The translations under genes were made by a program, and so were the position numbers. Below the pieces are notes generated by a model. It ran no database searches. It was not told where the DNA came from and saw only the letters and a list, made by a program, of their open reading frames with translations. Below, in pieces: positions 1 through 64,000 of a DNA stretch of 64,000 nucleotides. Positions within the stretch are counted from its first letter, which is position 1; every line of letters starts with the position of its first letter. The stretch covers positions 226 to 64,225 of the forward strand of contig JAPYRQ010000002.1 in NCBI GenBank assembly GCA_029936935.1. The letters run 5' to 3'. This stretch comes from Dehalococcoidia bacterium (GTDB lineage Bacteria > Chloroflexota > Dehalococcoidia > Lucifugimonadales > UBA1127).

Positions 1-909
1 GATGATAATCATATCGTCTGGGATCTTGATGTCCTGGAACACATTCCACTCATGTTCGTGTCGCGGGTTTGCCCCTTCAAAGGAGATGGCTCCTACCTTG
101 GCTTTCAACACTGCAGGCAGGATGTCTCGAAGCGGGATGTCCCTGTGGTGTGGCCCCTCATAGTTTCCCCAACAGAGGTGGATACGTACCTGCTCCGCGG
201 GGATGTTCTGCAACGAGTGGTTCAGGGCTTCAATATTCCCTTCAGCGATCTTCACAAACTCCTCCGTGCTCAGGTCCGGGAACCGGAGGTGCCTACCCAT
301 AGCCAGATCAGGACAATCGAGTTGCAAGATGAATCCCGCCTGGGTAATAACTTCAAACTCGTCCTTCATCACGTCTGCCAGGGTTGCCAGATACTCATCA
401 CGTGTGGCGTAGTACTCGTTCTGCAAGAAGTGGGCAATGACCCCCGGCGATGCGGCAGTCATGAACGCTTCTTCGGACGGGCTGGTAGCTACTGCAGCGC
501 GCAGCACGGCGATGTCTGTCTGTACCGCATCCTTGTCCTTCCATGCGATGGGGCCGTTGCATGACGGCCTGGCAACACCAGGCGAACGCTTTTGGCGAGC
601 CAACGCCTCAGGGAAGTCGGCCCAATCCGCGCGAATGCTGACCCCTGCCTTGCCCTCAAAACCGGTCAACCGGTCTTTCACGTACGTGGAGTAGCCGATT
701 TTGCCCTGCTCTCCGTCACTGACGATGTCCACGCCCGCATCGACCTGCTGTCGAACGATCTCGGCGACCGCGCTCTTCACGCTGGTTGCCAGGGCGTTGG
801 CGTCGCTGAGAGTTCCAGCCTCCTTGCCGTCCAGCAGCTCAATCAGTTCCAGCGGACGGGGTAGGCTGCCTGTGTGGGTTGTCAGGATGCGCGAAGTGCT
901 GCGTTTCAT
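1..909 (-). CDS. MetE-like protein (cobalamin-independent methionine synthase II / UROD-MetE-like family), 3' end runs off the left edge
   Basis: Absent from the ORF track because its stop lies outside the window. My reverse-strand translation from the ATG at complement 909-907 reads MKRSTSRILTTHTGSLPRPLELIELL...VDIVSDGEQGKIGYSTYVKDRL...RIHLCWGNYEGPHH, open for 303 codons. THTGSLPRP and CWGNYEGPH are typical of MetE C-terminal-domain-like proteins. The + strand ORFs at 52-946 are antisense to it. Confidence 0.75.
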   Translation of the reverse strand, partial: MKRSTSRILTTHTGSLPRPLELIELLDGKEAGTLSDANALATSVKSAVAEIVRQQVDAGVDIVSDGEQGKIGYSTYVKDRLTGFEGKAGVSIRADWADFPEALARQKRSPGVARPSCNGPIAWKDKDAVQTDIAVLRAAVATSPSEEAFMTAASPGVIAHFLQNEYYATRDEYLATLADVMKDEFEVITQAGFILQLDCPDLAMGRHLRFPDLSTEEFVKIAEGNIEALNHSLQNIPAEQVRIHLCWGNYEGPHHRDIPLRDILPAVLKAKVGAISFEGANPRHEHEWNVFQDIKIPDDMIII

Positions 910-1119
910 GGGCGCTCCTTTGCCGTGGGCAATTTTATCGGGTTGAATATAGACTGTTGAGTATCAGAATGCCAGCACACTTGAGGAGATAGTTCATGCC
1001 TGAGTACACTCCAAAGGAATCCGCCGGACTCTACACCGCATCAACGACTCGGAGGGCAGCCTTGCACTAACGAAAAGCGGGGCGTCCTCCACAAATAGAG
1101 TGAGAAGGGGTTCAGAAAG

Positions 1120-1605
1120 ATGGATATGTTTCTCAGGGTGTCCCCTGTGGCTCTCGTACGGAGCATGGTAGGTCTGGCAATGGTGATGGTGTTTCTCGCC
1201 GCGTGCGGAGGAGGATCGACAGACCCGGTTACGCTTTCTGCACCGCCACCAACGGCGGTAACTATCGCCCCCACACAGGTTCCCATCGATATCCCGCCGA
1301 CCGCGGTGGCTCCTACGACGCCTGCAACTCCAACACAGGCAGCGCAAACAGGCACATTGGAGGAACAGATCGCAGCGGGCAAGATTCTCTATGAAAAGAC
1401 TGCGGGTGGTGTTGGGTGTGCGCTCTGCCACGGCATTGATGGCAAGGGCGATCCGTTGTACGCGGCCCCATCGAATAGAGGCGCTACGGCAGACCAGATA
1501 CTCGACGCAATTGAAACAAGACCTCAGATGGCGTTCCTGGTTCTATCAAACGATGAAGTTCAGGCGATAGCAGCCTACCTGAAGGTGTTGGCAGAGCAAC
1601 CTTAG
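1120..1605 (+). CDS. Class I c-type cytochrome, lipoprotein
   Basis: 161 aa. Signal peptide with lipobox (VFLAAC|GGGS), a Pro/Thr/Ala-rich linker, then a single CxxCH heme motif (CALCHG). Confidence 0.8.
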   Translation: MDMFLRVSPVALVRSMVGLAMVMVFLAACGGGSTDPVTLSAPPPTAVTIAPTQVPIDIPPTAVAPTTPATPTQAAQTGTLEEQIAAGKILYEKTAGGVGCALCHGIDGKGDPLYAAPSNRGATADQILDAIETRPQMAFLVLSNDEVQAIAAYLKVLAEQP

Positions 1606-1626
1606 CTGCCGAAGAGGGAGATTGCC

Positions 1627-2205
1627 ATGAATAGAAGAATGAGTCTCCTCACAACGATTCTTGCCGCAGGGGCCATTTCGCTGGTGTTGTCAGCGTGTGG
1701 CGGAGCTGCCGCGACTCCTTTAGTCATCGCCGACGAGGCTGTCGTAGCAACTGAACCGCCGGTCATTCCCCGTAACACGGGCGGGACGCTGGCGATCAAC
1801 GTGAACGTCACTGACCAAGGCTTTGAGCCTAATACGATCTTCATGGCCCAGGGCCAGCGTGTGAAGCTGGTGGTCAGGAACCAGGGCGCTACGGAGCACC
1901 ACTTCCACATTATTGGCCTGGACCCGGAGAACATGCTCTGGGCTGCGAAGGCCACAGAGATGGAAGGGGTAGGGAACGTGGACCTGGAGGAAGAGGACGA
2001 CGGCCATAACCACGATCACGGTGGCCTGGTGGACTTCCATATGTGCACGTCAGCCTTCGGCATCTGCCCCACAGGCCTATCTGTGCACGCTCATGCAGCG
2101 CCTGGCGACATGGACATCATCCTGTTCACTACAACCAACCAGGGTAACTTCCGGATTACGGACCCACTCCACCAGAACTTGATGGGTACGGCAATCGTGT
2201 TTTAG
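1627..2205 (+). CDS. Cupredoxin-like, His-rich lipoprotein (possible copper protein)
   Basis: 192 aa with lipobox LVLSAC|GG. The segment INVNVTDQGFEPNTIFMAQGQRVKLVVRNQGATEHHFHI resembles the cupredoxin_1 / EfeO-N fold. It has an acidic/His insert (EEEDDGHNHDHGG) and a C-terminal Cys/His/Met stretch (HMCTSAFGICPTGLSVHAHAAPGDM). It starts 21 nt after the cytochrome c gene, so co-transcription is likely. Confidence 0.6.
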   Translation: MNRRMSLLTTILAAGAISLVLSACGGAAATPLVIADEAVVATEPPVIPRNTGGTLAINVNVTDQGFEPNTIFMAQGQRVKLVVRNQGATEHHFHIIGLDPENMLWAAKATEMEGVGNVDLEEEDDGHNHDHGGLVDFHMCTSAFGICPTGLSVHAHAAPGDMDIILFTTTNQGNFRITDPLHQNLMGTAIVF

Positions 2206-2223
2206 GCACCATAGAATTTGCTC

Positions 2224-2268
2224 AATCATAAAGAAGGGGCCTCCAGTGGAGGCCCCTTCTTTATGATT
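2224..2268. terminator. Bidirectional intrinsic terminator hairpin
   Basis: Perfect 21-bp inverted repeat AATCATAAAGAAGGGGCCTCC / GGAGGCCCCTTCTTTATGATT with a 3-nt loop. It sits between convergent genes ending at 2205 (+) and 2282 (-). Confidence 0.75.
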
Positions 2269-2281
2269 GTTGCAGTTGGGC

Positions 2282-3778
2282 TTAGAGTGCTGAGCCGTGA
2301 TCCAAAGGCTTGGAAATCAGGCCTTCAATCTGGTCGACCATCGCGCTCTGGTCATAGGCGCGGAGCATGTTGACGCGGTTCCTTGTGGGGTCACCACCGT
2401 GCCAGTACTCGTAGACTTCCTGGCGCATCCCGAAGGATGACACTGCCAGTTCATGGGCCAGACGATACAGGCGGGACTTGTACTCAACGTCCACATCCTT
2501 CCCAATCATGTACATGTCCAGGTACTTGCGGATCTCAGGGTTGGCCAGGTCTGCCTCGCTGGGCTGCATGATGAGACCGGAGCCGGATATCTCGCGCAGG
2601 ATCTCCACCATGCGCTTGGAGGTGTGGGCGAACCAGTTCTGGAGGGCCTGTGCGCCGCCTCTGGGCTGTTGGCCGTCCTTGATGTAGGTGGTCTCTTCAA
2701 CGCCTTGCATGGCGTAGCGCCACATTTCGCAGTAGGAGACCATCTCGCCGAGCTTGGCGGAAACATCGCGGAAATCGTACACGCCAATGGACTTGGCGAT
2801 CATGGTGGCCACAGCGGTCATCAGCTTCATGCGGAAGTGGACGCGGCACATGTTTGACCAGCCCAGGAGGTTGAGGCCGCCGCCGAAGCCGGGGCCCATG
2901 GGTGGCTGATCGTACAGCATGAACACGCGATCCCAGGGAACAAGGACGTTGTCGAAGAAGAGCATGGCGTCCTGTTCGTCATAGTTGATGCCCAGTGGGT
3001 GGCCCCAGGTTCCGGGCCAGATGGATACAGGTTCTCGGCAGAGGGTCTTCAAGCCGGGTGTGCCGCTGGAGATGGAGAAGGCCATGTAGAATCGCGGGTC
3101 TGCCCGTCGGGAGAAGGTGGCAGATAGTGACACGTAGCACTCATTGGTGACGGGCGCTGCCGTGGCCAGCTGCTTGGCGCCGCTGACGATGATGCCGTCT
3201 TTGGTCTCCTCGACTACGTGTAGTGCTGTGTCTTCCTCTTTGACCTCACGTCGCTCGTTCTGGGGCTGCTGGCTGCGATCAATCTGAGGGTCGCCCAGCG
3301 CGTGGGTCAGGAACAGGTCGTTCTCACGACAGAGTCGAGTGTAGTTGATGATGTTCTCTTCAAAGTCACAGTGCTCGTTCTTAATCTGACCAAGGGCATC
3401 GCGGCGGTTGTACAGCATGAGGATGTACGGTGCCAGGATGTCCGGCCCGCGGCCTAGCTGACCCCATGACTGTTCGTTCCAGACTTCACTGTTGCGTCGC
3501 TTCAGACGGGTCTGTTCAAGGGACTCGGGCACCATCCATGAGATGCTGACCCTGTTACCGGTATCCGGGGAGACGTACGTCATCTGATCCCGATACTCGT
3601 CCATGTGCTGAAGGTCGTAGATACGAGCCAATTCCTTGGCCATTGGGGCGAACGCCGGGTGGGTGGTCACGTCATCGACTTTTTTGCCGTCGATGTACAC
3701 CTCGCGACCGTCCTGCAGGCTTTTGATGAACCGCTCTCCTGTCATTGCCCCTTCGGGCTTAGCTGTGTCCAATACCAT
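2282..3778 (-). CDS. HpaB-family flavin-dependent monooxygenase, oxygenase component (4-hydroxyphenylacetate 3-hydroxylase / AbfD fold)
   Basis: 498 aa. The N-terminus (ERFIKSLQDGREVYIDGKKVDDVTTHPAF) and overall length are typical of the HpaB_N/HpaB family. It is a paralog of 60049-61539. Confidence 0.85.
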   Translation of the reverse strand: MVLDTAKPEGAMTGERFIKSLQDGREVYIDGKKVDDVTTHPAFAPMAKELARIYDLQHMDEYRDQMTYVSPDTGNRVSISWMVPESLEQTRLKRRNSEVWNEQSWGQLGRGPDILAPYILMLYNRRDALGQIKNEHCDFEENIINYTRLCRENDLFLTHALGDPQIDRSQQPQNERREVKEEDTALHVVEETKDGIIVSGAKQLATAAPVTNECYVSLSATFSRRADPRFYMAFSISSGTPGLKTLCREPVSIWPGTWGHPLGINYDEQDAMLFFDNVLVPWDRVFMLYDQPPMGPGFGGGLNLLGWSNMCRVHFRMKLMTAVATMIAKSIGVYDFRDVSAKLGEMVSYCEMWRYAMQGVEETTYIKDGQQPRGGAQALQNWFAHTSKRMVEILREISGSGLIMQPSEADLANPEIRKYLDMYMIGKDVDVEYKSRLYRLAHELAVSSFGMRQEVYEYWHGGDPTRNRVNMLRAYDQSAMVDQIEGLISKPLDHGSAL

Positions 3779-3902
3779 AAAGTGCTCCTTTTCCAGACAT
3801 AATCTCTCCCTACCAGAAAAGGATACGGGACGACTGGAACAGTGTCACCTGCCGAATGGGCCATAGACGCAGCGCGTAAATCGTACGGAAACGGAGCCGT
3901 TA

Positions 3903-3916
3903 TGGGCCAAATGGCC
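3903..3916. promoter_or_regulatory. Short dyad GGGCCA-N2-TGGCCC upstream of the HpaB-family gene
   Basis: Perfect 6-bp inverted repeat with a 2-nt spacer, about 125 nt upstream of the start at 3778. A related half-site ATGGGCCA recurs at about 3855. Any operator role is speculative. Confidence 0.2.
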
Positions 3917-3924
3917 CTATAAGA

Positions 3925-3955
3925 AAGAGAGCGCCCGGGGTATGAGCGCTCTCTT
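3925..3955 (-). terminator. Intrinsic terminator-like hairpin after the LLM gene
   Basis: 10-bp stem AAGAGAGCGC / GCGCTCTCTT with an 11-nt loop, directly downstream of the minus-strand stop at 3979. A moderately T-rich tail follows on the minus strand. Confidence 0.5.
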
Positions 3956-3978
3956 CGTGCTTGCAGTAGGACAGGATA

Positions 3979-5052
3979 TCAACTGAGTTTAGGTATGACC
4001 TCATTGATGAGTAGCTCCGTAGAATGGAGCCACTGTTCTTTGGGTTGCCACTCATGGCCCATGGCCAGCAGCACACCGAACCCGCCGACTTCGTCCGATA
4101 GTGCCTGAAGCTTTTCGGCGACTTCGTCCGGACTGCCGACGATCCACACGTTGTCAGCCATGTACTCCGCCGTTACATCGGAGTCAGGCATGTTGGGGTC
4201 CTTCTTGACCAGGTCAAGGTGTTTGACCTGGGGGAGCAGCTTGCGGAAGTATTGATTGAAGTCACGCGCCAGGACGCCTTCCAGCGCCTCTTTGCGTGCC
4301 TGCTCACTGGTGTCCGCAACGTATATCTCTCGGGCGATGCGCCACGTTGATCGGTCAGGGTTCCTGCCGGTCTTCTTCGCGCCCTCTTCCACCGAATCCC
4401 AGTGGGTCTTGAGGATGCGTCCTGGTACCAGGTTGATGCTCATGGGGATCCAACCCCGTTCCCCTGCCTGGAGCATGGTGTCCGAGTTCTCAGACACGCC
4501 CGCAACACCGATGGGTGGATGCGGAAGCTGGTAGGGCTTCATGTGGAACCGTAGGCTAATCTCGTCATCGGGTTCCGGGATGGTGAAGCTCCAATACTTG
4601 GATTCATACAAACCAGGCTTTGGGTCGTCCCAAATCTGCAGGATGAGGTCCAACGCTTCCCACGTCATCTTCCGGTTGTCGCCCGTGGCTGGGTTATAGC
4701 CGAACACCTCGAAGTCGCCGGGGAAACCGCCAGAGCCTACGCCCCAGTGGAACCGCCCCTTGGCCATCTGATCGAGTTGTGCAATGCGATGTGCGACGAC
4801 GAAGGGGTTGTGGTTGGGCATACACGTGACACCGGTGCCCAGGATGATGTTCTTTGTGAGGGCCAGGGCCTGGGCAATGAAGAGGTCAGGCGCGGGGATG
4901 TTCTCCCACATCGTCGTGAAATGCTCGCCTATCCATGCCTCTTTGTACCCCAACTTGTCCAGGGTGATGATCTGCTGGAGGTCGTCCTCAAGGGTCTGGC
5001 TGATGTTTGCTTCCGGTGGGTGCATGGGCATAGTGAAGTAGCCGATTTCCAT
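3979..5052 (-). CDS. LLM-class (luciferase-like) flavin-dependent monooxygenase
   Basis: MEIGYFTMPMHPPE...LGYKEAWIGEHFT is a typical bacterial-luciferase-family N-terminus. I trimmed the ORF-track start (5109) to the ATG at 5052, which is preceded by AAGGAGG. Confidence 0.85.
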   Translation of the reverse strand: MEIGYFTMPMHPPEANISQTLEDDLQQIITLDKLGYKEAWIGEHFTTMWENIPAPDLFIAQALALTKNIILGTGVTCMPNHNPFVVAHRIAQLDQMAKGRFHWGVGSGGFPGDFEVFGYNPATGDNRKMTWEALDLILQIWDDPKPGLYESKYWSFTIPEPDDEISLRFHMKPYQLPHPPIGVAGVSENSDTMLQAGERGWIPMSINLVPGRILKTHWDSVEEGAKKTGRNPDRSTWRIAREIYVADTSEQARKEALEGVLARDFNQYFRKLLPQVKHLDLVKKDPNMPDSDVTAEYMADNVWIVGSPDEVAEKLQALSDEVGGFGVLLAMGHEWQPKEQWLHSTELLINEVIPKLS

Positions 5053-5159
5053 AGGAGCCTCCTTTGGGGCCCAAATTTGGGGAGCCTTTAAGAACAGATG
5101 CGCCCCCAACCTCCATATGAGAGTGAGAGCGCATCTGCCTACGTTACGAAACTATTGCC

Positions 5160-5975
5160 TTACGAGGAGAAGAAGTCCAGGACATCCTTGTTGAATCGCT
5201 CAGCAGTCTCTGTGGGTACTGCGTGGCCGATGTCATCATAGACAATCAACTTGGCCCCTGGGATGTTTGCTGCGGTGGCTTCACCCATCTCCAACGCGTT
5301 GGTCTTGTCCCCACGGCCCCAAATCACCAGTGTTGGTGCCTTGATATGCTTCATCCGACGTATCGTGTTGTAGCGGGGTCGGGTGATGGGGTCGGTCATG
5401 TGCTTCATCACCTTGCCGAAGGCCTCGCCGTGGTCGGGGAGCGTTGTCTTCTTGATAGCCGCCGCCGCCATCTCCTCAAGGTCTACAGTGCCTTCAGGGT
5501 AACGGCGTGCAACCTGCTCGCGGATGCTTTCTTCCGTCGGCATCTTGAAATCGACCATGCTGGTCAATGGCCGTGTGGCTGTGCCGCCGCCAGCGACGTT
5601 GACGACCTTGTTGACACGGTCAGGACTCTCATAAGAGAGCAGGGTCACAATCCAGCCGCCCATGGAGTGGCCGACAAAGTTGGCCTTATCGATACCCATG
5701 ACGTCCATGAACTCTCGGACGTGGTCTACCAGGTAGGCGAAGGACATCTCCTGGTTGAAGACATCGCCGGTTCCCCAGTTTAAGCAGTCAATCGCCAGAA
5801 CACGGAACTTCTCGGATAGAGGGCCCATGGCCAAGGACCAGTTCTCCGGGCCGCTTGTCCAACCCGCGCCGTGGATCAGGATGGTGGGGTAGCCGGTGCC
5901 AGCTTCCCAGTAACGGGTCTTGCCGTGGCTCATCTCTGCGAAATTCTCTGTCCATACCTTTGCAACAGTGGTCAT
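5160..5975 (-). CDS. Alpha/beta hydrolase, meta-cleavage-product (BphD/MhpC-like) hydrolase family
   Basis: Nucleophile elbow GHSMGG, oxyanion region ILIHGAG, and a C-terminal IGH catalytic His region. Start trimmed to MTT (5975), which is preceded by GGAGG. The subfamily assignment is less certain than the fold. Confidence 0.8.
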   Translation of the reverse strand: MTTVAKVWTENFAEMSHGKTRYWEAGTGYPTILIHGAGWTSGPENWSLAMGPLSEKFRVLAIDCLNWGTGDVFNQEMSFAYLVDHVREFMDVMGIDKANFVGHSMGGWIVTLLSYESPDRVNKVVNVAGGGTATRPLTSMVDFKMPTEESIREQVARRYPEGTVDLEEMAAAAIKKTTLPDHGEAFGKVMKHMTDPITRPRYNTIRRMKHIKAPTLVIWGRGDKTNALEMGEATAANIPGAKLIVYDDIGHAVPTETAERFNKDVLDFFSS

Positions 5976-6072
5976 ACGTTCCTCCAATAAGTGAATATTC
6001 AGTAGAATTTGGTCTGCGAGTCATGATACGCGCACTCGCGCAAGATTCAACCCCCTGGATTCATCAGGTACA

Positions 6073-7289
6073 ATGCGGTTGCTTATAGCAAAAGGGGAGG
6101 CAACAATCACGAACTTATCGACGCGATTTCAGCTACGACAGCGCAATCCGGTATCCGGTCGAATGCTGCCATCGCCGATGCCGGAACCTATGCAAGCTAA
6201 CTTGGATAGGGCTCAGGCATTGTTGGCCGAGGAGTTCCTGGGCGTCACCACGGACGGCCGTGTTGTCCCTGGCCTCTATCAGCTACAGAAAACCGGTCTT
6301 TCCATCGACCCAATTAAGAATGCAGCGAACACCTTCCTCGCATCGCTCAATGCCGAGCAGAAGGACGCAGCGTCCTTCGATGTTGTCAACATCGCATGGA
6401 GGCAGTGGAGCAACATCCACCCTTTCCTCATGCGCCACGGTGCATTCCTTGACGAGCTATCGCCGGCCCAACGCGACAACGCCATGGCCTTGTTGAAAGA
6501 GAGCCTGAGCCCCAAGGGTTACCAGACCGCGCGGGATATTATGCGCCTGAACGAGTTCATTTTGGAACTCACCGGCAAGACGGATGAATACGGTGAGTGG
6601 CTGTATTGGATGAGTCTTATGGGAACGCCATCGTCTGACGAGCCTTGGGGCTGGCGATAGATGGACACCACCTCATCATCAATTACTTCTTGGTGAACGG
6701 CAGAGCAATCATGTCGCCGGTGTTCATGGGCTCTGAGCCTAACGATGCAGACGCCGGCAAGTACGAGGGAACCCGCGTGTTCCATGACGAGGAGCACCTG
6801 GGGTTGGTGTTGGCCCAGTCGCTATCGGCGGAGCAGCGGAGCAAAGCGGTCATCGGTGATGAGTTGCCGCCGGAGGTCTTCACCACCGCCTTTCGAGACA
6901 ATTTCGAGCTGAAATACGAGGGTATCCGCTACAACGACCTCTCAAGCAGCCAGCAGGGTTTGATGCTGAACGTCATCGATACGTATGTTGGTCGCATGCG
7001 ACAGGATCAGGCATCGCTCAAGATAGATGAGGTGAAAGAACACCTGGGGGAGACGTACTTCGCGTGGATGGGTGCTGCCACAGAAAAGGATGTCTACTAC
7101 TATCGCATCCACAGCCCGGTCATCCTCATTGAGTTCGATTACCAGCGAGGCGTCGCCCTGGATACGGACAAGCCCACCAAGGACCACATCCACACGGTTG
7201 TCCGGACGCCCAACGGGAACGACTACGGCAAAGACCTGCTTCGACAGCACCGAGAGAACGCAGACGCCTCCCACGGGCATAGAAGCTAG
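6073..7289 (+). pseudogene. DUF3500 family protein, split by a 1-nt frameshift near 6657
   Basis: ORF 6073-6660 ends ...DEPWGWR*. ORF 6645-7289 continues in the next frame with IDGHHLIINYF...YYYRIHSPVILIEFD...HIHTVVR. Joined, this reads PWGWRIDGHHL, a contiguous DUF3500-type core. The frames meet at base 6657. The true N-terminal start (6073 or the ATG near 6163) is uncertain. Confidence 0.7.
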
Positions 7290-7296
7290 GTAGCGA

Positions 7297-7836
7297 CTAC
7301 GCGGGGAACCAACCCTTGCCGGTGAGCATGCCGCGTATGTACTCAATCTGGCCGGTGTGTTTCACCGTGTCTGAGCATGCGCCCATCAGGGTGCGCCAAG
7401 CCGGACGGGGTTCACCCCTGCCGGGAATGTAGTTGATGTTCTTCGCTAAGTCATCCGCGCTCATACGCCCAACACGGTCCATAAATGCCTGGTGGGCAGC
7501 ATCGGTGTAGCCACAGAGCAGCTCTTGGCTGGGTTTGAACTCCGCAACCTGCTCCAACGTATCGCCGAGGCCCGTTCGGTCTGCCGGCATGCCGAACTTA
7601 TCGTGCCAACCACCGCTGACCCAGACCTCGTCCTCGCCTACAGCCTGAGCACTCTGCTTGTCCTTCCATCGGTTCATGTGCCACGCCAGCCACACGATAG
7701 AGTTAGCGTCTGATGTGGGTTGCTGACAGAGCTGCTCTTCCGTCAGGCCGTCGAAGGCGCGCTTGAGTGACCCGTATGCGCCCTCCATGAATGTTGTGAT
7801 GAAGAATGCTACATCTACTGGCTTATCGGTCGTCAT
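7297..7836 (-). CDS. DinB-family (DinB_2-like) four-helix-bundle protein
   Basis: 179 aa. The His-containing helices (WLAWHMNRW, VKHTGQIEYI) match the DinB superfamily pattern. Confidence 0.7.
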   Translation of the reverse strand: MTTDKPVDVAFFITTFMEGAYGSLKRAFDGLTEEQLCQQPTSDANSIVWLAWHMNRWKDKQSAQAVGEDEVWVSGGWHDKFGMPADRTGLGDTLEQVAEFKPSQELLCGYTDAAHQAFMDRVGRMSADDLAKNINYIPGRGEPRPAWRTLMGACSDTVKHTGQIEYIRGMLTGKGWFPA

Positions 7837-7863
7837 CGTTTTCTCCTGAGTGTTGCGGCTGAG

Positions 7864-8724
7864 TTACAGGGCCTTTGCTATCTGCTGCGCTTCCTGCAGC
7901 CCCTCATCGAAAGGTGTGTTGTTGGACAGGCTGATGGTCAGTGTCGTCGCACCCAACCCCGCCCATTCTTTGGCGTCACTGATATGGCTGTCAGGGTCGC
8001 CTCCGTTGAGGCTCAATCGACCGTCGATGCCGAGGGTGTCCATGTCCCTGCCGAATTCGGAGGCATAGGACTTCAGTTGATCTACCATCTCACCGTGCTT
8101 GGCCATGTCATTTTCCATTGGTGAGCCAATCCAGCCGTCCGCGATCTCAGCCGCACGTTTGATAGCTGCCTGAGACGCCCCTGCCACCCAAACGGGAATG
8201 GGTTGCTGAACTGGCTTTGGATTGAGCCCCGCGCCGTGGATGTGGTGCCACGTGCCATCGAAATTGATGGAGTCCTGTGTCCACAGCGCCCGCATGACCT
8301 CTATCTGCTCTGCTGAACGTGCGCCGCGAGTGTGGAAGTCCTCGTTCAGGGCTTCGTATTCCACCGTGTTCCAACCCACGCCGATGCCCAGCTGAAACCT
8401 GCCGTTGCTGATGAGGTCCAACTCCGCAGCTTGCTTGGCCACCAGCGCCGTCTGCCTCTGGGGCAGGATGAGGATGCCAGTCATGAACCGGAGCGTGGTC
8501 GTTGCGCCGGCAAGGTAGCTGAACAGCGTGAACGGCTCATGGCTGAAGGTGGCGTTGGTGTATGACCGTTTCCAACCCTCATGGTACGCAGGGTCTGCGC
8601 CAAGGACGTGGTCTGCCATCACCACGTGGTTCATTCCCAAACCTTCCGCGGTGACTACAAAGTCTTTAATCTTGCCGACATCGGCTCCTATGGCCTCTGC
8701 CGGAATGGCTACTCCAACTTGCAT
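7864..8724 (-). CDS. LLM-class F420-dependent oxidoreductase (predicted)
   Basis: 286 aa. MQVGVAIP...FVVTAEGLGMNHVVMADHVLG and its size are typical of the short LLM/F420 subfamily. Confidence 0.75.
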   Translation of the reverse strand: MQVGVAIPAEAIGADVGKIKDFVVTAEGLGMNHVVMADHVLGADPAYHEGWKRSYTNATFSHEPFTLFSYLAGATTTLRFMTGILILPQRQTALVAKQAAELDLISNGRFQLGIGVGWNTVEYEALNEDFHTRGARSAEQIEVMRALWTQDSINFDGTWHHIHGAGLNPKPVQQPIPVWVAGASQAAIKRAAEIADGWIGSPMENDMAKHGEMVDQLKSYASEFGRDMDTLGIDGRLSLNGGDPDSHISDAKEWAGLGATTLTISLSNNTPFDEGLQEAQQIAKAL

Positions 8725-8737
8725 AACTTCCTCCGTA

Positions 8738-9994
8738 TCAACTCGATGGCGTATTGTCGCGTGGCGGCTCTGCTGTGTCTACAGCCTGTTCTTCCTCATG
8801 TTCGTATTCATGGATAGACATAATGGCACCTCGACGAAGCAGGGCGTTGATCACGATGCCTACTCCCCCGGAAGCGACCATTAGCGGAACGCCAAACTTT
8901 TCCCCGGCCACGCCCATGACGGCACCGCCCACCGCTGTGAAGGAGATGGCCAGGCTGTGCAGACTCACTGCACGTCCCCGCATGTTGGCTGGCGCAACTA
9001 GCTGAATGAGCACGCCCAGCGTCAGGTCGTAGGCGTTTAGGAATGCCATCACCGCGGCTGCCAGGAATATGGATAGCGGGAGGGACCGTGACAGTGCGAA
9101 AGCCGTCAGGGCTATGCCCGCGCCTACAGCATTCAAGAAAATAATTCGAGGTTTGTTCTTGGAATCGCCTTTAGCGGCCATGATGATAGTGGCCACAAAA
9201 AGCCCTGTTCCTACCCCTGCCTGGAGCAAGCCCATCCCAACAGCATCGACCTCCAGGACCGTCTTGGCCATCACCGGAATCATGACCAGGAAGGCGAACC
9301 CAAGGGTTTCCATGACTATACTGACGGTAAGGAGGACACGGAGGGAGGGGTTGGCTGCCGCATACTGGAGACCTTCCAGGGTTTGGCGCAGAATGTGGCC
9401 GCTGGAGGACTCCACCGTTCCCTTGACGCGGATCATCGCCAAAAACGGCAGAGAAACGACAAGGCTAACTGCAATCATAGCGTAGGCGGCCCAGATGCCA
9501 GTCCACTCGATCAGCAGGCCTGCAACCAACGCCCCGCCGATCATCATTGGCGTGTTGGAGACGCGCCAGAGCGATACGCCGTTCACGAGCTTGCTGGGTC
9601 CGACGAGATCATAGATGAACCGGTTTATCCCGGTGAACCGTGTGGCTCTGAGACAGCCGATGAAAAAGGCGAGGCCAATCGCCATCCAGAGCTCAATCAA
9701 ATCAAAATAGGTGGCTATTGCCATAAGGATAGCCATTGAGGTGCTGATGATGCCTTCGACGAGGAGCAGGTTCCTCCGTTGAAACCGGTCTGCAAGGGTT
9801 CCTGCAAGGGACGAAAACAGGAACTGCCCTATGCCTAACACCAGGGCGTAGATGCCTGTCCAGAAGGCGGAATCACCAGAGAGTTCCAGCACCAGCCACC
9901 CGTGCACGGCCATTCGGACGTTCATGTCCACCGCGGCAAAGGTGCTGTTGACGTAGAAGAGCTTGTAGCCCGGCGCTTTGAAGGAAGCCAGCAT
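8738..9994 (-). CDS. MFS transporter
   Basis: 418 aa, about 12 hydrophobic segments, and a loop motif (LADRFQRRNLL) between TM2 and TM3. Confidence 0.85.
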   Translation of the reverse strand: MLASFKAPGYKLFYVNSTFAAVDMNVRMAVHGWLVLELSGDSAFWTGIYALVLGIGQFLFSSLAGTLADRFQRRNLLLVEGIISTSMAILMAIATYFDLIELWMAIGLAFFIGCLRATRFTGINRFIYDLVGPSKLVNGVSLWRVSNTPMMIGGALVAGLLIEWTGIWAAYAMIAVSLVVSLPFLAMIRVKGTVESSSGHILRQTLEGLQYAAANPSLRVLLTVSIVMETLGFAFLVMIPVMAKTVLEVDAVGMGLLQAGVGTGLFVATIIMAAKGDSKNKPRIIFLNAVGAGIALTAFALSRSLPLSIFLAAAVMAFLNAYDLTLGVLIQLVAPANMRGRAVSLHSLAISFTAVGGAVMGVAGEKFGVPLMVASGGVGIVINALLRRGAIMSIHEYEHEEEQAVDTAEPPRDNTPSS

Positions 9995-10251
9995 TGCTTT
10001 TGGAGCAGAGTCGTTCAGAGGAAAGCCTCCGGGAGAATGACGGATTCAACGTTGCTGTGAATGGTAACAGAAACACGTCTGCCCTACCGATTGGCCCCTT
10101 CACACCGTGACGGTTGGCGAGGCAACTGGGGTCTAATGGCCCTGCGTCGCACTAACGCTTCTGAGTAGCATGACTTCATTGGTCAGGGGAGGGGACGCTT
10201 CACGTGTCGCGTAGGGACTGACACGGTGAAATAGGCAAGGAGGAGTGACCA

Positions 10252-11469
10252 ATGGGTGACCAACTGTGTATCTCAGCAGACTCGCACGTGGTGGAATCCG
10301 CAGAGTTCTTTGAGCCTCTGGCGGAGATGTTCGGAGAACGAGCGCCTCGCGTCGTCATCGATGATCCGGCAAAGGGCCCGCAACTCAGTCTTGGCGATGG
10401 CAGGCTTGGCCTCACTATCGCAGGGTTCTTCCAGCAGAACGTCGACTTCACATCACCGGAAGCGCGAGCACTGCTCGCCAAAGGCTACGAGCTAGCACGA
10501 CCCGGCTGCTATGATGTTGCCGAGCGGTTGAAGGACCAGGACCTGGACGGCCTGGACGCGGAAGTCATCTACCCCAGCGTCATCTTCAACGTCTACCAGG
10601 TGGAAGACCTGGACATCCTCAAGGCTACGTTCTCTCTCTACAACGACTGGGCTGCCGACTACTGCAAGCAGTTCCCGGCACGGCTCTTCCCTCTAGCGAG
10701 CGTTCAGCTCTATGACCTGGATGAAGCCATCAAGGAGATGGAGCGGGCGAAGGCTATGGGCCATGTGGGTCTTTCCATCCCGGCGAGCGCGCCACCCAAC
10801 CGTCGGTATTCTGACCCCTGGTACGACAAGTTCTGGGCAGCGGCACAGGACCTGGACATGTCCTTGAACATGCACATCTTCACTGGCGCAACTGCCAACC
10901 ACGGCATGCCTTTTGCTCAGGGCACCAGCGCACTTTCGTTTACCGGCGCTGCGTTCACTGTTGCAGACATCCTGCAGAGTGGCGTATGCGAGCGGTTCCC
11001 CAGGATCAAGTTCGTGATGACGGAGTTCGAGGCTGGCTGGGTCGGCATCACCCTGAAGCGACTTGATTGGGCGTACATCCGCGGTGGCGGCGAGCGCACG
11101 TTCGGCTTGCCAATGAAGCCCAGCGAGTACTGGCGCAGGAATTTCTGGGTCACCTTTGAGGACGACCCGCTAGGCATTATGACCAAGGACTTCATCGGTG
11201 TGGATACCATGATCTGGGGCAACGACTACCCCCACGGCGACTCTGTATTCCCACACTCACAGCAGGTGCTTAGCGAGATTCTGTCCGATTGCACACCTGA
11301 AGAGCGATGGAAGATGACCGTGAAGAACGCGGTGGAGCTCTACAATCTGCCCTTCAAGCTGGAGGGACCAGACCAGGCTAGAATCAACCACGTGCCTGTG
11401 CCGGAAGTGAAGAGTTGGCGGAACTCGCTGCCACTTGCAACCGTTGGTTCCGCAACACCAATGACCTAA
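10252..11469 (+). CDS. Amidohydrolase-2 family metal-dependent hydrolase/decarboxylase (ACMSD-like)
   Basis: 405 aa. It has an N-terminal ISADSHVVE metal-ligand motif and a C-terminal WGNDYPHGDS motif. AGGAGG precedes the ATG. Confidence 0.85.
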   Translation: MGDQLCISADSHVVESAEFFEPLAEMFGERAPRVVIDDPAKGPQLSLGDGRLGLTIAGFFQQNVDFTSPEARALLAKGYELARPGCYDVAERLKDQDLDGLDAEVIYPSVIFNVYQVEDLDILKATFSLYNDWAADYCKQFPARLFPLASVQLYDLDEAIKEMERAKAMGHVGLSIPASAPPNRRYSDPWYDKFWAAAQDLDMSLNMHIFTGATANHGMPFAQGTSALSFTGAAFTVADILQSGVCERFPRIKFVMTEFEAGWVGITLKRLDWAYIRGGGERTFGLPMKPSEYWRRNFWVTFEDDPLGIMTKDFIGVDTMIWGNDYPHGDSVFPHSQQVLSEILSDCTPEERWKMTVKNAVELYNLPFKLEGPDQARINHVPVPEVKSWRNSLPLATVGSATPMT

Positions 11470-11520
11470 ACCCGTTGCCAGGGAAGAAGAGGGAGGGCAT
11501 GCCCTCCCTCTTCTTTGTGT

Positions 11521-13143
11521 CTACAGATTGAGGATATTCCCTTGCGCATCTACGTCCAAAGCCTTGGGCGAGCTCGGAAGCCCCGGCATGGTCACGATGT
11601 TCCCAGCGATAGGGTAGATGAACCCTGCGCCCACGGACGCCCGCACGTCTGACACCTCAAATGTATAGCCGGATGGTCGACCCTTCAGCGATGCCAGGTG
11701 GGAGATGGAGGAGTTGGTCTTGGCCATGCAGACGGGGAGTTCACCCCAACCATTGGCCTCATACCCCCGGAGCGTGCGCAGCGCGGAGGGACTCCAGGAA
11801 ACATCGTCGGCGTTGTAGACCGTGTGGGCCAGAGCCAGCACTTTGTCCTGAATGGATGCTTCTACCGGGTAGAGGTACTTGATCTCCGGTGTCGGCCCCT
11901 CGGTGGCCTTGATCAGGGCTTGCGCCAGTTCGATGGCACCTGCGCCACCCTCTGCGAACACCCGACTCTCCACAGCGGCGAATGCGCCAGCATCCTCTGA
12001 ACCTTGTTTGACGATGGCCTTCTCAGCAGCGGTGTCAGTGGGGAAGTGGTTGATGGCCACAACAACAGGCAGGCCCATTGCCTTCACCACGCCTATCAGG
12101 TGGGTCAGGTTCTCCATGCCCTTACGGACAGCGTCCTCGTTTGGCGTGTCCAGTTCCTTTGTTGGTACACCGCCGTGGGACTTCACAGCTCGCACTGTAG
12201 CTACAAGAACAGCCGCGTCAGGCTCCAGGTCGTTGAAACGCGCCTTGATGTGCATGAACTTCTCGAACCCAAGGTCAGCACCGAATCCTGCTTCTGAAAG
12301 GACGAAGTCGGCGTACCCCAGAGCCAGCTTGTCGCCCACCACTGAACTGCATCCGTGGGCGATGTTGCCGAAGGGGCCAGTGTGGACGATGACCGGCTGG
12401 CCCTCCGTGGTCTGCACCAGGTTTGGCAGGATTGCGTGGCGCAGCAGGGACATGAGGGAACCGACGGCATTCACGTCCGTAGCGGTCACCGGGATTTTTT
12501 CGGTGGTATAGCCGACCACGATTTTGCTTAACCTCTCGCGAAGGTTGTCCAGGCTACTTGCTAGGGCGAGGATGGCCATGATTTCTGAGGCGGTGACAAT
12601 ATCGAAACCGCTTTCGCGCATCGGAGCGTTGGCTGACCCGCCGATGCCCGTCACGATACTTCGTAAAGCGCGGTCTTCCACGTCGGTGACGCGACGCCAG
12701 GTGATGCCCTCCGCTCGGAAGCCGGGAATCAGGCCGCGCTGGGCAACGTTGTCGGTTAATGCGCCCAGGAGGTTGTGAGCGGAGCCTACGGCGTGGGCAT
12801 CGCCAGTGAAGTGGATGTTCACCTCATCCTGTGGCTCTACCAGAGACAATCCGCCCCCGGTGCCGCCGCCCTTGATGCCGAAGATGGGGCCGAGCGATGG
12901 TTCACGGAGGGTAGCGACCACCTTCTTGCCGAGTCGACCAAAGGCTTGAGTCAGGCCCACCACGGTTGTGGTCTTCCCTTCGCCAGCGGGTGTTGGTGTG
13001 ATGCCTGTTACCACTACCATCTTTCCCCGCTTGCCGCCTGTGCGGATGGCCTCCAGGGGTATTTTTGCTTTGTAATGGCCCTGAGGAATGAGAATAGTAG
13101 GGTCAAGGCCTAGGTCCTGGGCAACTTCTGCAATCGGTCGCAT
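11521..13143 (-). CDS. fhs: Formate--tetrahydrofolate ligase
   Basis: 540 aa with the P-loop TPTPAGEGKTTTVVGL and strong conservation of FTHFS-family blocks along the full length. Confidence 0.95.
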   Translation of the reverse strand: MRPIAEVAQDLGLDPTILIPQGHYKAKIPLEAIRTGGKRGKMVVVTGITPTPAGEGKTTTVVGLTQAFGRLGKKVVATLREPSLGPIFGIKGGGTGGGLSLVEPQDEVNIHFTGDAHAVGSAHNLLGALTDNVAQRGLIPGFRAEGITWRRVTDVEDRALRSIVTGIGGSANAPMRESGFDIVTASEIMAILALASSLDNLRERLSKIVVGYTTEKIPVTATDVNAVGSLMSLLRHAILPNLVQTTEGQPVIVHTGPFGNIAHGCSSVVGDKLALGYADFVLSEAGFGADLGFEKFMHIKARFNDLEPDAAVLVATVRAVKSHGGVPTKELDTPNEDAVRKGMENLTHLIGVVKAMGLPVVVAINHFPTDTAAEKAIVKQGSEDAGAFAAVESRVFAEGGAGAIELAQALIKATEGPTPEIKYLYPVEASIQDKVLALAHTVYNADDVSWSPSALRTLRGYEANGWGELPVCMAKTNSSISHLASLKGRPSGYTFEVSDVRASVGAGFIYPIAGNIVTMPGLPSSPKALDVDAQGNILNL

Positions 13144-13236
13144 ATGTTTATTCGCGGCTAATGGCCAGGTGGGGGGAACGGCTGCCGCTACTTCCTCCGG
13201 TGTTCGTTGGTTTGATGCTCACCATTCTACGACAAA

Positions 13237-13270
13237 CCGCCCTCAGGCTGCATGTTCAGCCTGAGGGCGG
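13237..13270 (-). terminator. Intrinsic terminator-like hairpin
   Basis: Perfect 14-bp stem CCGCCCTCAGGCTG / CAGCCTGAGGGCGG with a 6-nt loop, just downstream of the minus-strand stop at 13295. Confidence 0.6.
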
Positions 13271-13294
13271 TAGTGACTCAATGTTGGGTTGGGC

Positions 13295-14086
13295 TTAGCG
13301 ACGGAACTTCACTCGTCCGTCCGGTGTGCCACCGTCTACTTGATCCAGGTCAATGATGACCGCCGCGCCGGCTTCCCATGATTCATGGTTCTGCTCAACC
13401 TCTGGCGATTCGTCAAAGATCTGCTTGCGCACGGCCGGGTCGGCATCTACACGTGCTGTGCCCTGCAGGATGATGGTGGAACGCGTGGGGTTATCGCGGA
13501 ACAGGAAGGACATGCTCGGATTGGTGGCTACAGCCGATGCCAACCCCGAGTCCTTGCGTGCCCAGATACTCAGCGAGTGGTCGCCGTACGTCCGGACGCT
13601 GCCTCGCAGGGAAATCTTCGGCTTACCATCGGCACCCACGTAGGTGACGGACAGGGGTATATCGTTGGCCAACGCCGAGTTGATTCGACTTGAGATGAAG
13701 TCCGGTAGAACATCCGTCTCAACCAGTTGGGTCTTTACAATGTTCTCAACGTTGACCTTGTTGATCTGGTCTGAATCGTTGAAACCAAAGGTGACGTTTA
13801 CCTCTGCGGGACCGGCACCTACGGGCTTCATGGTCGCATTGACTACAACGTCGGAGCCTGCCTCCTTGGCTGCGCCCCATGTGCCGTTGCGATACACGGG
13901 TGTCTGTGGCCATACGCCGGTGATGCGACTCAATACCTCGTCGTGTCCCTCAAACGTGCGGTTCCCCACTGTGGATACGACGTCACTTGCGATGTGTTTG
14001 GCAGCGGCTGCCGCTGCGCCTTTGTCCCCGGTGGCTAGTGCCTTTGCGTATGCATCAGCCGCTGCCAATCGTTCCTTTGTAGCCAT
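13295..14086 (-). CDS. Two-domain protein: N-terminal unknown (possibly NTF2/SnoaL-like) domain plus C-terminal pyridoxamine-5'-phosphate-oxidase-like (FMN/F420 split-barrel) domain
   Basis: 263 aa. The C-terminal half (LSVTYVGADGKPKISLRGSV...FLFRDNPTRSTIILQGTARV) resembles PNPOx-family split barrels. The N-terminal domain call is weak. Confidence 0.55.
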   Translation of the reverse strand: MATKERLAAADAYAKALATGDKGAAAAAAKHIASDVVSTVGNRTFEGHDEVLSRITGVWPQTPVYRNGTWGAAKEAGSDVVVNATMKPVGAGPAEVNVTFGFNDSDQINKVNVENIVKTQLVETDVLPDFISSRINSALANDIPLSVTYVGADGKPKISLRGSVRTYGDHSLSIWARKDSGLASAVATNPSMSFLFRDNPTRSTIILQGTARVDADPAVRKQIFDESPEVEQNHESWEAGAAVIIDLDQVDGGTPDGRVKFRR

Positions 14087-14231
14087 GATGTTCTCCCCCT
14101 CTGTTTTGTGCTTGTTATGGTAGCCGGAAACCCCACAGAAATTACTCCGCGACGAGAATCTTCGGCGGCAAAAATGCTACTGCCGCAGGGTTTCTAGGTC
14201 AAGTGCATCTAATGAATAGTATGTATTCCAG

Positions 14232-15302
14232 CTAGACACGTCCTTGTATCTCAGGTCCGTCTACGGCGTATCGATGGGCGCGGAATATCGCCCGATTACG
14301 CTTGTCGCCCCGCCAGGGGAAGGTCTCCGGGTTCATGTACTCCCACACGATCTCGCCCTCTGTGGTCACCTCAACCAGTCGACCGGTGCGACCATCACAG
14401 ATGAAAGTGTTGCCGTTGGGGAGCCGTTGCGCGCCGCTGATGCCTGTGCTGAACAGCGATAGCGGCGGGTCTCCGCGATACTGCCAGACGATCTCGCTGG
14501 TCTTGGGGTCAAGCTCCACAACGCGGGAAAAGCAACCGCCTCGAACGCGGTGCTCTCCGTTGTCGAATACCAGGATATTCCCGTTTTCCAGTTGGGTAGG
14601 GTTGTGCTGGTGGGAGAACTCTCCGGGGCCGAACCGCCATTTGACGTCGCCGGTGAATTTGTCGACGATGAGGATGGTGCTGGTCTGGCGGAAGCTCAGC
14701 AGCAGGTTTCCATCCTGCAGCTCCGTCACGCCGTTGCAGTGCGTCCACTCGTGTCGTCCTTCAAGGGAGCATATGACCTCATGGGCAGGATCAAGGTGGT
14801 CTGAACCGTGCCATTCCCACGCCGTGGAGCCATCGGGTGCAAGTTCACGCAGGTAGTCGCTGACAACTTCGTGCTCTTCCTCGCCAGGAGCTACCGCTCC
14901 GCCCTGAATCTTAGCTACAAGCTCTCGCGCCAACGGCTCCCAGCCTATGACCATCGTGTTGCCGTTTTTTAGTATCTCGTGGTCATGGTGGATTGCCGGG
15001 TTGTCGTATCGCCAGACCACATTGCTGTCCCAATCCAGCTCGACGATGGTGGCGCTTGCCCCACCGAACTTCCACTGCTCCTCGCCGGATTGGCATCGTA
15101 GGGACAGGTTGCCGTTGGGGAGCATGAATCCGTAGTAAGGCTCCAATGGTGCAGGGGGAGTCCAAGTATGGACGACCACCCCCTCCATATCGACGAGGTT
15201 GACGTGGTCAGACCCAAAAGTGGTGTACACCGTTACGCCGGGGAATGCTTTCTCGCGGTCCCAGTGCGTGGTACCAGTGGAGCCGAATATTGGAAATCCC
15301 AT
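14232..15302 (-). CDS. Arylsulfotransferase (ASST)-like beta-propeller protein, no signal peptide
   Basis: 356 aa with repeated NGN-type blade motifs (LPNGNLSL, LKNGNTMVIG, LQDGNLLLS, LENGNILVFDNG, LPNGNTFICD) as in Arylsulfotran_2-type proteins. AGGAG precedes the ATG. Confidence 0.6.
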   Translation of the reverse strand: MGFPIFGSTGTTHWDREKAFPGVTVYTTFGSDHVNLVDMEGVVVHTWTPPAPLEPYYGFMLPNGNLSLRCQSGEEQWKFGGASATIVELDWDSNVVWRYDNPAIHHDHEILKNGNTMVIGWEPLARELVAKIQGGAVAPGEEEHEVVSDYLRELAPDGSTAWEWHGSDHLDPAHEVICSLEGRHEWTHCNGVTELQDGNLLLSFRQTSTILIVDKFTGDVKWRFGPGEFSHQHNPTQLENGNILVFDNGEHRVRGGCFSRVVELDPKTSEIVWQYRGDPPLSLFSTGISGAQRLPNGNTFICDGRTGRLVEVTTEGEIVWEYMNPETFPWRGDKRNRAIFRAHRYAVDGPEIQGRV

Positions 15303-15327
15303 GTGCTATCTCCTATCGATGATGTCG

Positions 15328-16617
15328 TCAGTCTTTGACAATCGAATTTGCTTCGTTGGCTGGCTGTTCTATGCCCATGCCCCGGATCGCTTTGTCTCGG
15401 CCTATCCCAACAATTGCGATGATGCATGCAATCGTCCCGCCGATAGCCACCGCGGCGGATGCACCGATGCCGCTTGCCAGTGCGCCTACCTGCATTTGCC
15501 CCATAGGTTGGGCCAGCGTGTAGGTCATTCCCCATATGCCCATGACTCTACCGCGATACTCGTTCGGCACCTCAGAATGGAGGATACTCTGCCCAATGAC
15601 GGTGAACATCTCGTTGCCTGCAGCGGACAGCCACTCCATCGCCAGGAGCAGCGCGTACCAGGGAGACAGGGCGAAGACGATGACCGATCCGCCGAAAGCC
15701 AGTGCACTGCCCACCAGGATACGGCCCTTGCTTCGCTTGCTTCCGATGGAGCCGCCGACTATTGCTCCCGTCAGCCCGCCGACACCTCCCGCAGCGAAGA
15801 TGTAGCTGATGGCAGACCCTGAGGCCTCTCCCATCAACTCTTTCGCAAAGATAGGAATCAATGCAATGTGAGCGCCCGCAAAGAAGGCGTTCATCAGACT
15901 GGTGCCTATAATGAGCCGGAATATGCGGTTATTGCGCACGTACTTGATGCCGTCCTTCAAATCCTCAAGTCCTGAAGCGCCTTGAGCACGCTGTACTGCG
16001 CGCGGCCTGGTGCGGAAGACCATGAAGCTGTAGAAGACGGTGCCGATGGAAACCATGTACAACACTACCCCAGCACCTTGCAATGGAACCCCCAGGTGGT
16101 CAATGAGCAATCCTGCTACCACCGGGGCAAAGATGCGCGCACCAGGGTGGATAGCCGAGTTCAGTCCTACCGCGCTGGACATGTGTTGATGGTCGATTAG
16201 GCTGGAGAAAAAAGCCTGGCGTGATGCTTGCTGGAAAGACTGGACTGCGCCGATACCGAATACGATGGCTAGTACCTGCCAAACTTCAATGTTTTCCGTG
16301 AAGGTAAGCGTAGCGAATAGTGTCCAGAGGAAGCCGTTCATCGTGATGGTAATCATCAACAGGCGTCGCTGGTTGACCTTGTCAGCCATGATGCCCCCCA
16401 GCAGGCCAAGGAACACGGCAGGCGCCGCGCGAGCTAGGCCCAGTAGCCCGAGCGATAGCGCTGAGCCTGTCAGGTCAAAAATCAACCACGCCTGAACAGT
16501 GATGGCCATCTGCTGGCCGATGACCGATGAGAAGTTTCCAGCCCAGTACAGCCGGAAATTCCGGTGTTGCAGCGCCTGGGTTATGGCGAATTTTTGAGCA
16601 AGAGTGTTGATGAGCAT
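15328..16617 (-). CDS. MFS transporter
   Basis: 429 aa, multi-pass hydrophobic profile, and the motif GGIMADKVNQRRLL after TM2. Confidence 0.85.
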   Translation of the reverse strand: MLINTLAQKFAITQALQHRNFRLYWAGNFSSVIGQQMAITVQAWLIFDLTGSALSLGLLGLARAAPAVFLGLLGGIMADKVNQRRLLMITITMNGFLWTLFATLTFTENIEVWQVLAIVFGIGAVQSFQQASRQAFFSSLIDHQHMSSAVGLNSAIHPGARIFAPVVAGLLIDHLGVPLQGAGVVLYMVSIGTVFYSFMVFRTRPRAVQRAQGASGLEDLKDGIKYVRNNRIFRLIIGTSLMNAFFAGAHIALIPIFAKELMGEASGSAISYIFAAGGVGGLTGAIVGGSIGSKRSKGRILVGSALAFGGSVIVFALSPWYALLLAMEWLSAAGNEMFTVIGQSILHSEVPNEYRGRVMGIWGMTYTLAQPMGQMQVGALASGIGASAAVAIGGTIACIIAIVGIGRDKAIRGMGIEQPANEANSIVKD

Positions 16618-16741
16618 AGTTATGCTGGATTCCAGTGGTAGAAGGCATCTCAGATTGAGAGCGTCCTACGCCTTTGCCATATTGTCCGTCTAGAAACTGG
16701 AGCGATGGCCTCCATCTCTTCCGTTGGGGTTAGTGAAAGCA

Positions 16742-16771
16742 ATAGACCTCCACATTCGTGTGGAGGTCTAT
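16742..16771 (-). terminator. Intrinsic terminator-like hairpin ending the Rieske block
   Basis: Perfect 13-bp stem ATAGACCTCCACA / TGTGGAGGTCTAT with a TTCG loop, 69 nt downstream of the stop at 16840. Confidence 0.65.
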
Positions 16772-16839
16772 CAACCAACGGGGGTGACCGCGTTGGCTTG
16801 GTCAGTTCCGCGCTAACGATTTCGCTCTAAAGAGTATTG

Positions 16840-18120
16840 CTATCTCGACTTGTTCAGCACGAAAGGCACTGTGTCATTAAATGAAATCTCACGATCTTGC
16901 AGAAGTGACACAGAGCGCAAGCGGTAATCGGACCCCTTTTCAGGGGTGAAAGGCTCGCCACCCTCCATAATTTCGCGGGCACCTCTTAGGTAGACTCTGC
17001 GCAGGTTGATGATAGCGGAGTCTGATGTCCCCAGGTGCTCTTTTGTCCTGTCACAGATGGCACCCATACCCTCTTGGATGCCGGCGTCCTGCACGGAACC
17101 GTTGGCAATGCCCGTGTAGTTCACGTTGCGCTGCATTTCACGGTCAATGCCGTAATCGTTGTCACGGTTGATGGTTGCCCGCATGGTGCGAGGCTCCAAC
17201 TCCAGATCGCTGGCGGGATGGTTCTCACCCTTGTTCAGAGGCCTACTGGCGTTCCAGCTATAGGTGAACATCCAGCAGTTCTCGTCGTCTGCCGGAATCC
17301 ATCCGTGGCCGCTGTAGGTCAGGTCATCGGCGTTGCCGATAGAACCCGGAATGATCGTGAAGAAAGGCATCATGAACGGGGTGATGCGCCAGTAGTACTC
17401 ATCGTTCTCGGCGTCGCGATTGGCACCGTATACGAAACCGTAGTTGGTGTCCTGCACCACGAATCGCGGGGCACTGTCACCGATCATGGCTGTTGGCTGC
17501 ATGACGCCGTTGCGCACCGGGCGCGCTTCCGGGTGGTCTCGCTGATAGGGCGTCAGGCCAGCGTGGAGGAAGGAGACGTGGCTAGAGTCGATGCCACCCT
17601 CGATGCCCTGCACGTAGTTGTTCTCTTGGAGTCGTCGTGACACCTTGCGATGGCTGTCAGGCACCATGGCCCAACCCACTTCTGGAAGGTCTGGTTGAAG
17701 TTCCGCGGGGCCCATGTACGCCCAGATGAAACCGCCCCAGTCGCGTGCTGGATATGCCGTGATCTTTACTTTGTCCTTGAAGTTGCTCTCCGCTGGCTCA
17801 CTGGGCATGTCTACGCAATCCCCGTTAGTGTCAAACTTCCAGCCGTGGTACACGCAGCGCAGACCGCATTCTTCGTTTCGACCGAAGAACATGCTGGCAC
17901 GACGGTGGGGGCAATAGTTATCGATGAGGCCCACATCACCGTTGGTGTCGCGGAACGCCACTAGCTCCTCATTGAGAATCTTGACGCGTACCGGAGGGCT
18001 GTCCGGCTCTGCAATCTCGTCGGAGCACAGTGCAGGAATCCAGAACCGTCGGAGGTAGTCCCCCATCGGGGTGCTGGGACCGGTCTTACAGATGAGTTCG
18101 TTATCGTTTTGGGTCAGCAT
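16840..18120 (-). CDS. Rieske [2Fe-2S] non-heme-iron oxygenase, alpha-only (phthalate/KshA/VanA-type family), paralog A
   Basis: 426 aa. Rieske motif CPHRRASMFFGRNEECGLRCVYH (CxH-x16-CxxH) and mononuclear Fe motif GGIDSSHVSFLH (D-x2-H-x4-H). AGGAGGG precedes the ATG. Confidence 0.9.
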   Translation of the reverse strand: MLTQNDNELICKTGPSTPMGDYLRRFWIPALCSDEIAEPDSPPVRVKILNEELVAFRDTNGDVGLIDNYCPHRRASMFFGRNEECGLRCVYHGWKFDTNGDCVDMPSEPAESNFKDKVKITAYPARDWGGFIWAYMGPAELQPDLPEVGWAMVPDSHRKVSRRLQENNYVQGIEGGIDSSHVSFLHAGLTPYQRDHPEARPVRNGVMQPTAMIGDSAPRFVVQDTNYGFVYGANRDAENDEYYWRITPFMMPFFTIIPGSIGNADDLTYSGHGWIPADDENCWMFTYSWNASRPLNKGENHPASDLELEPRTMRATINRDNDYGIDREMQRNVNYTGIANGSVQDAGIQEGMGAICDRTKEHLGTSDSAIINLRRVYLRGAREIMEGGEPFTPEKGSDYRLRSVSLLQDREISFNDTVPFVLNKSR

Positions 18121-18145
18121 GTGTCCCTCCTTTGAGTATATGGGT

Positions 18146-18179
18146 ACCTAGGCTGATAGGAATTCCCATCAGCCTAGGT
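18146..18179. repeat. 34-nt near-perfect palindrome between the SBP gene and Rieske paralog A
   Basis: ACCTAGGCTGAT-A-GGAATTCC-C-ATCAGCCTAGGT. It has 12-bp outer arms plus a self-complementary GGAATTCC core, with a single A/C mismatch. No U-tract follows. Confidence 0.6.
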
Positions 18180-18185
18180 CAGAGG

Positions 18186-19922
18186 TTACTTCTTGGCAAC
18201 CTGGATCTGGTGGAAGTGGCTCCACAGGCCGGAGACGTTGCCGGGCCAAACCCAGCTCTCAACGAACTCTGGGTTCAGGACGATCTGAGGCGGGAGCCAG
18301 AAGAGGTTCATCGCTATGTGAATCGGATGGGCGATATCGCCAATCTCGCGCAGTAGTTTGTCCTGCTCTGTTGGAAGCATTGTCTTTTGGAGTTGTTTGA
18401 TCAACGGATTTATCTCCAGGGGTTCAAAGCCACCGCCTCGAGGCGTGATATCGGCGTGGTGGACCCGAGTGCTCTGCACGTCGAATGACGCGCTGGACGT
18501 CAGGCCTATCCAATTCTTTAGCTTCAGCGCCCTGGATATGGGACGATGGGCCGCCGAATCGGGGGCTTGGAGTTTCGGCTTCACGCCTACGTCTGCCAAC
18601 ATCGCTCCTATAGACTCCATCGTATCAGCTGCTGCGGCGAATGATGCCACATTGCTGACGTTAACGTTAATTTCCAATGGATTGCTGGGACCGTAACCGG
18701 CCTGTGCCAGGAGATCCCTGGCGGCCTGCGGGTCATAACCGTAGAGACGGTCGTAATTGGCCCGCCATTCCGGGTTGAAGGCCGGGCTGGACTCTGGGAT
18801 GGCCTGGATGATCATATTTTGCCCGGCACCTCTTAGGAATGCATCATTCAGCGCGTTCTTGTCTATGGCCTTGTTAAAGGCATGCCGTACTAGAGGGTTC
18901 AGCCACGGGGAGTCGCAGTGGACGTACCCGCAGGGGGTGTTTTGCGCTTCGTAGCTTCGGTCCGATACGTCTATGTATCCACCTTGGAACGCCGCGAAGA
19001 TTCGGGCACCCTGCTGGGTGCCTTCTGAAACCACCATTCCATCATTGGCGGCTAATTCGGTGCTGTCGGCCCCTAGCTGCGTGATGTGGATCTCGTCTGT
19101 TAATAGGGCTGCAAGCCGGGTAGATTCCTCGCTCATCCACCGGATGGTCAGCTTTGAGAACTCCGGATTGTAACGCCAGTGGTCGTAGTCCACTCGCTCG
19201 AATTCGATGTTCGTCTGCTGGTCGCGGTCGACGTATTTCCACGCAGCGGTGCCCGCAGATGGTGCTGTGTCCATTTGCGGCGGCCCCGATGCCGCATAGT
19301 CAGCAGCGCTCATAATCTCCATTCCGCCGACCTGCTCGGAGAGCCTCCTGAACTGCTCTGCTAAAGGGCTTGGGAGTTGCCAGATGAACTCGGTATCCGT
19401 GAGCGGTTCGATAGTTACTGTCTTGTAGTTCCGTTGGTGGGTATGCTCCGAGTCCTCGGCGCCAAACTCTCCAACAGTGAGGGCCACGTCTTTCCAGCTG
19501 AGGATGCTGCCATCGTGGAAAGGAACGCCGTCTCGGAGTTTGATGCGAATGTCAGAACCATTGGGTTCAATCGACCATTCGGTCGCCAGTTGAGGCACTA
19601 ACGCACCGGTGTCGGCATCCGTGCCGATCAGGTACTCGTACATAGGTACCAACTGAATCTGCGATTGTGGTGATAGCCCTCTCCCAACGTTGTTGGACAG
19701 CAATGAAGGCAACAGCGCTCCAATAATGATCTCGTCCGTCACCGGCGTCATTGCTACAGGGGCGGCTGTTGCTTGTGGAGCCTGGGTTGCAATTGCAGGT
19801 GCGCCAGCATTGGAATCGTCATCGTCATCGTCATCGTCGCTGGAACAAGCGGCTACCAATACTAACGACATTGCTATAACCAAAGTCCATGTGATGAAAT
19901 TTAAACACTTTCGGTTAAGCAT
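18186..19922 (-). CDS. ABC-type solute-binding protein, family 5 (peptide/opine/nickel type), lipoprotein; no cognate permease or ATPase nearby
   Basis: SBP_bac_5-like core (LATEWSIEPNGSDIRIKLRDGVPFHDGS). Start trimmed to MLNRK (19922), giving the signal peptide plus lipobox LVLVAAC|SS, followed by a D8 linker. Confidence 0.85.
   Translation of the reverse strand: MLNRKCLNFITWTLVIAMSLVLVAACSSDDDDDDDDSNAGAPAIATQAPQATAAPVAMTPVTDEIIIGALLPSLLSNNVGRGLSPQSQIQLVPMYEYLIGTDADTGALVPQLATEWSIEPNGSDIRIKLRDGVPFHDGSILSWKDVALTVGEFGAEDSEHTHQRNYKTVTIEPLTDTEFIWQLPSPLAEQFRRLSEQVGGMEIMSAADYAASGPPQMDTAPSAGTAAWKYVDRDQQTNIEFERVDYDHWRYNPEFSKLTIRWMSEESTRLAALLTDEIHITQLGADSTELAANDGMVVSEGTQQGARIFAAFQGGYIDVSDRSYEAQNTPCGYVHCDSPWLNPLVRHAFNKAIDKNALNDAFLRGAGQNMIIQAIPESSPAFNPEWRANYDRLYGYDPQAARDLLAQAGYGPSNPLEINVNVSNVASFAAAADTMESIGAMLADVGVKPKLQAPDSAAHRPISRALKLKNWIGLTSSASFDVQSTRVHHADITPRGGGFEPLEINPLIKQLQKTMLPTEQDKLLREIGDIAHPIHIAMNLFWLPPQIVLNPEFVESWVWPGNVSGLWSHFHQIQVAKK
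19815..19838. repeat. Hexanucleotide microsatellite (ATCGTC)x4 encoding the poly-Asp linker
   Basis: Four perfect tandem ATCGTC units on the + strand, equal to (GACGAT)x4 on the coding strand. They encode DDDDDDDD immediately after the lipobox Cys-Ser-Ser. Confidence 0.9.
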
Positions 19923-19989
19923 TTCTTTCCCCTTATGTTCGCAGTTTTTGTGTTTCTGCCCAATCCTTAAGGACGTTACTTGGGTGTCT

Positions 19990-20178
19990 TCAAGTCTTAA
20001 CACCCGCCTGTTTGCCTGCTTCAATATACGCTTCCCCCAGGGTCATGAACACCTCTGACTCTTTACCCTTGAAATGGATGCTGTACAAAAGCGGCTGGTT
20101 CGATTCGTACAACTCAAATATCTCTGCATTTCCGTTTGGCCCAGCGATGACTTCTACCTTGGTTGCTTCTACTGCCAT
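19990..20178 (-). CDS. Hypothetical 62-aa protein inside the Rieske block
   Basis: MAVEATKVEVIAGPNGNAEIFELYESNQPLLYSIHFKGKESEVFMTLGEAYIEAGKQAGVKT. GAGGAAAGG lies 5 nt upstream of the ATG. It has no Cys, so it is not a ferredoxin. I recognise no family. Confidence 0.45.
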   Translation of the reverse strand: MAVEATKVEVIAGPNGNAEIFELYESNQPLLYSIHFKGKESEVFMTLGEAYIEAGKQAGVKT

Positions 20179-20278
20179 TTTGCCCTTTCCTCGGGTATTA
20201 CAAGGTTCCCTAATGGCCCAGACCCCCTCCCCGAGGAACCGGGTGGTATGCCAGAGTCTGTGTACATTTTTTTAAAGG

Positions 20279-21607
20279 CTACCCTGTTGCCTGCTGTTCT
20301 TCTGATAGGGCAGCCCATTGTAGGTCTTGCGTGGCTTCAATACCATTGACCCCGTTAGGTATCAGAGTTGAGACGGACCGAACCTTATACAGGTCCGGGT
20401 TGTCCACGGTCGCCGGTACTGTGCCGTCTTCGCGCAGCGCAATAGCAGCTCTGGCTAAGATACGTCGCATCCTGATGATGCCTGCGTCCGTTGTGCCCAA
20501 GTGTTCCTGGTCGCGCTTGTAAACCACACCCATGCTCTCTGTCATGCCGTTGTCCTGACCTCTACCGGGTATGCCGCTGTAACCAAGCCCGCCTACGCGT
20601 GCCTTTTGAGCATCGCGGTCAACCAAGTAGTCGTTCTCGCGAGTTCCTGCAATCTTGAATCGATCGAACCAGCCGGTGCCATTGCGTGAGCTGTCCACAT
20701 GGAAGGATGTGATCATGCCATCGACAATCGGCGGGCCGCCGAATCCTGGAGGACGGGGCAGTGCAGGGTTTCTGGTGCTGATGTGCCACCGCATGCAGTT
20801 CTCGTCATCCATGGGCACTACTGCGATGAAGCCCTTCTCTCTGAAGCTAGCGGGGATCATTGCGTAGAACGGGAAGAGGAAGTGGGCTATGCGCCAGTAG
20901 GTGGTGTCTTCTTCTGCAGGACGGTTATTGCCGGAAGTGCACCCGAACTCCGTGTCTGTGACAGAGTCACGGGCCCAACGGGTCTTCAATGCATATCGCT
21001 CAAAGGTGACGTCAGGGTCTGGAATCTCCTCTGGCTCCCGTGCACCGTTGTGAAGGAAACTGACATGGGACGTGTCGTAGTCACCTTCAAGAGACTGCAT
21101 CCAGTTACATTCTGAGTAGTAGCCGCTGACGGTGTACTGGCCTTCGGGCATCATGTTGGCTACCAGTGACGGCAACGGCGGAGCTTCTTGCCGGGGCCCC
21201 ATGTAGACCCAAATCAGTCCGCCACGCTCTTCTACTTTGTACGAAATGGCTCGAACCTTGTCGATGAACCTACTCTCCGGCGGCTCGGAAGGCATGTCCA
21301 GGCAGGTGCCATCGGCAGCAAAATGCCAGCCGTGGTACACACAACGCAAGCCGCACTCTTCATTGCGGGCATAGAACATGGAGGCGCCACGATGCGGACA
21401 GGAGTTCCCTATGACGCCTACTTTTCCGTTGGTGTCTCGGAAGGCGATAAGGTCTTCCCCAAGAAGTTTCAGACGGACTTGCTGACCGTCCGGGTTCTGG
21501 AGTTCCACTGACATCATGGCGGGCATCCAATACTCACGCATCAGGTCGCCCATGATGGTGCCTGGCCCGGTTTGAGTTAGCAGCTCGTTCTCTTCTTTGC
21601 TTAACAT
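20279..21607 (-). CDS. Rieske non-heme-iron oxygenase, alpha-only, paralog C
   Basis: 442 aa. Motifs CPHRGASMFYARNEECGLRCVYH and GDYDTSHVSFLH. GAGGAGG precedes the ATG. Confidence 0.9.
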   Translation of the reverse strand: MLSKEENELLTQTGPGTIMGDLMREYWMPAMMSVELQNPDGQQVRLKLLGEDLIAFRDTNGKVGVIGNSCPHRGASMFYARNEECGLRCVYHGWHFAADGTCLDMPSEPPESRFIDKVRAISYKVEERGGLIWVYMGPRQEAPPLPSLVANMMPEGQYTVSGYYSECNWMQSLEGDYDTSHVSFLHNGAREPEEIPDPDVTFERYALKTRWARDSVTDTEFGCTSGNNRPAEEDTTYWRIAHFLFPFYAMIPASFREKGFIAVVPMDDENCMRWHISTRNPALPRPPGFGGPPIVDGMITSFHVDSSRNGTGWFDRFKIAGTRENDYLVDRDAQKARVGGLGYSGIPGRGQDNGMTESMGVVYKRDQEHLGTTDAGIIRMRRILARAAIALREDGTVPATVDNPDLYKVRSVSTLIPNGVNGIEATQDLQWAALSEEQQATG

Positions 21608-21698
21608 CCTCTATTCCTCCTCATTCTGTCCGTCCCCTGGGAACTTCTCAATTGTTCCGCGGCCAAATTCTACGAAGAATAAATTTGTGGGAACGCTA

Positions 21699-22982
21699 TT
21701 ATTGGACCGCCGGTGAGTATCCCTCACCCTCAAACAATGCCTCGTGTAGGGCGTCCTGCCAAACGGCATCTTTCGGCAAGACCCGTTCTATTGCTCGAAT
21801 GCCGTAGTAGGTTCCCGCCACTCCCGGAGGGTTCCCACCATCTTCAACGACTTTTGCCGCTTCAAGCAGCATGCGACGTGCGGAGATGATGGCGCGGTCA
21901 GTTGTGGCCAGGTGCTCGTGGGACCTGTCGTACTGGATGCCCATGGACTCCTGAATGGCCCTGTCCTGTAGGTTCGCGGCGCTCTCAATACCGGTGTAGG
22001 TCTTGGTTCGCTGCACCTCGCGGTCGATACCGTAGTCGTTGTCGCGGTTCCAAACGCACCGGAAGCCGTTCTGTACATCGATGTATTCGTAGACCTCTGG
22101 GCCATGCTTGGACCGCAGTTCATCGCTGAGGGGTTCCGGTGCCAGCGTGTACGTCCAGTTGTAGACCATGCAGTTGTCGTCATCCATAGGCACCCACATG
22201 TGACCTGCCACCATCGGCGGTGAATCGCCTCGCCCCACGGTGTTCTGGTTGGGCCGTAGCTGGGTGAACGGCATAACATAGTGGTACGCACGGACAAAGT
22301 TGCCATCCAGATCAGGGACAGGGCGAATAGAGCCGTAGGTATAGCCATAGTCGGTCGGTTGTACTTCAATGTGGGCAACCGTTGCACGCTGCTCGTAGCG
22401 GGCGGCGTTGGTGATGTCATTGTTGTGAAGATAGGTGGCATGGATGGAATCGATCCCACCTTCAAGGGCCTGGGACCAGTTGCCCTCCTGCTTCACCTTG
22501 GTGACGCCCCTATGGGTGTCCGGTACCTGGGTCCACTCGAACTTGGGTGGCGGAGGCTGCTTTTCAGGAGGCCCCATGTACGTCCAGATAACGCCGCCCA
22601 TGTCCAGGCAGGGATAGGACGTGATTTTGACCTTATCCTTGAAGTTGCTCTCGGCGGGCTCACTGGGCATGTCGACACAGTTACCGTTCACATCGAACTT
22701 CCAGCCGTGGTACACGCAGCGCAGGCCACATTCTTCGTTTCGACCGAAGAACATGCTCGCACGACGGTGGGGGCAATAGTTATCGATGAGGCCGATGCTG
22801 CCATCGGTGTCCTTAAATGCGATGAGTTCCTCGCCCACCAATTTCACGCGGACGGGCGTGCCATCCGCCTCTTCAAGTTCCCATGAGAGGAGCGCTGGCA
22901 GCCAGTATCGCCGCATGACTTCCCCCATTGGAGTGCCAGGGCCAGTGTGGACAATGACCTCGTTCTCTTCTCTGTTCAGCAT
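21699..22982 (-). CDS. Rieske non-heme-iron oxygenase, alpha-only, paralog B
   Basis: 427 aa. Motifs CPHRRASMFFGRNEECGLRCVYH and GGIDSIHATYLH. GAGGAAGGGG precedes the ATG. Confidence 0.9.
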   Translation of the reverse strand: MLNREENEVIVHTGPGTPMGEVMRRYWLPALLSWELEEADGTPVRVKLVGEELIAFKDTDGSIGLIDNYCPHRRASMFFGRNEECGLRCVYHGWKFDVNGNCVDMPSEPAESNFKDKVKITSYPCLDMGGVIWTYMGPPEKQPPPPKFEWTQVPDTHRGVTKVKQEGNWSQALEGGIDSIHATYLHNNDITNAARYEQRATVAHIEVQPTDYGYTYGSIRPVPDLDGNFVRAYHYVMPFTQLRPNQNTVGRGDSPPMVAGHMWVPMDDDNCMVYNWTYTLAPEPLSDELRSKHGPEVYEYIDVQNGFRCVWNRDNDYGIDREVQRTKTYTGIESAANLQDRAIQESMGIQYDRSHEHLATTDRAIISARRMLLEAAKVVEDGGNPPGVAGTYYGIRAIERVLPKDAVWQDALHEALFEGEGYSPAVQ

Positions 22983-23023
22983 CGAACTTCCCCTTCCTCC
23001 CCTGTACTAAAAGACGTTCTCGT

Positions 23024-24283
23024 CTAGGCCGCGCCGACAGCCACCTTCTCTGTGGTCTCCTCAAACGTGACCTTCTTATCCATCACATCGGCGACAGAAC
23101 GGACGCGGTATGCCGAGCCCTTCATGGGCACAAAGGGCTCCTTACCTTCCAACAGGTCTCGACACCCCTGAAGGTACATACGGCGCATGGCGATGACTGC
23201 TGAGTCCGATGTGCCAAGGTGCTCTTTGGTGCGGTCACAGATGGCGCCCATGCTCTCCTGAATGCCTGAGTCCTGCACGGAGATTGCCTCGATGCCGGTG
23301 TAGGTCTTGGTTCGTTGCACTTCACGGTCAATGCCGTAGTCGTTGTCGGCGTTCATGGCCGCGCGCATGGAGCGGGGTTCCAATTCAAGGAAGCTGGCGC
23401 CGTGACCTTCGCCTTCGTTGAGTGGCCTACTGGCGTTCCAGCTATAGGTGAACATCCAGCAATTTTCATCATCGGCAGGCACCCAACCATGGCCGCTGTA
23501 CGTGCGTTCATCGGGGTCGCCTGTGCCTCCAGGTATCACCGTGAAGAAGGGGAGCATGAAAGGCGTTAGTCGCCAGTAGTAGGAGTCGTTCTCCGCTTCA
23601 CGGTTGGCTCCGTACACAAACCCGTAGTCCGTGTTCTTCACAATGAAGTGAGGTGCGGTGTCTGTATTGCTGAGGGAATGACCTGCGCGCGAGGGATCGT
23701 CCCGTACCACTGGAGGAAGACCGAAGTGCAGGAAGGAGATGTGGCTGGAATCGATGCCACCCTCGATGCCCTGCACGAAGTTATTCTCCTGCAACCGGCG
23801 GGATACTTTGCGGTTGCTTTCAGGAACCATTGCCCAGCCGACTTCCGGGAGCTCCGGCATCGATTCTGCTGGCCCCATGTACGCCCAGATATAACCGCCC
23901 CAGTCTTCAGCTGGGTACGACTTGATCTTCACCTTGTCCTTGAAATTGCTTTCGGCAGGCTCGGATGGCATGTCCACGCAATCGCCCTTGGTATCGAACT
24001 TCCAGCCGTGGTACACGCACCGCAGGCCGCACTCTTCGTTGCGACCGAAGAACATGCTTGCTCGGCGGTGGGGGCAGAAGTTGTCGATGATGCCAACATC
24101 GCCATTGGTGTCGCGGAAGGCGATGAGTTCTTCGTTGAGGATCTTGACCCGGACTGGCGGGCTATCGGGTTCGGCAATCTCTTCAGACAGCAGGGCTGGC
24201 ATCCAGAACCGCCTCAGATACTCGCCCATGGGAGTGCCGGGGCCGGTCCTGGTGATCATCTCATTGTCTTGTGCGCTCAGCAT
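23024..24283 (-). CDS. Rieske non-heme-iron oxygenase, alpha-only, paralog A' (closest to A)
   Basis: 419 aa. Motifs CPHRRASMFFGRNEECGLRCVYH and GGIDSSHISFLH. AGGAAGGG precedes the ATG. Confidence 0.9.
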   Translation of the reverse strand: MLSAQDNEMITRTGPGTPMGEYLRRFWMPALLSEEIAEPDSPPVRVKILNEELIAFRDTNGDVGIIDNFCPHRRASMFFGRNEECGLRCVYHGWKFDTKGDCVDMPSEPAESNFKDKVKIKSYPAEDWGGYIWAYMGPAESMPELPEVGWAMVPESNRKVSRRLQENNFVQGIEGGIDSSHISFLHFGLPPVVRDDPSRAGHSLSNTDTAPHFIVKNTDYGFVYGANREAENDSYYWRLTPFMLPFFTVIPGGTGDPDERTYSGHGWVPADDENCWMFTYSWNASRPLNEGEGHGASFLELEPRSMRAAMNADNDYGIDREVQRTKTYTGIEAISVQDSGIQESMGAICDRTKEHLGTSDSAVIAMRRMYLQGCRDLLEGKEPFVPMKGSAYRVRSVADVMDKKVTFEETTEKVAVGAA

Positions 24284-24333
24284 GTATGCCCTTCCTGCGT
24301 GTCTGTATTGCGAAACGACGGTGCGTTGCGTTC

Positions 24334-25623
24334 CTACCCCATGATTGGCGAGTACTCGGCTCCCTCAAACAGCAGTTCCTTCATACCCTCTTGCCACGGG
24401 ACATCAACGGGCAACACCCGCTGGATGGATCTGACTTTGTAGTACGAGGGCCCTGTGCCCCTTGGGGTGCCGCCATCACCAACAACGTTGGCAGCTTCCT
24501 GAAGCATGCGGCGTGTGGCAATGATTGCGCGGTCCGTAGTCGCCAGGTGCTCTCGCGTCCGATCAACGATCGTCCCCATGGATTCCTGTATGCCACGGTC
24601 CTGGAGATTGGCACCCACGCGTGCATCGGCAAGGATGCCTGTGAAGGTCTGCGTACGCTGCGCTTCTCGATCGATGCCGTAGTCGTTATCGGCGTTCCAG
24701 ATGCATCGGAACCCGTTGTTGATGTCGATGACCTCGTAAGCCAGGTCAGAATGCTTGGCCTTGTCTGCCTCGGTTAGCGGCTCCTCGCCAAGGGAGTACA
24801 CGAAGTTCCAGACGAAGTGGTTCTCATCGTCAATGGGCACCCACATATGTCCGGCTACTTTGGGGGATGCACTACTTTCACGACGGTCGTCCGGGCGAAG
24901 CTGCGTGAAGGGCATGATGAACTGGTACGCCCGAACGAAATTCCCCTCCTCCTTGGAGAGGTACCGGACAGAGCCGTAGGCATAGCCATAGTCGGTCGGT
25001 TCCACCTCAATGCTCGGTGCGGCAGAGCGGGATTCGTATCGAGTGGTGTTGGTGATATCGTTGTTGTGGAGGTAGGAAGCGTGGACGGAATCAACGCCAC
25101 CCTCCAGGCCCTGCAGCCAGTTGCTCTCCTGAAGCACCTTGTTCACTGCCCTGTGTGTCTCCACTACCTGAGTCCACTCAAACATTGGCGGTGGTGGCTG
25201 GTTCTCCAGTGTGCCCATGTAGGTCCAAATCACGCCGCCTATGTCCATGCAGGGGTAGGCCAGTACCTTGACCTTGTCTTTGAAGTTGCTTTCGGAGGGC
25301 TCGGAGGGCATGTCTACACAGTTGCCATCCACGTCAAACTTCCAGCCGTGATAGACGCAGCGTAGGCCGCATTCTTCGTTCCTGCCGAAGAACATGCTTG
25401 CCCTGCGGTGGGGGCAGTAGTTGTCGATGAGCCCTATCTTGCCGTCAGTGTCCTTGAAGGCGATAAGCTCCTCGCCCAGCAGCTTCACCCGCACCGGTGT
25501 GCCGTCTGACTCCGCTACTTCCCATGAAAGGAGGGCCGGAATCCAGTATCGGCGCATCAACTCCCCCATAGGGGTGCCGGGTCCAGTTTGGGATACAAGC
25601 TGGTTATCTTGAGCGTTGAGCAA
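24334..25623 (-). CDS. Rieske non-heme-iron oxygenase, alpha-only, paralog B' (closest to B)
   Basis: 429 aa. Motifs CPHRRASMFFGRNEECGLRCVYH and GGVDSVHASYLH. It uses a TTG start preceded by GGAGGAAG. Confidence 0.9.
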   Translation of the reverse strand: MLNAQDNQLVSQTGPGTPMGELMRRYWIPALLSWEVAESDGTPVRVKLLGEELIAFKDTDGKIGLIDNYCPHRRASMFFGRNEECGLRCVYHGWKFDVDGNCVDMPSEPSESNFKDKVKVLAYPCMDIGGVIWTYMGTLENQPPPPMFEWTQVVETHRAVNKVLQESNWLQGLEGGVDSVHASYLHNNDITNTTRYESRSAAPSIEVEPTDYGYAYGSVRYLSKEEGNFVRAYQFIMPFTQLRPDDRRESSASPKVAGHMWVPIDDENHFVWNFVYSLGEEPLTEADKAKHSDLAYEVIDINNGFRCIWNADNDYGIDREAQRTQTFTGILADARVGANLQDRGIQESMGTIVDRTREHLATTDRAIIATRRMLQEAANVVGDGGTPRGTGPSYYKVRSIQRVLPVDVPWQEGMKELLFEGAEYSPIMG

Positions 25624-25667
25624 TATCTTCCTCCATCATGTTAGCTAAGTTCGAGAAGTGTGTTTCG

Positions 25668-26960
25668 CTACCCGCCTACAGGCTGATCCTCTGGGTACAT
25701 CTCCGGCAGCAGGACATCCCGCCAGGCCAGCTTGCCATCAAATACCTTCTCAATTGCGCGAAGGTTGTAGTACGACGTGGTGTCAGCGCCCCTGGGTGAG
25801 GCACCCTCTGCGACGTCCCGTGTGGCCTCGATGAGCAGTTTACGAGTGGCGATGATTGCCGCGTCCGCGGGCCCAAGGTGCTCACGTGTGCGGTCAACCA
25901 CGGGGCCCATGCTCTCCTGCACGCCACGGTCCTGGGCATTGATGCCATCGATGCCGGTGAACGTGTCCGTCCGCTGGACATCGCGGTCAATAAGCCAGTT
26001 GTTGCGGATGTTGCCCTTCGCCCTGTACTGGTTGTCCGGGTCTACGTTTGGCCAGGCATTGGCAGAACCCTCCTGGGTCCGTTCCTTCTCTGTAAGCGGC
26101 TCTTCGCCAAAGCTGTAAGACCAGTTCCAGACCATGACGTTGTCGTCGTCGATGGGTACCCAGTGGTGTCCATCAACGTGTGTGCGGTCAGGCGCTCCGG
26201 CACGGCCGATCTGGCTCGGTCGAAGTTGGGTGAAGGGCATGGCAAAGTGATAGCCGCGTACGTACTGTTCTTTGTCGCCTAGTGGCCTGATGCCTGTGTA
26301 CCGATAGCCGTAGTCCGTGACGTCCACTTCCAGCTTGGGAGCGCCGCCTCGCACAAAGGGTGTGGACATCTGAATGCCTGCGCTCTTCGCGTTCTCTCGA
26401 ATCTGTCGGTGCAGGATGGGTGCGTGAGAAGAATCGATGCCGCCCTCAAGCGCCTGGAGCCAGTTGGACTCCTGCCAGACCTTGGTCACGCCGCGGTGCG
26501 TTTCCGGCACCCGTGTGTACTCAAAGTTGGGTACAGGTGGAATCTTGTCTGCCGGGCCCATGTAGACCCAGATGATGTCCCCCACTTCATGCGTCGGGTA
26601 CGCTTTGGCCTTGACCTTGTCTTTGAAATCGATTGGCTCGTTCATCTGATCGACACAGTTGCCGTTCACATCGAACTTCCATCCGTGATAGACACAACGA
26701 AGCCCGCTTTCCTCATTGCGACCCAAGAACAGGGAAGCAAGTCTGTGGGGGCAGTTCTCTTCAAGGATACCGATGTCACCGTTGGTGTCGCGGAACGCCA
26801 CCAGATTCTCGGCCATTATGCGTAATCGTACGGGGTCACAGTCCGAATTTGGGAGTTCACTTATGAGCAGTGCGGGCAACCAATACCTTCGCATCGTCTC
26901 ACCCATAGGTGTGCCAGGCCCAATCTTGGTTACCAGCGTGTTTTCATCAGCAGTTAACAT
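25668..26960 (-). CDS. Rieske non-heme-iron oxygenase, alpha-only, paralog D
   Basis: Motifs CPHRLASLFLGRNEESGLRCVYH and GGIDSSHAPILH. The ORF-track start (27098) is trimmed to MLTADENTLV (26960). That start aligns with the other five N-termini and is preceded by GGGGGAGGG. Confidence 0.88.
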   Translation of the reverse strand: MLTADENTLVTKIGPGTPMGETMRRYWLPALLISELPNSDCDPVRLRIMAENLVAFRDTNGDIGILEENCPHRLASLFLGRNEESGLRCVYHGWKFDVNGNCVDQMNEPIDFKDKVKAKAYPTHEVGDIIWVYMGPADKIPPVPNFEYTRVPETHRGVTKVWQESNWLQALEGGIDSSHAPILHRQIRENAKSAGIQMSTPFVRGGAPKLEVDVTDYGYRYTGIRPLGDKEQYVRGYHFAMPFTQLRPSQIGRAGAPDRTHVDGHHWVPIDDDNVMVWNWSYSFGEEPLTEKERTQEGSANAWPNVDPDNQYRAKGNIRNNWLIDRDVQRTDTFTGIDGINAQDRGVQESMGPVVDRTREHLGPADAAIIATRKLLIEATRDVAEGASPRGADTTSYYNLRAIEKVFDGKLAWRDVLLPEMYPEDQPVGG

Positions 26961-27046
26961 AGCCCTCCCCCTTCGTGCTTTATCCCCCTGAATACTCATT
27001 GGAATAACCAAGTAACCGATCGCAAATTGACCAGTATTATTCCATA

Positions 27047-27060
27047 GCGCAAAGATGCGC
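27047..27060. promoter_or_regulatory. Dyad GCGCA-N4-TGCGC in the Rieske/LysR divergent intergenic region
   Basis: 5-bp perfect inverted repeat, 87 nt upstream of the paralog D start. A TTGACA hexamer on the minus strand (complement of 27075-27080) lies just upstream of it. Confidence 0.25.
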
Positions 27061-27103
27061 TTAGGAGATACAATTGTCAATGCATAAATAGTGAACATTT
27101 CTT

Positions 27104-27116
27104 TTCCATAATGGAA
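27104..27116. promoter_or_regulatory. T-N11-A dyad TTCCAT-A-ATGGAA (LysR-type box candidate)
   Basis: Perfect 6-bp inverted repeat with a 1-nt spacer, matching the generic LysR T-N11-A architecture. It lies 5 nt upstream of the LysR GTG. The half-site TTCCATA recurs at 27040-27046. Confidence 0.35.
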
Positions 27117-27120
27117 CTAT

Positions 27121-28017
27121 GTGACGTGGGGTGATGTGATACCTGAACTACCGGAATGGAGAGTGTTCTGCGCTACGGCAAAGTTCCACAGCATCTCCGG
27201 GGCTGCGGAGTCCCTTGGGATAGGCTCTCCAACGGCGACCAAGCAGATTGCGAAGCTTGAAGAGCGACTTGGCGTGCAGCTCCTCGATAGGACGACGCGA
27301 CCGGTGCAACTTACGGCGATGGGTGAGCGATACGCCGCGCTGGCATCGCCGTTGGTAGAAGGTTTTGACAACATGGTCGGCTCCGTGACGGCTGAGGGCA
27401 CGACCGACCCGGTGAGCGTCACTGCGCCGTCAGGGTTTATCAGCTACAAGCTGCCAGATGCGGTGAAGTTCTTTCAAGACACGTTTCCCTACAACCAGGT
27501 CCGTATCTACTCACGCACCAAGTCCGAGGCCATCCGTATGCTGTCTGACGGCGATGTGGATATGGCCCTCGTCGATCCATAGGTGCCGCCACACATCGAT
27601 TTCCAACCGCTCATCACCTTTGAGCGCGTGCTCATCGCTGCTCGAAATCACCCTCTAGCCCAGCAGTATGAAGCCACTATCGATGAGATTGCGCGCTACC
27701 CGCTGACGTTCCTCCGAGCGGGCACAACCACAAGGACCATGCTTGAAGCGGAGATGAAACGGCAGGAAATTCCCTATGAAGTGGGCATTGAGTTGGACCA
27801 CACAGAGGCCGTAAAACGCTACGTGTCGCTGGGCCTTGGAATATCCGTGGTGCCTGAATTCATCGTCGAACCCAGGGACAGAGAAAGCTTGGCGATTATC
27901 CGCGTACAAGGTTCGTATGCAACCGAACAAATCGGCGCCGCGACGTTACGGGAGAAACCCCTCACCACGTCTGCAAGCAACTTCCTTATGGTGCTTCGCC
28001 AGACCCTGGGGCAATAA
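27121..28017 (+). pseudogene. LysR-family transcriptional regulator interrupted by an in-frame TAG (27580-27582)
   Basis: ORF 27121-27582 carries the HTH (FHSISGAAESLGIGSPTATKQIAKLEERLGVQLLDR). ORF 27583-28017 is in the same frame and carries the rest of the LysR substrate-binding domain. The junction reads GTC GAT CCA TAG GTG CCG. The combined length of about 298 aa is typical for a LysR regulator. Confidence 0.8.
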
Positions 28018-28027
28018 GCCTGAAGGA

Positions 28028-29329
28028 CTAGGATTTGTGTGTAGGTATCTGGGGTGGCCGGATCGCATAGGCAGCCAGGGCCGCTAGTATCCACGTCCCT
28101 ACTATCATCAGAAACGGGGCAGTGTAAGAGCCGCTCCAATCATGCATGGCCCCGATCATCAGCGGCGCTATGGCCCGGGTGCCATTCGCGAAGGGTGTCA
28201 TGAACCCTCTGATCGCACCAATGTGGTCGCGGCCGAAGAACTCGGCGGTGGCCAGCGACTGCAGCATGAAGAACCCCGCCAGGTTTATCCCCTGGAACAC
28301 GCCCCACGCCACCATCATGACAGGGTTGAAGATGAACAGCATGAAGATGACCCCAACCGTTGCCAGACACCCTTGTAGGATCATCATGGTGCGGATGTTG
28401 TACTTCCCCGCTAGGTAGCCCCAGACGAAGCGCCCACCAACGTTGAAGAAGCCGTAGACCGCCACGCCACTGGCTGCCACTTCCAGACTGAACCCCTTTT
28501 CCTGGAAGTAGGGTATCCAGTGGGCCTGGTAGCCGGTGATACCCACCACAGCCAGCGCCAATGCCAATGTGAGTATCCAGAAGGAACTGGAGCGGAGCGC
28601 CTCTCCCTTTGTGAAGCTGTACTCATCAGAAGGTGTGGGTCTTTTGGATACGGCCGTTGCGGAGGGTGGAGCAGGCTTTGTCTCGGGCGTGTCGCCATCA
28701 GGAAGCATGCCCATGACTTCTGGGCTGGTACGAGCCATGAGCGATAGGGGGAGGACGATGATGAGGGTGGTGATTCCCAGCCAGAGCCAGGCGTCACGCC
28801 ACCCCATGCTGCCAATGAGGAATGTGAGGAACAGTGGGAAGATGAGTGGGCCGCTGGCTGCCCCGGCGTTGCTCCAGGATAGTGCTTGGGCGCGTTTGCG
28901 CACAAACCACTTGATGGCCAGGGTCTGCCACATACCGCTGCCCTGAGCCGCTACTCCAAGGGCTCCCAAGACTCCGTAGACCATATAGTACTGGAACGGC
29001 GTTTCCACCCACCGTAGAAGAATGAACGAGAGGGCGAGGAAGATACTGCCGATGGGTAAGATTACCTGCGGAGCCCAGGGGTGGTCGGCCAACGGACCAA
29101 GGATCGGCCCCATGAGACCGCCAAGTAACACACGTACTGACAGCGCTCCGAAGATGACGGTCTGGCTCCAGCCAAGGTCCGATTGCATTGCCGCCAGGAA
29201 GGTGCTGGTGGCGAACCCGGCGCTTCCCAGGTTGAACGAACCGCTGATTGCGCCGGCCCCCACGATGATCCATCCGTAGAAGAATGGAAGCTTGCGCCGG
29301 GTTTTCCCCTTACCTTGCATGAGCGACAT
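28028..29329 (-). CDS. MFS transporter (oxalate/formate-antiporter-like subfamily, tentative)
   Basis: The multi-pass hydrophobic protein begins MSLMQGKGKTRRKLPFFYGWIIVGAGA. The ORF-track start (29644) overlaps the upstream MFS gene and is trimmed to 29329. Confidence 0.8.
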   Translation of the reverse strand: MSLMQGKGKTRRKLPFFYGWIIVGAGAISGSFNLGSAGFATSTFLAAMQSDLGWSQTVIFGALSVRVLLGGLMGPILGPLADHPWAPQVILPIGSIFLALSFILLRWVETPFQYYMVYGVLGALGVAAQGSGMWQTLAIKWFVRKRAQALSWSNAGAASGPLIFPLFLTFLIGSMGWRDAWLWLGITTLIIVLPLSLMARTSPEVMGMLPDGDTPETKPAPPSATAVSKRPTPSDEYSFTKGEALRSSSFWILTLALALAVVGITGYQAHWIPYFQEKGFSLEVAASGVAVYGFFNVGGRFVWGYLAGKYNIRTMMILQGCLATVGVIFMLFIFNPVMMVAWGVFQGINLAGFFMLQSLATAEFFGRDHIGAIRGFMTPFANGTRAIAPLMIGAMHDWSGSYTAPFLMIVGTWILAALAAYAIRPPQIPTHKS

Positions 29330-29367
29330 TATAGGCACACTGTTGCCTGTCGTGTTTGGGGGGCCGG

Positions 29368-30624
29368 CTAAGGAGTGGTTTTGGGAGGAGACGCTACCTT
29401 CGATTTCGCTCGACTCTCCGGTGCGAACAGCATCACGAGGGTGGCGCTGACTCCAAGCCATATGGCTACGACGATGAACGCACCACCGAAGCTCCACCAC
29501 TGGGCCATCGCTCCAACCGCCAATGGGGCTACAAACCCTCCGGAGGCCTGGAACAACGACCAGACGCCCAGGAACGCACCCCTTCCCTCTTTGGGTGCAA
29601 GGTCCATGGCATAGACCTGCGATGTGCTTTGGCTCATGCCCCATGCCAGCCCGTACAGCAGGACCATGGCAAGTATGCCGATGTAGTTTTCGCTGATGCT
29701 CAGGAGGAACGCTGCTCCGGCCAGGAGGAAGAGGCCCGGCACAAGGGAGAACTTCCTGCCGTATTTATCACTCAGCATCCCATTGGGAAAGGATACGAAC
29801 ACAGCCACAATGCCCCCCATGCCCAGAAGCGTGCCGATGCTTGTGGGGCTCAGGTTCGCTATGTCCTGCGCATACAACGGAAGTAACGTTGCGAAGACCC
29901 CCTGCCCCATCATGCTGACAGCAAAGGTCGCCAGTATCAGGAATAAAAAGGTCTTTGTCTTGAATGGGGCAAGCTTACTCGATATGGAGCTCGGCTTTTT
30001 CTCCCCAGCTTCCTGCTTCTTAGGTACGGCCTTTGGCTTGCTCTCTCCAATCAGAAAGAGGGCTACTGCAAGGGTCACCAACTTGGTGACGCCGTTGAAC
30101 AGGAAAATCGCCCGGAAATCAAATGTAAGCAACAGCATCCCGCCCATCAGTGGCCCCGCTACTTGCCCTAGCCGTTGAGACATCCCTCGCAGTGCGACGA
30201 CGCGTCCACGGACTTCCTGGTCGGTGACATCGGCGATGAGGATGTTGGCGCTGGTCATCCACATGGCAATGCCGATGCCGCCTATGAACTCCAGCACGAA
30301 GAACTCGATGTAGCTATCGATGAACATTTCGATGAATGCTGTGACCGCCCGAAGGCTTGCGCCGGTGATCATAAGCGGTTTGCGACCCCATCTATCGCTC
30401 ATGAAGCCGGTGATGGGAGATGCTACAAGGATGGCAACAGCGTTGAAGGCCAGGATGAGGGTCACCAGAAAGATGTTCTGTTCAAGGGAGTATGCAAAAA
30501 GCGGCCGACCCAGGTTCTGAGCACCGCCGCCCGCACCCCAAAAGAAGAACGCAACAAAGATAGGCAACGTGCGTTTGGTGAGGATTCCGGGTTTGGTGGG
30601 CTGTTCTGGCTCAGCGGTACTCAA
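29368..30624 (-). CDS. MFS transporter
   Basis: 418 aa, 12-TM-like profile, and the motif GFMSDRWGRKPLM after TM2. Confidence 0.85.
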   Translation of the reverse strand: MSTAEPEQPTKPGILTKRTLPIFVAFFFWGAGGGAQNLGRPLFAYSLEQNIFLVTLILAFNAVAILVASPITGFMSDRWGRKPLMITGASLRAVTAFIEMFIDSYIEFFVLEFIGGIGIAMWMTSANILIADVTDQEVRGRVVALRGMSQRLGQVAGPLMGGMLLLTFDFRAIFLFNGVTKLVTLAVALFLIGESKPKAVPKKQEAGEKKPSSISSKLAPFKTKTFLFLILATFAVSMMGQGVFATLLPLYAQDIANLSPTSIGTLLGMGGIVAVFVSFPNGMLSDKYGRKFSLVPGLFLLAGAAFLLSISENYIGILAMVLLYGLAWGMSQSTSQVYAMDLAPKEGRGAFLGVWSLFQASGGFVAPLAVGAMAQWWSFGGAFIVVAIWLGVSATLVMLFAPESRAKSKVASPPKTTP

Positions 30625-30714
30625 AGTAGGGCGAGTATACGCCGTTATCGCAGTCTGTCTCTACTGTGCCGCACCTATACCCGCGTAATCACATCTAAAG
30701 ATTTTGAACAACAG

Positions 30715-30942
30715 ATGAATCTGAAACGGCTGATTGAGTATGCCGAGACTGTAGGTGATAGGTTGGACGCGGCAGCTGTGGCCACCCTTTCAGGGGATAC
30801 GCAGGGAGCCCAGAAACTCTTTGGCAGTGCACAGGCAGTCTTTTGCGAGGCGAAAAGCAGCTTCAAATCTCCGGAGTTCGAGGAACTTGTGAGAATACAC
30901 TTTCAGGCGGTACCACAGAGGTGTGACCGAGCGAGTTTCTAG
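30715..30942 (+). CDS. Hypothetical small protein (weak call)
   Basis: This is the only part of ORF 30175-30942 that is not antisense to the MFS gene (MNLKRLIEYAETVGDRL...). There is no obvious SD. A strong hairpin follows. Confidence 0.25.
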   Translation: MNLKRLIEYAETVGDRLDAAAVATLSGDTQGAQKLFGSAQAVFCEAKSSFKSPEFEELVRIHFQAVPQRCDRASF

Positions 30943-30963
30943 ACGGACACCTCGTATATGAAA

Positions 30964-30996
30964 AGGAGGCCCCGCTCAAAGTGAGCGGGGCCTCCT
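30964..30996. terminator. Bidirectional intrinsic terminator hairpin
   Basis: Perfect 14-bp stem AGGAGGCCCCGCTC / GAGCGGGGCCTCCT with a 5-nt loop, between convergent ORFs. Confidence 0.7.
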
Positions 30997-31037
30997 CCTG
31001 TGTCAGCTATGCTTGGGGACTGGCACCGATAGGTCTA

Positions 31038-31397
31038 CTACTTGGTGCCGGTGCAGTCATCTGCATCCCGGTCAACCTTTACCAGGTCCTTGGCCAGCTT
31101 CTTGGCATCGTCCAGGTCCTTCTTGGAGGCCTCGGGATCCGCCTGGACTCCCTCGATCTCTGCGATGACCGGTGCAATTACCGGGTCGCTTACGTCGATG
31201 GCACCCTTGGCGTAGTTCAGCCAGACCACCAGGAGTTCTGCCGTGGCGTCTTCTCTGGCCTTATCTTCCTTATCGGCCTTGGTATCCGGCTTGGTGCCGC
31301 CCTTCTTGCCCTTGCCGTCCTTGGCCGGGTTCAAGAGGTTACCGGCGTCGGTCAGAGCCATCGGCTCGTCGAAGATGTTACTGCCCAGGACTACCAT
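31038..31397 (-). CDS. Hypothetical Lys/Asp/Glu-rich protein
   Basis: Codon usage looks coding (GC-rich third positions, AAG/GAC/GCC rich). The sequence reads ...AKDGKGKKGGTKPDTKADKEDKAREDATAELLVVWLNYAKGAIDV... The start is uncertain (31397 or 31361). No family recognised. Confidence 0.45.
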   Translation of the reverse strand: MVVLGSNIFDEPMALTDAGNLLNPAKDGKGKKGGTKPDTKADKEDKAREDATAELLVVWLNYAKGAIDVSDPVIAPVIAEIEGVQADPEASKKDLDDAKKLAKDLVKVDRDADDCTGTK

Positions 31398-31446
31398 GGT
31401 GCATCGCGCCGCAGCGGGTCTCATCACACGCTATACTGCCCCCACT

Positions 31447-33405
31447 ATGACAACTTCACCCATAACCGCCGATTTCATCTATGACCTTCCCACGGTTTCG
31501 GACCCGGCTGTGAGTCCCGATGGCTCTAACCTGGTCTACGTCCGTAGCACCACGTCCCGCGAGGGCTATAAGAAGACCTCCGTTTTAGAATTAATCATTT
31601 TTTGGGACGGGGAAACACAGCGATTCACTGCTGGCCCCGACGACGGTCACCCCATCTGGTCCCCCGACGGAAGTACCTTGGGGTTTCTGCGGCCAAGGGA
31701 ACCCGACAAGCCGAAGCAGCTCTGGCTCATGCCCAGAAGTGGCGGTGAAGCCAAATGTGTTACCAAGGCGACAAAGGGTGTGCTGGACTTCGCCTGGAAT
31801 CCCGGCAGCGATGTCGTGTGGTTCATCAGCGAGGTAGAGGCCCCAAAGCGGGGCGGCAAGAAACCCGCCGATGACGCACCTCAGGTCAAAGAGGTCCACC
31901 AGATCTACTACCAGGGGGACACCCTGGGCTGGCGGGGGGACGGCTATCGTCAACTCTTCCGTCTGGGTATCGCCTCTGGTACTGCTGCCCAGATGACCCG
32001 CGGCGACTTCGACCACGATACGCCGACGCCATCGCCCGACGGGTCCACGGTGGCCTTCCAATCTACCCGCTCGCGGACGCGCCATCTCAAGAGACCCTGG
32101 GGCGGCGAACTCTGCATCATGGCTAATGATGGCGGTCGGGTCACGCGCCTCACTCCCGAAAGCTGGCAGATTGGCGGCATTGTCTGGTCTCCCGATGGTA
32201 AAACCATTGCCTATGGGACTGCAGGGGAGTCGGAACGCTGGCAATACTATATCCACACGGTGGACGTGGAGACGAAGACGGTGAAGCGTCTCACCGACGA
32301 CGCCATCACCCCCCAGGCGGGGTTTCACCCCACAAGCCCGCCGCCGCCGCTTTCCTGGGCCAACGAAAGGATTCTCTTCCTGGCAGACAGCAAGGGCTCC
32401 AGCGGGCTCTACAGCGTTACTCCTGCCGGAATGCTGGATCAGCTGAGGGTAGATTCCGAGGCCATTGGGGCAGTCAGCTACTCGTCATCGGCCAGCCGAG
32501 TGGCCATAGTTTCCTCTACCGATTCACGACCCGGAGAGATAATCGCCCTGGATCCATTCGATGGACAGAACCAGCGCGTGACCCACGTCACCGACGACTA
32601 CATGGCCGAGCATGCAGTAGGCACCACCCAAAAGATCGTGGTCCACAGGGACAACTTTGCTATTGATGCGTGGTTGGTGCAGCCGCCGGACTTCGATTCG
32701 GAGAAGCAGTACCCGCTAATCCTGGACGTTCACGGTGGCCCTAACGGCGCCTTTATGACGGGGTTTAATGTGCTCCATCAGATCTTGGCTGGGGCCGGGT
32801 ATGTGGTGCTGGCGGTAAATCCGCGAGGGTCCAGCACCTACGGTTCGGACTTCACCACTCGCGTATACAAGGACTGGGGCGGGGAGGACTACCAGGACCT
32901 CCTGGCGGCGCTAGATGTCGTGTGCGAACTCCCTTATATCGACCGCGACCGCGTGGGAATCCACGGCTATTCCTACGGTGGGTACATGACTACCTGGGCC
33001 GTGGGGCACACCGATCGGTTCAAAGCGGCCGTCGCCGGTGCTCCCTGCACCAACCTCTTCTCCATGTATGGCCAGTCCGATATTGGCGTCAGCTTCGGCG
33101 AGATCCAATGGGGCGGTCGACCACAGGAGGAGCTCCAGTGGTATCTGGAGCGTTCGCCGGTCATGCATGCGGATAAGGTCCAGACTCCGGTGTTGCTGCT
33201 GCATGGCGAAGCTGACCACCGCGTTCCGATCTCCCAGAGCGAGGAGTATTACGTGGCGCTAAAACGGCTGGGGAAGACTGTAGACTTTGCGAGGTTTCCT
33301 GGTTGCTCCCATTTGTTCCTTAGAGGAGGCCATCCGGAATTGCGCCGGGAGTACTACGATCGAGCTATTGGCTGGTTTCATCGGTGGATTACTGGACAAC
33401 CGTAG
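31447..33405 (+). CDS. S9-family serine peptidase (prolyl oligopeptidase / acylaminoacyl-peptidase type)
   Basis: N-terminal beta-propeller with repeated SPDG motifs, and a C-terminal hydrolase domain with the nucleophile GYSYGG and HGEADHRVP. Start trimmed to MTTSPITADF (31447), because the ORF-track 5' extension overlaps the divergent ORF. Confidence 0.9.
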   Translation: MTTSPITADFIYDLPTVSDPAVSPDGSNLVYVRSTTSREGYKKTSVLELIIFWDGETQRFTAGPDDGHPIWSPDGSTLGFLRPREPDKPKQLWLMPRSGGEAKCVTKATKGVLDFAWNPGSDVVWFISEVEAPKRGGKKPADDAPQVKEVHQIYYQGDTLGWRGDGYRQLFRLGIASGTAAQMTRGDFDHDTPTPSPDGSTVAFQSTRSRTRHLKRPWGGELCIMANDGGRVTRLTPESWQIGGIVWSPDGKTIAYGTAGESERWQYYIHTVDVETKTVKRLTDDAITPQAGFHPTSPPPPLSWANERILFLADSKGSSGLYSVTPAGMLDQLRVDSEAIGAVSYSSSASRVAIVSSTDSRPGEIIALDPFDGQNQRVTHVTDDYMAEHAVGTTQKIVVHRDNFAIDAWLVQPPDFDSEKQYPLILDVHGGPNGAFMTGFNVLHQILAGAGYVVLAVNPRGSSTYGSDFTTRVYKDWGGEDYQDLLAALDVVCELPYIDRDRVGIHGYSYGGYMTTWAVGHTDRFKAAVAGAPCTNLFSMYGQSDIGVSFGEIQWGGRPQEELQWYLERSPVMHADKVQTPVLLLHGEADHRVPISQSEEYYVALKRLGKTVDFARFPGCSHLFLRGGHPELRREYYDRAIGWFHRWITGQP

Positions 33406-33455
33406 AGTGGAATGTTGCCTTAAAATGGACAATCAGGATTAAGGAGGATTGTGTA

Positions 33456-33769
33456 ATGTCCCAAAACACCGAATCGAAATATCTTGTTGACTTGGTGCAA
33501 TATCAGGAGGGTACAGTTGTCAGCCGCACTTTGAATAAAAAGACGGCGGGACGGTGACCTTATTTGGTTTTGATATTGATCAAGGTTTGAGCGAGCATTC
33601 TACGCCATTTGACGCGATGGTTTGTGTTCTGGATGGGAACTTGGAGATCACTATCTCCGGCAGTACGGCGAACTTGGAGCGTGGTGAGATGATTATCATG
33701 CCCGCAAATGAACCGCATGCATTAAAAGCGGTTGAACAATCCAAGATGATGCTAACGATGCTTCATTGA
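33456..33769 (+). pseudogene. Small cupin-domain protein split by a 1-nt frameshift (33537-33553)
   Basis: AAGGAGG precedes ATG 33456, which encodes MSQNTESKYLVDLVQYQEGTVVSRTLNKKTAGR*. The next frame continues TVTLFGFDIDQGLSEHSTPFDAMVCVLDGNLEITISG...IIMPANEPHAL, a cupin_2 core. The shift lies at the A5 run or the GGG run. Confidence 0.7.
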
Positions 33770-33867
33770 ACTCCACACCACCAAGCCAACGGAAGTAGGC
33801 ATTCAAAAGCAAGAAGGCCCGGAATGTTTTCTGCCGATGTTCATGATGGACCGTGGTATATGGCAAT

Positions 33868-33898
33868 AAAACAGGGCTTCCATTATGGAAGCCCTGTT
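33868..33898. terminator. Intrinsic terminator hairpin
   Basis: Perfect 14-bp stem AAACAGGGCTTCCA / TGGAAGCCCTGTTT with a 3-nt loop, between the cupin gene and tRNA-Pro. Confidence 0.6.
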
Positions 33899-33911
33899 TG
33901 ACTTTCTTGGT

Positions 33912-33988
33912 TGGTCGGGGTGATAGGATTTGAACCTACGACCCCCTGCACCCCATGCAGGTGCGCTACCGGTCTGCGCCACACCCCG
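33912..33988 (-). tRNA. tRNA-Pro (anticodon GGG)
   Basis: The reverse complement folds as a cloverleaf: acceptor CGGGGTG/CACCCCG, D arm GCGC/GCGC, anticodon stem CCTGC/GCAGG with loop AT-GGG-GT, and T arm GTAGG-TTCAAAT-CCTAT. Discriminator A and CCA are encoded. Confidence 0.9.
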
Positions 33989-34016
33989 ACTGTCGCCCTA
34001 GTATAGCAGGGGTCGG

Positions 34017-35354
34017 CTATTGGCGCATCATCTTGCCAAGGCCTACCAGGCCCCGCATCTTCCCTCCGGCAAACTGCTTCATCATCTTCTGCATCTGTCG
34101 GAACTGGTTGAGCAGCTGGTTGACCTCCTGAACGGTTGTGCCGCTGCCTGTTGCGATGCGACGTCGCCTCGATGCATTGAGCACGTCGGGTTCACGACGT
34201 TCACGCGGGGTCATCGACAGAACAATGGCCTCGACACCCTTGATGCGGTTTTCGTCCAGTTCCTGATCGCCCATACGACCCTTCATGCCCGGAATCATCT
34301 CCATCACCTGCCCTAACGGGCCCATCTTCTGAACGGCACGGAGTTGATCCAAGAAGTCTTGGAGGTCAAAAGTGGCCTTGCGGAGCTTCCGCTCCATCTC
34401 CTGGGCGGTCTCCACATCAATGACATCCTGAGCCTTCTCAATGAGGGTGAGGACGTCACCCATGCCAAGGATGCGTGATGCAAGACGGTCTGGGTAGAAC
34501 GGCTCCAGCGCCTCGCTCTTCTCACCTGTGCCCATGAACTTGATGGGAACGCCGGTCACAGAGCTGATGGAGAGGGCTGCGCCACCACGGGCATCGCCGT
34601 CCATCTTGGTCAGGATGAGCCCCGTCAGGCCCACACGCTCGTTAAAGACACCCGCCGCGTTCACAGCTTCCTGGCCTGTCATGGCATCGACGACAAGGAT
34701 GGACTCTTGCGGTTTGATAGCATTTTTAAGGTCGGTGAGTTCGCCCATCAACTCATCATCGATCTGTAATCGACCGCCGGTATCGACGATAACCCAGGGG
34801 CAGCCTTGTTTCTTGGCTTCAGAGATGCCGTTCTTGGCTACTTTCAGCACCGTTGTGGAGGACGAATCTTCGCTGTACACGGGGAGGTCAAGCTGCGCGC
34901 CAAGGGCTTTCAACTGTTCCACGGCTGCCGGGCGGCGGAGGTCTGCAGCAACCAGCATGGTCTTCTGGCTGGTACCGGAACCCAGGTGAAGGGCAAGTTT
35001 TGCTGCGGTGCTCGTTTTGCCGGAGCCTTGTAGTCCCACCAGCATGAGGACGGCAGGGGATTCCGTACCGTGATGGAGTTGATGGTCGCCAGCGTCCAGG
35101 ACCTCCGTCAGTACATCGTTGACAATCTTGACCACCTGCTGGCCGGGGTTCAAACCCTGAAGGACCTCAGAGCCCTGGCAACGTTCCTTGACCTTCGCCA
35201 CGAACTCGCGTGCCACCTTGAAGTTGACATCGGCTTCCAGTAGGGCAACGCGAACTTCCTTCAACGCCTCGTCGATATCTTTATCGGTCAGTCGGCCGCG
35301 GTTGCCCAGCTTCTGGAACACCGCTCCAAGTTTGCTGCTTAGTGAATCGAACAT
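34017..35354 (-). CDS. ffh: Signal recognition particle protein
   Basis: 445 aa. MFDSLSSKLGAVFQKL N-domain, GTPase motifs GLQGSGKTST / DTGGR / TKMDGD, and a Met-rich M domain. Confidence 0.95.
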   Translation of the reverse strand: MFDSLSSKLGAVFQKLGNRGRLTDKDIDEALKEVRVALLEADVNFKVAREFVAKVKERCQGSEVLQGLNPGQQVVKIVNDVLTEVLDAGDHQLHHGTESPAVLMLVGLQGSGKTSTAAKLALHLGSGTSQKTMLVAADLRRPAAVEQLKALGAQLDLPVYSEDSSSTTVLKVAKNGISEAKKQGCPWVIVDTGGRLQIDDELMGELTDLKNAIKPQESILVVDAMTGQEAVNAAGVFNERVGLTGLILTKMDGDARGGAALSISSVTGVPIKFMGTGEKSEALEPFYPDRLASRILGMGDVLTLIEKAQDVIDVETAQEMERKLRKATFDLQDFLDQLRAVQKMGPLGQVMEMIPGMKGRMGDQELDENRIKGVEAIVLSMTPRERREPDVLNASRRRRIATGSGTTVQEVNQLLNQFRQMQKMMKQFAGGKMRGLVGLGKMMRQ

Positions 35355-35494
35355 GAATTGCCTCCATAGCTATTCTATGGGCAAAGCTGGCATGCGGCAA
35401 ACCCCAGCACTGGCCGAAACACGACCTGACACCTCCTATGGATTCGCGGATTCAATGTGCTAGCATGCGACGACGAAAACAAGGCGGCAGATGC

Positions 35495-38086
35495 ATGATT
35501 CCGCGACAGCTCCGTCTCTACAATTTCATGAGCTATCAAGGCGAGACCGAATTGAACTTGAGCGGCATCCACGTAGCATGCCTCTCCGGCGACAACGGTA
35601 ACGGCAAGTCCGCTTTGCTGGATGCTATGACCTGGGCGCTTTGGGGTTTTGCCCGTGGCAAGCGGTACGGACAGGGCGGCGTCTCTCCTGACGAATTGGT
35701 GTATCAGGGACAGACGGAGATGGAGATAACCCTGGATTTTGAGGCCAGTGGCACCGACTATCGCGTCACCAGAAAGTACTCCAAGAATGCCAAGAGTCGG
35801 AGCGCTGCTACGATACTCGACCTCCAGGCCAACACCGGGGAGGGCTACCGTTCACTGACGGTGGGGTCCGTAGGCGATTCCGAGCGACAACTCCAACACC
35901 TTCTTCGCATGGACTATGAGACCTTTGTGAACAGCGCGTTCCTCCTTCAAGGGCAGGCCGACCGATTCACCACCAGCAAACCCGCTGAACGCAAGGAGAC
36001 TCTTGCCGGCATCCTTGGACTGTCTCTGTATGAGCGGCTTGAAGAGCGCGCCAAGGAGCATGTTAAGGAGCAGGAGTCACTGCTTGCCAGGAATGTAATT
36101 GACAAGGAATCCGTGGAACGTGATCTGGCGAGGCGACCTGAGATAGAAGAATCTCTGGCGATTGCCGAGAAGTCGCTCGAAGAAGTCACCCCACAACTCG
36201 CCACCACCAAGTCAGAAGAAGATGCCCTTCGAGGTCGTGTGGATGCCCTGCAGCGCATACAGAAGGAGGCCCAGGAGCTTCGTGACGCAACGACTCGTGG
36301 CGAGTCGGAGGCCAAGCAGCATGAAGCTCAGGCAGAGACCGTAAAAGGGCGTATCAATGGGTATCGCGACCTCTTGTTGAGGCGTGATGAGATTGCAGAG
36401 GGCGTCAAGAAGCTTGGGGAAGAGCGTGAGCGGTTGAGCGTTTTCGATGATAGCCAGGCGCGCGATGCAGAACTGGGCCAGCAGGCGTTAGGGCTTGAAC
36501 ACACCATCGCCCAGGCGCAGCAGCGACTTCAATCAGAGCATGATCGACTTGCAGACCGTGTCGTTCGAGAGTTGACGCCAAAGGCGGAACGGGTGGCCAC
36601 CGTGGAAGCGACGCTTGCTGAAATCACCAAGGAGTTGGCAGCGCTGGAGGGACAAGGTCTGGATGCGCAGCAGCAACGTGAGAAGCGCGATGAGACGGCT
36701 CGCCTGATTGAACGACTGGAAGCCGACAACGTTCGACTCCGCTCTGAGATGGGGGAGCTTCGCGGTCGAGTCGATCTGCTCGTCGAGGGTGAGGCCAACT
36801 GCCCTGTTTGCGGTACAGTATTGGGCGCGGACGGCCTGGAGCACCTGAAGAGGGAGCGAGAGGCCCAGGGCAAGGTGATGGGCGATAAGTTCCGGGAGAA
36901 TCAGGCCCAGGTGACGACTCTGACTCCGGAACGAACGAAGCTTGACGCGGCAGTGATTGAAGCCGAGCAGGTGCTTGCCAAGAAGCAACGAGACCTGGCT
37001 GCCAAGCAGGGTGCCCTTGGTCGAGAGGTGGAAGACGGTAAGGCTGCTGCAACGGAGCTGGCAGACCTGAACCCGAAGTTGGCCGCACTGGTTGCACAGC
37101 TTGAGGGAACAGAATTCGCAGCCGATGAGCGGAAGGCTCTTCAAGAGGTGAACACACAACGGGCGACTATCGGGTACGACGCAACTGCCCATCAGGAAGC
37201 GCGCACTGCAGCCCGGGCATTGGAGCCATTTGCAGAACTCGCACGCACCCTGAACGACGCACAGGAACGACTGCCCCAGGACGAGGTTGCTCTCACGGAG
37301 TTTGAAGCCCTGGCTGCGGCTAGACGGAAGGATGTTGCTACGGCATCGGAGCGATTGGGCGTCATCGATGGTGAGTTGGAGGGTATGCCAGCTCTCCAGG
37401 GTGCATTGGGATCCAAATCGCAGGAGCGACAAACCCTCGAAACACAGAGCGTGGAGTTGGGCGGAGCAATTCGACACCACACGCTTCAGCTAGAAGAATT
37501 GACCGCTAGAGCAGCCGAAATGGCCAAACTTGCGGAGGGTAGTGGCGATATAGAGGCTGCCAAGACTTCTTACAGCGTGTTGGTGGACGCCTTTGGGAAG
37601 CGAGGCATCCAGGCGTTGTTGATTGAAGCTGCTTTGCCGGAACTTGAAGCCCAGGCCAACGACCTGCTGGCGCGACTGACCGACCACCGGATGACACTGT
37701 CCCTGGAGACCCAGCGACAGAACCGCAAGGGCGATGTTTCAGAGACGCTGGAGATACGCATCGCCGACGAGTTGGGCACACGCAGCTACGAGCTTTTCAG
37801 TGGCGGCGAAGCCTTCCGCATCAACTTCGCGCTGCGCGTTGCGTTGGCCAAGCTCCTAGCGTCACGCTCGGGCGCACCCCTGCGAACACTGTTCCTCGAC
37901 GAAGGTTTCGGTACGCAGGACCCTAATGGCCGGGAGCGTCTCGTTGAGGCTATTCAGACAATTCAAGACGAGTTCGACCTCATCCTGGTGGTCACACACA
38001 TCGAAGAGTTGAAAGAAGCGTTTCCAGTTCGCATCGATGTCACCAAGACGGAGATGGGTTCATCCCTGGAAGTGGTGTGGGTATAG
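35495..38086 (+). CDS. sbcC: SbcC/Rad50-like SMC-family ATPase
   Basis: Walker A GDNGNGKSALLDA, a long coiled coil with a central CPVCG zinc hook, a signature region (SGGEAFRINFALRVAL), Walker B LFLDEGFGTQD and H-loop VVTHIEEL. Start trimmed to MIPRQLRLYNFMSY (35495). No sbcD/mre11 gene is adjacent. Confidence 0.8.
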   Translation: MIPRQLRLYNFMSYQGETELNLSGIHVACLSGDNGNGKSALLDAMTWALWGFARGKRYGQGGVSPDELVYQGQTEMEITLDFEASGTDYRVTRKYSKNAKSRSAATILDLQANTGEGYRSLTVGSVGDSERQLQHLLRMDYETFVNSAFLLQGQADRFTTSKPAERKETLAGILGLSLYERLEERAKEHVKEQESLLARNVIDKESVERDLARRPEIEESLAIAEKSLEEVTPQLATTKSEEDALRGRVDALQRIQKEAQELRDATTRGESEAKQHEAQAETVKGRINGYRDLLLRRDEIAEGVKKLGEERERLSVFDDSQARDAELGQQALGLEHTIAQAQQRLQSEHDRLADRVVRELTPKAERVATVEATLAEITKELAALEGQGLDAQQQREKRDETARLIERLEADNVRLRSEMGELRGRVDLLVEGEANCPVCGTVLGADGLEHLKREREAQGKVMGDKFRENQAQVTTLTPERTKLDAAVIEAEQVLAKKQRDLAAKQGALGREVEDGKAAATELADLNPKLAALVAQLEGTEFAADERKALQEVNTQRATIGYDATAHQEARTAARALEPFAELARTLNDAQERLPQDEVALTEFEALAAARRKDVATASERLGVIDGELEGMPALQGALGSKSQERQTLETQSVELGGAIRHHTLQLEELTARAAEMAKLAEGSGDIEAAKTSYSVLVDAFGKRGIQALLIEAALPELEAQANDLLARLTDHRMTLSLETQRQNRKGDVSETLEIRIADELGTRSYELFSGGEAFRINFALRVALAKLLASRSGAPLRTLFLDEGFGTQDPNGRERLVEAIQTIQDEFDLILVVTHIEELKEAFPVRIDVTKTEMGSSLEVVWV

Positions 38087-38148
38087 TGAGATGTATTGCG
38101 TGGGGAGATATTGAGGTAAGCCTCTTCCTTGGGTAACTGCAGGCACAA

Positions 38149-38170
38149 GGTCAAGGGCGCGCCCTTGACC
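38149..38170. repeat. 22-nt perfect palindrome GGTCAAGGGCG|CGCCCTTGACC
   Basis: Read directly from the sequence. It lies 63 nt after the sbcC stop and 40 nt before tRNA-Gln. It may be a terminator stem or a protein-binding dyad. No U-tract follows. Confidence 0.5.
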
Positions 38171-38209
38171 CGTAGCAATGCCAAACGCTACACTGGATTC
38201 ACCCAGCAA

Positions 38210-38283
38210 TGCCCGATAGTGCAGCGGTAGCACACGTGCCTCTGGAGCATGGGACCCTGGTTCGAATCCAGGTCGGGCAGCCA
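38210..38283 (+). tRNA. tRNA-Gln (anticodon CUG)
   Basis: Cloverleaf: acceptor TGCCCGA/TCGGGCA (U1-A72), D arm GTGC/GCAC, anticodon stem CGTGC/GCATG with loop CT-CTG-GA, and T arm CCTGG-TTCGAAT-CCAGG. Discriminator G and CCA are encoded. Confidence 0.9.
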
Positions 38284-38341
38284 CTTCCAACGTTAAACAC
38301 AAAGTCCAAACTATGGAGATAAAACAGGGGAGGGTTCAATC

Positions 38342-38782
38342 ATGGCGGTAGTACGAGAAGCGAGTGTAACCTGGAACGGGGATCTGATTGGCGGGAGCGG
38401 CACCATCAACCAAGTGACCAGCAAAGCCATCAGTGGTCAGCCAGTCACCTGGGCAGCACGCACGGCGGCGCCGGAGGGCAAGACCAGCCCGGAGGAGTTG
38501 ATGGCAGCAGCCCACGCAAGCTGCTATGCAATGGCGTTTTCCTTTGGATTGGGCAATGCAGGCACGCCACCCCAGAAGCTAGAAGTGAGCGCCACGGTCA
38601 CTTTTGACAAGGTTAGTGACGGCTTCAAAGTCGTTTCGAGCGCCCTGAAGGTCAGCGGCCGGGTGGCAGGCATTGATGCAGCAGCATTCAAGGAAGCGGC
38701 TGAAGCTGCCAAGGACGGTTGCCCCATCTCCCAGGCGCTGAAGGGCAATGTTGAGCTTAGCGTTGAAGCGACCCTCGAGTAG
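38342..38782 (+). CDS. osmC: OsmC-family peroxiredoxin
   Basis: 146 aa. VTWNGDLIGGSGTI..., and paired Cys in AAHASCYAMAF and KDGCPISQAL, as in OsmC/Ohr proteins. Confidence 0.85.
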   Translation: MAVVREASVTWNGDLIGGSGTINQVTSKAISGQPVTWAARTAAPEGKTSPEELMAAAHASCYAMAFSFGLGNAGTPPQKLEVSATVTFDKVSDGFKVVSSALKVSGRVAGIDAAAFKEAAEAAKDGCPISQALKGNVELSVEATLE

Positions 38783-38817
38783 AGTCGTCCCCTGCGCAGG
38801 ATGAGAGAGGCGCGGAA

Positions 38818-39393
38818 ATGACGCAGTCACAGGAGATACGGTGCTTCGGCGGGCCGGACGACCCGTTGATGATGGCCTATCACGATGACGAATGGGGAAC
38901 GCCTCTTCACGATGAGCGGGCGTTCTTTGAGTTCCTGTGCCTTGAAGGTGCACAGGCCGGCCTCTCGTGGCGGACCATCCTGCACAAGCGTGAGCGCTAT
39001 CGGCAGGTCTTCGATGACTTCGATGCCGAGAAAGTCGCTGCCTACACAGAAGCGGATAGGCAGCGACTCCTTGCGGATGCGGGAATCGTGCGTAACAAAC
39101 TGAAGGTGAACTCATTCATCGTCAACGCGCAACTTTTCCTCGATGTGCAAAAAGAATTTGGCACCTTTGACTCCTACATCTGGGGGTTCACCGGCCACAA
39201 GACGCAACGTCGCACTGGCGAACTCACGATGGAGAACACGCCGGTCAGCACCCCGGAGTCCGATGCGATGACAAAAGACCTCAAGAAGCGAGGGTTCAAG
39301 TTCGTCGGCACAACCATCTGCTACGCGTTTATGCAGGCCACAGGCATGGTCAACGACCACATATCGTCTTGCATCAAAGCGCCTAACGTGTAA
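38818..39393 (+). CDS. tag: DNA-3-methyladenine glycosylase I
   Basis: 191 aa. YHDDEWGTPLHDERAFFEFLCLEGAQAGLSW and the C-terminal Cys/His zinc-site residues are typical of Tag. Confidence 0.9.
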   Translation: MTQSQEIRCFGGPDDPLMMAYHDDEWGTPLHDERAFFEFLCLEGAQAGLSWRTILHKRERYRQVFDDFDAEKVAAYTEADRQRLLADAGIVRNKLKVNSFIVNAQLFLDVQKEFGTFDSYIWGFTGHKTQRRTGELTMENTPVSTPESDAMTKDLKKRGFKFVGTTICYAFMQATGMVNDHISSCIKAPNV

Positions 39394-39447
39394 TATTCAC
39401 TTGGCTTGAAACAACACAAATTCGTTGGATATAAAAAGGAAAAGACA

Positions 39448-39750
39448 ATGCTTCATATGGCAGTAGTGACTCACGGTCCGGATACTTGTCCGATAAACAA
39501 TCGTGAGGCGATGGCCGAGGTAATGGCCACATTAGGGCGAATGGGTGAGGCCGCAGGCAAGTTGGGCATCACCGTTCAGGGTAGTTGGACCAACATGCCC
39601 GCTCACGCACTCTGGTTCGTTCTTGATGCCCCTAACGGCCACGTGGTGAACCAACTGATGATCGAGCTGAAGCTGCAGGAGTGGAACACGATTGTGGTGC
39701 ATCCTATTGCCACAATAGGGGACGCGGTGGAACAGATAAAGGCCAGGTAG
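39448..39750 (+). CDS. Hypothetical small protein
   Basis: MLHMAVVTHGPDTCPINNREAMAEV... About 100 aa. Start chosen at ATG 39448, after an A/G-rich stretch. No family recognised. Confidence 0.5.
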   Translation: MLHMAVVTHGPDTCPINNREAMAEVMATLGRMGEAAGKLGITVQGSWTNMPAHALWFVLDAPNGHVVNQLMIELKLQEWNTIVVHPIATIGDAVEQIKAR

Positions 39751-39760
39751 TCGTCGTCTG

Positions 39761-40789
39761 CTAGTTGGTCGCTTTGGAGGTTAACGATTCCAGATTGCAG
39801 TGCGCTTCCAGAAGCTCAGCAAAATATTGGGCTTTGTGAGCGCTGCGAACGGAACCTCTATCACCGATGCTGTGCAACTTTTCCATGGTCTCCAACGTTG
39901 GAGCGGGGGTTGCCAGCATCGGTGTTTGTCTGAGTCCCGCATGGTGGGCGATGTACTGCACGGGGGTCTTGCCGTTCGTGAGGATGAGGCACGCGGTGGA
40001 TGTGTCCAGCGCGGCCATCTGTAGGTCAGGTCGGTCACCCCGCACAATCACCGCTTTGTTCTCTCTGCGTCCGAACACATAGGCACCCTGATCCAGGAAC
40101 AACCCTCCCAGCATGAAATGCTCCACCAACTCACCCATCTGCCCTTCAGGCGACATCAATGCTGCGGCGTTGATTAACTCCGCCCCAAGATGCTCGGCGA
40201 TCTCACCCACGGTCAGTGCAAGCATCCTTCTTGTCTCTGGAATGACTCCTAACACGGCGATGCCCTGCTGCTCGAACGACGCTGTGAGAGTCGTTGCTGC
40301 TTGGTGCATGGCGTGGTCAGGCACGCTGTTGATAATGGACCCAATGAGTCGACCATCGAATGCTTGAGCAGCTTCTACAGGAGGTGCGGAAGTGCCGTTG
40401 CTGACAAGAATCACCGTGGCGTCCAACACTTTGGCGAAGGCGCCGTCAATACGAATCCGGTCGGTATCAGCAATATCACCGCTTACACCATCAACAATGG
40501 TGATGCCTTGAGGCAGATTCGCCTCTTTTAGCTTTGCCAGGACCTCATCCAATGTCGATGCATCAGGAACGTGGTCAACGGAAGTAGGCCATCCGGAGGG
40601 TGCGGCATTTTGGGGGAAGAGTGACTGGTGAAAGGCTGCATCAGCATCGGGTGGGGCCGATAAACCAACACGTAGTGCCTTGGCCAAGGTGACCTCTGAA
40701 CTCTTTCCCTCCAGCAGCGTGGCTAAGCCCGACGCCACCGCTGTTGTTCCTGCACCTGAGCTGGCTCCGGCTATGTAGATGGTTGGCAC
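39761..40789 (-). CDS. Phosphotransacetylase-N-terminal-like protein (CobQ/BioD-like P-loop domain plus DRTGG-type domain)
   Basis: 342 aa. MPTIYIAGASSGAGTTAVASGLATLL P-loop-like N-terminus and a C-terminal VIVRGDRPDLQMAALDTSTACLILTNG, which resembles the DRTGG domain. Confidence 0.6.
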   Translation of the reverse strand: MPTIYIAGASSGAGTTAVASGLATLLEGKSSEVTLAKALRVGLSAPPDADAAFHQSLFPQNAAPSGWPTSVDHVPDASTLDEVLAKLKEANLPQGITIVDGVSGDIADTDRIRIDGAFAKVLDATVILVSNGTSAPPVEAAQAFDGRLIGSIINSVPDHAMHQAATTLTASFEQQGIAVLGVIPETRRMLALTVGEIAEHLGAELINAAALMSPEGQMGELVEHFMLGGLFLDQGAYVFGRRENKAVIVRGDRPDLQMAALDTSTACLILTNGKTPVQYIAHHAGLRQTPMLATPAPTLETMEKLHSIGDRGSVRSAHKAQYFAELLEAHCNLESLTSKATN

Positions 40790-40866
40790 GTAGCCTCCGT
40801 AGACACAATTCTGTGCCTAGTATAGAGAAAAACACGCATGCTGTTAAGCACATTCGAGTAATTGAA

Positions 40867-40898
40867 AAGGCCCGCCCCGATATTCCGGGGCGGGCCTT
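40867..40898 (-). terminator. Intrinsic terminator after rpoC
   Basis: Perfect 13-bp GC-rich stem AAGGCCCGCCCCG / CGGGGCGGGCCTT with a 6-nt loop. On the minus strand it runs into TTTTCAAT. Confidence 0.75.
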
Positions 40899-40918
40899 GA
40901 TTCCTAAAGAATGGGCTA

Positions 40919-43900
40919 CTAGCCTTCATCGGCCACGGTCGCGGACTCCACGGGGTCAAGGGCTAGAAGAGCAGAGATGTCCTCAAGCTCCCCTTCCAGG
41001 TCTTCCAGGGCTAGGGCCTTGGCTGCTGCTTTGGCCTCTTCCTCTTCCTGAGTGATGCCCAGTCGTTGCCTACCCTCTTCGGTCAAGTCCATGCGGGCTG
41101 GGATCAACCGCCCAATGATCACGTTCTCCTTCAGGCCGATCAGATGATCGACGGAGCCGGAGATGGCGGCCTCTGTGAGGACCCGTGTGGTCTCCTGGAA
41201 GGACGCTGCTGCCAGGAAGCTCTCTGTACTCAATGACGCCCTGGTGATACCCAGAAGCATCGGTGTTGCCCGAGCGGGTTCGCCGCCCTCGGCGATGACC
41301 CGGCGGTTGGCTTCGTCAAAGATGGTTCGGTCAACAGGCTCCCCTGGCAACAACTCAGTGTCACCCTGGTGATCCACCCGGACCTTTCGCATCATCTGAC
41401 GAATAACGATCTCAATATGCTTGTCGTGCATGCTCACACCCTGGAAGCGGTAAACCTTCTGTACCTCTTCGATGATGTAGTTGTGCACGGCCTCACGACC
41501 CTGGATTCGCAGGATGTCATGGGGGTTCTTCTGGCCTGCAATGAGTTCCTGCCCTGCAGTTACAGTGTCGCCAGTCTTTACGATGACGTGGGCGGTCAAC
41601 GGTGCAGGGTACGTCCGTTCTTCCTGCTCCTGCCATACCACGGATACCTTGCCTTTGGTGAGTTCAATCTTCCCTGGCATTCGGGCTACCATGGGAGGAA
41701 GTTCTTCCCCTTCGGCAACCTTTTTCCTTGTGGCCTTAGGCAAGGATAACGGAGAACCAGACTCCACCATGTCGCCGGTCTTAACGACGACTTTGTGAGT
41801 GTCTTCTATTGGATATTCTTCACGATATTCCTCTGAGCTGACCACACGGATATGCTTGCCGTCCGTTGTGTCGGTGACGTCCACTTCGCCGTCGATCTCA
41901 GAGAGGATTGTCGTGTTCTTTGGGATTCGAGCTTCAAATAGTTCTTCCACTCTGGGAATACCGCTGGTGATGTCTACTCCTGCGATACCACCTGTGTGGA
42001 ACGTACGCATGGTGAGCTGTGTGCCAGGCTCCCCGATGCTCTGGGCTGCGATGATGCCGGCTGCGTCTCCAAGGTTCACCATGCGACCGGTGGCTGGCAT
42101 GATGCCATAGCACATGCGGCACATGCCTCGCGCTGCCTCGCATGACAGCGGGGACCGCACGTAGACCTCTGTCACTCCAGCTGCAAAGAGGCTCTTAGCC
42201 AGTTCTGACGTTAGAACGGTGTCTCGGTCAGCCAGAACCTCACCGGTGGATGCGTCAACAACAGGAGAACAAACGACTCGCCCCACCAGCCTATCGGAGA
42301 ATGCGGCAATGGAGTTGCTTCGCTCCTTTTCGGCTACATGGCGGACCCATATGCCCGAGATTGATTCACAGTCCTCTTCAAGAACAATGACATCCTGCGC
42401 CACATCGATCATTCGACGGGTCAGGTAGCCGCTATCGGCTGTCCGCAACGCGGTGTCAGCCAGACCCTTCCGTGCTCCGTGGGTGGAGATGAAATACTCA
42501 AGGACGCTGAGGCCCTCTCTGAAACTGGACTTCACGGGAAGGGGAATCAGGAATCCTTTAGGGTCAGACATAAGGCCGCGCATGCCGGCCATCTGCTTAA
42601 TCTGACTGATGTTACCTTTTGTACCTGAGACAGCCATGATGTAAATGCCACCATAAGAGGGCAAAGCCTCTTCAATGAGTTTGGTCACGCTGTCACTAGC
42701 ATCTGTCCAGATACGAATAATCTGGGTGTAACGCTCATCCTCAGTGATAAGGCCTCGCTGATATTGCTCTTCAAGCTGTTGGATCTGTAGTTCAGAACCG
42801 GCCAGGACTTTAGCCTTGCCTTCCGGTACTTCCAGGTCAGAGATGCTGATTGTGATCCCTGAGACAGTGGCGTAATGGAACCCGGCGCTCTTGATGGCGT
42901 CCAGCATGTCCGCAGTCTCTTCGTTGCCAATCATGTTGTAGGCGTGGGACACAAGATCTTTCAGCGTGCCCTTGTCCATGAGTTTGTTCCAGTTTCCAGT
43001 ATCTGCTGCTACTACTGATGGAAGCAGGTCCTGGAACTTCAGCCGCCCAACGGTGGTTGTCAGCCATGACGTCTCGTTGGTTTCGTCGGTTCGGAGTATC
43101 TCGATAGGCGCCTGGATGTTGACGAGCCCCGTGTCATGGGCCATCTGCGCTTCCTCTGAAGAGCTGAAGCGTTTTCCGGCACCCAGGGCATTGGGGTTTT
43201 CTAAGGTCATGTAGTAACAACCAAGGACGATGTCCAGGGTTGGTGCTACCACCGGCTCGCCGGAGGCAGGGGAGAGCATGTTGTAGATGCTCAACATGAC
43301 ATTTTTTGCTTCCTGTACTGCCCGTCGTGACAGGGGAACGTGGATAGCCATTTGGTCGCCGTCGAAGTCCGCGTTGAATGCGGAACAGACCAACGGATGC
43401 AACTGCGGTGCGCTACCCTCAATGAGTACCGGCATGAACGCCTGAATACCAAGCCTGTGCAGGGTTGGTGCCCTGTTCATGAGGACGGGGCGATCCTTAA
43501 TGACCTCTTCCAGGACGTCCCAGACTTCAGGTCGTACGCGCTCAACTGCACGTTTGGCGCTCTTGATGTTGTGTGCCAAGCCCTGTACTACCAGCTTGTG
43601 CATGACGAATGGTTTGAACAACTCCAGGGCCATCTTCTTGGGGAGGCCCATCTGGTATAGATGCAGGTTGGGGCCTACTACGATCACTGAACGGCCAGAG
43701 TAGTCCACGCGCTTGCCCAACAGGTTCTGACGGAACCGGCCTTGTTTGCCGCGAAGCAGGTCCGAAAGGGACTTGAGCTTGTGGTTGTGGCTCCCGGAGA
43801 TTGCTCGGCCACGACGTCCGTTATCGATGAGGGCGTCGACCGCTTCCTGGAGCATGCGCTTTTCATTTCGAATGATGATCTCCGGCGCTTCCAGCTCAAG

Positions 43901-44968
43901 CAGACGCTTGAGGCGGTTGTTCCGGTTGATCACCCGGCGATACAGGTCATTCAGGTCACTGGTGGCGAACCGTCCGCCGTCCAACTGAACCATCGGTCGC
44001 AAGTCAGGGGGAAGCACGGGCAGCGCCGATAGAACCATCCACTCAGGGAGGTTCGTGCTCTTGCGGAAGGCCTCAACCAAGCGAAGTCGCTTGACCGCCT
44101 TCTTCCTACGCTGGCCTGAAGTGGAGTGCATCTCCATTGCCAGGAACTCACGCTCGGCATCTAGGTCCAGGTTCTTCAGGATGTTCAGGATTGCCTCAGC
44201 ACCCATTCCGGACTTGAAGAGGTGGCCGTACTTGTCGGAGAGCTCCCGTTGTCGACCTTCTACCATCAGCTTCATCTGCTGAATCTCGTGGAGGTCATCC
44301 AACTGTGTTTGGAACGCTTCTTCCAGCATCGCCTCACGCTCGGCCAGCGATGCACCCGTTGCCGCAGCGGGCTCAGCTTCCTTTTCTTCGGAAGGCTCAG
44401 CTTCCGTGGATTCGGTATTGGAATCAGTGGGTTCAACGGCCTCAGCGGCTTCGGTTTCCTGAGCCTCGGCACGTTCGCGCAACATCCTGATGCCATCGTT
44501 GTGCTGGTCTTCTAGATCCTGGATGGCCTGGTCTCTGGCGGCCGTGTCTACTTCAGTGATGATGTACTGGGCAAAGTAGAGCACTCGTTCCAGGTTTCTG
44601 GGCGAGAGATCCAGCAGGAGGCCAAGGCGACTGGGTATGCCTTTGGAGAACCAGATGTGGGCAACCGGGGCAGCCAGTTCAATGTTCCCCATGCGTTCGC
44701 GGCGGACTTTGGCCCTGGTGACTTCTACACCGCATCGCTCGCACTTGATACCCTTGAACCGGATTTTCTTGTATTTACCGCAGGCGCACTCCCAGTCCTT
44801 GGTGGGACCAAAGATGCGTTCGCAGAAAAGGCCGTCGCGTTCTGGGCGTAATGTTCGATAGTTAATGGTCTCCGGCTTGGTGACCTCGCCGTATGACCAT
44901 GCCCGGATTTGCTCCGGCGACGCCAATGAGATCCGAATTGCGTTGAACTCCGCGCCGCTCTGTGCCAT
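40919..44968 (-). CDS. rpoC: DNA-directed RNA polymerase subunit beta'
   Basis: 1349 aa. Zinc-binding CECGKY-type region ([20 protein letters not shown]), the catalytic NADFDGD motif, and full-length beta' conservation. Confidence 0.97.
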
Positions 44969-45046
44969 CCGTTCACACTCCCTTCAAAATGCCAATCGAT
45001 TTATGCGTAATCGCTTGTGGCTTCCCTTCCCTTAAAGGAAGAGTGG

Positions 45047-48000
45047 TTAATTCTCTTCGTTCTGCTCTTCTGGTTCGTCAAAGACCTCAGGCTCCCTTGC
45101 CGCGGGTGTTTCTGAGCTATCAGCGGCCTCTACGACGGGCGGATCCAACTCTGCGATGATGGCAGCGATGTCCGAATCGTCGACCTCGTCGCTGAGTACG
45201 TCACCCAGCGGTGGGTGGTGGAGCGACTCTTCAAGGTCAAACCCTTCTTCGTCACTGAGAAGCTCCATTGACAGCCCAAGTGCCTGCATCTCTTTCAGGA
45301 GGACCTGGAAGGACTCAGGAATTCCAGGGTGTATTACGTCCTCACCCTTGACGATGGCTTCATAGGTCTTCTGCCGTCCTACCACGTCGTCAGACTTCAC
45401 GGTGAGCATTTCCTGGAGGTTGTATGCAAAGCTGTATGCCTCAAGCGCCCATACTTCCATCTCACCAAATCGCTGGCCACCAAACTGAGCCTTACCACCC
45501 AACGGCTGCTGAGTAATCAAGGAGTAGGGGCCTGTTGACCTGGCGTGGATCTTGTCCTCAACCAGATGGATGAGCTTCATGATGTAAATGTAGCCAACCG
45601 TGACAGGCTGGGCGAATTCCTCGCCGGTCCGCCCGTCACGCAAGGTCATCTTGCCAAGGATGGGAGGGGTCATGGCGTGTTCACGACTCAACCGTTTGGC
45701 CTCTTTTTGAATCTCGGAGTATTCCATACCCGACGGGTCTACTCCAGCTTCGTACTTCAGCCAAGTTTCCATGCAGGCAACCCTTGCCTGACCGTGGATG
45801 TTCTCATCAAACAGATCGGCGGGCTCGTAACCTTTATCCCGAATCCAGCTGTAGACCGTATCCCAGTCAATCACTGGACTTTCCGGGTCGTGCCAGTTCA
45901 CACCGCCGGAGGTCTGAATCATCCAAACCCGACCCAACCCATCCTCGATGTCGGCGTCTGTAGCTCCATCGAATACCGGGCTGACTGCCCGGAAGCCCAT
46001 GAAGTTGGCCACCCATCCAAGATGGGTCTCCAGCACCTGTCCCAGGTTCATGCGGGAAGGTACGCCAATGGGGTTCAGGACTATCTGAGCTGGCGTGCCG
46101 TTCTCCAGGTAAGGCATGTCTTCTACCGGCAATACACGGGATACAACTCCCTTGTTGCCGTGACGACCGGCCATCTTGTCGCCGACGGTCAGCTTACGAG
46201 TCTGGGCAATCCAGACCCTTACCATGCGGTTCACGCCGGGTGAAAGTTCCTCTTTGTTCTCCCTGTCTGACACTCGAACGTCGATAATCTTCCCGCGCTC
46301 CCCGTGGGGTACGCGCATGGACGTGTCTTTCACATCACGAGCCTTCTCACCAAAGATCGCTCTCAGGAGCTTCTCTTCCGCTGTCAGTTCTGTCTCACCC
46401 TTTGGTGTGATCTTACCCACCAGGATGTCTCCAGGGCCGACTTCGGCGCCGACTCGGATGACGCCTTCTTCGTCCAGGTCACGGAGGGTCTCTTCACCGA
46501 TGTTCGGGATGTCTCGAGTGATCTCTTCATCGCCCAGCTTGGTCTGTCGGGCTTCACACTCGTACTTTTCAATATGGATGGAGGTGAACTTGTCGTCCTG
46601 AATGAGCGCCTCACCAATGATGATGGCGTCCTCATAGTTGTAGCCTTCCCAGCTCATGAAGGCCACCAGCACGTTGTGCCCCAGAGCAAGAACGCCCTGG
46701 TCTGTGGATGATGAGTCCGCAAGGGGGTCACCTACATTGACCTTCTGGCCAACGGTGACTACTGGGCGTTGGTTGACGCAAGTACTCTGGTTACTGCGAA
46801 GGAACTTCACCAGGGCGTATCGGGTATCGTTCTTGTCCTTGCCAGTGACAATGACTTCGTTACCGCTCACACCGGTGACGGTTCCTTCCGTCTCGGACAA
46901 CACCACCTGGCCGCTGTCCAGGGCCACACGTCCCTCCATGCCGGTGCCTACCAGCGGCGCCTCCGGCTTCAGGAGCGGGACTGCCTGCCGTTGCATGTTG
47001 GAACCCATCAACGCACGGTTGGCGTCGTCATGCTCCAGGAACGGGATGAGCGAAGTGGAAACGCTGACGATCTGCATCGGCGAGATGTCCATGAGTTCCA
47101 GTTCTTCAATTGACTGAATCGTCGGTAGTGAGTTTGTTCGAGTCTCTACCTTGTCGGGAATGAACTGCCCCTTGGCGTCCAGCGGGATGTTCGCCTGGGC
47201 GATAACGTGAATCTCTTCATCATCAGCCTGCATGGATAGGATGTCTTCAGGTTTGCCGGTAACAAAGGGACGCAACGCCACCTGCTGAGCAGGCATCGTT
47301 TGAAGCTGTTCCCAAATCTTCTTGGTTATCGTTTTGCCAGCTTTGACAAGAGGTTTCCCATCAGTGCCGGGAAGGTCAGCCCACACGGATCGACCCACTA
47401 GATCCTGATCGGAGGAGGGCAACTCCCTCAATACTCTTCGGTACGGCGTTTCAATAAAGCCGTACTCATTGATATGTCCGTACGTAGCCAGTGAACCCAG
47501 CAGACCAATGTTCGGGCCTTCAGGAGTCTCAATAGGACAGATGCGCCCGTAGTGGGAGTTGTGCACGTCTCGTACTTCGAATCCGGCGCGCTCCCGTGAG
47601 AGGCCTCCGGGTCCTAGCGCCGAGAGACGACGCTTGTGTGTCAACTCTGCAAGCGGGTTGGTCTGGTCCATGAACTGGGAGAGTTGTGAGCCACCGAAGA
47701 ACTCTCTTACAGCAGCAACCACCGGGCGAATGTTCACCAGCGCGGCAGGTGTGACGTTCTCCGGCTCAATGATGGTCATACGTTCTTTAATGACGCGCTC
47801 CATGCGTAGGATGCCCACGCGGAGCTGGTTCTGAATCAACTCGCCAACTGCTCGTACACGTCGGCTGCCCAGATGATCGATGTCGTCAGGCTTCCCCTGG
47901 CCGTTGCTGATGCGAATCATCTCCTTGATGACCGCTACCAGGTCTTCCTTTGTCAGAGTGCGCACTTCCGTAGGACTAGGGGAACCGAGGCGACGATTGA

Positions 48001-48946
48001 GCTTGTAGCGTCCAACCTTGCCCAGGTCATAGCGACGTGGGTTGAAAAAGAGGCTATCGAGAAGTGCGTTGGCGTTCTCAACGTTCGCGGGCTCGCCCGG
48101 TCGCAATCGGCGATAGAACTCCAGCCGTGCACCGGCCAGGATCTGAGCGCCCTCTTTGTCGTAAGGGTCGCCGGGTCGGACAAGATCCCAGAGCGATGTC
48201 AGCTCAGACTCTTTAATGTTGTCCAGCTTGTCGAAGTCCACCGGATCCTTGTCCATCGTCGCAGCGATGTACTGGTGGTCAGGGTTGTTGTCCACATCTT
48301 CGAACAGCGTGTTGATCTCGTGATCTCGTACGTAGCCCAACGCTCGCAACAATGTGGTGACGGGAGCTTTACGCTTCCGGTCAACCTTCACGGATAGGAG
48401 GTCACGTGCCCCGGTCTCAAACTCCAACCAAGCCCCGCGATAGGGGATGATCTTGGTTGAGCAAACACCTCGGCCAGTGCCGGAGTCCACATCAAGGGTG
48501 AAGTAGGCGCCAGGGGATCGAACCAATTGGCTCACTACCACACGCTCTGCACCGTTGATGATGAATGTCCCGTGGGGTGTCATGATCGGGATATCACCAA
48601 AGAAGAGCATCTGCTCCTTGATCTCTCCGGTCTCTTTCACCTTGAGCTGTCCGGTGACGTAGAGCGGAGCGGAGTAGGTGATCTCTTTCTCTCGGCACTC
48701 CCACATGTTGTACTTGGGTTCCCTGAACGCATGATCAAGAAAGCTCAAATCAAAACGATTCCCTGTGAAGTCATCAATCGGTGAGACTTCTTGTAGGAGA
48801 TCTTGGATGCCTTCTGTTTTGAACCAATCGAAAGATTCCAACTGGATCTGAATCAGGTTTGGGACATCAACGACTTTGGGTATGCTGGCGTAGGTCTTTG
48901 AAGGGATGATGGGGACGTTGTTGCGGGACGAGACGGCTAGGGTCAT
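45047..48946 (-). CDS. rpoB: DNA-directed RNA polymerase subunit beta
   Basis: 1299 aa. Conserved beta blocks ([42 protein letters not shown]) and an acidic C-terminal tail. Confidence 0.97.
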
Positions 48947-49084
48947 ATAGCTTACGCTCCTTCACAGCGAGTCCTTTGACGTGACCATTGAGGCATGGGT
49001 TCTACGGAAGACAGACCTTGAGGACGGTGGTGCATTCCCGGTGAAGATGAGTGTTTACTGAGGACATAACTCTACGAATAGGTA

Positions 49085-49113
49085 ACTATACGGAGATTCC
49101 CCTGGACTGTCAA
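49085..49113 (-). promoter_or_regulatory. Sigma-70-like promoter candidate for rpoBC
   Basis: On the minus strand: TTGACA, 17 nt, TATAGT (complement of 49108-49113 and 49085-49090). This predicts a leader of about 130 nt before the rpoB ATG. Confidence 0.5.
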
Positions 49114-49143
49114 GGGATTTTCTGATTAATTGCTATAATAGGG

Positions 49144-49172
49144 TTTACATTTGAAATGCCCGATGCTAGAAT
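49144..49172 (+). promoter_or_regulatory. Sigma-70-like promoter candidate for rsmD-coaD
   Basis: TTTACA (49144-49149), 17 nt, TAGAAT (49167-49172), with an upstream TGC (extended -10-like). Confidence 0.45.
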
Positions 49173-49293
49173 CGCGTCCGAATAAGCTAGTCTGAATCGA
49201 TGGTTCAACCAGCTTCAAATGAGTCCCTGTGACACCACGATGGGGTAAACGGCAGTCTCAATGCCGGTCCGTCAGTCGCTGGGAGGTAGATAC

Positions 49294-49848
49294 GTGAGCG
49301 TTCGAGTTATCGGCGGTGAAGCCAAAGGTAGATTATTGAAGTCCCCCACAGGACAGAAGACTCGTGCTACGTCCAATTTAGTTCGCTCCGCAATCTTCTC
49401 CATGCTTGAACCATACCTTGACGCCGCCAGAGTGCTGGATCTGTTTTCCGGCACAGGTGCGTTGGGCGTTGAAGCGCTGAGCCGCGGTGCGGAGTGGGTT
49501 GATTTCTTTGAGAGTGACGCCCGGCAATGCTCCGCTATCAAGGAAAATCTAAAATCCCTGGATTATGACTCCTTTGGGGCAGTGCACCGGGCTCCGGCTG
49601 AGCGTGCTAAATCGATGTTGGACGGGTCATACGATGTCATCCTGATGGACCCGCCCTACTCCTACGATAAATTGGAAACGCTTTTGGTGGAAATAGGTGA
49701 GTCCTCGCTTTCCCATTCAGGGAGCGTGATTGCTGTTGAACACTCCCGAAGGCAGGACCTTCCCGCTGAGGCGGACGGCCTTAGACTCATCAAACAACAC
49801 AGATACGGAGAGACAATGGTAACGGTTTACCAACAGGGGGGTGAGTAA
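49294..49848 (+). CDS. rsmD: 16S rRNA (guanine966-N2)-methyltransferase
   Basis: VRVIGGEAKGRLLKSP...TRATSNLVRSAIFSML...DLFSGTGALGVEALSRGA...MDPPY. I prefer the GTG start at 49294, which is preceded by GGGAGG (ORF-track ATG 49261 is the alternative). Its stop overlaps the coaD ATG (TAATG). Confidence 0.85.
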   Translation: MSVRVIGGEAKGRLLKSPTGQKTRATSNLVRSAIFSMLEPYLDAARVLDLFSGTGALGVEALSRGAEWVDFFESDARQCSAIKENLKSLDYDSFGAVHRAPAERAKSMLDGSYDVILMDPPYSYDKLETLLVEIGESSLSHSGSVIAVEHSRRQDLPAEADGLRLIKQHRYGETMVTVYQQGGE

Positions 49849-50324
49849 TGGCCACTGCCCTATACCCCGGGACATTTGACCCCATCACCAACGGGCATTT
49901 AGATGTGGTGAAACGCGCCGCACAGCTCTTCGATAAAGTCGTGATGGCTGTGTATGCAGGCTCTTTGAAGTCAGTGATGTTCTCCACGGAGGAGCGAGTA
50001 GCGTTGTGCAAAGAAGCATTGGCCGCTACCCCTAACGCAGAGACCGTTGAGTTCTCCGGGCTTGTGGTCTCCTTTGCAGAGACCATCGGCGCGGACGTGA
50101 TGTTGCGCGGCCTTAGGGCAGGCGCCGACTTTGAAAACGAGTTTGATATGGCTTTAATGAACAAGAAGCTGGCACCCCAAATAGAGACCGTCTTCTTGAT
50201 GACCGCAATGGAATGGCAGTTCTTGAGTTCGTCCCGGATTAAAGAGGTAGCCGCGCTTGGCGCTGATGTAACTGGCCTCGTACCGCCGCACGTAGTCAAA
50301 GCCCTTCAGGCCAAGCTGCACTAA
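49848..50324 (+). CDS. coaD: Phosphopantetheine adenylyltransferase
   Basis: 158 aa with the YPGTFDPITNGHLD nucleotidyltransferase motif. Confidence 0.93.
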   Translation: MATALYPGTFDPITNGHLDVVKRAAQLFDKVVMAVYAGSLKSVMFSTEERVALCKEALAATPNAETVEFSGLVVSFAETIGADVMLRGLRAGADFENEFDMALMNKKLAPQIETVFLMTAMEWQFLSSSRIKEVAALGADVTGLVPPHVVKALQAKLH

Positions 50325-50359
50325 ATGTGACCCCCCTGGGTCAGTAGATAAAAGGAGGC

Positions 50360-50902
50360 ATGATGGATCTGTTGAATTTGGTAGACAAATTGGAAACCCT
50401 GGCCACTACAAGCGGGAAGGTTCCCGGCACCCGCAAGATCCTGGTTGACCAGGAGAAGGCTCTGGAACTGGTTGACCAGATGCGCCTTGGGATTCCCAAG
50501 GACATCCAGGAGGCCGAGGAGGTGATGGCGCGACGTGAGGCCATCATCAACCAGTCACTGCTGGATGCACGACGCATCAAGAGTTCAGCAGAAGACGAAG
50601 GCCGGACCAAGGTGAACGAGAGCGAGATCGTCGCCGAAGCTCAGGCTCAGGCAGATGAGATGCTTGCAGAGGCCAAACAGCGTGCGGACGCTCTGGTGCA
50701 GGACGCCCAGAAGAAGGCGCACCAGACAATGCAAGAAGCTCAGAGCTTTGCTGACAACCGCGTAGAAGAGGCCAACCGTTACTCGCAGGAGACGCTCTAC
50801 AACCTGGAACAGCACCTTTCCATCGTGCTGAACAGCGTCCGGCGAGGCCTGGATAGCCTGGAAGACCAACCTCTCGTTTCTCAAGAAGCACAAACAGCAT
50901 AA
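50360..50902 (+). CDS. Coiled-coil protein of unknown function (ATP-synthase-b / DivIVA-like composition)
   Basis: 180 aa, highly charged Ala/Glu/Gln-rich heptad-like sequence (AEAQAQADEMLAEAKQRADALVQDAQKKAHQTMQEAQ). No catalytic motifs seen. Confidence 0.6.
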   Translation: MMDLLNLVDKLETLATTSGKVPGTRKILVDQEKALELVDQMRLGIPKDIQEAEEVMARREAIINQSLLDARRIKSSAEDEGRTKVNESEIVAEAQAQADEMLAEAKQRADALVQDAQKKAHQTMQEAQSFADNRVEEANRYSQETLYNLEQHLSIVLNSVRRGLDSLEDQPLVSQEAQTA

Positions 50903-51028
50903 ATACCAGAGGGACTGTCCATTTGGTGATGGCCCCTCTGGATGTATCTACTAGTGAGAGCCCTGACATCGACGGCGCGATGGGAGGGCTAGTTTGACGT
51001 GTGCCCAAAGTGCTGTGACGTACTACGG

Positions 51029-51056
51029 TTGACAAACCCGGCACTTCCTGTAGGAT
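51029..51056 (+). promoter_or_regulatory. Sigma-70-like promoter candidate upstream of the DAHP synthase leader
   Basis: TTGACA (51029-51034), 16 nt, TAGGAT (51051-51056). Confidence 0.4.
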
Positions 51057-51110
51057 GAGTTAGCTATGGGTAACATAATGCACTACCAGTTGACAGAGAA
51101 ATTTTATTAC

Positions 51111-51132
51111 TTTACCGGCATATTTACCGGCA
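51111..51132 (+). repeat. Perfect 10-bp direct repeat TTTACCGGCA-TA-TTTACCGGCA
   Basis: Read directly: copies at 51111-51120 and 51123-51132, inside the aroG leader. Confidence 0.85.
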
Positions 51133-51179
51133 GGGGTGGCATTGCGTAGACCCTAGAGACCCAAGAGTTTTGACGCTGA

Positions 51180-51211
51180 ACCCCCGCCGAGAATTGGACG
51201 AGGGTTTTTTT
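51180..51211 (+). terminator. Terminator-like hairpin plus U7 tract, 54 nt upstream of the aroG ATG (candidate attenuator)
   Basis: ACCCCCGCC-GAGAATT-GGACGAGGGT. This is about 9 pairs with one mismatch and one bulge. TTTTTTT follows at 51205-51211. Confidence 0.4.
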
Positions 51212-51264
51212 ATTGGGCTTTGGGCCAGATGCACAAACTCCCCGAACAATGAGGATGTGAGGTT

Positions 51265-52317
51265 ATGGAAAAAACAACAGTACAGGACGTGAACGTCGTG
51301 AGCACATCGGCCCTGGTCAGCCCCAACAGTCTTGCAGAGGAATCTCCTATCACACCGGAGATAGCTGAACACGTGGTGCATGGTCGCGGTCAGGTCAAAG
51401 CCATCATGGACGGTACGGACCCAAGGTTGCTCATGATTGTTGGCCCGTGCTCCATCCATGATGAGGCTGCGGCGCTGGAATACGCTGAACGATTAGTAGC
51501 ACTTTCCGCCAAGGTGAGTGACCGAATCATGGTGGTCATGCGTGTGTACTTTGAGAAGCCTCGCACCACTGTTGGGTGGAAGGGTTTCGTCTATGACCCT
51601 AACCTCGACGACACATTCGATATTGGGTCAGGGCTTTCACGAGCACGGGCATTGCTCACCAAACTTGGAGATATCGGCGTCTACGCAGCCACGGAGTTCC
51701 TTGACCCCATCGTGCCGCAGTATCTTGCCGACCTGGTGACATGGGCAGCCATAGGCGCACGTACTATCGAGAGCCAGACACATCGCCAGATGGCCAGCGG
51801 CCTGAGCATGCCCGTTGGATTCAAGAACAGCACGGACGGTGCCGTCCAACCTGCCGTCGACGCAATGGTGTCAGCGCGATCGCCTCATGCCTTCCTCGGC
51901 ATCGATCACGCCGGGCAGACCTGCATCGTGCAGACAAAGGGAAACCCCTTGGGACACCTGGTTCTCCGTGGCGGCAACACTGGCTCCAACTTCAGTGCTG
52001 AGGCTATCGCATTGGCTTCTGCTCGTTTGGAAAAGGCCGAGGCCAGGCCACAAATCCTTGTGGATTGCAGCCACGGAAACTCGGACAAAGACTATGCCAA
52101 GCAGGCCATCGCCTTCCGAGATGCGGTGGAGCAGCGTGCAGCAGGTACAAAGAACATGATCGGATGCATGATGGAGAGCCACCTGAACCCCGGTAAACAG
52201 GCGCTCAGCGGTGATACTTCCAAGCTGGAGTACGGCGTTTCCATCACCGATGCGTGCATCGGTTGGGACGAGACGGACTCGCTGCTGACCTGGGCCTATG
52301 ACACCATGTGCAAGTAG
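51265..52317 (+). CDS. aroG: 3-deoxy-7-phosphoheptulonate (DAHP) synthase, class I (AroF/G/H type; isoenzyme specificity unknown)
   Basis: 350 aa. It is collinear with E. coli-type DAHP synthases: VGPCSIHD, RVYFEKPRTTVGWKG, WAAIGARTIESQTHRQMASGLSMPVGFKN, ITDACIGW. Confidence 0.93.
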   Translation: MEKTTVQDVNVVSTSALVSPNSLAEESPITPEIAEHVVHGRGQVKAIMDGTDPRLLMIVGPCSIHDEAAALEYAERLVALSAKVSDRIMVVMRVYFEKPRTTVGWKGFVYDPNLDDTFDIGSGLSRARALLTKLGDIGVYAATEFLDPIVPQYLADLVTWAAIGARTIESQTHRQMASGLSMPVGFKNSTDGAVQPAVDAMVSARSPHAFLGIDHAGQTCIVQTKGNPLGHLVLRGGNTGSNFSAEAIALASARLEKAEARPQILVDCSHGNSDKDYAKQAIAFRDAVEQRAAGTKNMIGCMMESHLNPGKQALSGDTSKLEYGVSITDACIGWDETDSLLTWAYDTMCK

Positions 52318-52410
52318 GCTCGCCTTCCGCCCGGGCTTTAGCCCCAGCACATGCCAATCCAGGGCTATGCCCTGGTATACTGATGCCGTAAATCACAGGT
52401 GGGGGACGGC

Positions 52411-55251
52411 ATGACAGATACAGCATCCGATGTTCAGCAGGGGAAACTGCCGGTTGAAGAGACACCACTTCTGGTGCTCCTTGATGGCCACGCCATGGTC
52501 CACCGGGCCTTCCACGCTATCCAAAACCCCCTCACCCTCAGACGAACGGGCGAAGAAATCAGAGGCGTATACGGGTTCACGCAAATGCTCCTCAAGGCCA
52601 TTGATACGCTGAAGCCCACCCACTTGATTCTGACCTTCGACATGCCAGGGCCGACGTTTCGGCACGACATGTTCGACGAGTACAAGGCCCAACGACCAAG
52701 CATGTCCGACGAGCTGAGAGGCCAGTTCCCACACATCCGTCGACTGCTCGAGGCGTTCCACGTCCCTATCTTTGAGCTGTCGAAGTATGAAGCTGACGAC
52801 CTGCTCGGCACGCTGTCGGCGCATGCTCGCGACAAAGACGTGGATACCGTCATCATCACGGGAGACACAGACACGCTACAGCTCGTCGGGCCCCACGTGC
52901 GCGTCTTGTTACAGTACTCGACACAGAAGCAGACTCTGTATGGTGAGCCAGAGGTCGGTGAGCGTTACGGCGGATTGACTCCTGACCAGGTCATCGACCT
53001 GAAGGCGCTGTGTGGCGATACGTCCGACAATATTCCCGGCATCCCGAGCGTTGGGCCCAAGACAGCCATCAAACTCCTTCTTCAGTACGATAGCGTCCAG
53101 GGTATCTATGACCACCTGGACGAGCTACCCGCCAAGCAACAAGCTCTCTTTGAGGAACATCGTGAACGGGTATTCCAGGGCCTGACGCTGGTGACAATCG
53201 TGCGCGACGCGCCGGTAGAGTTAAGCATGGACGACTGCAAGTGGGGACAGTACGACCGCGCCGAGGTGGTGGAGGTGCTCAAAGATCTGGAGTTCTTCAG
53301 CACCATCAGCAAGATACCTCAGGGTGCCAACGATAGCGCTGGGGAAGACTCACCGCTCCAGCCGAGCTTGATGCCCGCCCCTGTAGGCGACGCAGTGGAC
53401 ACCGACTACAAGACCGTGACTGATGCCAAGTCGTTGGATGCGATGGTCAAAGAGCTTGCAGCTTCAAAGGGCTTTGCCTTTGATACGGAGACCATGCCGA
53501 TAGGTGAGGATGTGAAGGGCGTTCAGCCCATGCGCTCCGGCCTCGTCGGTCTGTCATTCTCAACGGAGAAGGGCAAGGCATGGTATGTGCCCGTCGGCCA
53601 CGCGGAGGGGACGCAGTTGACCTGGGATCAGGTATTGGAAAAGCTCCGGCCAGTGCTGGAAGACCCTAACGTCCCCAAGGCCGCACATAATGCCAACTAT
53701 GACCTCACGATGCTGGGCACGAACGGTGTGACCATTCAGGGCTTCGCCTTCGATACCATGCTTGCCGCCCACCTGCTCGGCCACAAGGCCATCGGGCTGA
53801 AGAACATGTCGCTCGACTTGCTGGGTATCGAGACGACGCCCATCGCCGACCTCATCGGCACGGGTCGCAAGATGACCACCATGGATCAGGTGTCGATCGA
53901 ACTGGTTTCGCCCTACGCCAGCGCGGACGCCGATATGACGTTCAGACTTTGGGGCATGCTAGAAGAGCGCCTGAAGACCGAAGGCCTGTTGGAACTCTTC
54001 ACCAAGGTGGAAGTGCTTCTGACGCCCATCATCGTGCAGATGCAGATTACCGGCATCGCGCTGGATGTAGGCCTCATGGAAACGATGGCGGTCTCCCTGG
54101 GCGAGCGGATAGGTACACTTGAGCAGGACTCATACGATTCCCTTGGTCACACCTTCAACCTCGCCTCTCCCAAGCAGCTTGGAGAGGTGCTGTTCGATGA
54201 GTTGAAGCTGGGTGAGATGGCAGGAATCGGTAAGCCGAAGAAGACGAAGACGGGCGGTTACTCAACCGATGCCTCTGCCCTGGAATCCCTGAGCGGTGCA
54301 CACCCGCTGGTTGATATGGTGTTGGAGTACCGACAGCTCAGCAAGCTCAAATCGACGTACGTGGACGCGCTGCCTTCGCTGGTGAACCCACGGACGGGGA
54401 AGCTGCACACGACATACAACCAGGCGGGTTCGGTGACTGGTCGATTCTCGTCCAACGACCCCAACCTCCAGAACATCCCGATACGTACAGACCTTGGCAG
54501 GCAGATACGCGTGGCCTTCCATCCGGGCGAGGAGGGCTGGCTACTCCTGGCTGCCGACTACTCGCAGATCGAACTTCGGGTGCTGGCCCACCTGTCGGAA
54601 GACCCAGGCTTGCTGGAAGCCTTCCGCAGCGATCAGGACATCCATGCGGCCACGGCAGCGCAGGTCTACGGTGTTGAGCTTGACCAGGTAACGCCAGACA
54701 TGCGTCGCATCGCCAAGGTGTTGAACTTCGGCATCATCTACGGACTCAGCGCCTTCGGCATCGCCCAACAGACGGAGCTGTCCATGGAAGAGGGGCGCGA
54801 CTTTATTGAGAGCTACCTGGGCCGCTATCCCAAAGTGAAGGACTACATAGAGAACACCAAGCAGATGGCTCGAGACCAGGGCTACGTGCAGACGCTGCTG
54901 GGACGCAGGCGCTATACGCCGGAGATCACCTCAAGCAACCCGCAGATACGACAGGCCACGGAGCGCGAAGCCATCAACATGCCCGTGCAGGGAACTGCGG
55001 CTGAAGCCTTGAAACTGGCGATGCTGGGCATTGACCGTCGCATGACCGAGGAGGGTTTCAAGAGCCACCTGCTCCTGCAAGTGCACGACGAGCTTATCTT
55101 CGAGACACCGCCCGACGAGATTGAGGATTTGAAGTCGCTGCTGCTGGACGTCATGCCCCGCGCCATGGAGCTTGCACCTACGCCGGTGGAGTTCGCGGTG
55201 CCGTTGAAGGTGGCCACCAAGGCCGGCTCCAATTGGGGCGAGTTGGAGTAG
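52411..55251 (+). CDS. polA: DNA polymerase I
   Basis: Contains a 5'-nuclease domain (LLDGHAMVHRAFHA), a 3'-5' exonuclease domain (FDTETM) and family A polymerase motifs (DYSQIELRVLAH, RRIAKVLNFGIIYG, QVHDEL). ATG 52411 is preferred over the GTG at 52399. Confidence 0.95.
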   Translation: MTDTASDVQQGKLPVEETPLLVLLDGHAMVHRAFHAIQNPLTLRRTGEEIRGVYGFTQMLLKAIDTLKPTHLILTFDMPGPTFRHDMFDEYKAQRPSMSDELRGQFPHIRRLLEAFHVPIFELSKYEADDLLGTLSAHARDKDVDTVIITGDTDTLQLVGPHVRVLLQYSTQKQTLYGEPEVGERYGGLTPDQVIDLKALCGDTSDNIPGIPSVGPKTAIKLLLQYDSVQGIYDHLDELPAKQQALFEEHRERVFQGLTLVTIVRDAPVELSMDDCKWGQYDRAEVVEVLKDLEFFSTISKIPQGANDSAGEDSPLQPSLMPAPVGDAVDTDYKTVTDAKSLDAMVKELAASKGFAFDTETMPIGEDVKGVQPMRSGLVGLSFSTEKGKAWYVPVGHAEGTQLTWDQVLEKLRPVLEDPNVPKAAHNANYDLTMLGTNGVTIQGFAFDTMLAAHLLGHKAIGLKNMSLDLLGIETTPIADLIGTGRKMTTMDQVSIELVSPYASADADMTFRLWGMLEERLKTEGLLELFTKVEVLLTPIIVQMQITGIALDVGLMETMAVSLGERIGTLEQDSYDSLGHTFNLASPKQLGEVLFDELKLGEMAGIGKPKKTKTGGYSTDASALESLSGAHPLVDMVLEYRQLSKLKSTYVDALPSLVNPRTGKLHTTYNQAGSVTGRFSSNDPNLQNIPIRTDLGRQIRVAFHPGEEGWLLLAADYSQIELRVLAHLSEDPGLLEAFRSDQDIHAATAAQVYGVELDQVTPDMRRIAKVLNFGIIYGLSAFGIAQQTELSMEEGRDFIESYLGRYPKVKDYIENTKQMARDQGYVQTLLGRRRYTPEITSSNPQIRQATEREAINMPVQGTAAEALKLAMLGIDRRMTEEGFKSHLLLQVHDELIFETPPDEIEDLKSLLLDVMPRAMELAPTPVEFAVPLKVATKAGSNWGELE

Positions 55252-55259
55252 GTGTCTGG

Positions 55260-56036
55260 CTAACTCTTCAGCAGTGCCTTCAGCACCAAACACGGCCAGA
55301 AGAACTGTAGCGGCCCATCAGATTCAATGCCGAACGCCTCTGTGACGAGGGCCGTTGCGTTTACATAATCAGCGCGCATCTTGTCTACAACGTCGACTGG
55401 AGTCGCGGAGCGCTTCACCCAATCGTCGAAATCCAACGGTATCTTCATCAGCACAGTCTCTTCAACAGTGAAGCCGTTGACCGTGAGAAGGTCACTCCAC
55501 TGTTGGACTGATAGGTCTCGACTGTGACTTGGGTCGCGGCGAAGTTCGATGTCGTTCATCCACATTGCTGCCTCAGGCTCCTCTGGCGTCACGGTATCGA
55601 CAAGAATGACCGTGCCTCCCGGTTCCACGACGCGCGCCCACTCGCTCACGCCTACCGTCACATCACTGAAGTGGTGGGCGGCCAGCCTGCACGTCAACAG
55701 CCCAACGGAGTCATTGGCGAAAGGCAGCGACTCTGCGGACACTAGCGCGGGAGCGACGTTGGTCAGCCCTCGCGATGCAGCGTTTTGCATTGCGTGTTGG
55801 AGCATGGGCAACGCCAGGTCGGTGGAAAGCACGGTTGATCCGAAGGGTGAAACGGCAAACGCGGTGAAGCCTGCCCCGGAGCCGATGTCCACGGCAATGT
55901 TTGTCTCCACATCGCTGGCCATCGCAACGATGGCATCCAGGTCAGCACCCGCATTGAATACGTGACTTTGGGAATAGCCCAGGGCTTGCGCACTGAATTG
56001 CTGCTGGGACAACTTGGTTACGTCTCGTTCAGTCAT
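55260..56036 (-). CDS. Class I SAM-dependent methyltransferase
   Basis: Motif I is VDIGSGAGFTAFAV. The ORF-track start (56537) lies inside nudC. I trimmed it to MTERDVTKL (56036), whose ATG overlaps the nudC stop (TGATG). Confidence 0.8.
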   Translation of the reverse strand: MTERDVTKLSQQQFSAQALGYSQSHVFNAGADLDAIVAMASDVETNIAVDIGSGAGFTAFAVSPFGSTVLSTDLALPMLQHAMQNAASRGLTNVAPALVSAESLPFANDSVGLLTCRLAAHHFSDVTVGVSEWARVVEPGGTVILVDTVTPEEPEAAMWMNDIELRRDPSHSRDLSVQQWSDLLTVNGFTVEETVLMKIPLDFDDWVKRSATPVDVVDKMRADYVNATALVTEAFGIESDGPLQFFWPCLVLKALLKS

Positions 56037-56974
56037 CAGGGTAGGTCGTTGTTGGCCCAGGCGGTGATGAGGTGGTAGGCAATGGCGATAGAACCAGGGA
56101 GTGCCAGCCTCTCGTTGGTGCCTGCCAACCCGCTGATGACGTCTTTGCGAGTGAACCACTGCACGTCGGCCATTTCGCCTTCGTCCATGGTTATATCCGA
56201 TGTTGCGGCATCGGCATGACAGCCAATCATCAGCGTCGATGGGAACGGCCACGGCTGCGAGGAGTGGTAGCGCACGTTGCGCACCTGGATACCCGCCTCT
56301 TCCATGATCTCTCGTTGCACCGCTTCCTCTATCGACTCGCCCTGATCCATGAACCCGGCCAGTACGGAGTAACGGTTCATGGCGGCAAGTCTGCCCTTGG
56401 ACTGTCCTAGCAGCAAGCGATCGCCGTCTGACACAGCAGTGATGATGACCGGATCGGTTCGAGGGAAGTGCTGCGTGTTGCAGTTGGCGCATCGCCGCAC
56501 ATGCCCACCCTTCTTCATCTCCGTTGGGTGGCCGCACACAGAGCAGAATCCGTGCTTGTTGTGCCAGTTTATCTGCGCACGTGCCTGCGCCACGATGCCG
56601 GAATCGGTAGCACTGACGAGGCTTGTGACCCCTCGAGTGTCCTCAAATGCCCAATCGCCGCTGTCTTTCAGGGATTTGGTTGCGCTTTCGTTGTTGGTGA
56701 TATCCACCGTGAAATGGGCTATGCCATCTCGCAGACCCAGAAACACCCCTTCCACTTCTATGCCGAGTCGCTCGATGTCGCTTCCATCAATCCAACCCAG
56801 CTGTTGCTCGGCGCCCTCGGTAATCATGACCGTGTTTTCCCAGAGGGGAAGGAACTTGCTGGTGGCGGCCTTGGCGCTGGCGCTGAGCCATGCTTCATCG
56901 CGACGTTCGTGGTCGCCACGATCAAGGGGGTTTCCGGCATAGATGTGAGTCATACGTGAAAGGTCGTTGCTCAT
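56036..56974 (-). CDS. nudC: NAD+ diphosphatase (NADH pyrophosphatase), Nudix family
   Basis: Zinc ribbon CSVCGHPTEMKKGGHVRRCANC, then the Nudix box GFMDQGESIEEAVQREIMEEAGI and a downstream SQPWPFPSTLMIG. Confidence 0.85.
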   Translation of the reverse strand: MSNDLSRMTHIYAGNPLDRGDHERRDEAWLSASAKAATSKFLPLWENTVMITEGAEQQLGWIDGSDIERLGIEVEGVFLGLRDGIAHFTVDITNNESATKSLKDSGDWAFEDTRGVTSLVSATDSGIVAQARAQINWHNKHGFCSVCGHPTEMKKGGHVRRCANCNTQHFPRTDPVIITAVSDGDRLLLGQSKGRLAAMNRYSVLAGFMDQGESIEEAVQREIMEEAGIQVRNVRYHSSQPWPFPSTLMIGCHADAATSDITMDEGEMADVQWFTRKDVISGLAGTNERLALPGSIAIAYHLITAWANNDLP

Positions 56975-57089
56975 ACTTCTTCCAATGACAATTATTGTCT
57001 TTTGTGGGGAACAAAATGCCTGACTACCAAATGTGGCGATGGACCTGTCCGGGCTAAGGGGTTAGTCAGCCCGCCTGTTGAGGATGACG

Positions 57090-58057
57090 TCAGTGTTCAC
57101 AACGTGCTCCGGTACCTCGCCGCGTCCGAAGGCAATAATCTGGGATAGCCAACGCCAGGTTGGCTGCACGCCCGGAATTGCTGTGACTGGCGTTGTGAGG
57201 CTTCATCATGACACGCTCCGGGTCCAGGTCACGTAGGGGGCTGTCAGCAGGTAGCGGCTCCAGATAGAAGGTGTCCATCGCGGCGCCGGCAACCCATTCT
57301 TCTTTCAGGGCTTTGTGCAGGGCTGCTTCGTCCACCAGTTCGCCTCTAGCCAGATTCAGGAAGTAGGCGGAGGGTTTCATCGCCTTGAACTGGGCCTCGC
57401 CAATCATCATGTGTGTCTCTTCGTTGGCTACGGCGTGGAGTGTGACGATGTCTGAGTCTGCAAGCAGCGTATCAAGGTCTGTCATGGTGACACCGACTTT
57501 GTTCGCCGTCTCTTGGGTGACATAAGGGTCGTACGCCAGGAGTTCAACGTCCCAGCCAGCCAATCTCTCAGCTACGCCCCTGCCGATGCGGCCCAACCCA
57601 ACGATGCCTACGGCCTTACCGAAGAGGTAGCCGCCGCGAACGACGCTACCGCCCCATTCGCCAGCGCACAGGTTTTTTCCTTGTGCTTTGTCTGTTTGAC
57701 GAGGTTGAGCATCTGGCCGACGGTTACTTCGGCGACAGATAGGAAGTTCTCAGGAGTCGGGCTGTTGGCCACCATAACCCCGACATCTGTAGCGGATTCC
57801 TTATCGATCTTGTCAGTCCCGATGAACGGGACAATGAGGAGCTTCAGCTTGGTAGCCTGCTCCATTACTTCTCTAGTGATGAGGTCCTGACCCACCAAGA
57901 TCGCATCTGCGTCCTTGATCAATTCCATAAGCTCACCCTGGGTAAAGGGAGCTCTGGAAAGCGAACCGGGGTCTCTACCCACCACCAACTCGTGCCCAGC
58001 TTCCTTAATACGATCCAGCGCCTCAAGGTTGCTGGGCCGAGTTGCAACGACTTTCAT
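57090..58057 (-). pseudogene. D-isomer-specific 2-hydroxyacid dehydrogenase split by a 1-nt frameshift in a homopolymer (T6 on +, 57673-57678)
   Basis: ORF 57608-58057 is the N-terminal catalytic domain and ends out of frame (...KHKEKTCALANGAV...*). The other frame reads ...NLCAGEWGGSVVRGGYLFGKAVGIVGLGRIGRGVAERLAG and continues into ORF 57090-57596 (NAD-binding domain). The frames switch at GGAAAAAACC on the coding strand. Confidence 0.75.
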
Positions 58058-58084
58058 ATGCCTGTTTCTCCGAAGATTAAGGGT

Positions 58085-59791
58085 TTATGCACCGATGATG
58101 TTCAGCAATGCCTGACGGCCTTCCACCTGTACCGCGTGGAGGGCTCTCTTAATGGCGGCTGGTACCTCTGCAGGATCGTCTACCCGCTCACCGTAGCCGC
58201 CGGATGCCTGGCAGATCATCTCGTAGTTGAAGGCCTGGTTCAGCGTGGTGATTGCCCACGTGTCGGTCTTGGCTGCATAGCCGTTCGGGTTCATGTTCTT
58301 GGCAGAACTCTTGACGGCGTTCCAGATGCCGTTGTTCCAAACGATGAACAGGACAGGAATGCCCTGGGCCTCTGAAACGATGTGAGCGGCGGTTCCGGAA
58401 CCAAAGATGTAGGAGCCGTCGCCTGTGGTGCAGATGACTGTCTTGTCCGGTGCTGCGAGCTTGGCACCAAGGGCTGCGCCCAGGGCCCAGCCAAGGCTGC
58501 CTGCTGGCGGGATGCCGAACGTACTACCGGGAGCAGTGAATGCTACCTGGCTCATATCTACACCCAGCTCGGAGAGCAGGATAGTGTCGTCGCCCAGGTG
58601 CTTGGCCAACTCTCGGCTGAAATAGGCCTTGTTGATGGGGGTTTGGCCAACGCCTGCATCCGCCCTGGCGTCAATGGCGTCAAGTCGCTTGGTGCGGGCT
58701 TCGCCATACTTCGCTGCGCGTTCTGCAACTAACTTTGCGTCTACGCCAATCTTCTTGACCGCTTCTGTCAGTGCCTTCAATGCATGCTTGGGAGAACCGG
58801 CGAGGGTCAGGTCAGACCGATACCCTCGAATGGGGTACTTGCTGAACAACGGGTCTTCGCCCATCGAGATAATCGTAGCCTCTTCCTTGGGGCTGGTGCG
58901 CTTGGGTGTCCAGGGAACGTCTACTTCCAGCACAACTATGGCATCAGCTTCCGGTACCGCACTGGCAACGTCGCCGCCAGCGTGGAGGGGGTTGTTCTGT
59001 GGGAAGTTCACAAACGCCATGCCGGCCTCATAGACGGGCATACCCAAAGCCTCTGCCAGGTCTACCAATGGCTGAACAGCCTCCGGGTCTCGCCCGGAGG
59101 CACGAGTGATCAAAATCGGGTTCTTGGCTGCGACCAGGACTTTGGCAGCCTCATTGATGAGTTCCGGGGAAGGCATGCGGTCCGTTGCGGGCGCCATGCG
59201 CGGAGTTTCGCTGTAGGTGAACTCTTCAATCTTCTTGCCTAACACTTCGCGGGGGAGTGTCAGGTAGACAGGGCCGGCGGGTTCTGACTGGGTGATGGCG
59301 AGGGCACGGTCAACAACACCTTCCAGGTCTGCATCAGGTCGGAGTTCATAGTCCCATTTGACCCACTCTCGGACCATTGAGCCCTGGTCAAAGGACTCCT
59401 GGGCCCAGTGGATGTTGCCATCGCGGGAACCACTCTCATCGCCCTCTGTGAGGGGGGTGCGTCCGGCGGTGAACAGCATGGGTGTATTGGCACGTGCAGC
59501 GTTGATGATGCCGCCTGTTGCGTTTGCTGTCCCTGGGAGCGTGTGGACCATCACCACCTGGGGTTTACCGGTCACCATTGTGTAGCCGTGGGACATGGCA
59601 ACAGCTGTAACTTCATGGGGTACGGGAATGGGCTTGGGGAGCATCTGCTCCTGGTTGAACCTCTTGGCGTAAGCCTCCAGAATTGGCGCGAAGTCGGTTC
59701 CGCCATTGCCAAAGAAGTATTCCACTCCCCTAGCTGCCAGAAGCTCTAAATACGCTTCTGCTACTGTATCCACTTCAACTTTGCGAGCCAT
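58085..59791 (-). CDS. Thiamine-pyrophosphate-dependent enzyme (acetolactate-synthase-like superfamily; substrate unknown)
   Basis: 568 aa. It has an N-terminal TPP pyrimidine-binding domain (GVEYFFGNGGTDFAPILEA...HEVTAVAMSHGY) and a C-terminal TPP motif (GDGSYIFG...VWNNG). Confidence 0.85.
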   Translation of the reverse strand: MARKVEVDTVAEAYLELLAARGVEYFFGNGGTDFAPILEAYAKRFNQEQMLPKPIPVPHEVTAVAMSHGYTMVTGKPQVVMVHTLPGTANATGGIINAARANTPMLFTAGRTPLTEGDESGSRDGNIHWAQESFDQGSMVREWVKWDYELRPDADLEGVVDRALAITQSEPAGPVYLTLPREVLGKKIEEFTYSETPRMAPATDRMPSPELINEAAKVLVAAKNPILITRASGRDPEAVQPLVDLAEALGMPVYEAGMAFVNFPQNNPLHAGGDVASAVPEADAIVVLEVDVPWTPKRTSPKEEATIISMGEDPLFSKYPIRGYRSDLTLAGSPKHALKALTEAVKKIGVDAKLVAERAAKYGEARTKRLDAIDARADAGVGQTPINKAYFSRELAKHLGDDTILLSELGVDMSQVAFTAPGSTFGIPPAGSLGWALGAALGAKLAAPDKTVICTTGDGSYIFGSGTAAHIVSEAQGIPVLFIVWNNGIWNAVKSSAKNMNPNGYAAKTDTWAITTLNQAFNYEMICQASGGYGERVDDPAEVPAAIKRALHAVQVEGRQALLNIIGA

Positions 59792-60048
59792 TGAAATGCC
59801 TCCTGAGCATAGTTTAAGTAACGTAGGTGCGTTAGTGCGCGTATGCTACCGTTGCCCCCAAAGGCTGTCAACCGCGAAGGGCTTAAAGGCCGTCTGCGGG
59901 GCCGTTTGGCCCTTGACTATACTTTCCAGCGGCGTAAGCTATGGGAAAAGGGACTACGGGGGGTACCTCTAGTTCCTTTTGTTTATGAGTGTTTCATTAT
60001 GGCTGGCGATTTCCATGGGGGAGAACGTAGGCATAGGAGGAAGTAGCT

Positions 60049-61539
60049 ATGGTTCTGGATACTAAGAAGCCCCAGGGTGCTCACAACGCAGCACGGTACA
60101 AGGAAAGTTTGCGCGATGGTCGCGAGGTCTGGCTTGATGGCGAGATTGTGAAGGACGTTACAACACATCCTGCTTTTTCAACCACAATCGATGAACTTGC
60201 ACGGATATATGAACTTCAGCACACGGACGAATACAGGGATCAGATGACCTTTGTATCAGAAAGCGGCGTGCGCTGCAGTATCTCTTATCTGCTGCCCCGC
60301 AGTCTTGATGATCTCAAGAAGAAGCGGCGCAACAGTGAAATCTGGAACCAGCAAGCCTGGGGTCAGTTTGGGCGAGGCCCGGACCTGCTTCCCCAGTTTG
60401 TTTTGGGTATGTACAACAACAGGGAAGCCCTGAGCGCGGTGAAGAACCCGCACTGTGACTTTGGCGAGAATATTGTGAACTACCACACCTATTGCCAGGA
60501 GAACGACATCTTCCTGACCCACGCTCTTGGCGATCCTCAGGTAGACCGCAGCCAGCAGCCCCAGAACGAGACCCGACAGATCAAGGAAGAAGAACTGTCA
60601 CTCCACGTGGTGGAAGAGACGAACGAGGGCATCATCGTTTCCGGTGCCAAGCAGCTCTCTTCAGCCGCTCACTTGAGCAATGATACCTACGTATCACTGT
60701 CCGCCACCTTTGTGCGACGGGCAGACCCACGGTTCATTCAGGCATTCTCCATTCCTTCAAACACCAAAGGCCTGAAGATCATCTGCCGAGAGCCTGTCTC
60801 CCAGTACCCCGGCACATGGGGACACCCATTCGCCACAAAGTACGACGAACAGGACTCCATGCTCTTCTTCGATAACTGCTTGGTTCCCTGGGACAGGGTC
60901 TTCATGCTGTATGACGCTTCTTCAATGGTTCAGCGTCTAGCAGGCGGAGCCAACTTCCAGGGCTGGAGCAACTACATCCGCATCCACGAACGGATGAAGA
61001 CAATGACCGCAGTGGCAACAATGATTGCTGAGGCCATTGGTGTGAGCGAGTTCCGTGAAGTGGCAGCCAAGCTCGGTGAGATGATCATGTTCACAGAGAT
61101 CTGGCGCCATGCCATCAACGGCCTGGAGCAGTCTGCCTATATGACACAGGGCGGGCTCATGTCCGTTGGCCGTGGCACGGGCATGAACATGTTCTTCGCT
61201 CAGTTCTCCGCGCGAATGGTGGAGCTACTTCGACAGATCGGCGGCTCCGGCGTGGTGATGCAGCCCAGCGAGAAGGACCTGGCCAACTCAGACCTTCGGC
61301 CCTTCTTGGACAAGTACATGCGCGGCAAGGACGTCACCGTAGAGTACAAGTCACGGTTGTATCGCTTGGCCCATGACCTGTCCGCTTCATCCTTTGCCAT
61401 GCGGCAGGAAATCTACGAGTACTGGCACGGCGGTGACCCGAACCGGAACCGCGTCAACCTGTATCGTGGTCATGACCAGAGTGAGATCACAGATCGCATC
61501 AAGGACATGATTTCTGAGCCTCTACCTTACACTGGCTAG
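60049..61539 (+). CDS. HpaB-family flavin-dependent monooxygenase, oxygenase component (second paralog)
   Basis: 496 aa. It is collinear with 2282-3778 from the first residues (MVLDTKKPQGA vs MVLDTAKPEGA), and most positions look conserved by eye. Confidence 0.85.
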   Translation: MVLDTKKPQGAHNAARYKESLRDGREVWLDGEIVKDVTTHPAFSTTIDELARIYELQHTDEYRDQMTFVSESGVRCSISYLLPRSLDDLKKKRRNSEIWNQQAWGQFGRGPDLLPQFVLGMYNNREALSAVKNPHCDFGENIVNYHTYCQENDIFLTHALGDPQVDRSQQPQNETRQIKEEELSLHVVEETNEGIIVSGAKQLSSAAHLSNDTYVSLSATFVRRADPRFIQAFSIPSNTKGLKIICREPVSQYPGTWGHPFATKYDEQDSMLFFDNCLVPWDRVFMLYDASSMVQRLAGGANFQGWSNYIRIHERMKTMTAVATMIAEAIGVSEFREVAAKLGEMIMFTEIWRHAINGLEQSAYMTQGGLMSVGRGTGMNMFFAQFSARMVELLRQIGGSGVVMQPSEKDLANSDLRPFLDKYMRGKDVTVEYKSRLYRLAHDLSASSFAMRQEIYEYWHGGDPNRNRVNLYRGHDQSEITDRIKDMISEPLPYTG

Positions 61540-61556
61540 AATTCTTTCGAACCTAT

Positions 61557-61592
61557 AAAAAGAAGCCCTCCCAATCGGGAGGGCTTCTTTTT
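61557..61592. terminator. Bidirectional intrinsic terminator
   Basis: Perfect 16-bp stem AAAAAGAAGCCCTCCC / GGGAGGGCTTCTTTTT with a 4-nt loop. A/T tracts on both sides serve the convergent genes. Confidence 0.8.
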
Positions 61593-61604
61593 ATTTACGC
61601 TTCA

Positions 61605-62300
61605 TCATTCTTTCGATTCAGCAAGAAACTCCTGTACGTCCCGGAACGCGGCTACCAATCCATCGTGGGTTAGTCGACCTGTGTACGTGTTGTGAGGGCT
61701 GGGGTGATACGAGCCGAAGAGGGTGGGGAAGCCCGGGCCAAGGTCGTACCGAACTCGGTGTCCGAACACGACGCCTTTCGGCCTGACCAGTCCCTGCTCC
61801 TTGGCTACACGCAAATAGCTGTCAAAACCCAGCTTGCCCAGGGCCAGGATGGCTTTCACGTTGGGCATGAGGCCTAACTCTTCGATGAGGTAGAGGCGAC
61901 ATCGCGCCTGCTCTTCAACCGTGGGTTTATTTTCGGGCGGCGCGCACCTGACAGCGGACGTGATGCACGCGTTGATCATCTCCAGACCATCGCCACGGTG
62001 CTGGGAGGTGGGCTGGGTGACGAACCCCGCTTCGTGCAGCGCGCTTGCCAAAAAGTCTGCCGAAGGGTCTCCGGTGAACATGCGGCCTGTGCGGTTTCCC
62101 CCGTGGGCGGCTGGAGCCAGCCCGATAATGCAGACCTCTGCGTCCGGGCTTCCGAAGGTTGGGACGGGCTTGGCCCAGTAATCCCAGTCCATGTATCGCT
62201 TCACTTTGACCTCACCGGACCGCTCACGGTGCTCAACCAACCGTGGGCAGGCGCGGCAGGTAATAACCTGCTCCATAAGGACGTCCATTGCTTCTGACAT
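61605..62300 (-). CDS. Uracil-DNA glycosylase, family 4/5 (4Fe-4S type)
   Basis: 231 aa. CRACPRLV cluster region and active-site loop GLAPAAHGGNRTGRMFTGD. Family 5-like from memory of the UDGb motif. Confidence 0.85.
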   Translation of the reverse strand: MSEAMDVLMEQVITCRACPRLVEHRERSGEVKVKRYMDWDYWAKPVPTFGSPDAEVCIIGLAPAAHGGNRTGRMFTGDPSADFLASALHEAGFVTQPTSQHRGDGLEMINACITSAVRCAPPENKPTVEEQARCRLYLIEELGLMPNVKAILALGKLGFDSYLRVAKEQGLVRPKGVVFGHRVRYDLGPGFPTLFGSYHPSPHNTYTGRLTHDGLVAAFRDVQEFLAESKE

Positions 62301-62326
62301 ACTGCTCTTTCGTTAACGGAGTGCCG

Positions 62327-62566
62327 TTAAGTGTCTTCGCGTTCAAGTACCGTACAGGTGAGGGTAGCGCTGACCCCTGGGATGGAACGGATGTTGCCTC
62401 GCAATGCGGACGTCAGTTCCTCCGAGGTGTCCGCCTGGAGATCAACGATGAAATCGAAGGGCCCAAGCACCTCGTAAACCACCGTTCCGCTCATGGCTCG
62501 TAACCGTGCCGCAATTGCTTCTGTCTCAGAAGGTTCTGCGGTAATCATGATAAAGGCCTTTGCCAT
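62327..62566 (-). CDS. Stand-alone Lrp/AsnC-type ligand-binding (RAM) domain protein
   Basis: 79 aa from MAKAFIMITAEPSETEAIAARLRAM...VLGPFDFIVDLQADTSEEL. AGGAGGAAGG precedes this ATG, so the ORF-track start at 62626 is trimmed. Confidence 0.6.
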   Translation of the reverse strand: MAKAFIMITAEPSETEAIAARLRAMSGTVVYEVLGPFDFIVDLQADTSEELTSALRGNIRSIPGVSATLTCTVLEREDT

Positions 62567-62669
62567 TGCCTTCCTCCTGGTAGGAATGAGTAGATGGTGT
62601 GGGGCTTTGGCCACAGTGTACAACACCTAACTTGGCTTTAAGACTGGATACAGCTATACTGTGGCCACT

Positions 62670-63089
62670 ATGCCAATATATGAATTTCGATGCGGTAGCT
62701 GTAATTCCAAGGTTGCGATCTTCTTCAAGTCAATGACTACGGATGCGACCGGCACGTGCGAGCACTGCGGTAGCACCGACCTCCGGAGGTTGTTCTCAGC
62801 CTTTCGAGTGATGAAGCCAGCCTTCAACGTGAACAACCTGAACAAACAGGAACTCCTGGACGGGGTGAACTACACCGATCCCAGGTCAATGGCCAACTTC
62901 TTCAACAAGATGCAGGACACCTTCCAGGATGAGCCGAATGAGCACATGACTGAGATGGTCTCTCGCTTGGAGAAGGGTGAAGCCGTGGAAAAGGCCATGG
63001 ACCTGGATATGGGTTCCAACCAAAAGGGTGGCGATAGCCATGCTGGGCACAACCATGGCCCGGTAGGACCTGCGCCGGGCGGCGACTAA
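62670..63089 (+). CDS. FmdB-family zinc-ribbon putative regulatory protein
   Basis: MPIYEFRCGSCNSKV...CEHCGSTDLRRLFS is the CxxC...CxxC FmdB/TIGR02605-type N-terminus. The alternative start is ATG 62661. Confidence 0.75.
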   Translation: MPIYEFRCGSCNSKVAIFFKSMTTDATGTCEHCGSTDLRRLFSAFRVMKPAFNVNNLNKQELLDGVNYTDPRSMANFFNKMQDTFQDEPNEHMTEMVSRLEKGEAVEKAMDLDMGSNQKGGDSHAGHNHGPVGPAPGGD

Positions 63090-63112
63090 TCCAAGCAATC
63101 TCTTGAACGTTT

Positions 63113-63146
63113 AGAAAGGCCTGCTACTCAGCAGGCCTTTCTTTTT
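63113..63146 (+). terminator. Intrinsic terminator
   Basis: 12-bp stem AGAAAGGCCTGC / GCAGGCCTTTCT with a 6-nt loop, followed by TTTT. Confidence 0.75.
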
Positions 63147-63177
63147 GCCTAAGCTTCTTTGTTATAAGAACCCAAAG

Positions 63178-63217
63178 AGAAGAGCCCCGCTCCGCAGATG
63201 CGAAACGGGGCTCTTCT
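63178..63217 (-). terminator. Intrinsic terminator-like hairpin
   Basis: 12-bp stem AGAAGAGCCCCG / CGGGGCTCTTCT with a 16-nt loop, downstream of the minus-strand stop at 63249. Confidence 0.55.
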
Positions 63218-63248
63218 TATTTCCAGTTAGCTGGAAGTGACGTGCCGC

Positions 63249-64000
63249 TTACTTAGCCTTGATCCTTGAGAACTGAGGGAATACCTTCAGCGGGTTGTCG
63301 TGGACGATTGCGATCTTATCCGCTTCAGACAACGCTGGGTTGGCATCGATGATCGGGAGAAGGTCGTCGGATGTCCGGCCGAGGTTCAACTGAGACGGGT
63401 GATCCTCTGCCTGACGGATTGCTCCGCCGGAACCGGGGGCCTCTGTGCCCAAAGCGGTCTGGGCTACGCCCCACTGCTTGATGGACAGAGCCAAATAGTC
63501 AATGTCATACAGGCAGGTGTCGAACCAAAGGTTCTCGCCCTGGTAGTTGCCCTTGTGGTTGGAACTGGAGACGAACCGGTCAAGCGCGCCACCGCCGTGG
63601 GCGATGCAGATGCGCAGCTTGGGGAACTTCTCAAACAGGTCGCTGTAGGCCAGGATTCGTGTGGCCAAGAAGGTCTCAACTACGAAGCCGACCTGGTAGT
63701 TGCCAGGGATGTGGGCGATGCGTGGATCCAGGCAGTTGGTGCCGTGGATGAACACCGGCACGTCGTTCGCCTGGCACACTTCATAGACGGGATGCCAGTA
63801 GGCCTCGTTCATGCCCGGAGAGTTGTGGCGGCCATCCGGATCCGGGCTCAAGTACGTGCCAACGAAGCCACGCTCCTTGATGTTGAACTCAAACTCAGGT
63901 ACACAGTTGCTGAGGTCAGGTGCCTCTGCAATCTGTGGGAGCATGGTTGTGGACAGGAACCTGTCCGGGAAGTTCTCTGTCTGGTGATTGATGGTGTCGT
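63249..64000 (-). CDS. Amidohydrolase-2 family protein (ACMSD-like), 5' end runs off the right edge
   Basis: C-terminal blocks IAHGGGAL and DTCLYD. The reading frame stays open upstream of the listed Met (…DTINHQTENFPDRFLSTT-MLPQ), so the gene starts beyond 64000. It is a paralog class of 10252-11469. Confidence 0.8.
   Translation of the reverse strand, partial: DTINHQTENFPDRFLSTTMLPQIAEAPDLSNCVPEFEFNIKERGFVGTYLSPDPDGRHNSPGMNEAYWHPVYEVCQANDVPVFIHGTNCLDPRIAHIPGNYQVGFVVETFLATRILAYSDLFEKFPKLRICIAHGGGALDRFVSSSNHKGNYQGENLWFDTCLYDIDYLALSIKQWGVAQTALGTEAPGSGGAIRQAEDHPSQLNLGRTSDDLLPIIDANPALSEADKIAIVHDNPLKVFPQFSRIKAK

Follow-up and report, generated by a model that had tools for sequence, protein, structure and literature searches.

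The window analysed here, 64,000 nucleotides of a marine Dehalococcoidia (SAR202-type) chromosome, contains six genuine iron-sulfur oxygenase genes in tandem that are kept by selection. All six lie on the minus strand and encode Rieske oxygenase alpha subunits: R6, the first gene of the array (25668-26960, 430 aa), R5 (24334-25623, 429 aa), R4 (23024-24283, 419 aa, a paralog of R1), R3 (21699-22982, 427 aa), R2 (20279-21607, 442 aa, the most divergent paralog) and R1, the sixth and last (16840-18120, 426 aa). Coordinates and strand are those assigned to six open reading frames in an earlier, sequence-only reading of this DNA, which was also right in giving each gene its own Shine-Dalgarno sequence (GGAGG-like) and in placing intergenic gaps of 41-100 nt. 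The R6 start at 26960 agrees with the N-termini of the paralogs. R5 starts with TTG, because its conserved N-terminus demands it, behind the Shine-Dalgarno sequence GGAGGA; this start is a correction to the first reading of the gene.

The proteins are mutually alignable end to end, and each matches two Pfam families above their gathering scores, Rieske with E-values of 1e-15 to 1e-19 and LigXa_C with E-values of 5e-23 to 1e-40, which places all six in the Rieske oxygenase family as had been proposed. The solved structures nearest to them are isophthalate and phthalate dioxygenases: the A1 profile matches, at full length, IPDO (9INA, E 2e-126), RO_CH34 (7FHR, 6e-125) and PDO (7FJL, 2e-112), and the PDB entry nearest to R3 is again 9INA (E 1.4e-94). 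Judging by these Pfam and structure-database matches, R1-R6 are alpha-only oxygenases of the phthalate/isophthalate-dioxygenase (LigXa_C) clade, in line with the initial assignment. The Rieske motif and iron site recognised earlier in each gene are invariant in the alignment of the six (C70-x-H72-x16-C89-x2-H92 and D178-x2-H181-x4-H186), as are D343, R231 and R244. By homology to PDO, D178 is the bridging Asp, and iron is coordinated by H181, H186 and the residue corresponding to D343, likewise an Asp.

Assemblers can be misled by tandem paralogs, and the array might thus be a chimeric or mis-collapsed repeat. This explanation has next to no probability left and is refuted, to the extent that sequence comparison permits: the paralogs share just 67-75% identity at the DNA level, their pairwise protein identity of 38-74% means that the array does not consist of collapsed repeats, and GC content is even across the block. 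The identical array, with the same gene order and content, was moreover found in at least five independent assemblies (Tara, ENA, JGI, NCBI), including the loci L081-L084 and L096 from independent metagenomes.

At least four subfamilies of old origin (R1/R4, R3/R5, R6 and R2) contributed to the array, and two younger tandem duplications took place within it. R1 and R4 are 74% identical, R3 and R5 69%, while identity across subfamilies is 38-53% and R2 shares only 38-43% with the other five. R2 and R6 resemble certain genes from other loci, including loci in other phyla, more than they resemble the rest of the array. Comparison with L081, to which DNA identity is 83%, gives a protein identity of 94-96% for five of the six oxygenases, and dN/dS values of 0.03-0.11 for the six oxygenases, the small gene orf62 and the binding-protein gene embedded among them indicate strong purifying selection. 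R1 (94% identical to its ortholog in L081, 81% in L003) and R3 have a dN/dS of 0.03 each, R5 has 0.04 and R6 0.06 (with 95% amino acid identity to L081); the orthologs of R4 are 96% (L081) and 80% (L003) identical, and R2 still has a dN/dS of 0.08, although its identity to the L081 protein drops to 79%.

The two embedded genes had been described correctly as a family-5 solute-binding lipoprotein and a 62-aa reading frame. The former (SBP; 18186-19922, minus strand, 578 aa, true start ATG at 19922) matches Pfam SBP_bac_5 (E 4e-45), carries a signal peptide whose lipobox, LVAAC, precedes a poly-Asp linker, and has only distant PDB relatives (AgaA/AccA). It is an orphan: no permease or ATPase genes lie near it, and within the window the ABC ATPase motif occurs solely in SbcC. 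In an SBP-seeded metagenome sample, counting only loci with at least 1.5 kb on both sides (n=28), a LigXa_C gene was found within 1 kb of the SBP gene in 11 loci and within 8 kb in 19; ABC ATPase motifs were present in about 5 of 79 SBP-seeded loci, and Rieske-seeded loci show the SBP-oxygenase pairing too. SBP and adjacent Rieske paralogs showed no co-divergence beyond that of orthologs (Spearman ~0), which leaves a one-SBP-one-oxygenase specificity link unsupported. The latter gene, orf62 (19990-20178, minus strand), encodes a conserved small protein without Cys (dN/dS 0.11 versus L081, 0.13 versus L003) from a small family of ~60-aa proteins; its AlphaFold2 model (pLDDT 86) has a beta3-alpha fold that gave no significant PDB match.

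Past R1 lies a terminator-like hairpin (16742-16771, minus strand) with a stem of 13-14 bp followed by UUGCUUUC (z about -5.9), preserved in L081 through compensatory changes. The sequence-only reading had this hairpin right but considered it the sole clear terminator, and a second strong, terminator-style hairpin stands between the SBP gene and R1 (18146-18179, minus strand; 15-bp stem without a U tract, dG -31.8, z -5.5). It is unique within the window, is likewise preserved in L081 through compensatory changes, and resembles in style the palindromes at convergent gene ends. Such a strong conserved hairpin argues against a single simple operon, and the earlier description as one apparent operon is therefore doubtful. 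Beyond the R1 hairpin follow, as had been noted, an MFS transporter gene (15328-16617, minus strand; Pfam MFS_1/MFS_3; syntenic in L081 and L003) and a gene for an arylsulfotransferase-like beta-propeller protein (14232-15302, minus strand; Pfam Arylsulfotrans, E 2e-23) in which no signal peptide was seen.

At the other end, the putative regulatory region between R6 and a divergent LysR gene (26961-27120, aligned with L081 and L084) has a core of ~60 nt that is conserved across assemblies, and contains a TTGACA hexamer, a dyad AGCGCA-N4-TGCGCT at 27046-27061 (inverted repeat I3) and a T-N11-A palindrome, TTCCATAATGGAA, at 27104-27116. The LysR-type regulator (27121-28017, plus strand) is present and divergent as claimed. 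It is not intact: HTH_1 and LysR_substrate are split between two open reading frames that share a frame and are separated by an in-frame TAG at 27580-27582, where the intact genes of L081 and L084 have CAG (Gln). Two more MFS transporter genes (28028-29329 and 29368-30624, minus strand; Pfam, with gene calls in L001 and L081) follow past LysR.

Because of this nonsense codon, induction may be lost or altered in the strain. The locus could accordingly be silenced and decaying, its LysR activator a pseudogene and its array uninduced here, surviving only as the loss is recent; the same TAG occurs in L001, a 99.86%-identical and thus non-identical assembly, and two more genes of the window are likewise frameshifted in other assemblies. 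We regard this as improbable, given that the six oxygenases, orf62 and SBP are intact and under the purifying selection described above, that the remaining LysR sequence is fully conserved, that its HTH part could still bind DNA, and that LysR is intact in close relatives. It would in any case concern regulation only and leave the gene identities unaffected.

No ferredoxin, reductase or beta subunit gene was found in the 64-kb window by Pfam on all large open reading frames and a six-frame Fe-S motif scan, which may overlook unusual carriers, and none in ~8 kb past either window end. The claim that the window lacks such partners is thus upheld, and the conventional arrangement that the first reading had opposed to it, a reductase gene immediately outside, was not found either. 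The conserved 263-aa protein encoded at 13295-14086 (minus strand; syntenic in L081 and L003) is not evidently an electron carrier: it has no Cys, and only sub-threshold SnoaL-like and PNPOx-like matches. Nor was an electron-transfer gene found near these oxygenases in ~45 Chloroflexota loci, where eleven regex candidates all proved negative, so that the missing adjacent partner looks usual for the family in Chloroflexota. In Burkholderiales, a Rieske ferredoxin and a Pyr_redox_2/Reductase_C reductase adjoin the homologs, and in Streptomyces, Rudaea and Pandoraea an NAD_binding_1 + Fer2 reductase does. A trans-encoded reductase is presumably the sole conventional route by which R1-R6 could work. 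No cis-dihydrodiol dehydrogenase gene was found in the block, which is unexpected for ring-dihydroxylating dioxygenases and makes mono-oxygenation or demethylation equally possible.

What the oxygenases may act on is suggested by their pockets, for which residue roles were taken from work on PDO, where Arg244 anchors the substrate carboxylate (PMC8649396). All six hold the Arg pair equivalent to PDO Arg231 and Arg244, and five have a His at the isophthalate-binding His position. PDO Arg207 is missing from all six and positions 182, 278, 280 and 339 match neither PDO nor IPDO. Probably no array member is a true phthalate dioxygenase. Positions 182, 256, 266, 278, 280 and 339 vary between subfamilies, R2 being distinct from the other paralogs, and are conserved among orthologs, a pattern that fits the substrate-range battery proposed in the first reading.

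The block is thus probably a catabolic cluster of alpha-only oxygenases for different carboxylated DOM compounds, fed by an unlinked reductase. Transcription from the conserved LysR-controlled divergent promoter would yield R6-R5-R4-R3-R2-orf62-SBP, and the hairpin after the SBP gene might attenuate read-through into R1 or stabilise the upstream mRNA. The extracytoplasmic lipoprotein would catch substrate and pass it to membrane components encoded elsewhere, and the neighbouring MFS carriers may bring it in in parallel. In the cytoplasm, the six oxygenases, each a homotrimer or stacked trimers, would each hydroxylate or demethylate a different carboxylated aromatic or aromatic-like DOM compound, with NAD(P)H electrons supplied by a reductase, or ferredoxin and reductase, encoded elsewhere and common to many paralogs.

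The six enzymes might instead act in succession on one class of complex molecules, for instance in O-demethylations or hydroxylations of a poly-substituted aromatic acid, as NdmA/B/C do in caffeine breakdown. Tight co-directional packing with separate Shine-Dalgarno sequences, an Arg pair that suggests one handle shared by all substrates, Amidohydro_2 and fhs genes nearby, and the lack of a diol dehydrogenase, which fits chemistry as in LigXa, would agree with this. LigXa, the eponym of the LigXa_C domain, has mono-oxygenase/demethylase chemistry. Yet L003 has four of the six oxygenases (and two SBP genes), whereas the arrays of the window, L081 and L096 contain all six, a variation unexpected for an obligate six-step pathway; single-copy loci elsewhere hold closer relatives of R2 and R6, and members of the family sit singly or in pairs at many scattered loci of the same genomes. 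We therefore consider a sequential pathway rather unlikely.

Still less credit goes to mixed trimers or hexamers of co-expressed alpha paralogs, in which the Rieske centre of one would feed the iron site of another and create combinatorial specificities. In the same fold electrons do cross between neighbouring subunits via the bridging Asp (PMC8649396), the interface motifs (D178, Rieske ligands) are invariant in the six, and the genes lie side by side and are probably transcribed together, but PDO (alpha3alpha3) and IPDO (alpha3) are homo-oligomers, the low identity across subfamilies speaks against such mixing, and many relatives exist as single genes.

The array falls within a known expansion. 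Passages of Saw et al. (2020; PMC6946804) and Colatriano et al. (2018; PMC6123686) used here describe for SAR202, also marine Dehalococcoidia, many alpha-only RHD paralogs (COG4638), mostly annotated as phthalate 4,5-dioxygenase, with few or no beta subunits, and propose that they allow more kinds of recalcitrant or aromatic DOM to be oxidised. The array is hence a clear example of a published enzyme-family expansion, and not a new type of system; the novelty ascribed to its architecture had been overstated. Those passages count paralogs per genome, without a six-gene tandem array, a family-5 SBP, a small open reading frame or the electron-donor question, and the word "Ferredoxin" does not occur in either paper. 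A related Tara MAG has at least 14 oxygenase copies on the contigs examined and the complete genome OZ252245.1, a close relative, at least nine.

Several terminal Rieske oxygenases on one unlinked electron chain are known from the KshA paralogs with KshB in Rhodococcus, the scattered oxygenases of sphingomonads, and LigXa with LigXc/LigXd. There too, genes for reductases and ferredoxins are unlinked from those for terminal oxygenases and fewer in number, and the paralogs have different substrate ranges, but they are usually dispersed or beta-paired, unlike six alpha-only co-directional genes with an SBP. IPDO (9INA), PDO_KF1 (7FJL/7V25) and RO_CH34 (7FHR) share with the array full-length homology (E 1e-82 to 1e-126), the alpha-only composition, the Rieske ligands, bridging Asp and iron ligands and the Arg231/Arg244 equivalents; they differ in the pocket residues given above, and the characterised IPDO/PDO-type enzymes have a cognate reductase, which the array lacks. 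In the tph/iph operons, an SBP gene (TphC/IphC) also lies among Rieske oxygenase genes with a divergent regulator, tphC being inside the dioxygenase operon and the membrane components TpiBA encoded outside the cluster (PMC8556258). Their SBPs are of the TTT/Bug type, versus ABC-type family 5 here, and they have one oxygenase versus six; the array has a LysR-type regulator and no reductase or dehydrogenase genes, whereas the iph cluster encodes a dihydrodiol dehydrogenase.

Amidohydro_2 genes (decarboxylase/hydrolase-type) and fhs neighbour the array. To the known expansion, the present data make two modest additions: ~45 Chloroflexota loci without an electron-transfer gene near these oxygenases, and the recurrence of orphan family-5 SBP genes beside them.

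The six minus-strand Rieske oxygenase genes (R6, R5, R4, R3, R2 and R1 in transcription order) form an array that, judging from its conservation, is genuine and under selection, and neither an artefact nor a decaying locus. Open reading frames were found at all six positions named in the sequence-only reading, each with a GGAGG-like Shine-Dalgarno sequence upstream and with intergenic gaps of 41-100 nt; the embedded family-5 solute-binding lipoprotein gene (SBP, 18186-19922; SBP_bac_5, E-value 4e-45) and the MFS and ASST-like genes downstream of the block were found as well. The same gene order (two MFS, LysR, five Rieske, orf62, SBP, Rieske, MFS, ASST-like, orf263, fhs) is present in several independent assemblies: the near-identical NCBI assembly L001, a 71-kb Tara MAG contig (L081), two more ENA contigs and a JGI contig (L082-L084), and the JGI contig L096. 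This recurrence rules out an assembly artefact, as does the DNA identity of merely 67-75% between the paralogs. Compared with L081, the window shows 83% DNA identity over 19 kb, the R1 and R3-R6 proteins are 94-96% identical, and dN/dS is 0.03-0.11 for the six oxygenases, SBP and orf62, so that the 62-aa ORF embedded in the block (19990-20178) is a real gene. A compositional island can be dismissed, GC being flat at 0.55-0.59 over the block. The window is chromosomal, as it also carries rpoB, rpoC, polA, ffh and fhs, and its HpaB, luciferase-like and amidohydrolase genes are of the sort usually seen in SAR202-type genomes. A literature search by assembly accession found no paper.

The R2-orf62-SBP sub-block (18186-21607, corresponding to 11376-14840 in L081) has 78-81% amino acid identity to its counterpart and a dS of 1.0-1.8, versus 0.4-0.9 for R3-R6. 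It exceeds its flanks in both dN and dS while dN/dS stays low, which suggests that it may be an older allele or a recombined segment. The start of R6 lies at 26960, making the gene shorter than from its longest-ORF start. For R5 (24334-25623; 7411-8646 in L081) the start is a TTG at 25623 with a Shine-Dalgarno sequence; public gene calls begin at Met19 (411 aa) and thereby lose an N-terminal segment common to all paralogs, which the TTG start restores.

That the block constitutes a single operon, as first proposed, is doubtful. The hairpin at 16742-16771, taken in the sequence-only reading for the only clear terminator, is real (z ∼-5.9) but not the only strong one: a second hairpin at 18146-18179, with a 15-bp stem between the SBP stop codon and R1 (dG -31.8, z -5.5), is kept in L081 via compensatory changes. 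As this conserved element splits SBP from R1, the block is not obviously one plain operon. The hairpin is unique in the window, ruling out a dispersed REP-like repeat, and it is like the long palindromes at convergent gene ends in the same genome. Perfect palindromes of 15-23 nt lie at the ends of convergent gene pairs at 2223-2269, 11484-11515 and 33869-33899 and are probably bidirectional terminators. A generic promoter/terminator consensus scan, with counts no higher than in shuffled sequence, caught 11484-11515 alone among these and missed both strong hairpins. At other Dehalococcoidia loci, SBP genes are followed by very stable hairpins before the adjoining Rieske gene (L019 9808-10000, with a U tract after the hairpin; L048 9918-10000), which suggests a recurring 3' element after these genes. 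No Rfam family matched between 11 and 31 kb. A small cytochrome c gene sits beside a cupredoxin-domain gene at 1120-2205, followed by a 23-nt perfect palindrome.

The divergent LysR gene noted at the head of the block is present (27121-28017), but is not intact, being interrupted by an in-frame TAG at 27580-27582. The site is CAG (Gln) in the intact genes of L081 and L084, while the same TAG occurs in the separate, 99.86%-identical L001. Since five of the six oxygenase genes normally end in TAG, this codon has not been reassigned, and the perfect conservation of the remainder of the LysR gene indicates that the change is recent or polymorphic. Two other genes are disrupted within the 64 kb, a DUF3500 gene (6073-7289) and a 2-hydroxyacid dehydrogenase gene (57090-58057), each split into two ORFs with the same splits in L091, L088 and L089. 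The 160-nt region between R6 and LysR contains a core of ∼60 nt that is nearly invariant across assemblies with 83% coding-DNA identity and holds a TTGACA hexamer and the dyad AGCGCA-N4-TGCGCT (27046-27061). Together with a T-N11-A palindrome at 27104-27116, this dyad is a plausible candidate for LysR binding.

All six proteins match the Rieske domain (PF00355, E-values 1e-15 to 1e-19) with scores far over the gathering threshold, and a full-length alignment shows C70-P-H72-x16-C89-x2-H92 and D178-x2-H181-x4-H186 to be invariant, in agreement with the Rieske motif described from the sequence. The D-x2-H-x4-H motif read as an iron site is thus invariant too, but D178 corresponds to the bridging Asp and is not an iron ligand; the roles of these residues follow PMC8649396. 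D178, H181, H186 and the Asp aligned to D343 of phthalate dioxygenase (PDO), which make up the 2-His-1-carboxylate iron site and the bridge to the neighboring Rieske center, do not vary among the six or their orthologs. The Pfam check further assigned LigXa_C (PF19301) with scores of 82-140 bits, the cut-off being 27 (E-values 5e-23 to 1e-40), a likeness to LigXa (5,5'-dehydrodivanillate O-demethylase oxygenase of Sphingobium SYK-6) that is limited to a domain bearing its name. The nearest solved structures are 9INA (family profile E-value 2e-126), the isophthalate dioxygenase (IPDO) of Comamonas testosteroni KF1 as identified via PMC12445078; 7FHR (6e-125), the orphan enzyme RO_CH34; and 7FJL/7V25 (2e-112 for 7FJL), PDO_KF1. 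These enzymes are alpha-only; IPDO forms an alpha3 trimer that has its own reductase, and PDO is built of two stacked trimers. As claimed earlier, the window encodes no beta subunit, Ring_hydroxyl_B or similar domains having no match among the window ORFs. The LigXa_C domain, the full-length similarity to solved members and the lack of a beta gene place all six in the alpha-only PDO/IPDO clade.

Pairwise identity is 74% for R1/R4, 69% for R3/R5 and 38-53% for the other pairs, and relatives nearer to R2 and R6 than any other array member occur at other loci, some of them in other phyla. The complete related chromosome OZ252245.1 (L003) carries R6-R4-R2-orf62-SBP-SBP-R1, without R3 and R5. Collectively, these observations show a mixture of at least four old subfamilies and two younger tandem duplications, in an array whose content shifts between lineages. 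Of 79 loci seeded on the family in various genomes, 59 carry a single copy within 10 kb, 13 carry two, six carry three and one carries four, making the six-gene array the largest of that sample.

The six proteins and their orthologs were placed on PDO_KF1 numbering, with residue roles taken from PMC8649396. None of these sequences departs from the catalytic core or from the Arg residues equivalent to Arg231 and Arg244, and Arg244, which forms a salt bridge to the substrate carboxylates (PMC8649396), is retained in IPDO and RO_CH34 also. Arg207, essential for phthalate turnover (PMC8649396), is absent from all six (A/Y/Y/L/Y/P), at a position where the alignment runs through a variable loop and is less certain. 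The remaining PDO substrate determinants, which act with Arg207 and Arg244, are Ser182, Phe280 and Phe339 (PMC8649396); the six have V/V/A/I/A/A, T/H/N/T/N/N and G/-/A/I/A/I there, respectively. Positions 182, 256, 266, 278, 280 and 339 vary by subfamily, and their states are kept in the L081 and L003 orthologs: V or I, I, H, M, T and G or I in R1/R4; V, I, I, R, H and a gap in R2; A, R, H, V, N and A or I in R3/R5/R6. Such a pattern is the one that would be expected for enzymes with a common carboxylate handle that have settled on different substrates, and the divergence of the predicted pockets between subfamilies is consistent with the substrate-range battery proposed in the sequence-only reading. 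Strictly defined, none of the six is a phthalate 4,5-dioxygenase, Arg207 being absent and positions 182, 280 and 339 different, and the database names are therefore over-annotations. In IPDO, an Arg (PDO 244) and a His (PDO 266) bind the carboxylates, a Phe stacks on the aromatic ring, and the gene cluster includes a reductase. The Arg is found in all six and the His in five (R2 has Ile), while the Phe at PDO 339 is not kept and the reductase is absent, so the relation to isophthalate dioxygenase would be one of resemblance and not of membership.

The reported lack of an electron-transfer partner was borne out by Pfam searches of all large ORFs and by a six-frame scan of the window for Fe-S and nucleotide-binding motifs, which returned the six Rieske genes with antisense shadow frames and nothing else. 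On longer contigs, no electron-transfer gene lies within ∼8 kb past either end. Outside Chloroflexota, two conventional arrangements were verified with Pfam: a small Rieske ferredoxin and a Pyr_redox_2/Reductase_C reductase directly upstream (Caballeronia L031, Cupriavidus L040), or an NAD_binding_1 + Fer2 reductase nearby (Streptomyces L036, Rudaea L047, Pandoraea L063). A regex motif screen of the ∼45 Chloroflexota loci of the same sample found no electron-transfer gene beside the family; its eleven ferredoxin or reductase candidates proved to be shadow ORFs or unrelated proteins (FAD_binding_3, lipoamide-dehydrogenase-like, GMC, KARI). With all eleven negative, the missing partner is not peculiar to the window, and its absence from the neighborhood seems to be the norm among Chloroflexota members of the family, within the limits of a regex screen. 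Conventionally, a shared partner would be encoded elsewhere in the genome. The conserved product of orf263 (263 aa, 13295-14086), a gene whose position relative to the block is preserved in L081 and L003, gave sub-threshold SnoaL-like N-terminal and PNPOx/F420-like C-terminal matches; without any Cys and with no match above threshold, it is unlikely to be an electron carrier.

The SBP, whose start codon is ATG 19922, carries a lipoprotein signal (LVAAC) ahead of a poly-Asp linker and is extracytoplasmic, in contrast to the oxygenases, which have no signal sequence. Its solved relatives are only distant opine binders, AgaA and AccA (E-values 1e-9 to 1e-12). Of an SBP-dependent ABC importer, the family-5 SBP is present and the adjacent permease and ATPase genes are missing: no ABC ATPase or permease was found in the window, where SbcC is the sole ATPase-motif match, or in any SBP-containing Dehalococcoidia locus. 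Four MFS genes near the block may encode the actual importers. A separated transporter has a precedent in tphC, which belongs to an operon for a Rieske dioxygenase that has a divergent regulator; the membrane partners of its product, TpiBA, are encoded at another site (PMC8556258). Compared with tph/iph-type operons, the locus has a regulator (the interrupted LysR), an SBP and oxygenases, but lacks a reductase and a cis-diol dehydrogenase, and its SBP belongs to a different family. An SBP gene repeatedly adjoins the oxygenase gene directly in Rieske-seeded loci (L002, L003, L019, L020, L028, L048, L060). To remove seeding bias, metagenomes were also scanned from the SBP family: among the 28 loci flanked on each side by 1.5 kb or more, a LigXa_C gene lies within 1 kb in 11 and within 8 kb in 19, and an ABC ATPase motif occurs in ∼5 of 79 SBP-seeded loci. 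Chance adjacency was estimated at ∼4% from an assumed, not measured, background of ∼50 copies per 2,500 genes, a level described for some SAR202; the observed 39% thus looks well above chance. A co-divergence of SBP and adjacent Rieske genes as cassettes was dismissed, there being no signal once orthologs were removed (Spearman 0.008), which leaves a fixed one-to-one pairing unsupported. Outside the window, immediately to the left of position 1 (L092 4245-6002), there is a further orphan SBP_bac_5 gene, among Meth_synt_2, glyoxalase, MOSC and MFS genes and with no ABC membrane genes.

SAR202-type Chloroflexota, which abound in the ocean, are believed to oxidize recalcitrant dissolved organic carbon via expanded oxygenase families. 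Saw et al., 2020 (PMC6946804) give SAR202 group VII 1-62 COG4638 alpha paralogs versus 1-3 beta subunits, mostly annotated as phthalate 4,5-dioxygenase and proposed to widen substrate range, and Colatriano et al., 2018 (PMC6123686) describe many ring-modifying oxygenases in Arctic SAR202. As these papers already document the expansion, the novelty initially seen in the array was overstated, and the locus is a well-preserved local instance of the published alpha-paralog expansion. The nearest named records to the six come from Dehalococcoidia MAGs, and related genomes carry at least 14 copies (CAJWXP01 MAG contigs) and at least nine (OZ252245.1). What our analysis adds is the demonstration that the array is real and selected, the case made by active-site residues against calling the enzymes phthalate dioxygenases, a second strong hairpin, the nonsense codon in LysR, the repeated association with orphan SBP genes, and the lack of an electron-transfer gene beside the oxygenases in every Chloroflexota locus examined. 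These findings leave current views standing. The locus offers a compact example of the expansion, conserved over assemblies. It comprises six intact oxygenases that have diverged but share a carboxylate anchor, together with one SBP and one control region, all of which could be expressed and screened for true substrates; the 'phthalate dioxygenase' labels in current use are unsupported by the active-site residues. The missing adjacent electron-transfer gene and the recurring orphan SBP point to a modular organization, for which heterologous assays will require a surrogate reductase. We think it improbable that the recurrent pairing of an orphan family-5 SBP (here with orf62) and a LigXa_C oxygenase, in Chloroflexota loci without ABC membrane or electron-transfer genes, represents an undescribed cassette system of interchangeable capture-oxidation modules, in which one importer and one possibly unconventional donor would be shared and orf62 would act as adaptor or chaperone. 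Specialist interest would grow only if this module or its electron donor were unconventional.

The orf62 family comprises proteins of ∼60 residues with the conserved pattern EGPNG...GEAYIEAG.KAGVKT, and is small, with 29 clusters at E-values up to 1e-3 among 1.8 billion representatives. The predicted fold consists of three strands and a helix (pLDDT 86) and has no significant PDB match (best E-value 0.3, TM below 0.5). A hidden ferredoxin or a known fold is ruled out by this result together with the absence of any Cys and of a Pfam or NCBIfam match. Distant relatives are not consistently beside Rieske genes. In one protein of the representative library (P0132, 112 aa), the first ∼49 residues are those of an orf62 homolog and the C-terminal part resembles the tail of an R2-type Rieske oxygenase; it is either a deletion fusion or the product of a chimeric contig. 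Another distant homolog (P0137; L085 80-851) is encoded immediately upstream of an ORF with an N-terminus that, by eye, is like that of LigB-type extradiol dioxygenases.

Follow-up and report, generated by a model that had tools for sequence, protein, structure and literature searches.

The 64,000-nucleotide stretch of DNA analysed here (the window) comes from a SAR202 / Dehalococcoidia genome, called here W, and carries an array of six paralogous oxygenase genes, A, C, B, A', B' and D (Table 1). Throughout, the suffixes _W, _T, _E and so on give the source population of a sequence. The initial annotation of this locus had pointed out that a short segment of A over the Rieske-cluster-coding region is nearer to B than to A', the closest relative of A, and had attributed it to ectopic recombination or gene conversion among array members. 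The locus raises two questions: whether conversion produced this local resemblance between two otherwise distant paralogs, and whether such exchanges are a lasting regime of the array or isolated episodes.

All six paralogs combine a Rieske [2Fe-2S] domain with a LigXa_C-type catalytic domain (Pfam PF00355 + PF19301), and the CPHR...CVYHGW and (D/E)..H....H motifs are present in six of six. From these domains and motifs, the six genes are predicted to encode Rieske non-haem iron oxygenases, more precisely phthalate-dioxygenase / LigXa-like alpha subunits. Among solved structures, 9ina, 7fhr and 7fjl are nearest, all of them phthalate-dioxygenase-type alpha subunits. None of the NCBIfam equivalogs passes its cut-off for these oxygenases and no substrate was therefore assigned. 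Metagenome assemblies labelled SAR202 / Dehalococcoidia contain the same proteins. It has already been described that ring-hydroxylating (Rieske) oxygenases have expanded in SAR202 to dozens of paralogs per genome, which are thought to widen the substrate range (Saw et al. 2020, PMC6946804).

Two features of the locus should be mentioned in their own right. The apparent TTG start of B' (LLNAQDN...) is also kept in populations T, E and G. A divergent gene for a LysR-type regulator (27121-28017, plus strand) adjoins the array and contains an in-frame stop at 27580-27582 (...ALVDP*VPPHIDF...); this regulator is split into two called ORFs in the W population (L001, L002), is intact with 292 aa in T and G, and may be a pseudogene in W.

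Table 1. Coordinates of the array genes and of the exchanged segments (window positions unless another sequence is named).
Feature	Position	Strand	Remarks
Paralog A	16840-18120	-	ORF, 426 aa; PF00355 + PF19301; probable conversion recipient
SBP_bac_5 gene	18186-20024		between A and C
Paralog C	20279-21607	-	Rieske + LigXa_C oxygenase; PF00355 + PF19301
Paralog B	21699-22982	-	ORF, 427 aa; PF00355 + PF19301; probable donor
Paralog A'	23024-24283	-	overall closest relative of A; no part in the A/B patch
Paralog B'	24334-25623	-	apparent TTG start; closest relative of B
Paralog D	25668-26960	-	start set at the internal ATG that aligns with the five other genes
Core patch in A	17836-17931	-	codons 64-95, GLIDNYCPHRRASMFFGRNEECGLRCVYHGWK, Rieske CxH...CxxH motif
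Core patch counterpart in B	22698-22793	-	3/96 nt mismatches to A
A-type island in A	17812-17835	-	codons 96-103, FDTNGDCV
Second B-type patch in A	17776-17811	-	codons 104-115; Ser107 = AGT at 17800-17802
Second patch counterpart in B	22638-22673	-	2/36 nt mismatches to A
A/A' conversion in H	L175:2906-3337 and L175:5739-6170		TARA scaffold_2678; flanks A-type and A'-type

Over their whole length, A groups with A' (75% aa / 71% nt identity) and B with B' (69% aa), while A and B, which are direct repeats 4862 bp apart, share only 49% aa / 57% nt. The same holds in the first 140 aa, with 19 differences between A and A', as the initial annotation had it, and 37 between A and B. The core patch departs from this pattern. 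There, only 3 of 96 nt distinguish A from B, all three of these differences being synonymous and the encoded peptide being the same, whereas 11 of 96 nt separate A from the corresponding segment of A' (23999-24094); both of these counts reproduce those first given for the locus. B and B' differ at 14 of 96 nt in the same segment. The 5' border of the patch is sharp, since A and B differ at 32 of 72 nt in codons 40-63 immediately upstream. Leftwards on the window, the high A/B identity had been described as extending further. An extension does exist in codons 104-115 (2 differences in 36 nt), but it is not continuous with the core, as A and B differ at 10 of the 24 nt of codons 96-103.

The excess of identity over chance was assessed at synonymous sites. 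Codons that specify the same residue are identical at a proportion of about 0.5 in all 15 pairs of paralogs, A/A' included, and synonymous sites are consequently saturated. In the core patch, by contrast, 27 of 30 same-residue codons are identical (codon-matched scan; pair permutation p = 8e-4), and the A/B pS falls to 0.15 (dS 0.17), compared to 0.73 (dS ~2.7) in the rest of the gene. Sliding-window pS calculated for all pairs reaches a minimum of 0.21 for A/B and of 0.37-0.65 for the 14 other pairs. A GENECONV-style column permutation on the six genes, which like the following test was our own implementation, gave a global p <= 5e-4, the floor set by 2000 permutations. A 3SEQ-style walk with A_W as the child and A_T and B_W as the parents yielded p <= 2.5e-4; in codons 65-123, 25 informative sites were B-like and 7 were A-like, compared to 72 and 399 overall. 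It should be noted that these permutation tests assume homogeneous sites and that the clustering of conserved sites inflates their signals; the mirror 3SEQ-style test in genome T gave p = 0.005 in the same region. Since the permutation nulls ignore this clustering, empirical controls were added. Among 60 paralog comparisons from two genomes, both within and between genomes, the lowest number of differences in a gap-free 96-nt window was 3, for A/B, and the next lowest was 9, so that the 59 others were all at least 9. As the permutation signals can be inflated, the strongest evidence comes from the comparison with orthologs.

Orthologous arrays were recovered by exact-protein look-ups of cluster members. 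Full syntenic six-gene arrays were obtained for populations T (L166), E (L171) and G (L172); in H (L175), A', B and A are present without C and the SBP gene, and the arrays of K (L173), J (L170) and O (L008) are partial or reduced. The near-identity of A and B is missing from all four populations in which the pair was compared, the core segments differing at 14 of 96 nt in T, 14 in E, 16 in G and 21 in H. B_W differs from its own orthologs at 12-16 of 96 nt in this segment, a value that matches its gene-wide divergence of 13-14%. A_W and its closest ortholog, A_G, are 8.9% apart over the gene without the Rieske region, yet in the core patch they differ at 18 of 96 nt. In W alone, therefore, A and B are nearer to each other within the patch than to their own orthologs, which is diagnostic of conversion after the divergence of these populations. 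The patch dS of 0.17 is lower than that of the closest orthologs (~0.41), and the exchange must accordingly be younger than that split. The orthologs face equal constraints and yet do not carry the patch, and codon bias and nucleotide-level selection are therefore excluded as its cause.

This comparison covers four related populations, in which the gene-by-gene divergences are mosaic, so that the notion of an "orthologous lineage" is a loose one. The divergence amounts to 27% between B'_E and the remaining B' genes, to 26-27% between C_W or C_E and C_G or C_T, and to 18-21% between D_G or D_E and D_W or D_T, the other genes being at 8-14%. Gene content also varies, since O is without B and B' and H without C and the SBP gene. 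Such mosaic divergence, together with the changes in content, suggests frequent allele replacement between populations and the gain or loss of array members.

Orthologous sequences further allowed the tract in A_W to be dissected. Codons 40-63 (72 nt) are A-type, lying 24-32 nt from B sequences and 6-16 nt from A orthologs. Codons 64-95 (96 nt) are 3 nt from B_W, 10-14 nt from the other B genes and 11-18 nt from A orthologs. The next eight codons, 96-103, form an A-type island (10 of 24 nt from B_W, 9-10 from B sequences, 3-6 from A orthologs) that holds the A-specific residues T98 and D101. Codons 104-115 (36 nt) are again B-like, at 2-3 nt from B_W, B_E, B_T and B_G compared to 7-9 nt from A_G, A_E, A_T and A_H, and codons 116-140 (75 nt) return to A-type, at 22 nt from B_W (20-23 from B sequences) and 9-15 nt from A orthologs. 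The tract is thus a mosaic over about 156 nt, in which 96 B-like nucleotides are followed by 24 of A-type and 36 of B-like sequence.

The direction of transfer is best seen in the second patch. In codons 104-115, A_W has B-type states found in none of the A orthologs, and B_W is an ordinary B-type sequence, 2-3 nt from B_E, B_T and B_G and 7 nt from B_K. Ser107 is encoded by AGT in A_W, B_W and B_E and by AGC in the other B orthologs, while all six other A-clade sequences (A_E, A_G, A_T, A_H, A2_T and A_O) use TCN. Such a switch of codon family is hard to achieve by point mutation and it matches the neighbouring paralog, which indicates a transfer from B to A. The core is less one-sided. The shared core sequence is about equidistant from both clades (10-11 nt from A_E, 10-12 nt from B_T), and single sites conflict, GAT67 being B-like and CGA81 A-like. 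Two of the three core mismatches favour a transfer from B, since A_W retains the B_T state there and B_W is altered. The distance of B_W from its orthologs, being that predicted by gene-wide divergence, fits B as the unchanged donor. Judged from these site patterns, the exchange is clearly non-reciprocal in codons 104-115, where A_W is B-type, while the core sites would fit either direction.

We consider it very probable that the patch was produced by conversion between A-type and B-type sequence, and probable, with somewhat less assurance, that the transfer went from B to A. In this scenario, W had already diverged from the nearest populations sampled when two tandem direct paralogs recombined ectopically and non-reciprocally over a short stretch, by which Rieske-motif sequence was copied, most likely from B into A. 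The copied tract would reach at least from codon 64 to codon 115 of A (17776-17931), and the A-type island inside it requires an additional assumption. The mosaic could result from patchy mismatch repair of a single heteroduplex or from two separate events; alternatively, selection against the replacement of T98 and D101 may have preserved the island. Most of the longest exact runs of identity between paralogs, between-genome pairs included, lie in codons 53-120, and protein-level constraint might in this way maintain at the Rieske motif the longest exact nucleotide runs, giving homologous recombination a foothold; no other part of these saturated genes would provide the unbroken identity that it requires. 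As the donor and recipient peptides are identical, conversion of the core would be nearly neutral and carry little or no cost. The part played by the homologous recombination machinery (RecA) and by heteroduplex repair in shaping the mosaic is put forward from general knowledge; we infer, rather than show, this mechanism, the direction in the core and the choice between one event and two.

Could the patch have arisen without any exchange, from chance acting on an invariant Rieske peptide with a common codon bias? Identity is indeed raised in this segment for all pairs among A, A', B and B' (10-14 of 96 nt differ, compared to about 40% elsewhere), paralog pairs taken from different genomes reach exact runs of 32-33 nt here, and some of them, for example B_T and A'_K, differ at only 5 of 89 nt. 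However, the A/B orthologs of the four other populations, under the same constraint, differ at 14-21 of 96 nt, a range that also disposes of the extreme codon bias which the initial annotation had named as a possible refutation. In the two-genome control, every other pair had 9 or more differences. At the regional pS of 0.62-0.74, a binomial model gives a probability of ~1e-5 or lower for no more than 3 synonymous differences among some 20 synonymous sites, and the TCN to AGT switch at Ser107 of A_W equals B exactly. This explanation is largely refuted by the orthologous arrays and we regard it as very unlikely. An artefact of assembly or binning, by which reads of two paralogs were joined or smoothed, deserves thought for any metagenome assembly of an uncultured SAR202 population such as this one, but it is hardly credible here. 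Through codons 64-95, the A gene reads the same in six assemblies made from different samples, with A-type flanks on both sides, and two of these six span both A and B with the shared 35-nt run in both genes. Moreover, the 96-nt patch, set between unique flanks, does not reach the length of a read pair and is no product of repeat collapse.

A further possibility is that A and B, or A alone, were patched from a paralog elsewhere in the genome or by an imported mosaic allele. SAR202 genomes carry dozens of candidate sources (PMC6946804), the mosaic divergences seen above (27% for B'_E, 26-27% for C_W versus C_G and C_T, 19% for D_G) indicate frequent allele replacement, and the shared core is matched closely by neither the A nor the B orthologs. 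Yet no third copy of the patch was found within the 64-kb window, and the shared 35-nt run is restricted to W-population loci among the 178 loci examined. Moreover, B need not have been overwritten, since the distance of its patch to its orthologs equals the gene-wide divergence, and even then A-type and B-type sequence would have had to undergo conversion within a genome somewhere. A third source is consequently improbable, although less so than chance under constraint, and conversion between the two resident genes of W is the reading that we retain.

Conversion in the Rieske domain is not confined to W. In population H, the genes A_H and A'_H share 432 nt without a single mismatch (gene nt 112-543, codons 38-181), which constitutes an independent, unambiguous and much larger A/A' conversion in this domain. 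When neighbour-joining trees are built from the catalytic domain, clean ortholog clades are recovered (bootstrap 94-100). In those of the Rieske region, A and A' of one population fall together in H (bootstrap 100) and in O (91), and B'_E sits among the B genes. Every lineage-specific event that was detected falls in the Rieske domain. Taken together, the orthologs without the patch, the B-type states in A and the 432-nt conversion in H uphold the proposal of ectopic recombination or gene conversion over the Rieske-cluster-coding segment.

The broader statement of the initial annotation, according to which the cofactor module of the array undergoes concerted evolution, is not supported by this analysis. 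With six genes and two genomes, 128 sites show the concerted pattern (agreement within genomes, difference between genomes) and 136 the opposite one. In the Rieske region, the difference between within-genome and between-genome paralog distances is about zero for 14 of 15 pairs, the exception being A/A' (+0.05), which is driven by H and O. Array-wide concerted evolution was therefore rejected, and the equality of within- and between-genome distances indicates that the similarity of the Rieske domains is due mostly to purifying selection, together with rare, local and lineage-specific conversions. Inside the A/B patch itself, four-taxon site patterns gave 3 concerted sites and 1 opposite site, a test that is too coarse for one short tract. 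A separate observation concerns Ser107 in A'_W (23963-23965) and B'_W (25303-25305), where both genes use TCC and their T and G orthologs use AGC. This switch, in the same direction in two neighbours, hints at further short exchanges, A'/B' or with B, in T and G; the pair-level p is 5e-4, which falls short of global significance.

Residue 77 of the oxygenases (codon 77 of A, 17890-17892), located seven residues after the first Rieske Cys (CPHRRAS-M/L-FF), is the sole alignment column in which at least three paralogs change alike by genome. Met77 (ATG) is found in five of the six paralogs of W and of E (A, A', B, B' and C) and, in K (L173), in A', B and an upstream partial gene, while Leu77 is found in every paralog of T, G, H, O and J; in the wider family, the frequency of Met77 is about 15%. 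In paralog C, the codons flanking Met77 are C-specific and the shared stretch is at most 7-10 nt. Met77 is thus unlikely to have reached C as a hitch-hiker of conversion, for which the tract would be no longer than these 7-10 nt, and this suggests parallel substitution, at least in C. In A, A', B and B', the flanks of Met77 are identical in any case.

One may speculate that the Rieske module is a shared, exchangeable cassette whose residue 77 is co-adapted to a common reductase or ferredoxin, the change at this position having spread through micro-conversion or parallel selection. The exchanges on which this idea builds are those between A and B in W and between A and A' in H, probably that between A and A' in O, and the B-like B' of E. 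We hold it to be doubtful. If true, it would be a concrete case of co-evolution at the level of a module, in an array of enzymes with freely diverging catalytic domains.

Other shared fragments of the array were also considered. The perfect 38-nt run common to A and A' that had been noted at the outset is present (17240-17277 = 23424-23461, CWMFTYSWNASRP, alignment codons 289-301). It is nearly invariant in 14 of 14 A and A' orthologs examined, including that of the distant genome O, and its interpretation as a recent exchange was rejected on account of this conservation across all A and A' orthologs. The synonymous conservation of the run is unusual and is partly due to Trp, Met and two-fold degenerate codons. 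Similarly, an A'/B fragment in codons 342-363 is kept in all orthologs and was rejected as a recent conversion. The A'/D fragment in codons 362-403 and the C/B fragment in codons 250-349 had no global significance in the GENECONV-style test.

The exchange in W shows that old, functionally diverged paralogs in the large oxygenase arrays of SAR202 still swap short stretches of sequence at the cofactor-binding motif. As the N-terminal module may have another history than the catalytic domain, phylogenies and orthology calls drawn from Rieske-domain sequence or from Rieske-motif amplicons should be treated with caution. The patch also provides a dated recombination marker within a population of an uncultured marine lineage. 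The term "gene conversion" has no occurrence in the account of the SAR202 paralog expansions (PMC6946804), and our full-text literature searches brought up no report of such conversion between paralogs of Rieske oxygenases.

With respect to mechanism, the A/B patch is an ordinary instance of intragenomic gene conversion and calls for no new process; what is unusual is the great age of the copies and the confinement of the tract to the cofactor motif. Intragenomic conversion between bacterial paralogs is well known for tufA and tufB in Salmonella, for rRNA operons and for the nifH copies of Rhizobium etli. A review by Santoyo and Romero (2005) is said to cover such conversion between bacterial paralogs. 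As in these classic cases, a short and nearly identical tract lies within diverged copies, its synonymous sites are homogenised, paralogs of one genome are nearer to each other in the tract than to their orthologs, and the tract sits where identity is highest. Mosaic conversion tracts are known to arise from heteroduplex mismatch repair between diverged sequences. The tract in A_W resembles these in that it switches between converted and unconverted sequence over about 156 nt, and differs from them in that the data fit either one event or two, with selection on T98 and D101 as an alternative. Whereas in the classic cases the copies are nearly identical over their full length through frequent conversion, the present paralogs are old (saturated dS, 49% aa identity), and the exchanges between them are rare, span about 100-430 nt, affect the cofactor-binding module only and leave the family as a whole unhomogenised.

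Follow-up and report, generated by a model that had tools for sequence, protein, structure and literature searches.

Sequence evidence for a probable Phe/Tyr leader-peptide attenuator in front of the DAHP synthase gene aroG of marine SAR202 Chloroflexota

INTRODUCTION

The DAHP synthase gene aroF of Corynebacterium glutamicum is attenuated by a leader peptide, aroR, that carries the residues Phe-Tyr-Phe (Neshat et al. 2014; PMC11802643, PMC4046766, PMC7356990). Stalling of the ribosome at the regulatory codons raises expression of the downstream gene, and limitation of Phe was reported to be effective whereas limitation of Tyr was not (PMC11802643, PMC4046766, PMC7356990). Corynebacterial leader peptides are also described as translatable without a ribosome-binding site (Morbach 2000, cited in PMC4046766).

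Here we describe the region in front of aroG in a 64,000-nt stretch of DNA from a Dehalococcoidia bacterium (contig JAPYRQ010000002.1), in the following called the window. Judged by its sequence and by folding models, this leader is very likely a ribosome-mediated Phe/Tyr leader-peptide transcription attenuator: a conserved ORF, a cluster of codons for the end products, an intrinsic terminator and a position-dependent antiterminator were all found computationally. A previous sequence-only reading of the window had already proposed a transcription-attenuator leader at this site, and promoter, intrinsic terminator and competing antiterminator all found support in our analysis. It also considered attenuation of a DAHP synthase of the E. 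coli type to be unusual; this is too strong, as aroR-aroF has been published (PMC11802643, PMC4046766).

RESULTS

Gene context and loci compared

The genes around the leader are, in order, rpoB (on the minus strand), an rsmD-like gene, coaD, an unassigned gene for a 180-aa protein, aroG and polA. The stop codon of the 180-aa gene ends at 50902 and the ATG of aroG lies at 51265.

51265-52317, plus strand: aroG-like gene for a type I (E. coli-type) DAHP synthase, the presumed regulated gene (PF00793, 1.2e-81)

The nearest named relatives of this AroG belong to SAR202 cluster bacteria or Chloroflexi (91-92% identity), and the best genome matches are Dehalococcoidia MAGs (60-65% identity). Three sets of loci were compared with the window: aroG loci of species-representative genomes, aroG loci from metagenomes, and eight closer relatives with AroG proteins 71-93% identical that were found through exact-protein look-ups. 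Gene order around aroG is that of the window in all eight closer relatives, which together with the window make up the SAR202 group alignment (nine loci). Among the near-identical strains L161-L166 informative variation was seen in L166 only (Y15C and G22D).

A conserved promoter directly precedes a short leader ORF

The promoter candidate TTGACA-16-TAGGAT that had been noticed from the sequence alone is present and is kept at fixed spacing in the closer relatives.

51029-51056, plus strand: promoter with -35 box TTGACA (51029-34), a 16-nt spacer and -10 box TAGGAT (51051-56), matching at 10 of 12 positions

Between 50500 and 51700 this is the only sigma-70-like site, and shuffled sequences contain 0.4 such sites on average. 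The TTGAC of the -35 box shows no variation in 16 aligned loci. The arrangement TTGACAA-16-TAnnAT-9-ATG is fixed across the nine SAR202-group loci, and in other locus groups the -10 box stands 7-10 nt in front of the leader ATG.

This ATG opens an ORF of 27 codons that had been overlooked before and came to light when short ORFs were listed; its TAG stop codon (51147-49) falls inside the antiterminator proposed in the sequence-only reading.

51066-51149, plus strand: leader-peptide ORF of 27 codons plus TAG, encoding MGNIMHYQLTEKFYYFTGIFTGRGGIA (short-ORF listing, conservation)
51102-51113, plus strand: regulatory codons F13-Y14-Y15-F16 (TTT TAT TAC TTT), within the F/Y(/W) cluster that is common to all leader ORFs
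51084-86 and 51123-25, plus strand: the other aromatic codons of the ORF, Y7 and F20
51111-51132, plus strand: perfect 10-nt direct repeat TTTACCGGCA-TA-TTTACCGGCA, with copies at 51111-51120 and 51123-51132

The peptide thus contains three Phe and three Tyr residues, and four of these six stand side by side (FYYF). We looked for a Shine-Dalgarno sequence in front of the leader ORF and found none, and the ATG follows the -10 box by 9 nt; the mRNA is probably leaderless or nearly so, with the ORF presumably translated in the leaderless mode.

Homologous leader peptides are encoded in loci L167-L176, L002-L008 and L083, and the homologous ORF occurs in 8/8 closer relatives; examples are MSNAMPYQFTWNFYYFTGTFTGRGGVA (L167), MSNAMRYQFTWDFYYFTGRGGVA (L169), MTTRVSYQYGYFFTGTSIGRGIAV (L173) and MSITLSYQYGYFFTGTYCGRGGAV (L174). 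In the alignment of the window with the closer relatives the leader ATG is invariant, insertions and deletions within the ORF measure 9 and 12 nt only, and those on its 3′ side measure 1-3 nt. The stop codon occupies a single alignment column although its identity varies between TAG, TAA and TGA. The 9- and 12-nt indels and the fixed stop column with changing identity are the signature of a coding sequence and not of an RNA motif. The direct repeat, which had been recorded in the sequence-only reading and which we confirm, is a 12-nt duplication of four codons encoding FTGI/FTGR; the duplication appears dispensable because L169 carries a single copy only. Third positions of the F-T-G motif vary synonymously (ACC/ACT and GGC/GGT/GGA).

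Aromatic mini-ORFs precede aroG in other genomes

Mini-ORFs with F/Y(/W) clusters followed by a terminator are found before aroG orthologues in SAR202/Dehalococcoidia and in some deltaproteobacterial genomes, and the leader architecture is kept down to 56-65% AroG identity as well as in other phyla. In distant Dehalococcoidia the encoded peptides look related or unrelated to that of the window and have the aromatic run alone in common (MKVTRGGCGYCYYFFTGCLPAGGGLVC; MSTACRQIVPGYFRPFYFYAYR...; MIQNYFTYYYYFKKRRANCRV); deltaproteobacterial examples are MCKEAVTSATYFGFYFYFSRGAPVVC and MIRPISALFFFWFYFSKDKDRFAWGD. We counted ATG mini-ORFs within 300 nt upstream of aroG that encode at least five aromatic residues in a window of six: 21 of 153 loci contain such a cluster on the sense strand, and neither the antisense strand (0/153) nor shuffled sequences (0/765) gave any.

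An intrinsic terminator follows the leader ORF

51178-51211, plus strand: intrinsic terminator with an imperfect hairpin (51178-51207) and a U7 tract (51205-51211), identified by direct folding

The U7 tract ends 54 nt before the aroG ATG, as had been described before, and direct folding confirmed the hairpin, with a free energy of -12.3 to -12.8 kcal/mol (z = -1.9; 11 of 200 shuffles fold equally well). A strict terminator scan returned no match to the hairpin 51178-51207, because its stem is imperfect. The fold of the whole leader is no better than that of shuffled sequences (z = -0.78). The window sequence by itself is therefore not statistically striking, and we judge the element to be real because it is conserved in the relatives. 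Of 34 loci with a leader, 32 show a hairpin plus T/U run 3′ of the ORF, with free energies of -12 to -28 kcal/mol; L084 has a hairpin with an interrupted T/U tract, and in L127 no terminator was found after the leader ORF. The terminator of the window is the weakest of its clade and carries a G-to-A change with respect to L169, L171 and L172, where the hairpins are stronger (-18 to -19 kcal/mol), so that the copy in the window may be leaky. When the terminator structure derived from the window is imposed on the SAR202 alignment, pairing reaches only 77%; the hairpin of the L173-L176 subgroup is in a different register, and every sequence has a good hairpin of its own. The upstream 180-aa gene has a separate hairpin at 50906-50941.

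Elsewhere in the window a W-rich ORF (62977-63066) with a hairpin behind it was considered as a second leader and rejected: the ORF overlaps the 3′ end of a gene for a 142-aa protein, and the hairpin is the terminator of this gene, located between convergent genes.

The last codons of the leader ORF can pair with the terminator

51128-51147, plus strand: 5′ strand of the predicted antiterminator (region 2), CGGC-A-GGGGU-...-GCGU, within codons 21-27 (folding, alignment)
51173-51189, plus strand: 3′ strand of the predicted antiterminator (region 3), ACGC-...-ACCCC-C-GCCG (folding, alignment)
51148-51165, plus strand: tandem 9-mers AGACCCTAG/AGACCCAAG, whose ACCCU pairs with GGGGU (51133-37) in the predicted fold

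Region 2 ends immediately before the TAG stop codon of the leader and region 3 overlaps the 5′ arm of the terminator. In order to mimic the footprint of a ribosome we folded the RNA of the window with varying 5′ boundaries. With the first free nucleotide at 51120-51128 the minimum-free-energy fold was the antiterminator (-24.6 kcal/mol), in which CGGC (51128-31) pairs with GCCG (51186-89), GGGGU (51133-37) with ACCCC (51180-84) and GCGU (51144-47) with ACGC (51173-76). When codons 15-16 occupy its A site, the ribosome protects the RNA to about 51120-51123, which is the boundary where the antiterminator wins. With the first free nucleotide at or before 51115 CCGG pairs with CCGG and GGGGU with ACCCU (51150-54), and the terminator forms; it also forms when the first free nucleotide is 51131 or later. 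The sequence-only reading had located GGGGTGGCATTGCGT at 51133-51147, where it is indeed present, and had predicted the pairings GGGG:CCCC and GCGU:ACGC; both belong to the predicted alternative fold and show compensatory changes in relatives. The proposed competition was likewise recovered, as antiterminator or terminator is favoured depending on the 5′ boundary of the free RNA.

The local pairing of ACCCU (51150-54) with GGGGU appeared in folds of RNA starting at 51062, 51110, 51131 and 51133, and we infer from these models that, in the absence of a stalled ribosome, the tandem 9-mers draw region 2 away from the terminator arm. In addition, each copy of the direct repeat contains a CCGG palindrome (51115-18 and 51127-30); paired with one another, the two can form a 1:2 helix, a hairpin that is part of the predicted fold whenever 51115 is free. 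According to the folding models the 1:2 helix can act as an anti-antiterminator; it comprises only 4 bp, and L169 lacks one copy of the repeat.

When the complete terminator was included in equilibrium folding, in most loci it won with the ribosome at almost any position. Terminator dominance at equilibrium is usual for attenuators, and the model thus relies on co-transcriptional kinetics, as classical attenuators do. As the equilibrium test was non-discriminating we replaced it by co-transcriptional folding of RNA that stops short of the terminator's 3′ arm. With this arm absent, the pairing of the terminator 5′ arm in the window was about 0.7 with the ribosome at or before FYYF and about 0.3 from codons 18-20 through the stop codon; roughly half the remaining loci in the scan likewise showed a drop directly after the aromatic cluster. 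Pairing of the 5′ arm with the RNA between cluster and terminator exceeded that with dinucleotide shuffles of this RNA in 33 of 33 loci (mean 0.76 versus 0.55; Wilcoxon p = 2e-10, the 33 loci not being phylogenetically independent). Explicit folds showed the partner of the 5′ arm to be always the last codons of the ORF, and differing terminators come with correspondingly differing 3′ ends of the ORF: AAGGGC faces the terminator 5′ arm GCCCUU in L019, CCGGGGGUU faces AACCCCCGG in L098 and GGGGAGGAG faces CUCCUCCCC in L174.

Comparison of the intergenic regions of relatives, which had been suggested earlier as a check for covariation, also speaks for the antiterminator. On the SAR202 alignment of nine sequences 95.6% of its pairs are standard pairs, compared with 43-55% (about 48%) for slid controls. 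Two pairs are compensatory, a change from UA to GC that occurs once (columns 72/116) and a change from CG to UA in three sequences (columns 80/111). The covariation score was reached by only 2 of 500 shuffles, with few independent changes in this close alignment.

DISCUSSION

Model of attenuation

In the proposed mechanism expression of DAHP synthase would follow the availability of charged tRNA-Phe and tRNA-Tyr. Transcription would start at the ATG at 51066 or a few nucleotides upstream, and a ribosome would translate the 27-codon leader while RNA polymerase advances. Under starvation, when Phe-tRNA or Tyr-tRNA is scarce, the ribosome is expected to stall on F13-Y14-Y15-F16 (51102-51113) and to cover the RNA to about 51114-51126, leaving region 2 (51128-51147) free. 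Region 2 could then pair with region 3 (51173-51189) as soon as the latter has been transcribed; this would sequester the terminator's 5′ arm, and the polymerase would read through into aroG. With charged tRNAs in plentiful supply the ribosome would reach the TAG at 51147-49 and cover region 2, the terminator hairpin (51178-51207, followed by U7) would form, and transcription would stop near 51211. If the leader is not translated at all, CCGG:CCGG and GGGGU:ACCCU would hold region 2 in local structures and the terminator would form as well.

A ribosome stalled at F20 would sit on part of region 2 and would leave termination in place.

Alternative explanations

T-boxes reportedly control DAHP synthase genes in some Firmicutes (Panina et al. 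2003), and the sequence-only reading had suggested a reduced T-box at this site, in which an uncharged tRNA, for example tRNA-Trp, would bind a UGGC bulge and stabilize the antiterminator. We consider this exceedingly improbable. The helices GGGG:CCCC and GCGU:ACGC that would flank the bulge do exist, and GGGUGGCAUUGCG matches the T-box core at 10 of 12 fixed positions; the arithmetic of this match is correct, but GGGTGGNACCGCG with at most two mismatches occurs 7 times in the window against an expected 8.6 ± 2.8, which is the frequency of chance. The Rfam search for RF00230 that had been recommended gave no match on 50850-51320 at E ≤ 10 with relaxed filters, nor did any other family match this interval at E ≤ 10. 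At the gathering threshold Rfam reported two tRNAs elsewhere in the whole window and nothing more. The leaders of 20 related loci had no Rfam match either, and the covariance models of amino-acid leader families (Phe_leader, Trp_leader and others) matched neither the window nor these 20 loci. The UGG is not conserved: the window has TGGCATT where L173 has ATCGCC and L175 AATTGCC, with the flanking helices kept, and another relative that keeps them reads CGGTGTT at the position of the bulge; in L174 the equivalent bases AGGAGCC are paired and not bulged. (A shifted CGGTG in L176 contains TGG by coincidence.) A T-box would further need room for a Stem I, but Stem I and specifier loop are absent, and the roughly 65 nt on the 5′ side of the antiterminator are taken up by the conserved coding ORF with its codon-multiple indels. 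Neither Stem I nor K-turn nor distal platform was found, and the leader fold, at z = -0.78, is not significant. On these grounds, namely the absence of an Rfam match, a core at chance level, an unconserved UGG and a mini-ORF at the position of Stem I, we reject the T-box riboswitch.

The alternative structures by themselves do not identify the sensor, and our assumption that the ORF is translated is drawn from its sequence; the same switch between terminator and antiterminator could accordingly respond to another effector, such as a TRAP- or PyrR-like protein, a small RNA or a metabolite, next to an aromatic ORF that is incidental. We regard this as very unlikely. If the ORF were incidental, its ATG, its frame and the position of a stop codon of changing identity would not be retained; clusters of F/Y/W appear again in different phyla, in leaders of this gene that are not homologous, and we see neither a repeated protein-binding motif (e.g. 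GAG/UAG triplets) nor an Rfam aptamer. The peptide itself could be the sensor if its C-terminal part FTG...GRGG[IV][AV] acted as a TnaC-like arrest peptide responding to free Phe/Tyr in the exit tunnel. F-T-G is conserved despite synonymous changes at third positions and the stop codon lies inside the antiterminator, which speaks for this reading, but the motif is confined to one clade while the other aroG leaders share the aromatic run alone, and the GGN Gly codons follow from the requirement for pairing with the C-rich terminator arm. Arrest at the stop codon would moreover cover region 2 and cause termination when the amino acid is abundant, which is the regulatory sign of the simple model; arrest would explain nothing extra, and we give it a minimal chance. 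The weak statistics of the window alone (z = -0.78 for the leader, z = -1.9 for the hairpin) would fit a locus that is not regulated at all; the hairpin and U7 would then be a remnant or would serve to terminate the upstream gene, and the mini-ORF would have arisen by chance. There is only a slim probability of this: the hairpin is separated from the upstream gene by a conserved promoter, that gene has a hairpin at 50906-50941 for itself, and the entire architecture persists in loci whose AroG is only 56-65% identical and in other phyla. Leader-peptide attenuation remains our preferred reading.

Novelty and significance

A search of the literature, incomplete in coverage, found no earlier DAHP synthase leader in Chloroflexi or elsewhere beyond C. 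glutamicum aroR. The aroG leader family of marine SAR202 Chloroflexota therefore appears to be undescribed; the mechanism itself is well known. We see about an even chance that the leader represents a widespread, hitherto undescribed family of leaderless Phe/Tyr(/Trp) attenuators of type I DAHP synthase in SAR202/Dehalococcoidia, to which versions in deltaproteobacterial (Desulfobacterota-like) genomes would be either convergent or related. What makes the leader of interest is the phylum, with uncultured marine SAR202 as its bearers, together with the leaderless layout and the breadth of the family, and not a new mechanism.

If the model is true, these abundant uncultured bacteria probably control entry into aromatic amino-acid synthesis by classical leader-peptide attenuation. 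This would suggest that leaderless translation is put to regulatory use in Chloroflexota, with mini-ORFs as sensors and with tight coupling of transcription and translation. A tempting T-box annotation is at the same time corrected in favour of a leader-peptide attenuator. Together, the promoters, ORFs, antiterminators and terminators of roughly 35 leaders form a comparative set that could seed an RNA family model and could improve the annotation of small ORFs in Chloroflexota.

Comparison with known systems

With T-boxes (RF00230) the aroG leader has in common the choice between terminator and antiterminator 5′ of an amino-acid gene; the difference is that its sensor would, according to our model, be the translating ribosome. 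The enterobacterial pheA (pheL) and pheST attenuators (Rfam Phe_leader) are similar: their leader ORF has aromatic codons (Phe) in runs, the 1:2, 2:3 and 3:4 structures exclude one another, and there is an intrinsic terminator. The aroG leader differs from them in that it would regulate DAHP synthase, the first common step, and in that its codons are a mixture of Phe and Tyr; initiation at pheA/pheST is driven by a Shine-Dalgarno sequence, whereas the aroG leader is, by its sequence, probably leaderless. It also matches no Rfam leader family, Phe_leader included. The aroR-aroF system of C. glutamicum resembles it in the short leader peptide with Phe/Tyr codons directly 5′ of a DAHP synthase gene, and the translation of corynebacterial leaders without a ribosome-binding site parallels the leaderless layout proposed here. 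The two differ in host, with aroR-aroF in Actinomycetota and the aroG leader in SAR202 Chloroflexota, and in the aromatic cluster, which is longer in the aroG leader (FYYF plus Y7 and F20) than the Phe-Tyr-Phe of aroR. We regard the aroG leader as analogous in function to aroR-aroF.

Natural variants of the aroG leader

Comparison of the aroG locus of one Dehalococcoidia genome (L006:2880-3003) with that of the related locus L004:2735-3003 revealed that in L006 the conserved promoter (GTTGACTTCAACCC...GAGTAGTAT) nearly abuts the ribosome-binding region of aroG: the ATG of the leader ORF is changed to AAG, the ORF body and the terminator are absent, and the junction is flanked by the short repeats TTACCTGGG and TTACCCGGG. 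The attenuator appears to have been lost naturally in this genome, and L006 looks like a constitutive variant of the aroG leader.

In a 91%-identical relative (L169:516-649) a clean 12-nt deletion removes one copy of the repeat TTTACCGGCA, and the resulting peptide reads MSNAMRYQFTWDFYYFTGRGGVA. Because L169 carries a single copy, the duplication that makes up the direct repeat of the window is dispensable. According to the proposed model, a ribosome stalled at the aromatic cluster of the leader peptide (F13-Y14-Y15-F16) frees region 2, the 5′ strand of the antiterminator; in the L169 variant this strand would be free only if the stall occurs on the earliest codons of that cluster. Strain L166, whose AroG protein is identical, carries two leader substitutions at the equivalents of window positions 51109 and 51130: A51109G converts Y15 to C, and G51130A converts G22 to D and disrupts the second CCGG palindrome as well as the CGGC helix of the antiterminator.

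Sequences flanking the leader

The following elements lie around the leader in the window:

50360-50902: conserved 180-aa gene, which separates coaD from the aroG leader
50906-50941: perfect 8-bp GC-rich hairpin CCAGAGGG...CCCTCTGG, immediately 3′ of the stop codon of the 180-aa gene
50959-50990: inverted repeat AGCCCTGACATCG / CGATGGGAGGGCT, ∼40-70 nt 5′ of the -35 box
51148-51165: tandem 9-mers AGACCCTAG/AGACCCAAG, directly 3′ of the leader stop codon

The ACCCs of the tandem 9-mers are able to pair with GGGG at 51133-36. Without a stalled ribosome the 9-mers may serve as a decoy that holds region 2 off the terminator arm.

Upstream of the promoter, the core of the inverted repeat (CATCGACGGCGCGATG) is kept in the 84-93% relatives (L167, L169, L171 and L172), with no such conservation in L173-L176. 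The repeat could serve as a transcription-factor binding site for the leader promoter. The GC-rich hairpin lacks a U tract, has a counterpart in every closer relative and is probably the 3′ end structure of the 180-aa gene. In every SAR202 relative this gene retains its place beside the leader. Its window copy yielded no Pfam match, the orthologues of most loci show a weak match to Scy (PF28068) alone, and those of three (L167, L169/L172 and L173) gave no domain match.

Further away (window 62977-63142), a short W-rich reading frame precedes a strong hairpin with a T-run and has the appearance of a trp-type leader. We rejected this candidate as spurious: the frame shares sequence with the 3′-terminal part of a 142-aa gene (62661-63089), and the hairpin, lying between convergent genes, is a terminator. 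A TPP riboswitch (RF00059, 63.5 bits) downstream of aroG at L004:4576-4687 bears no relation to the attenuator.

Upstream regions of aroG in more distant genomes

The terminator is absent in another Dehalococcoidia subgroup (L013, L016 and L039 at about 2860-2950, L082:1284-1364). Upstream of aroG these loci carry a different conserved reading frame that ends ...(L/S)FT(R/C)xGSxSxSY(S/R/C)* and reads MTYTRYNMFFFAWSPSFTRQGSGSYC in L082; it may represent a different form of leader control, perhaps a translational one. In a further Dehalococcoidia genome (L009:2905-2985), the stretch that separates the attenuator terminator from the start codon of aroG contains a ∼18-nt unit (CCAGCGAACCCTTGA-like) repeated in tandem about four times. 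The deltaproteobacterial aroG leaders L051:2440-2530 and L070:1755-1850 precede two consecutive hairpin/T-run terminators instead of one, and their peptides are of the FFFWFYF and FYFWFYF types.
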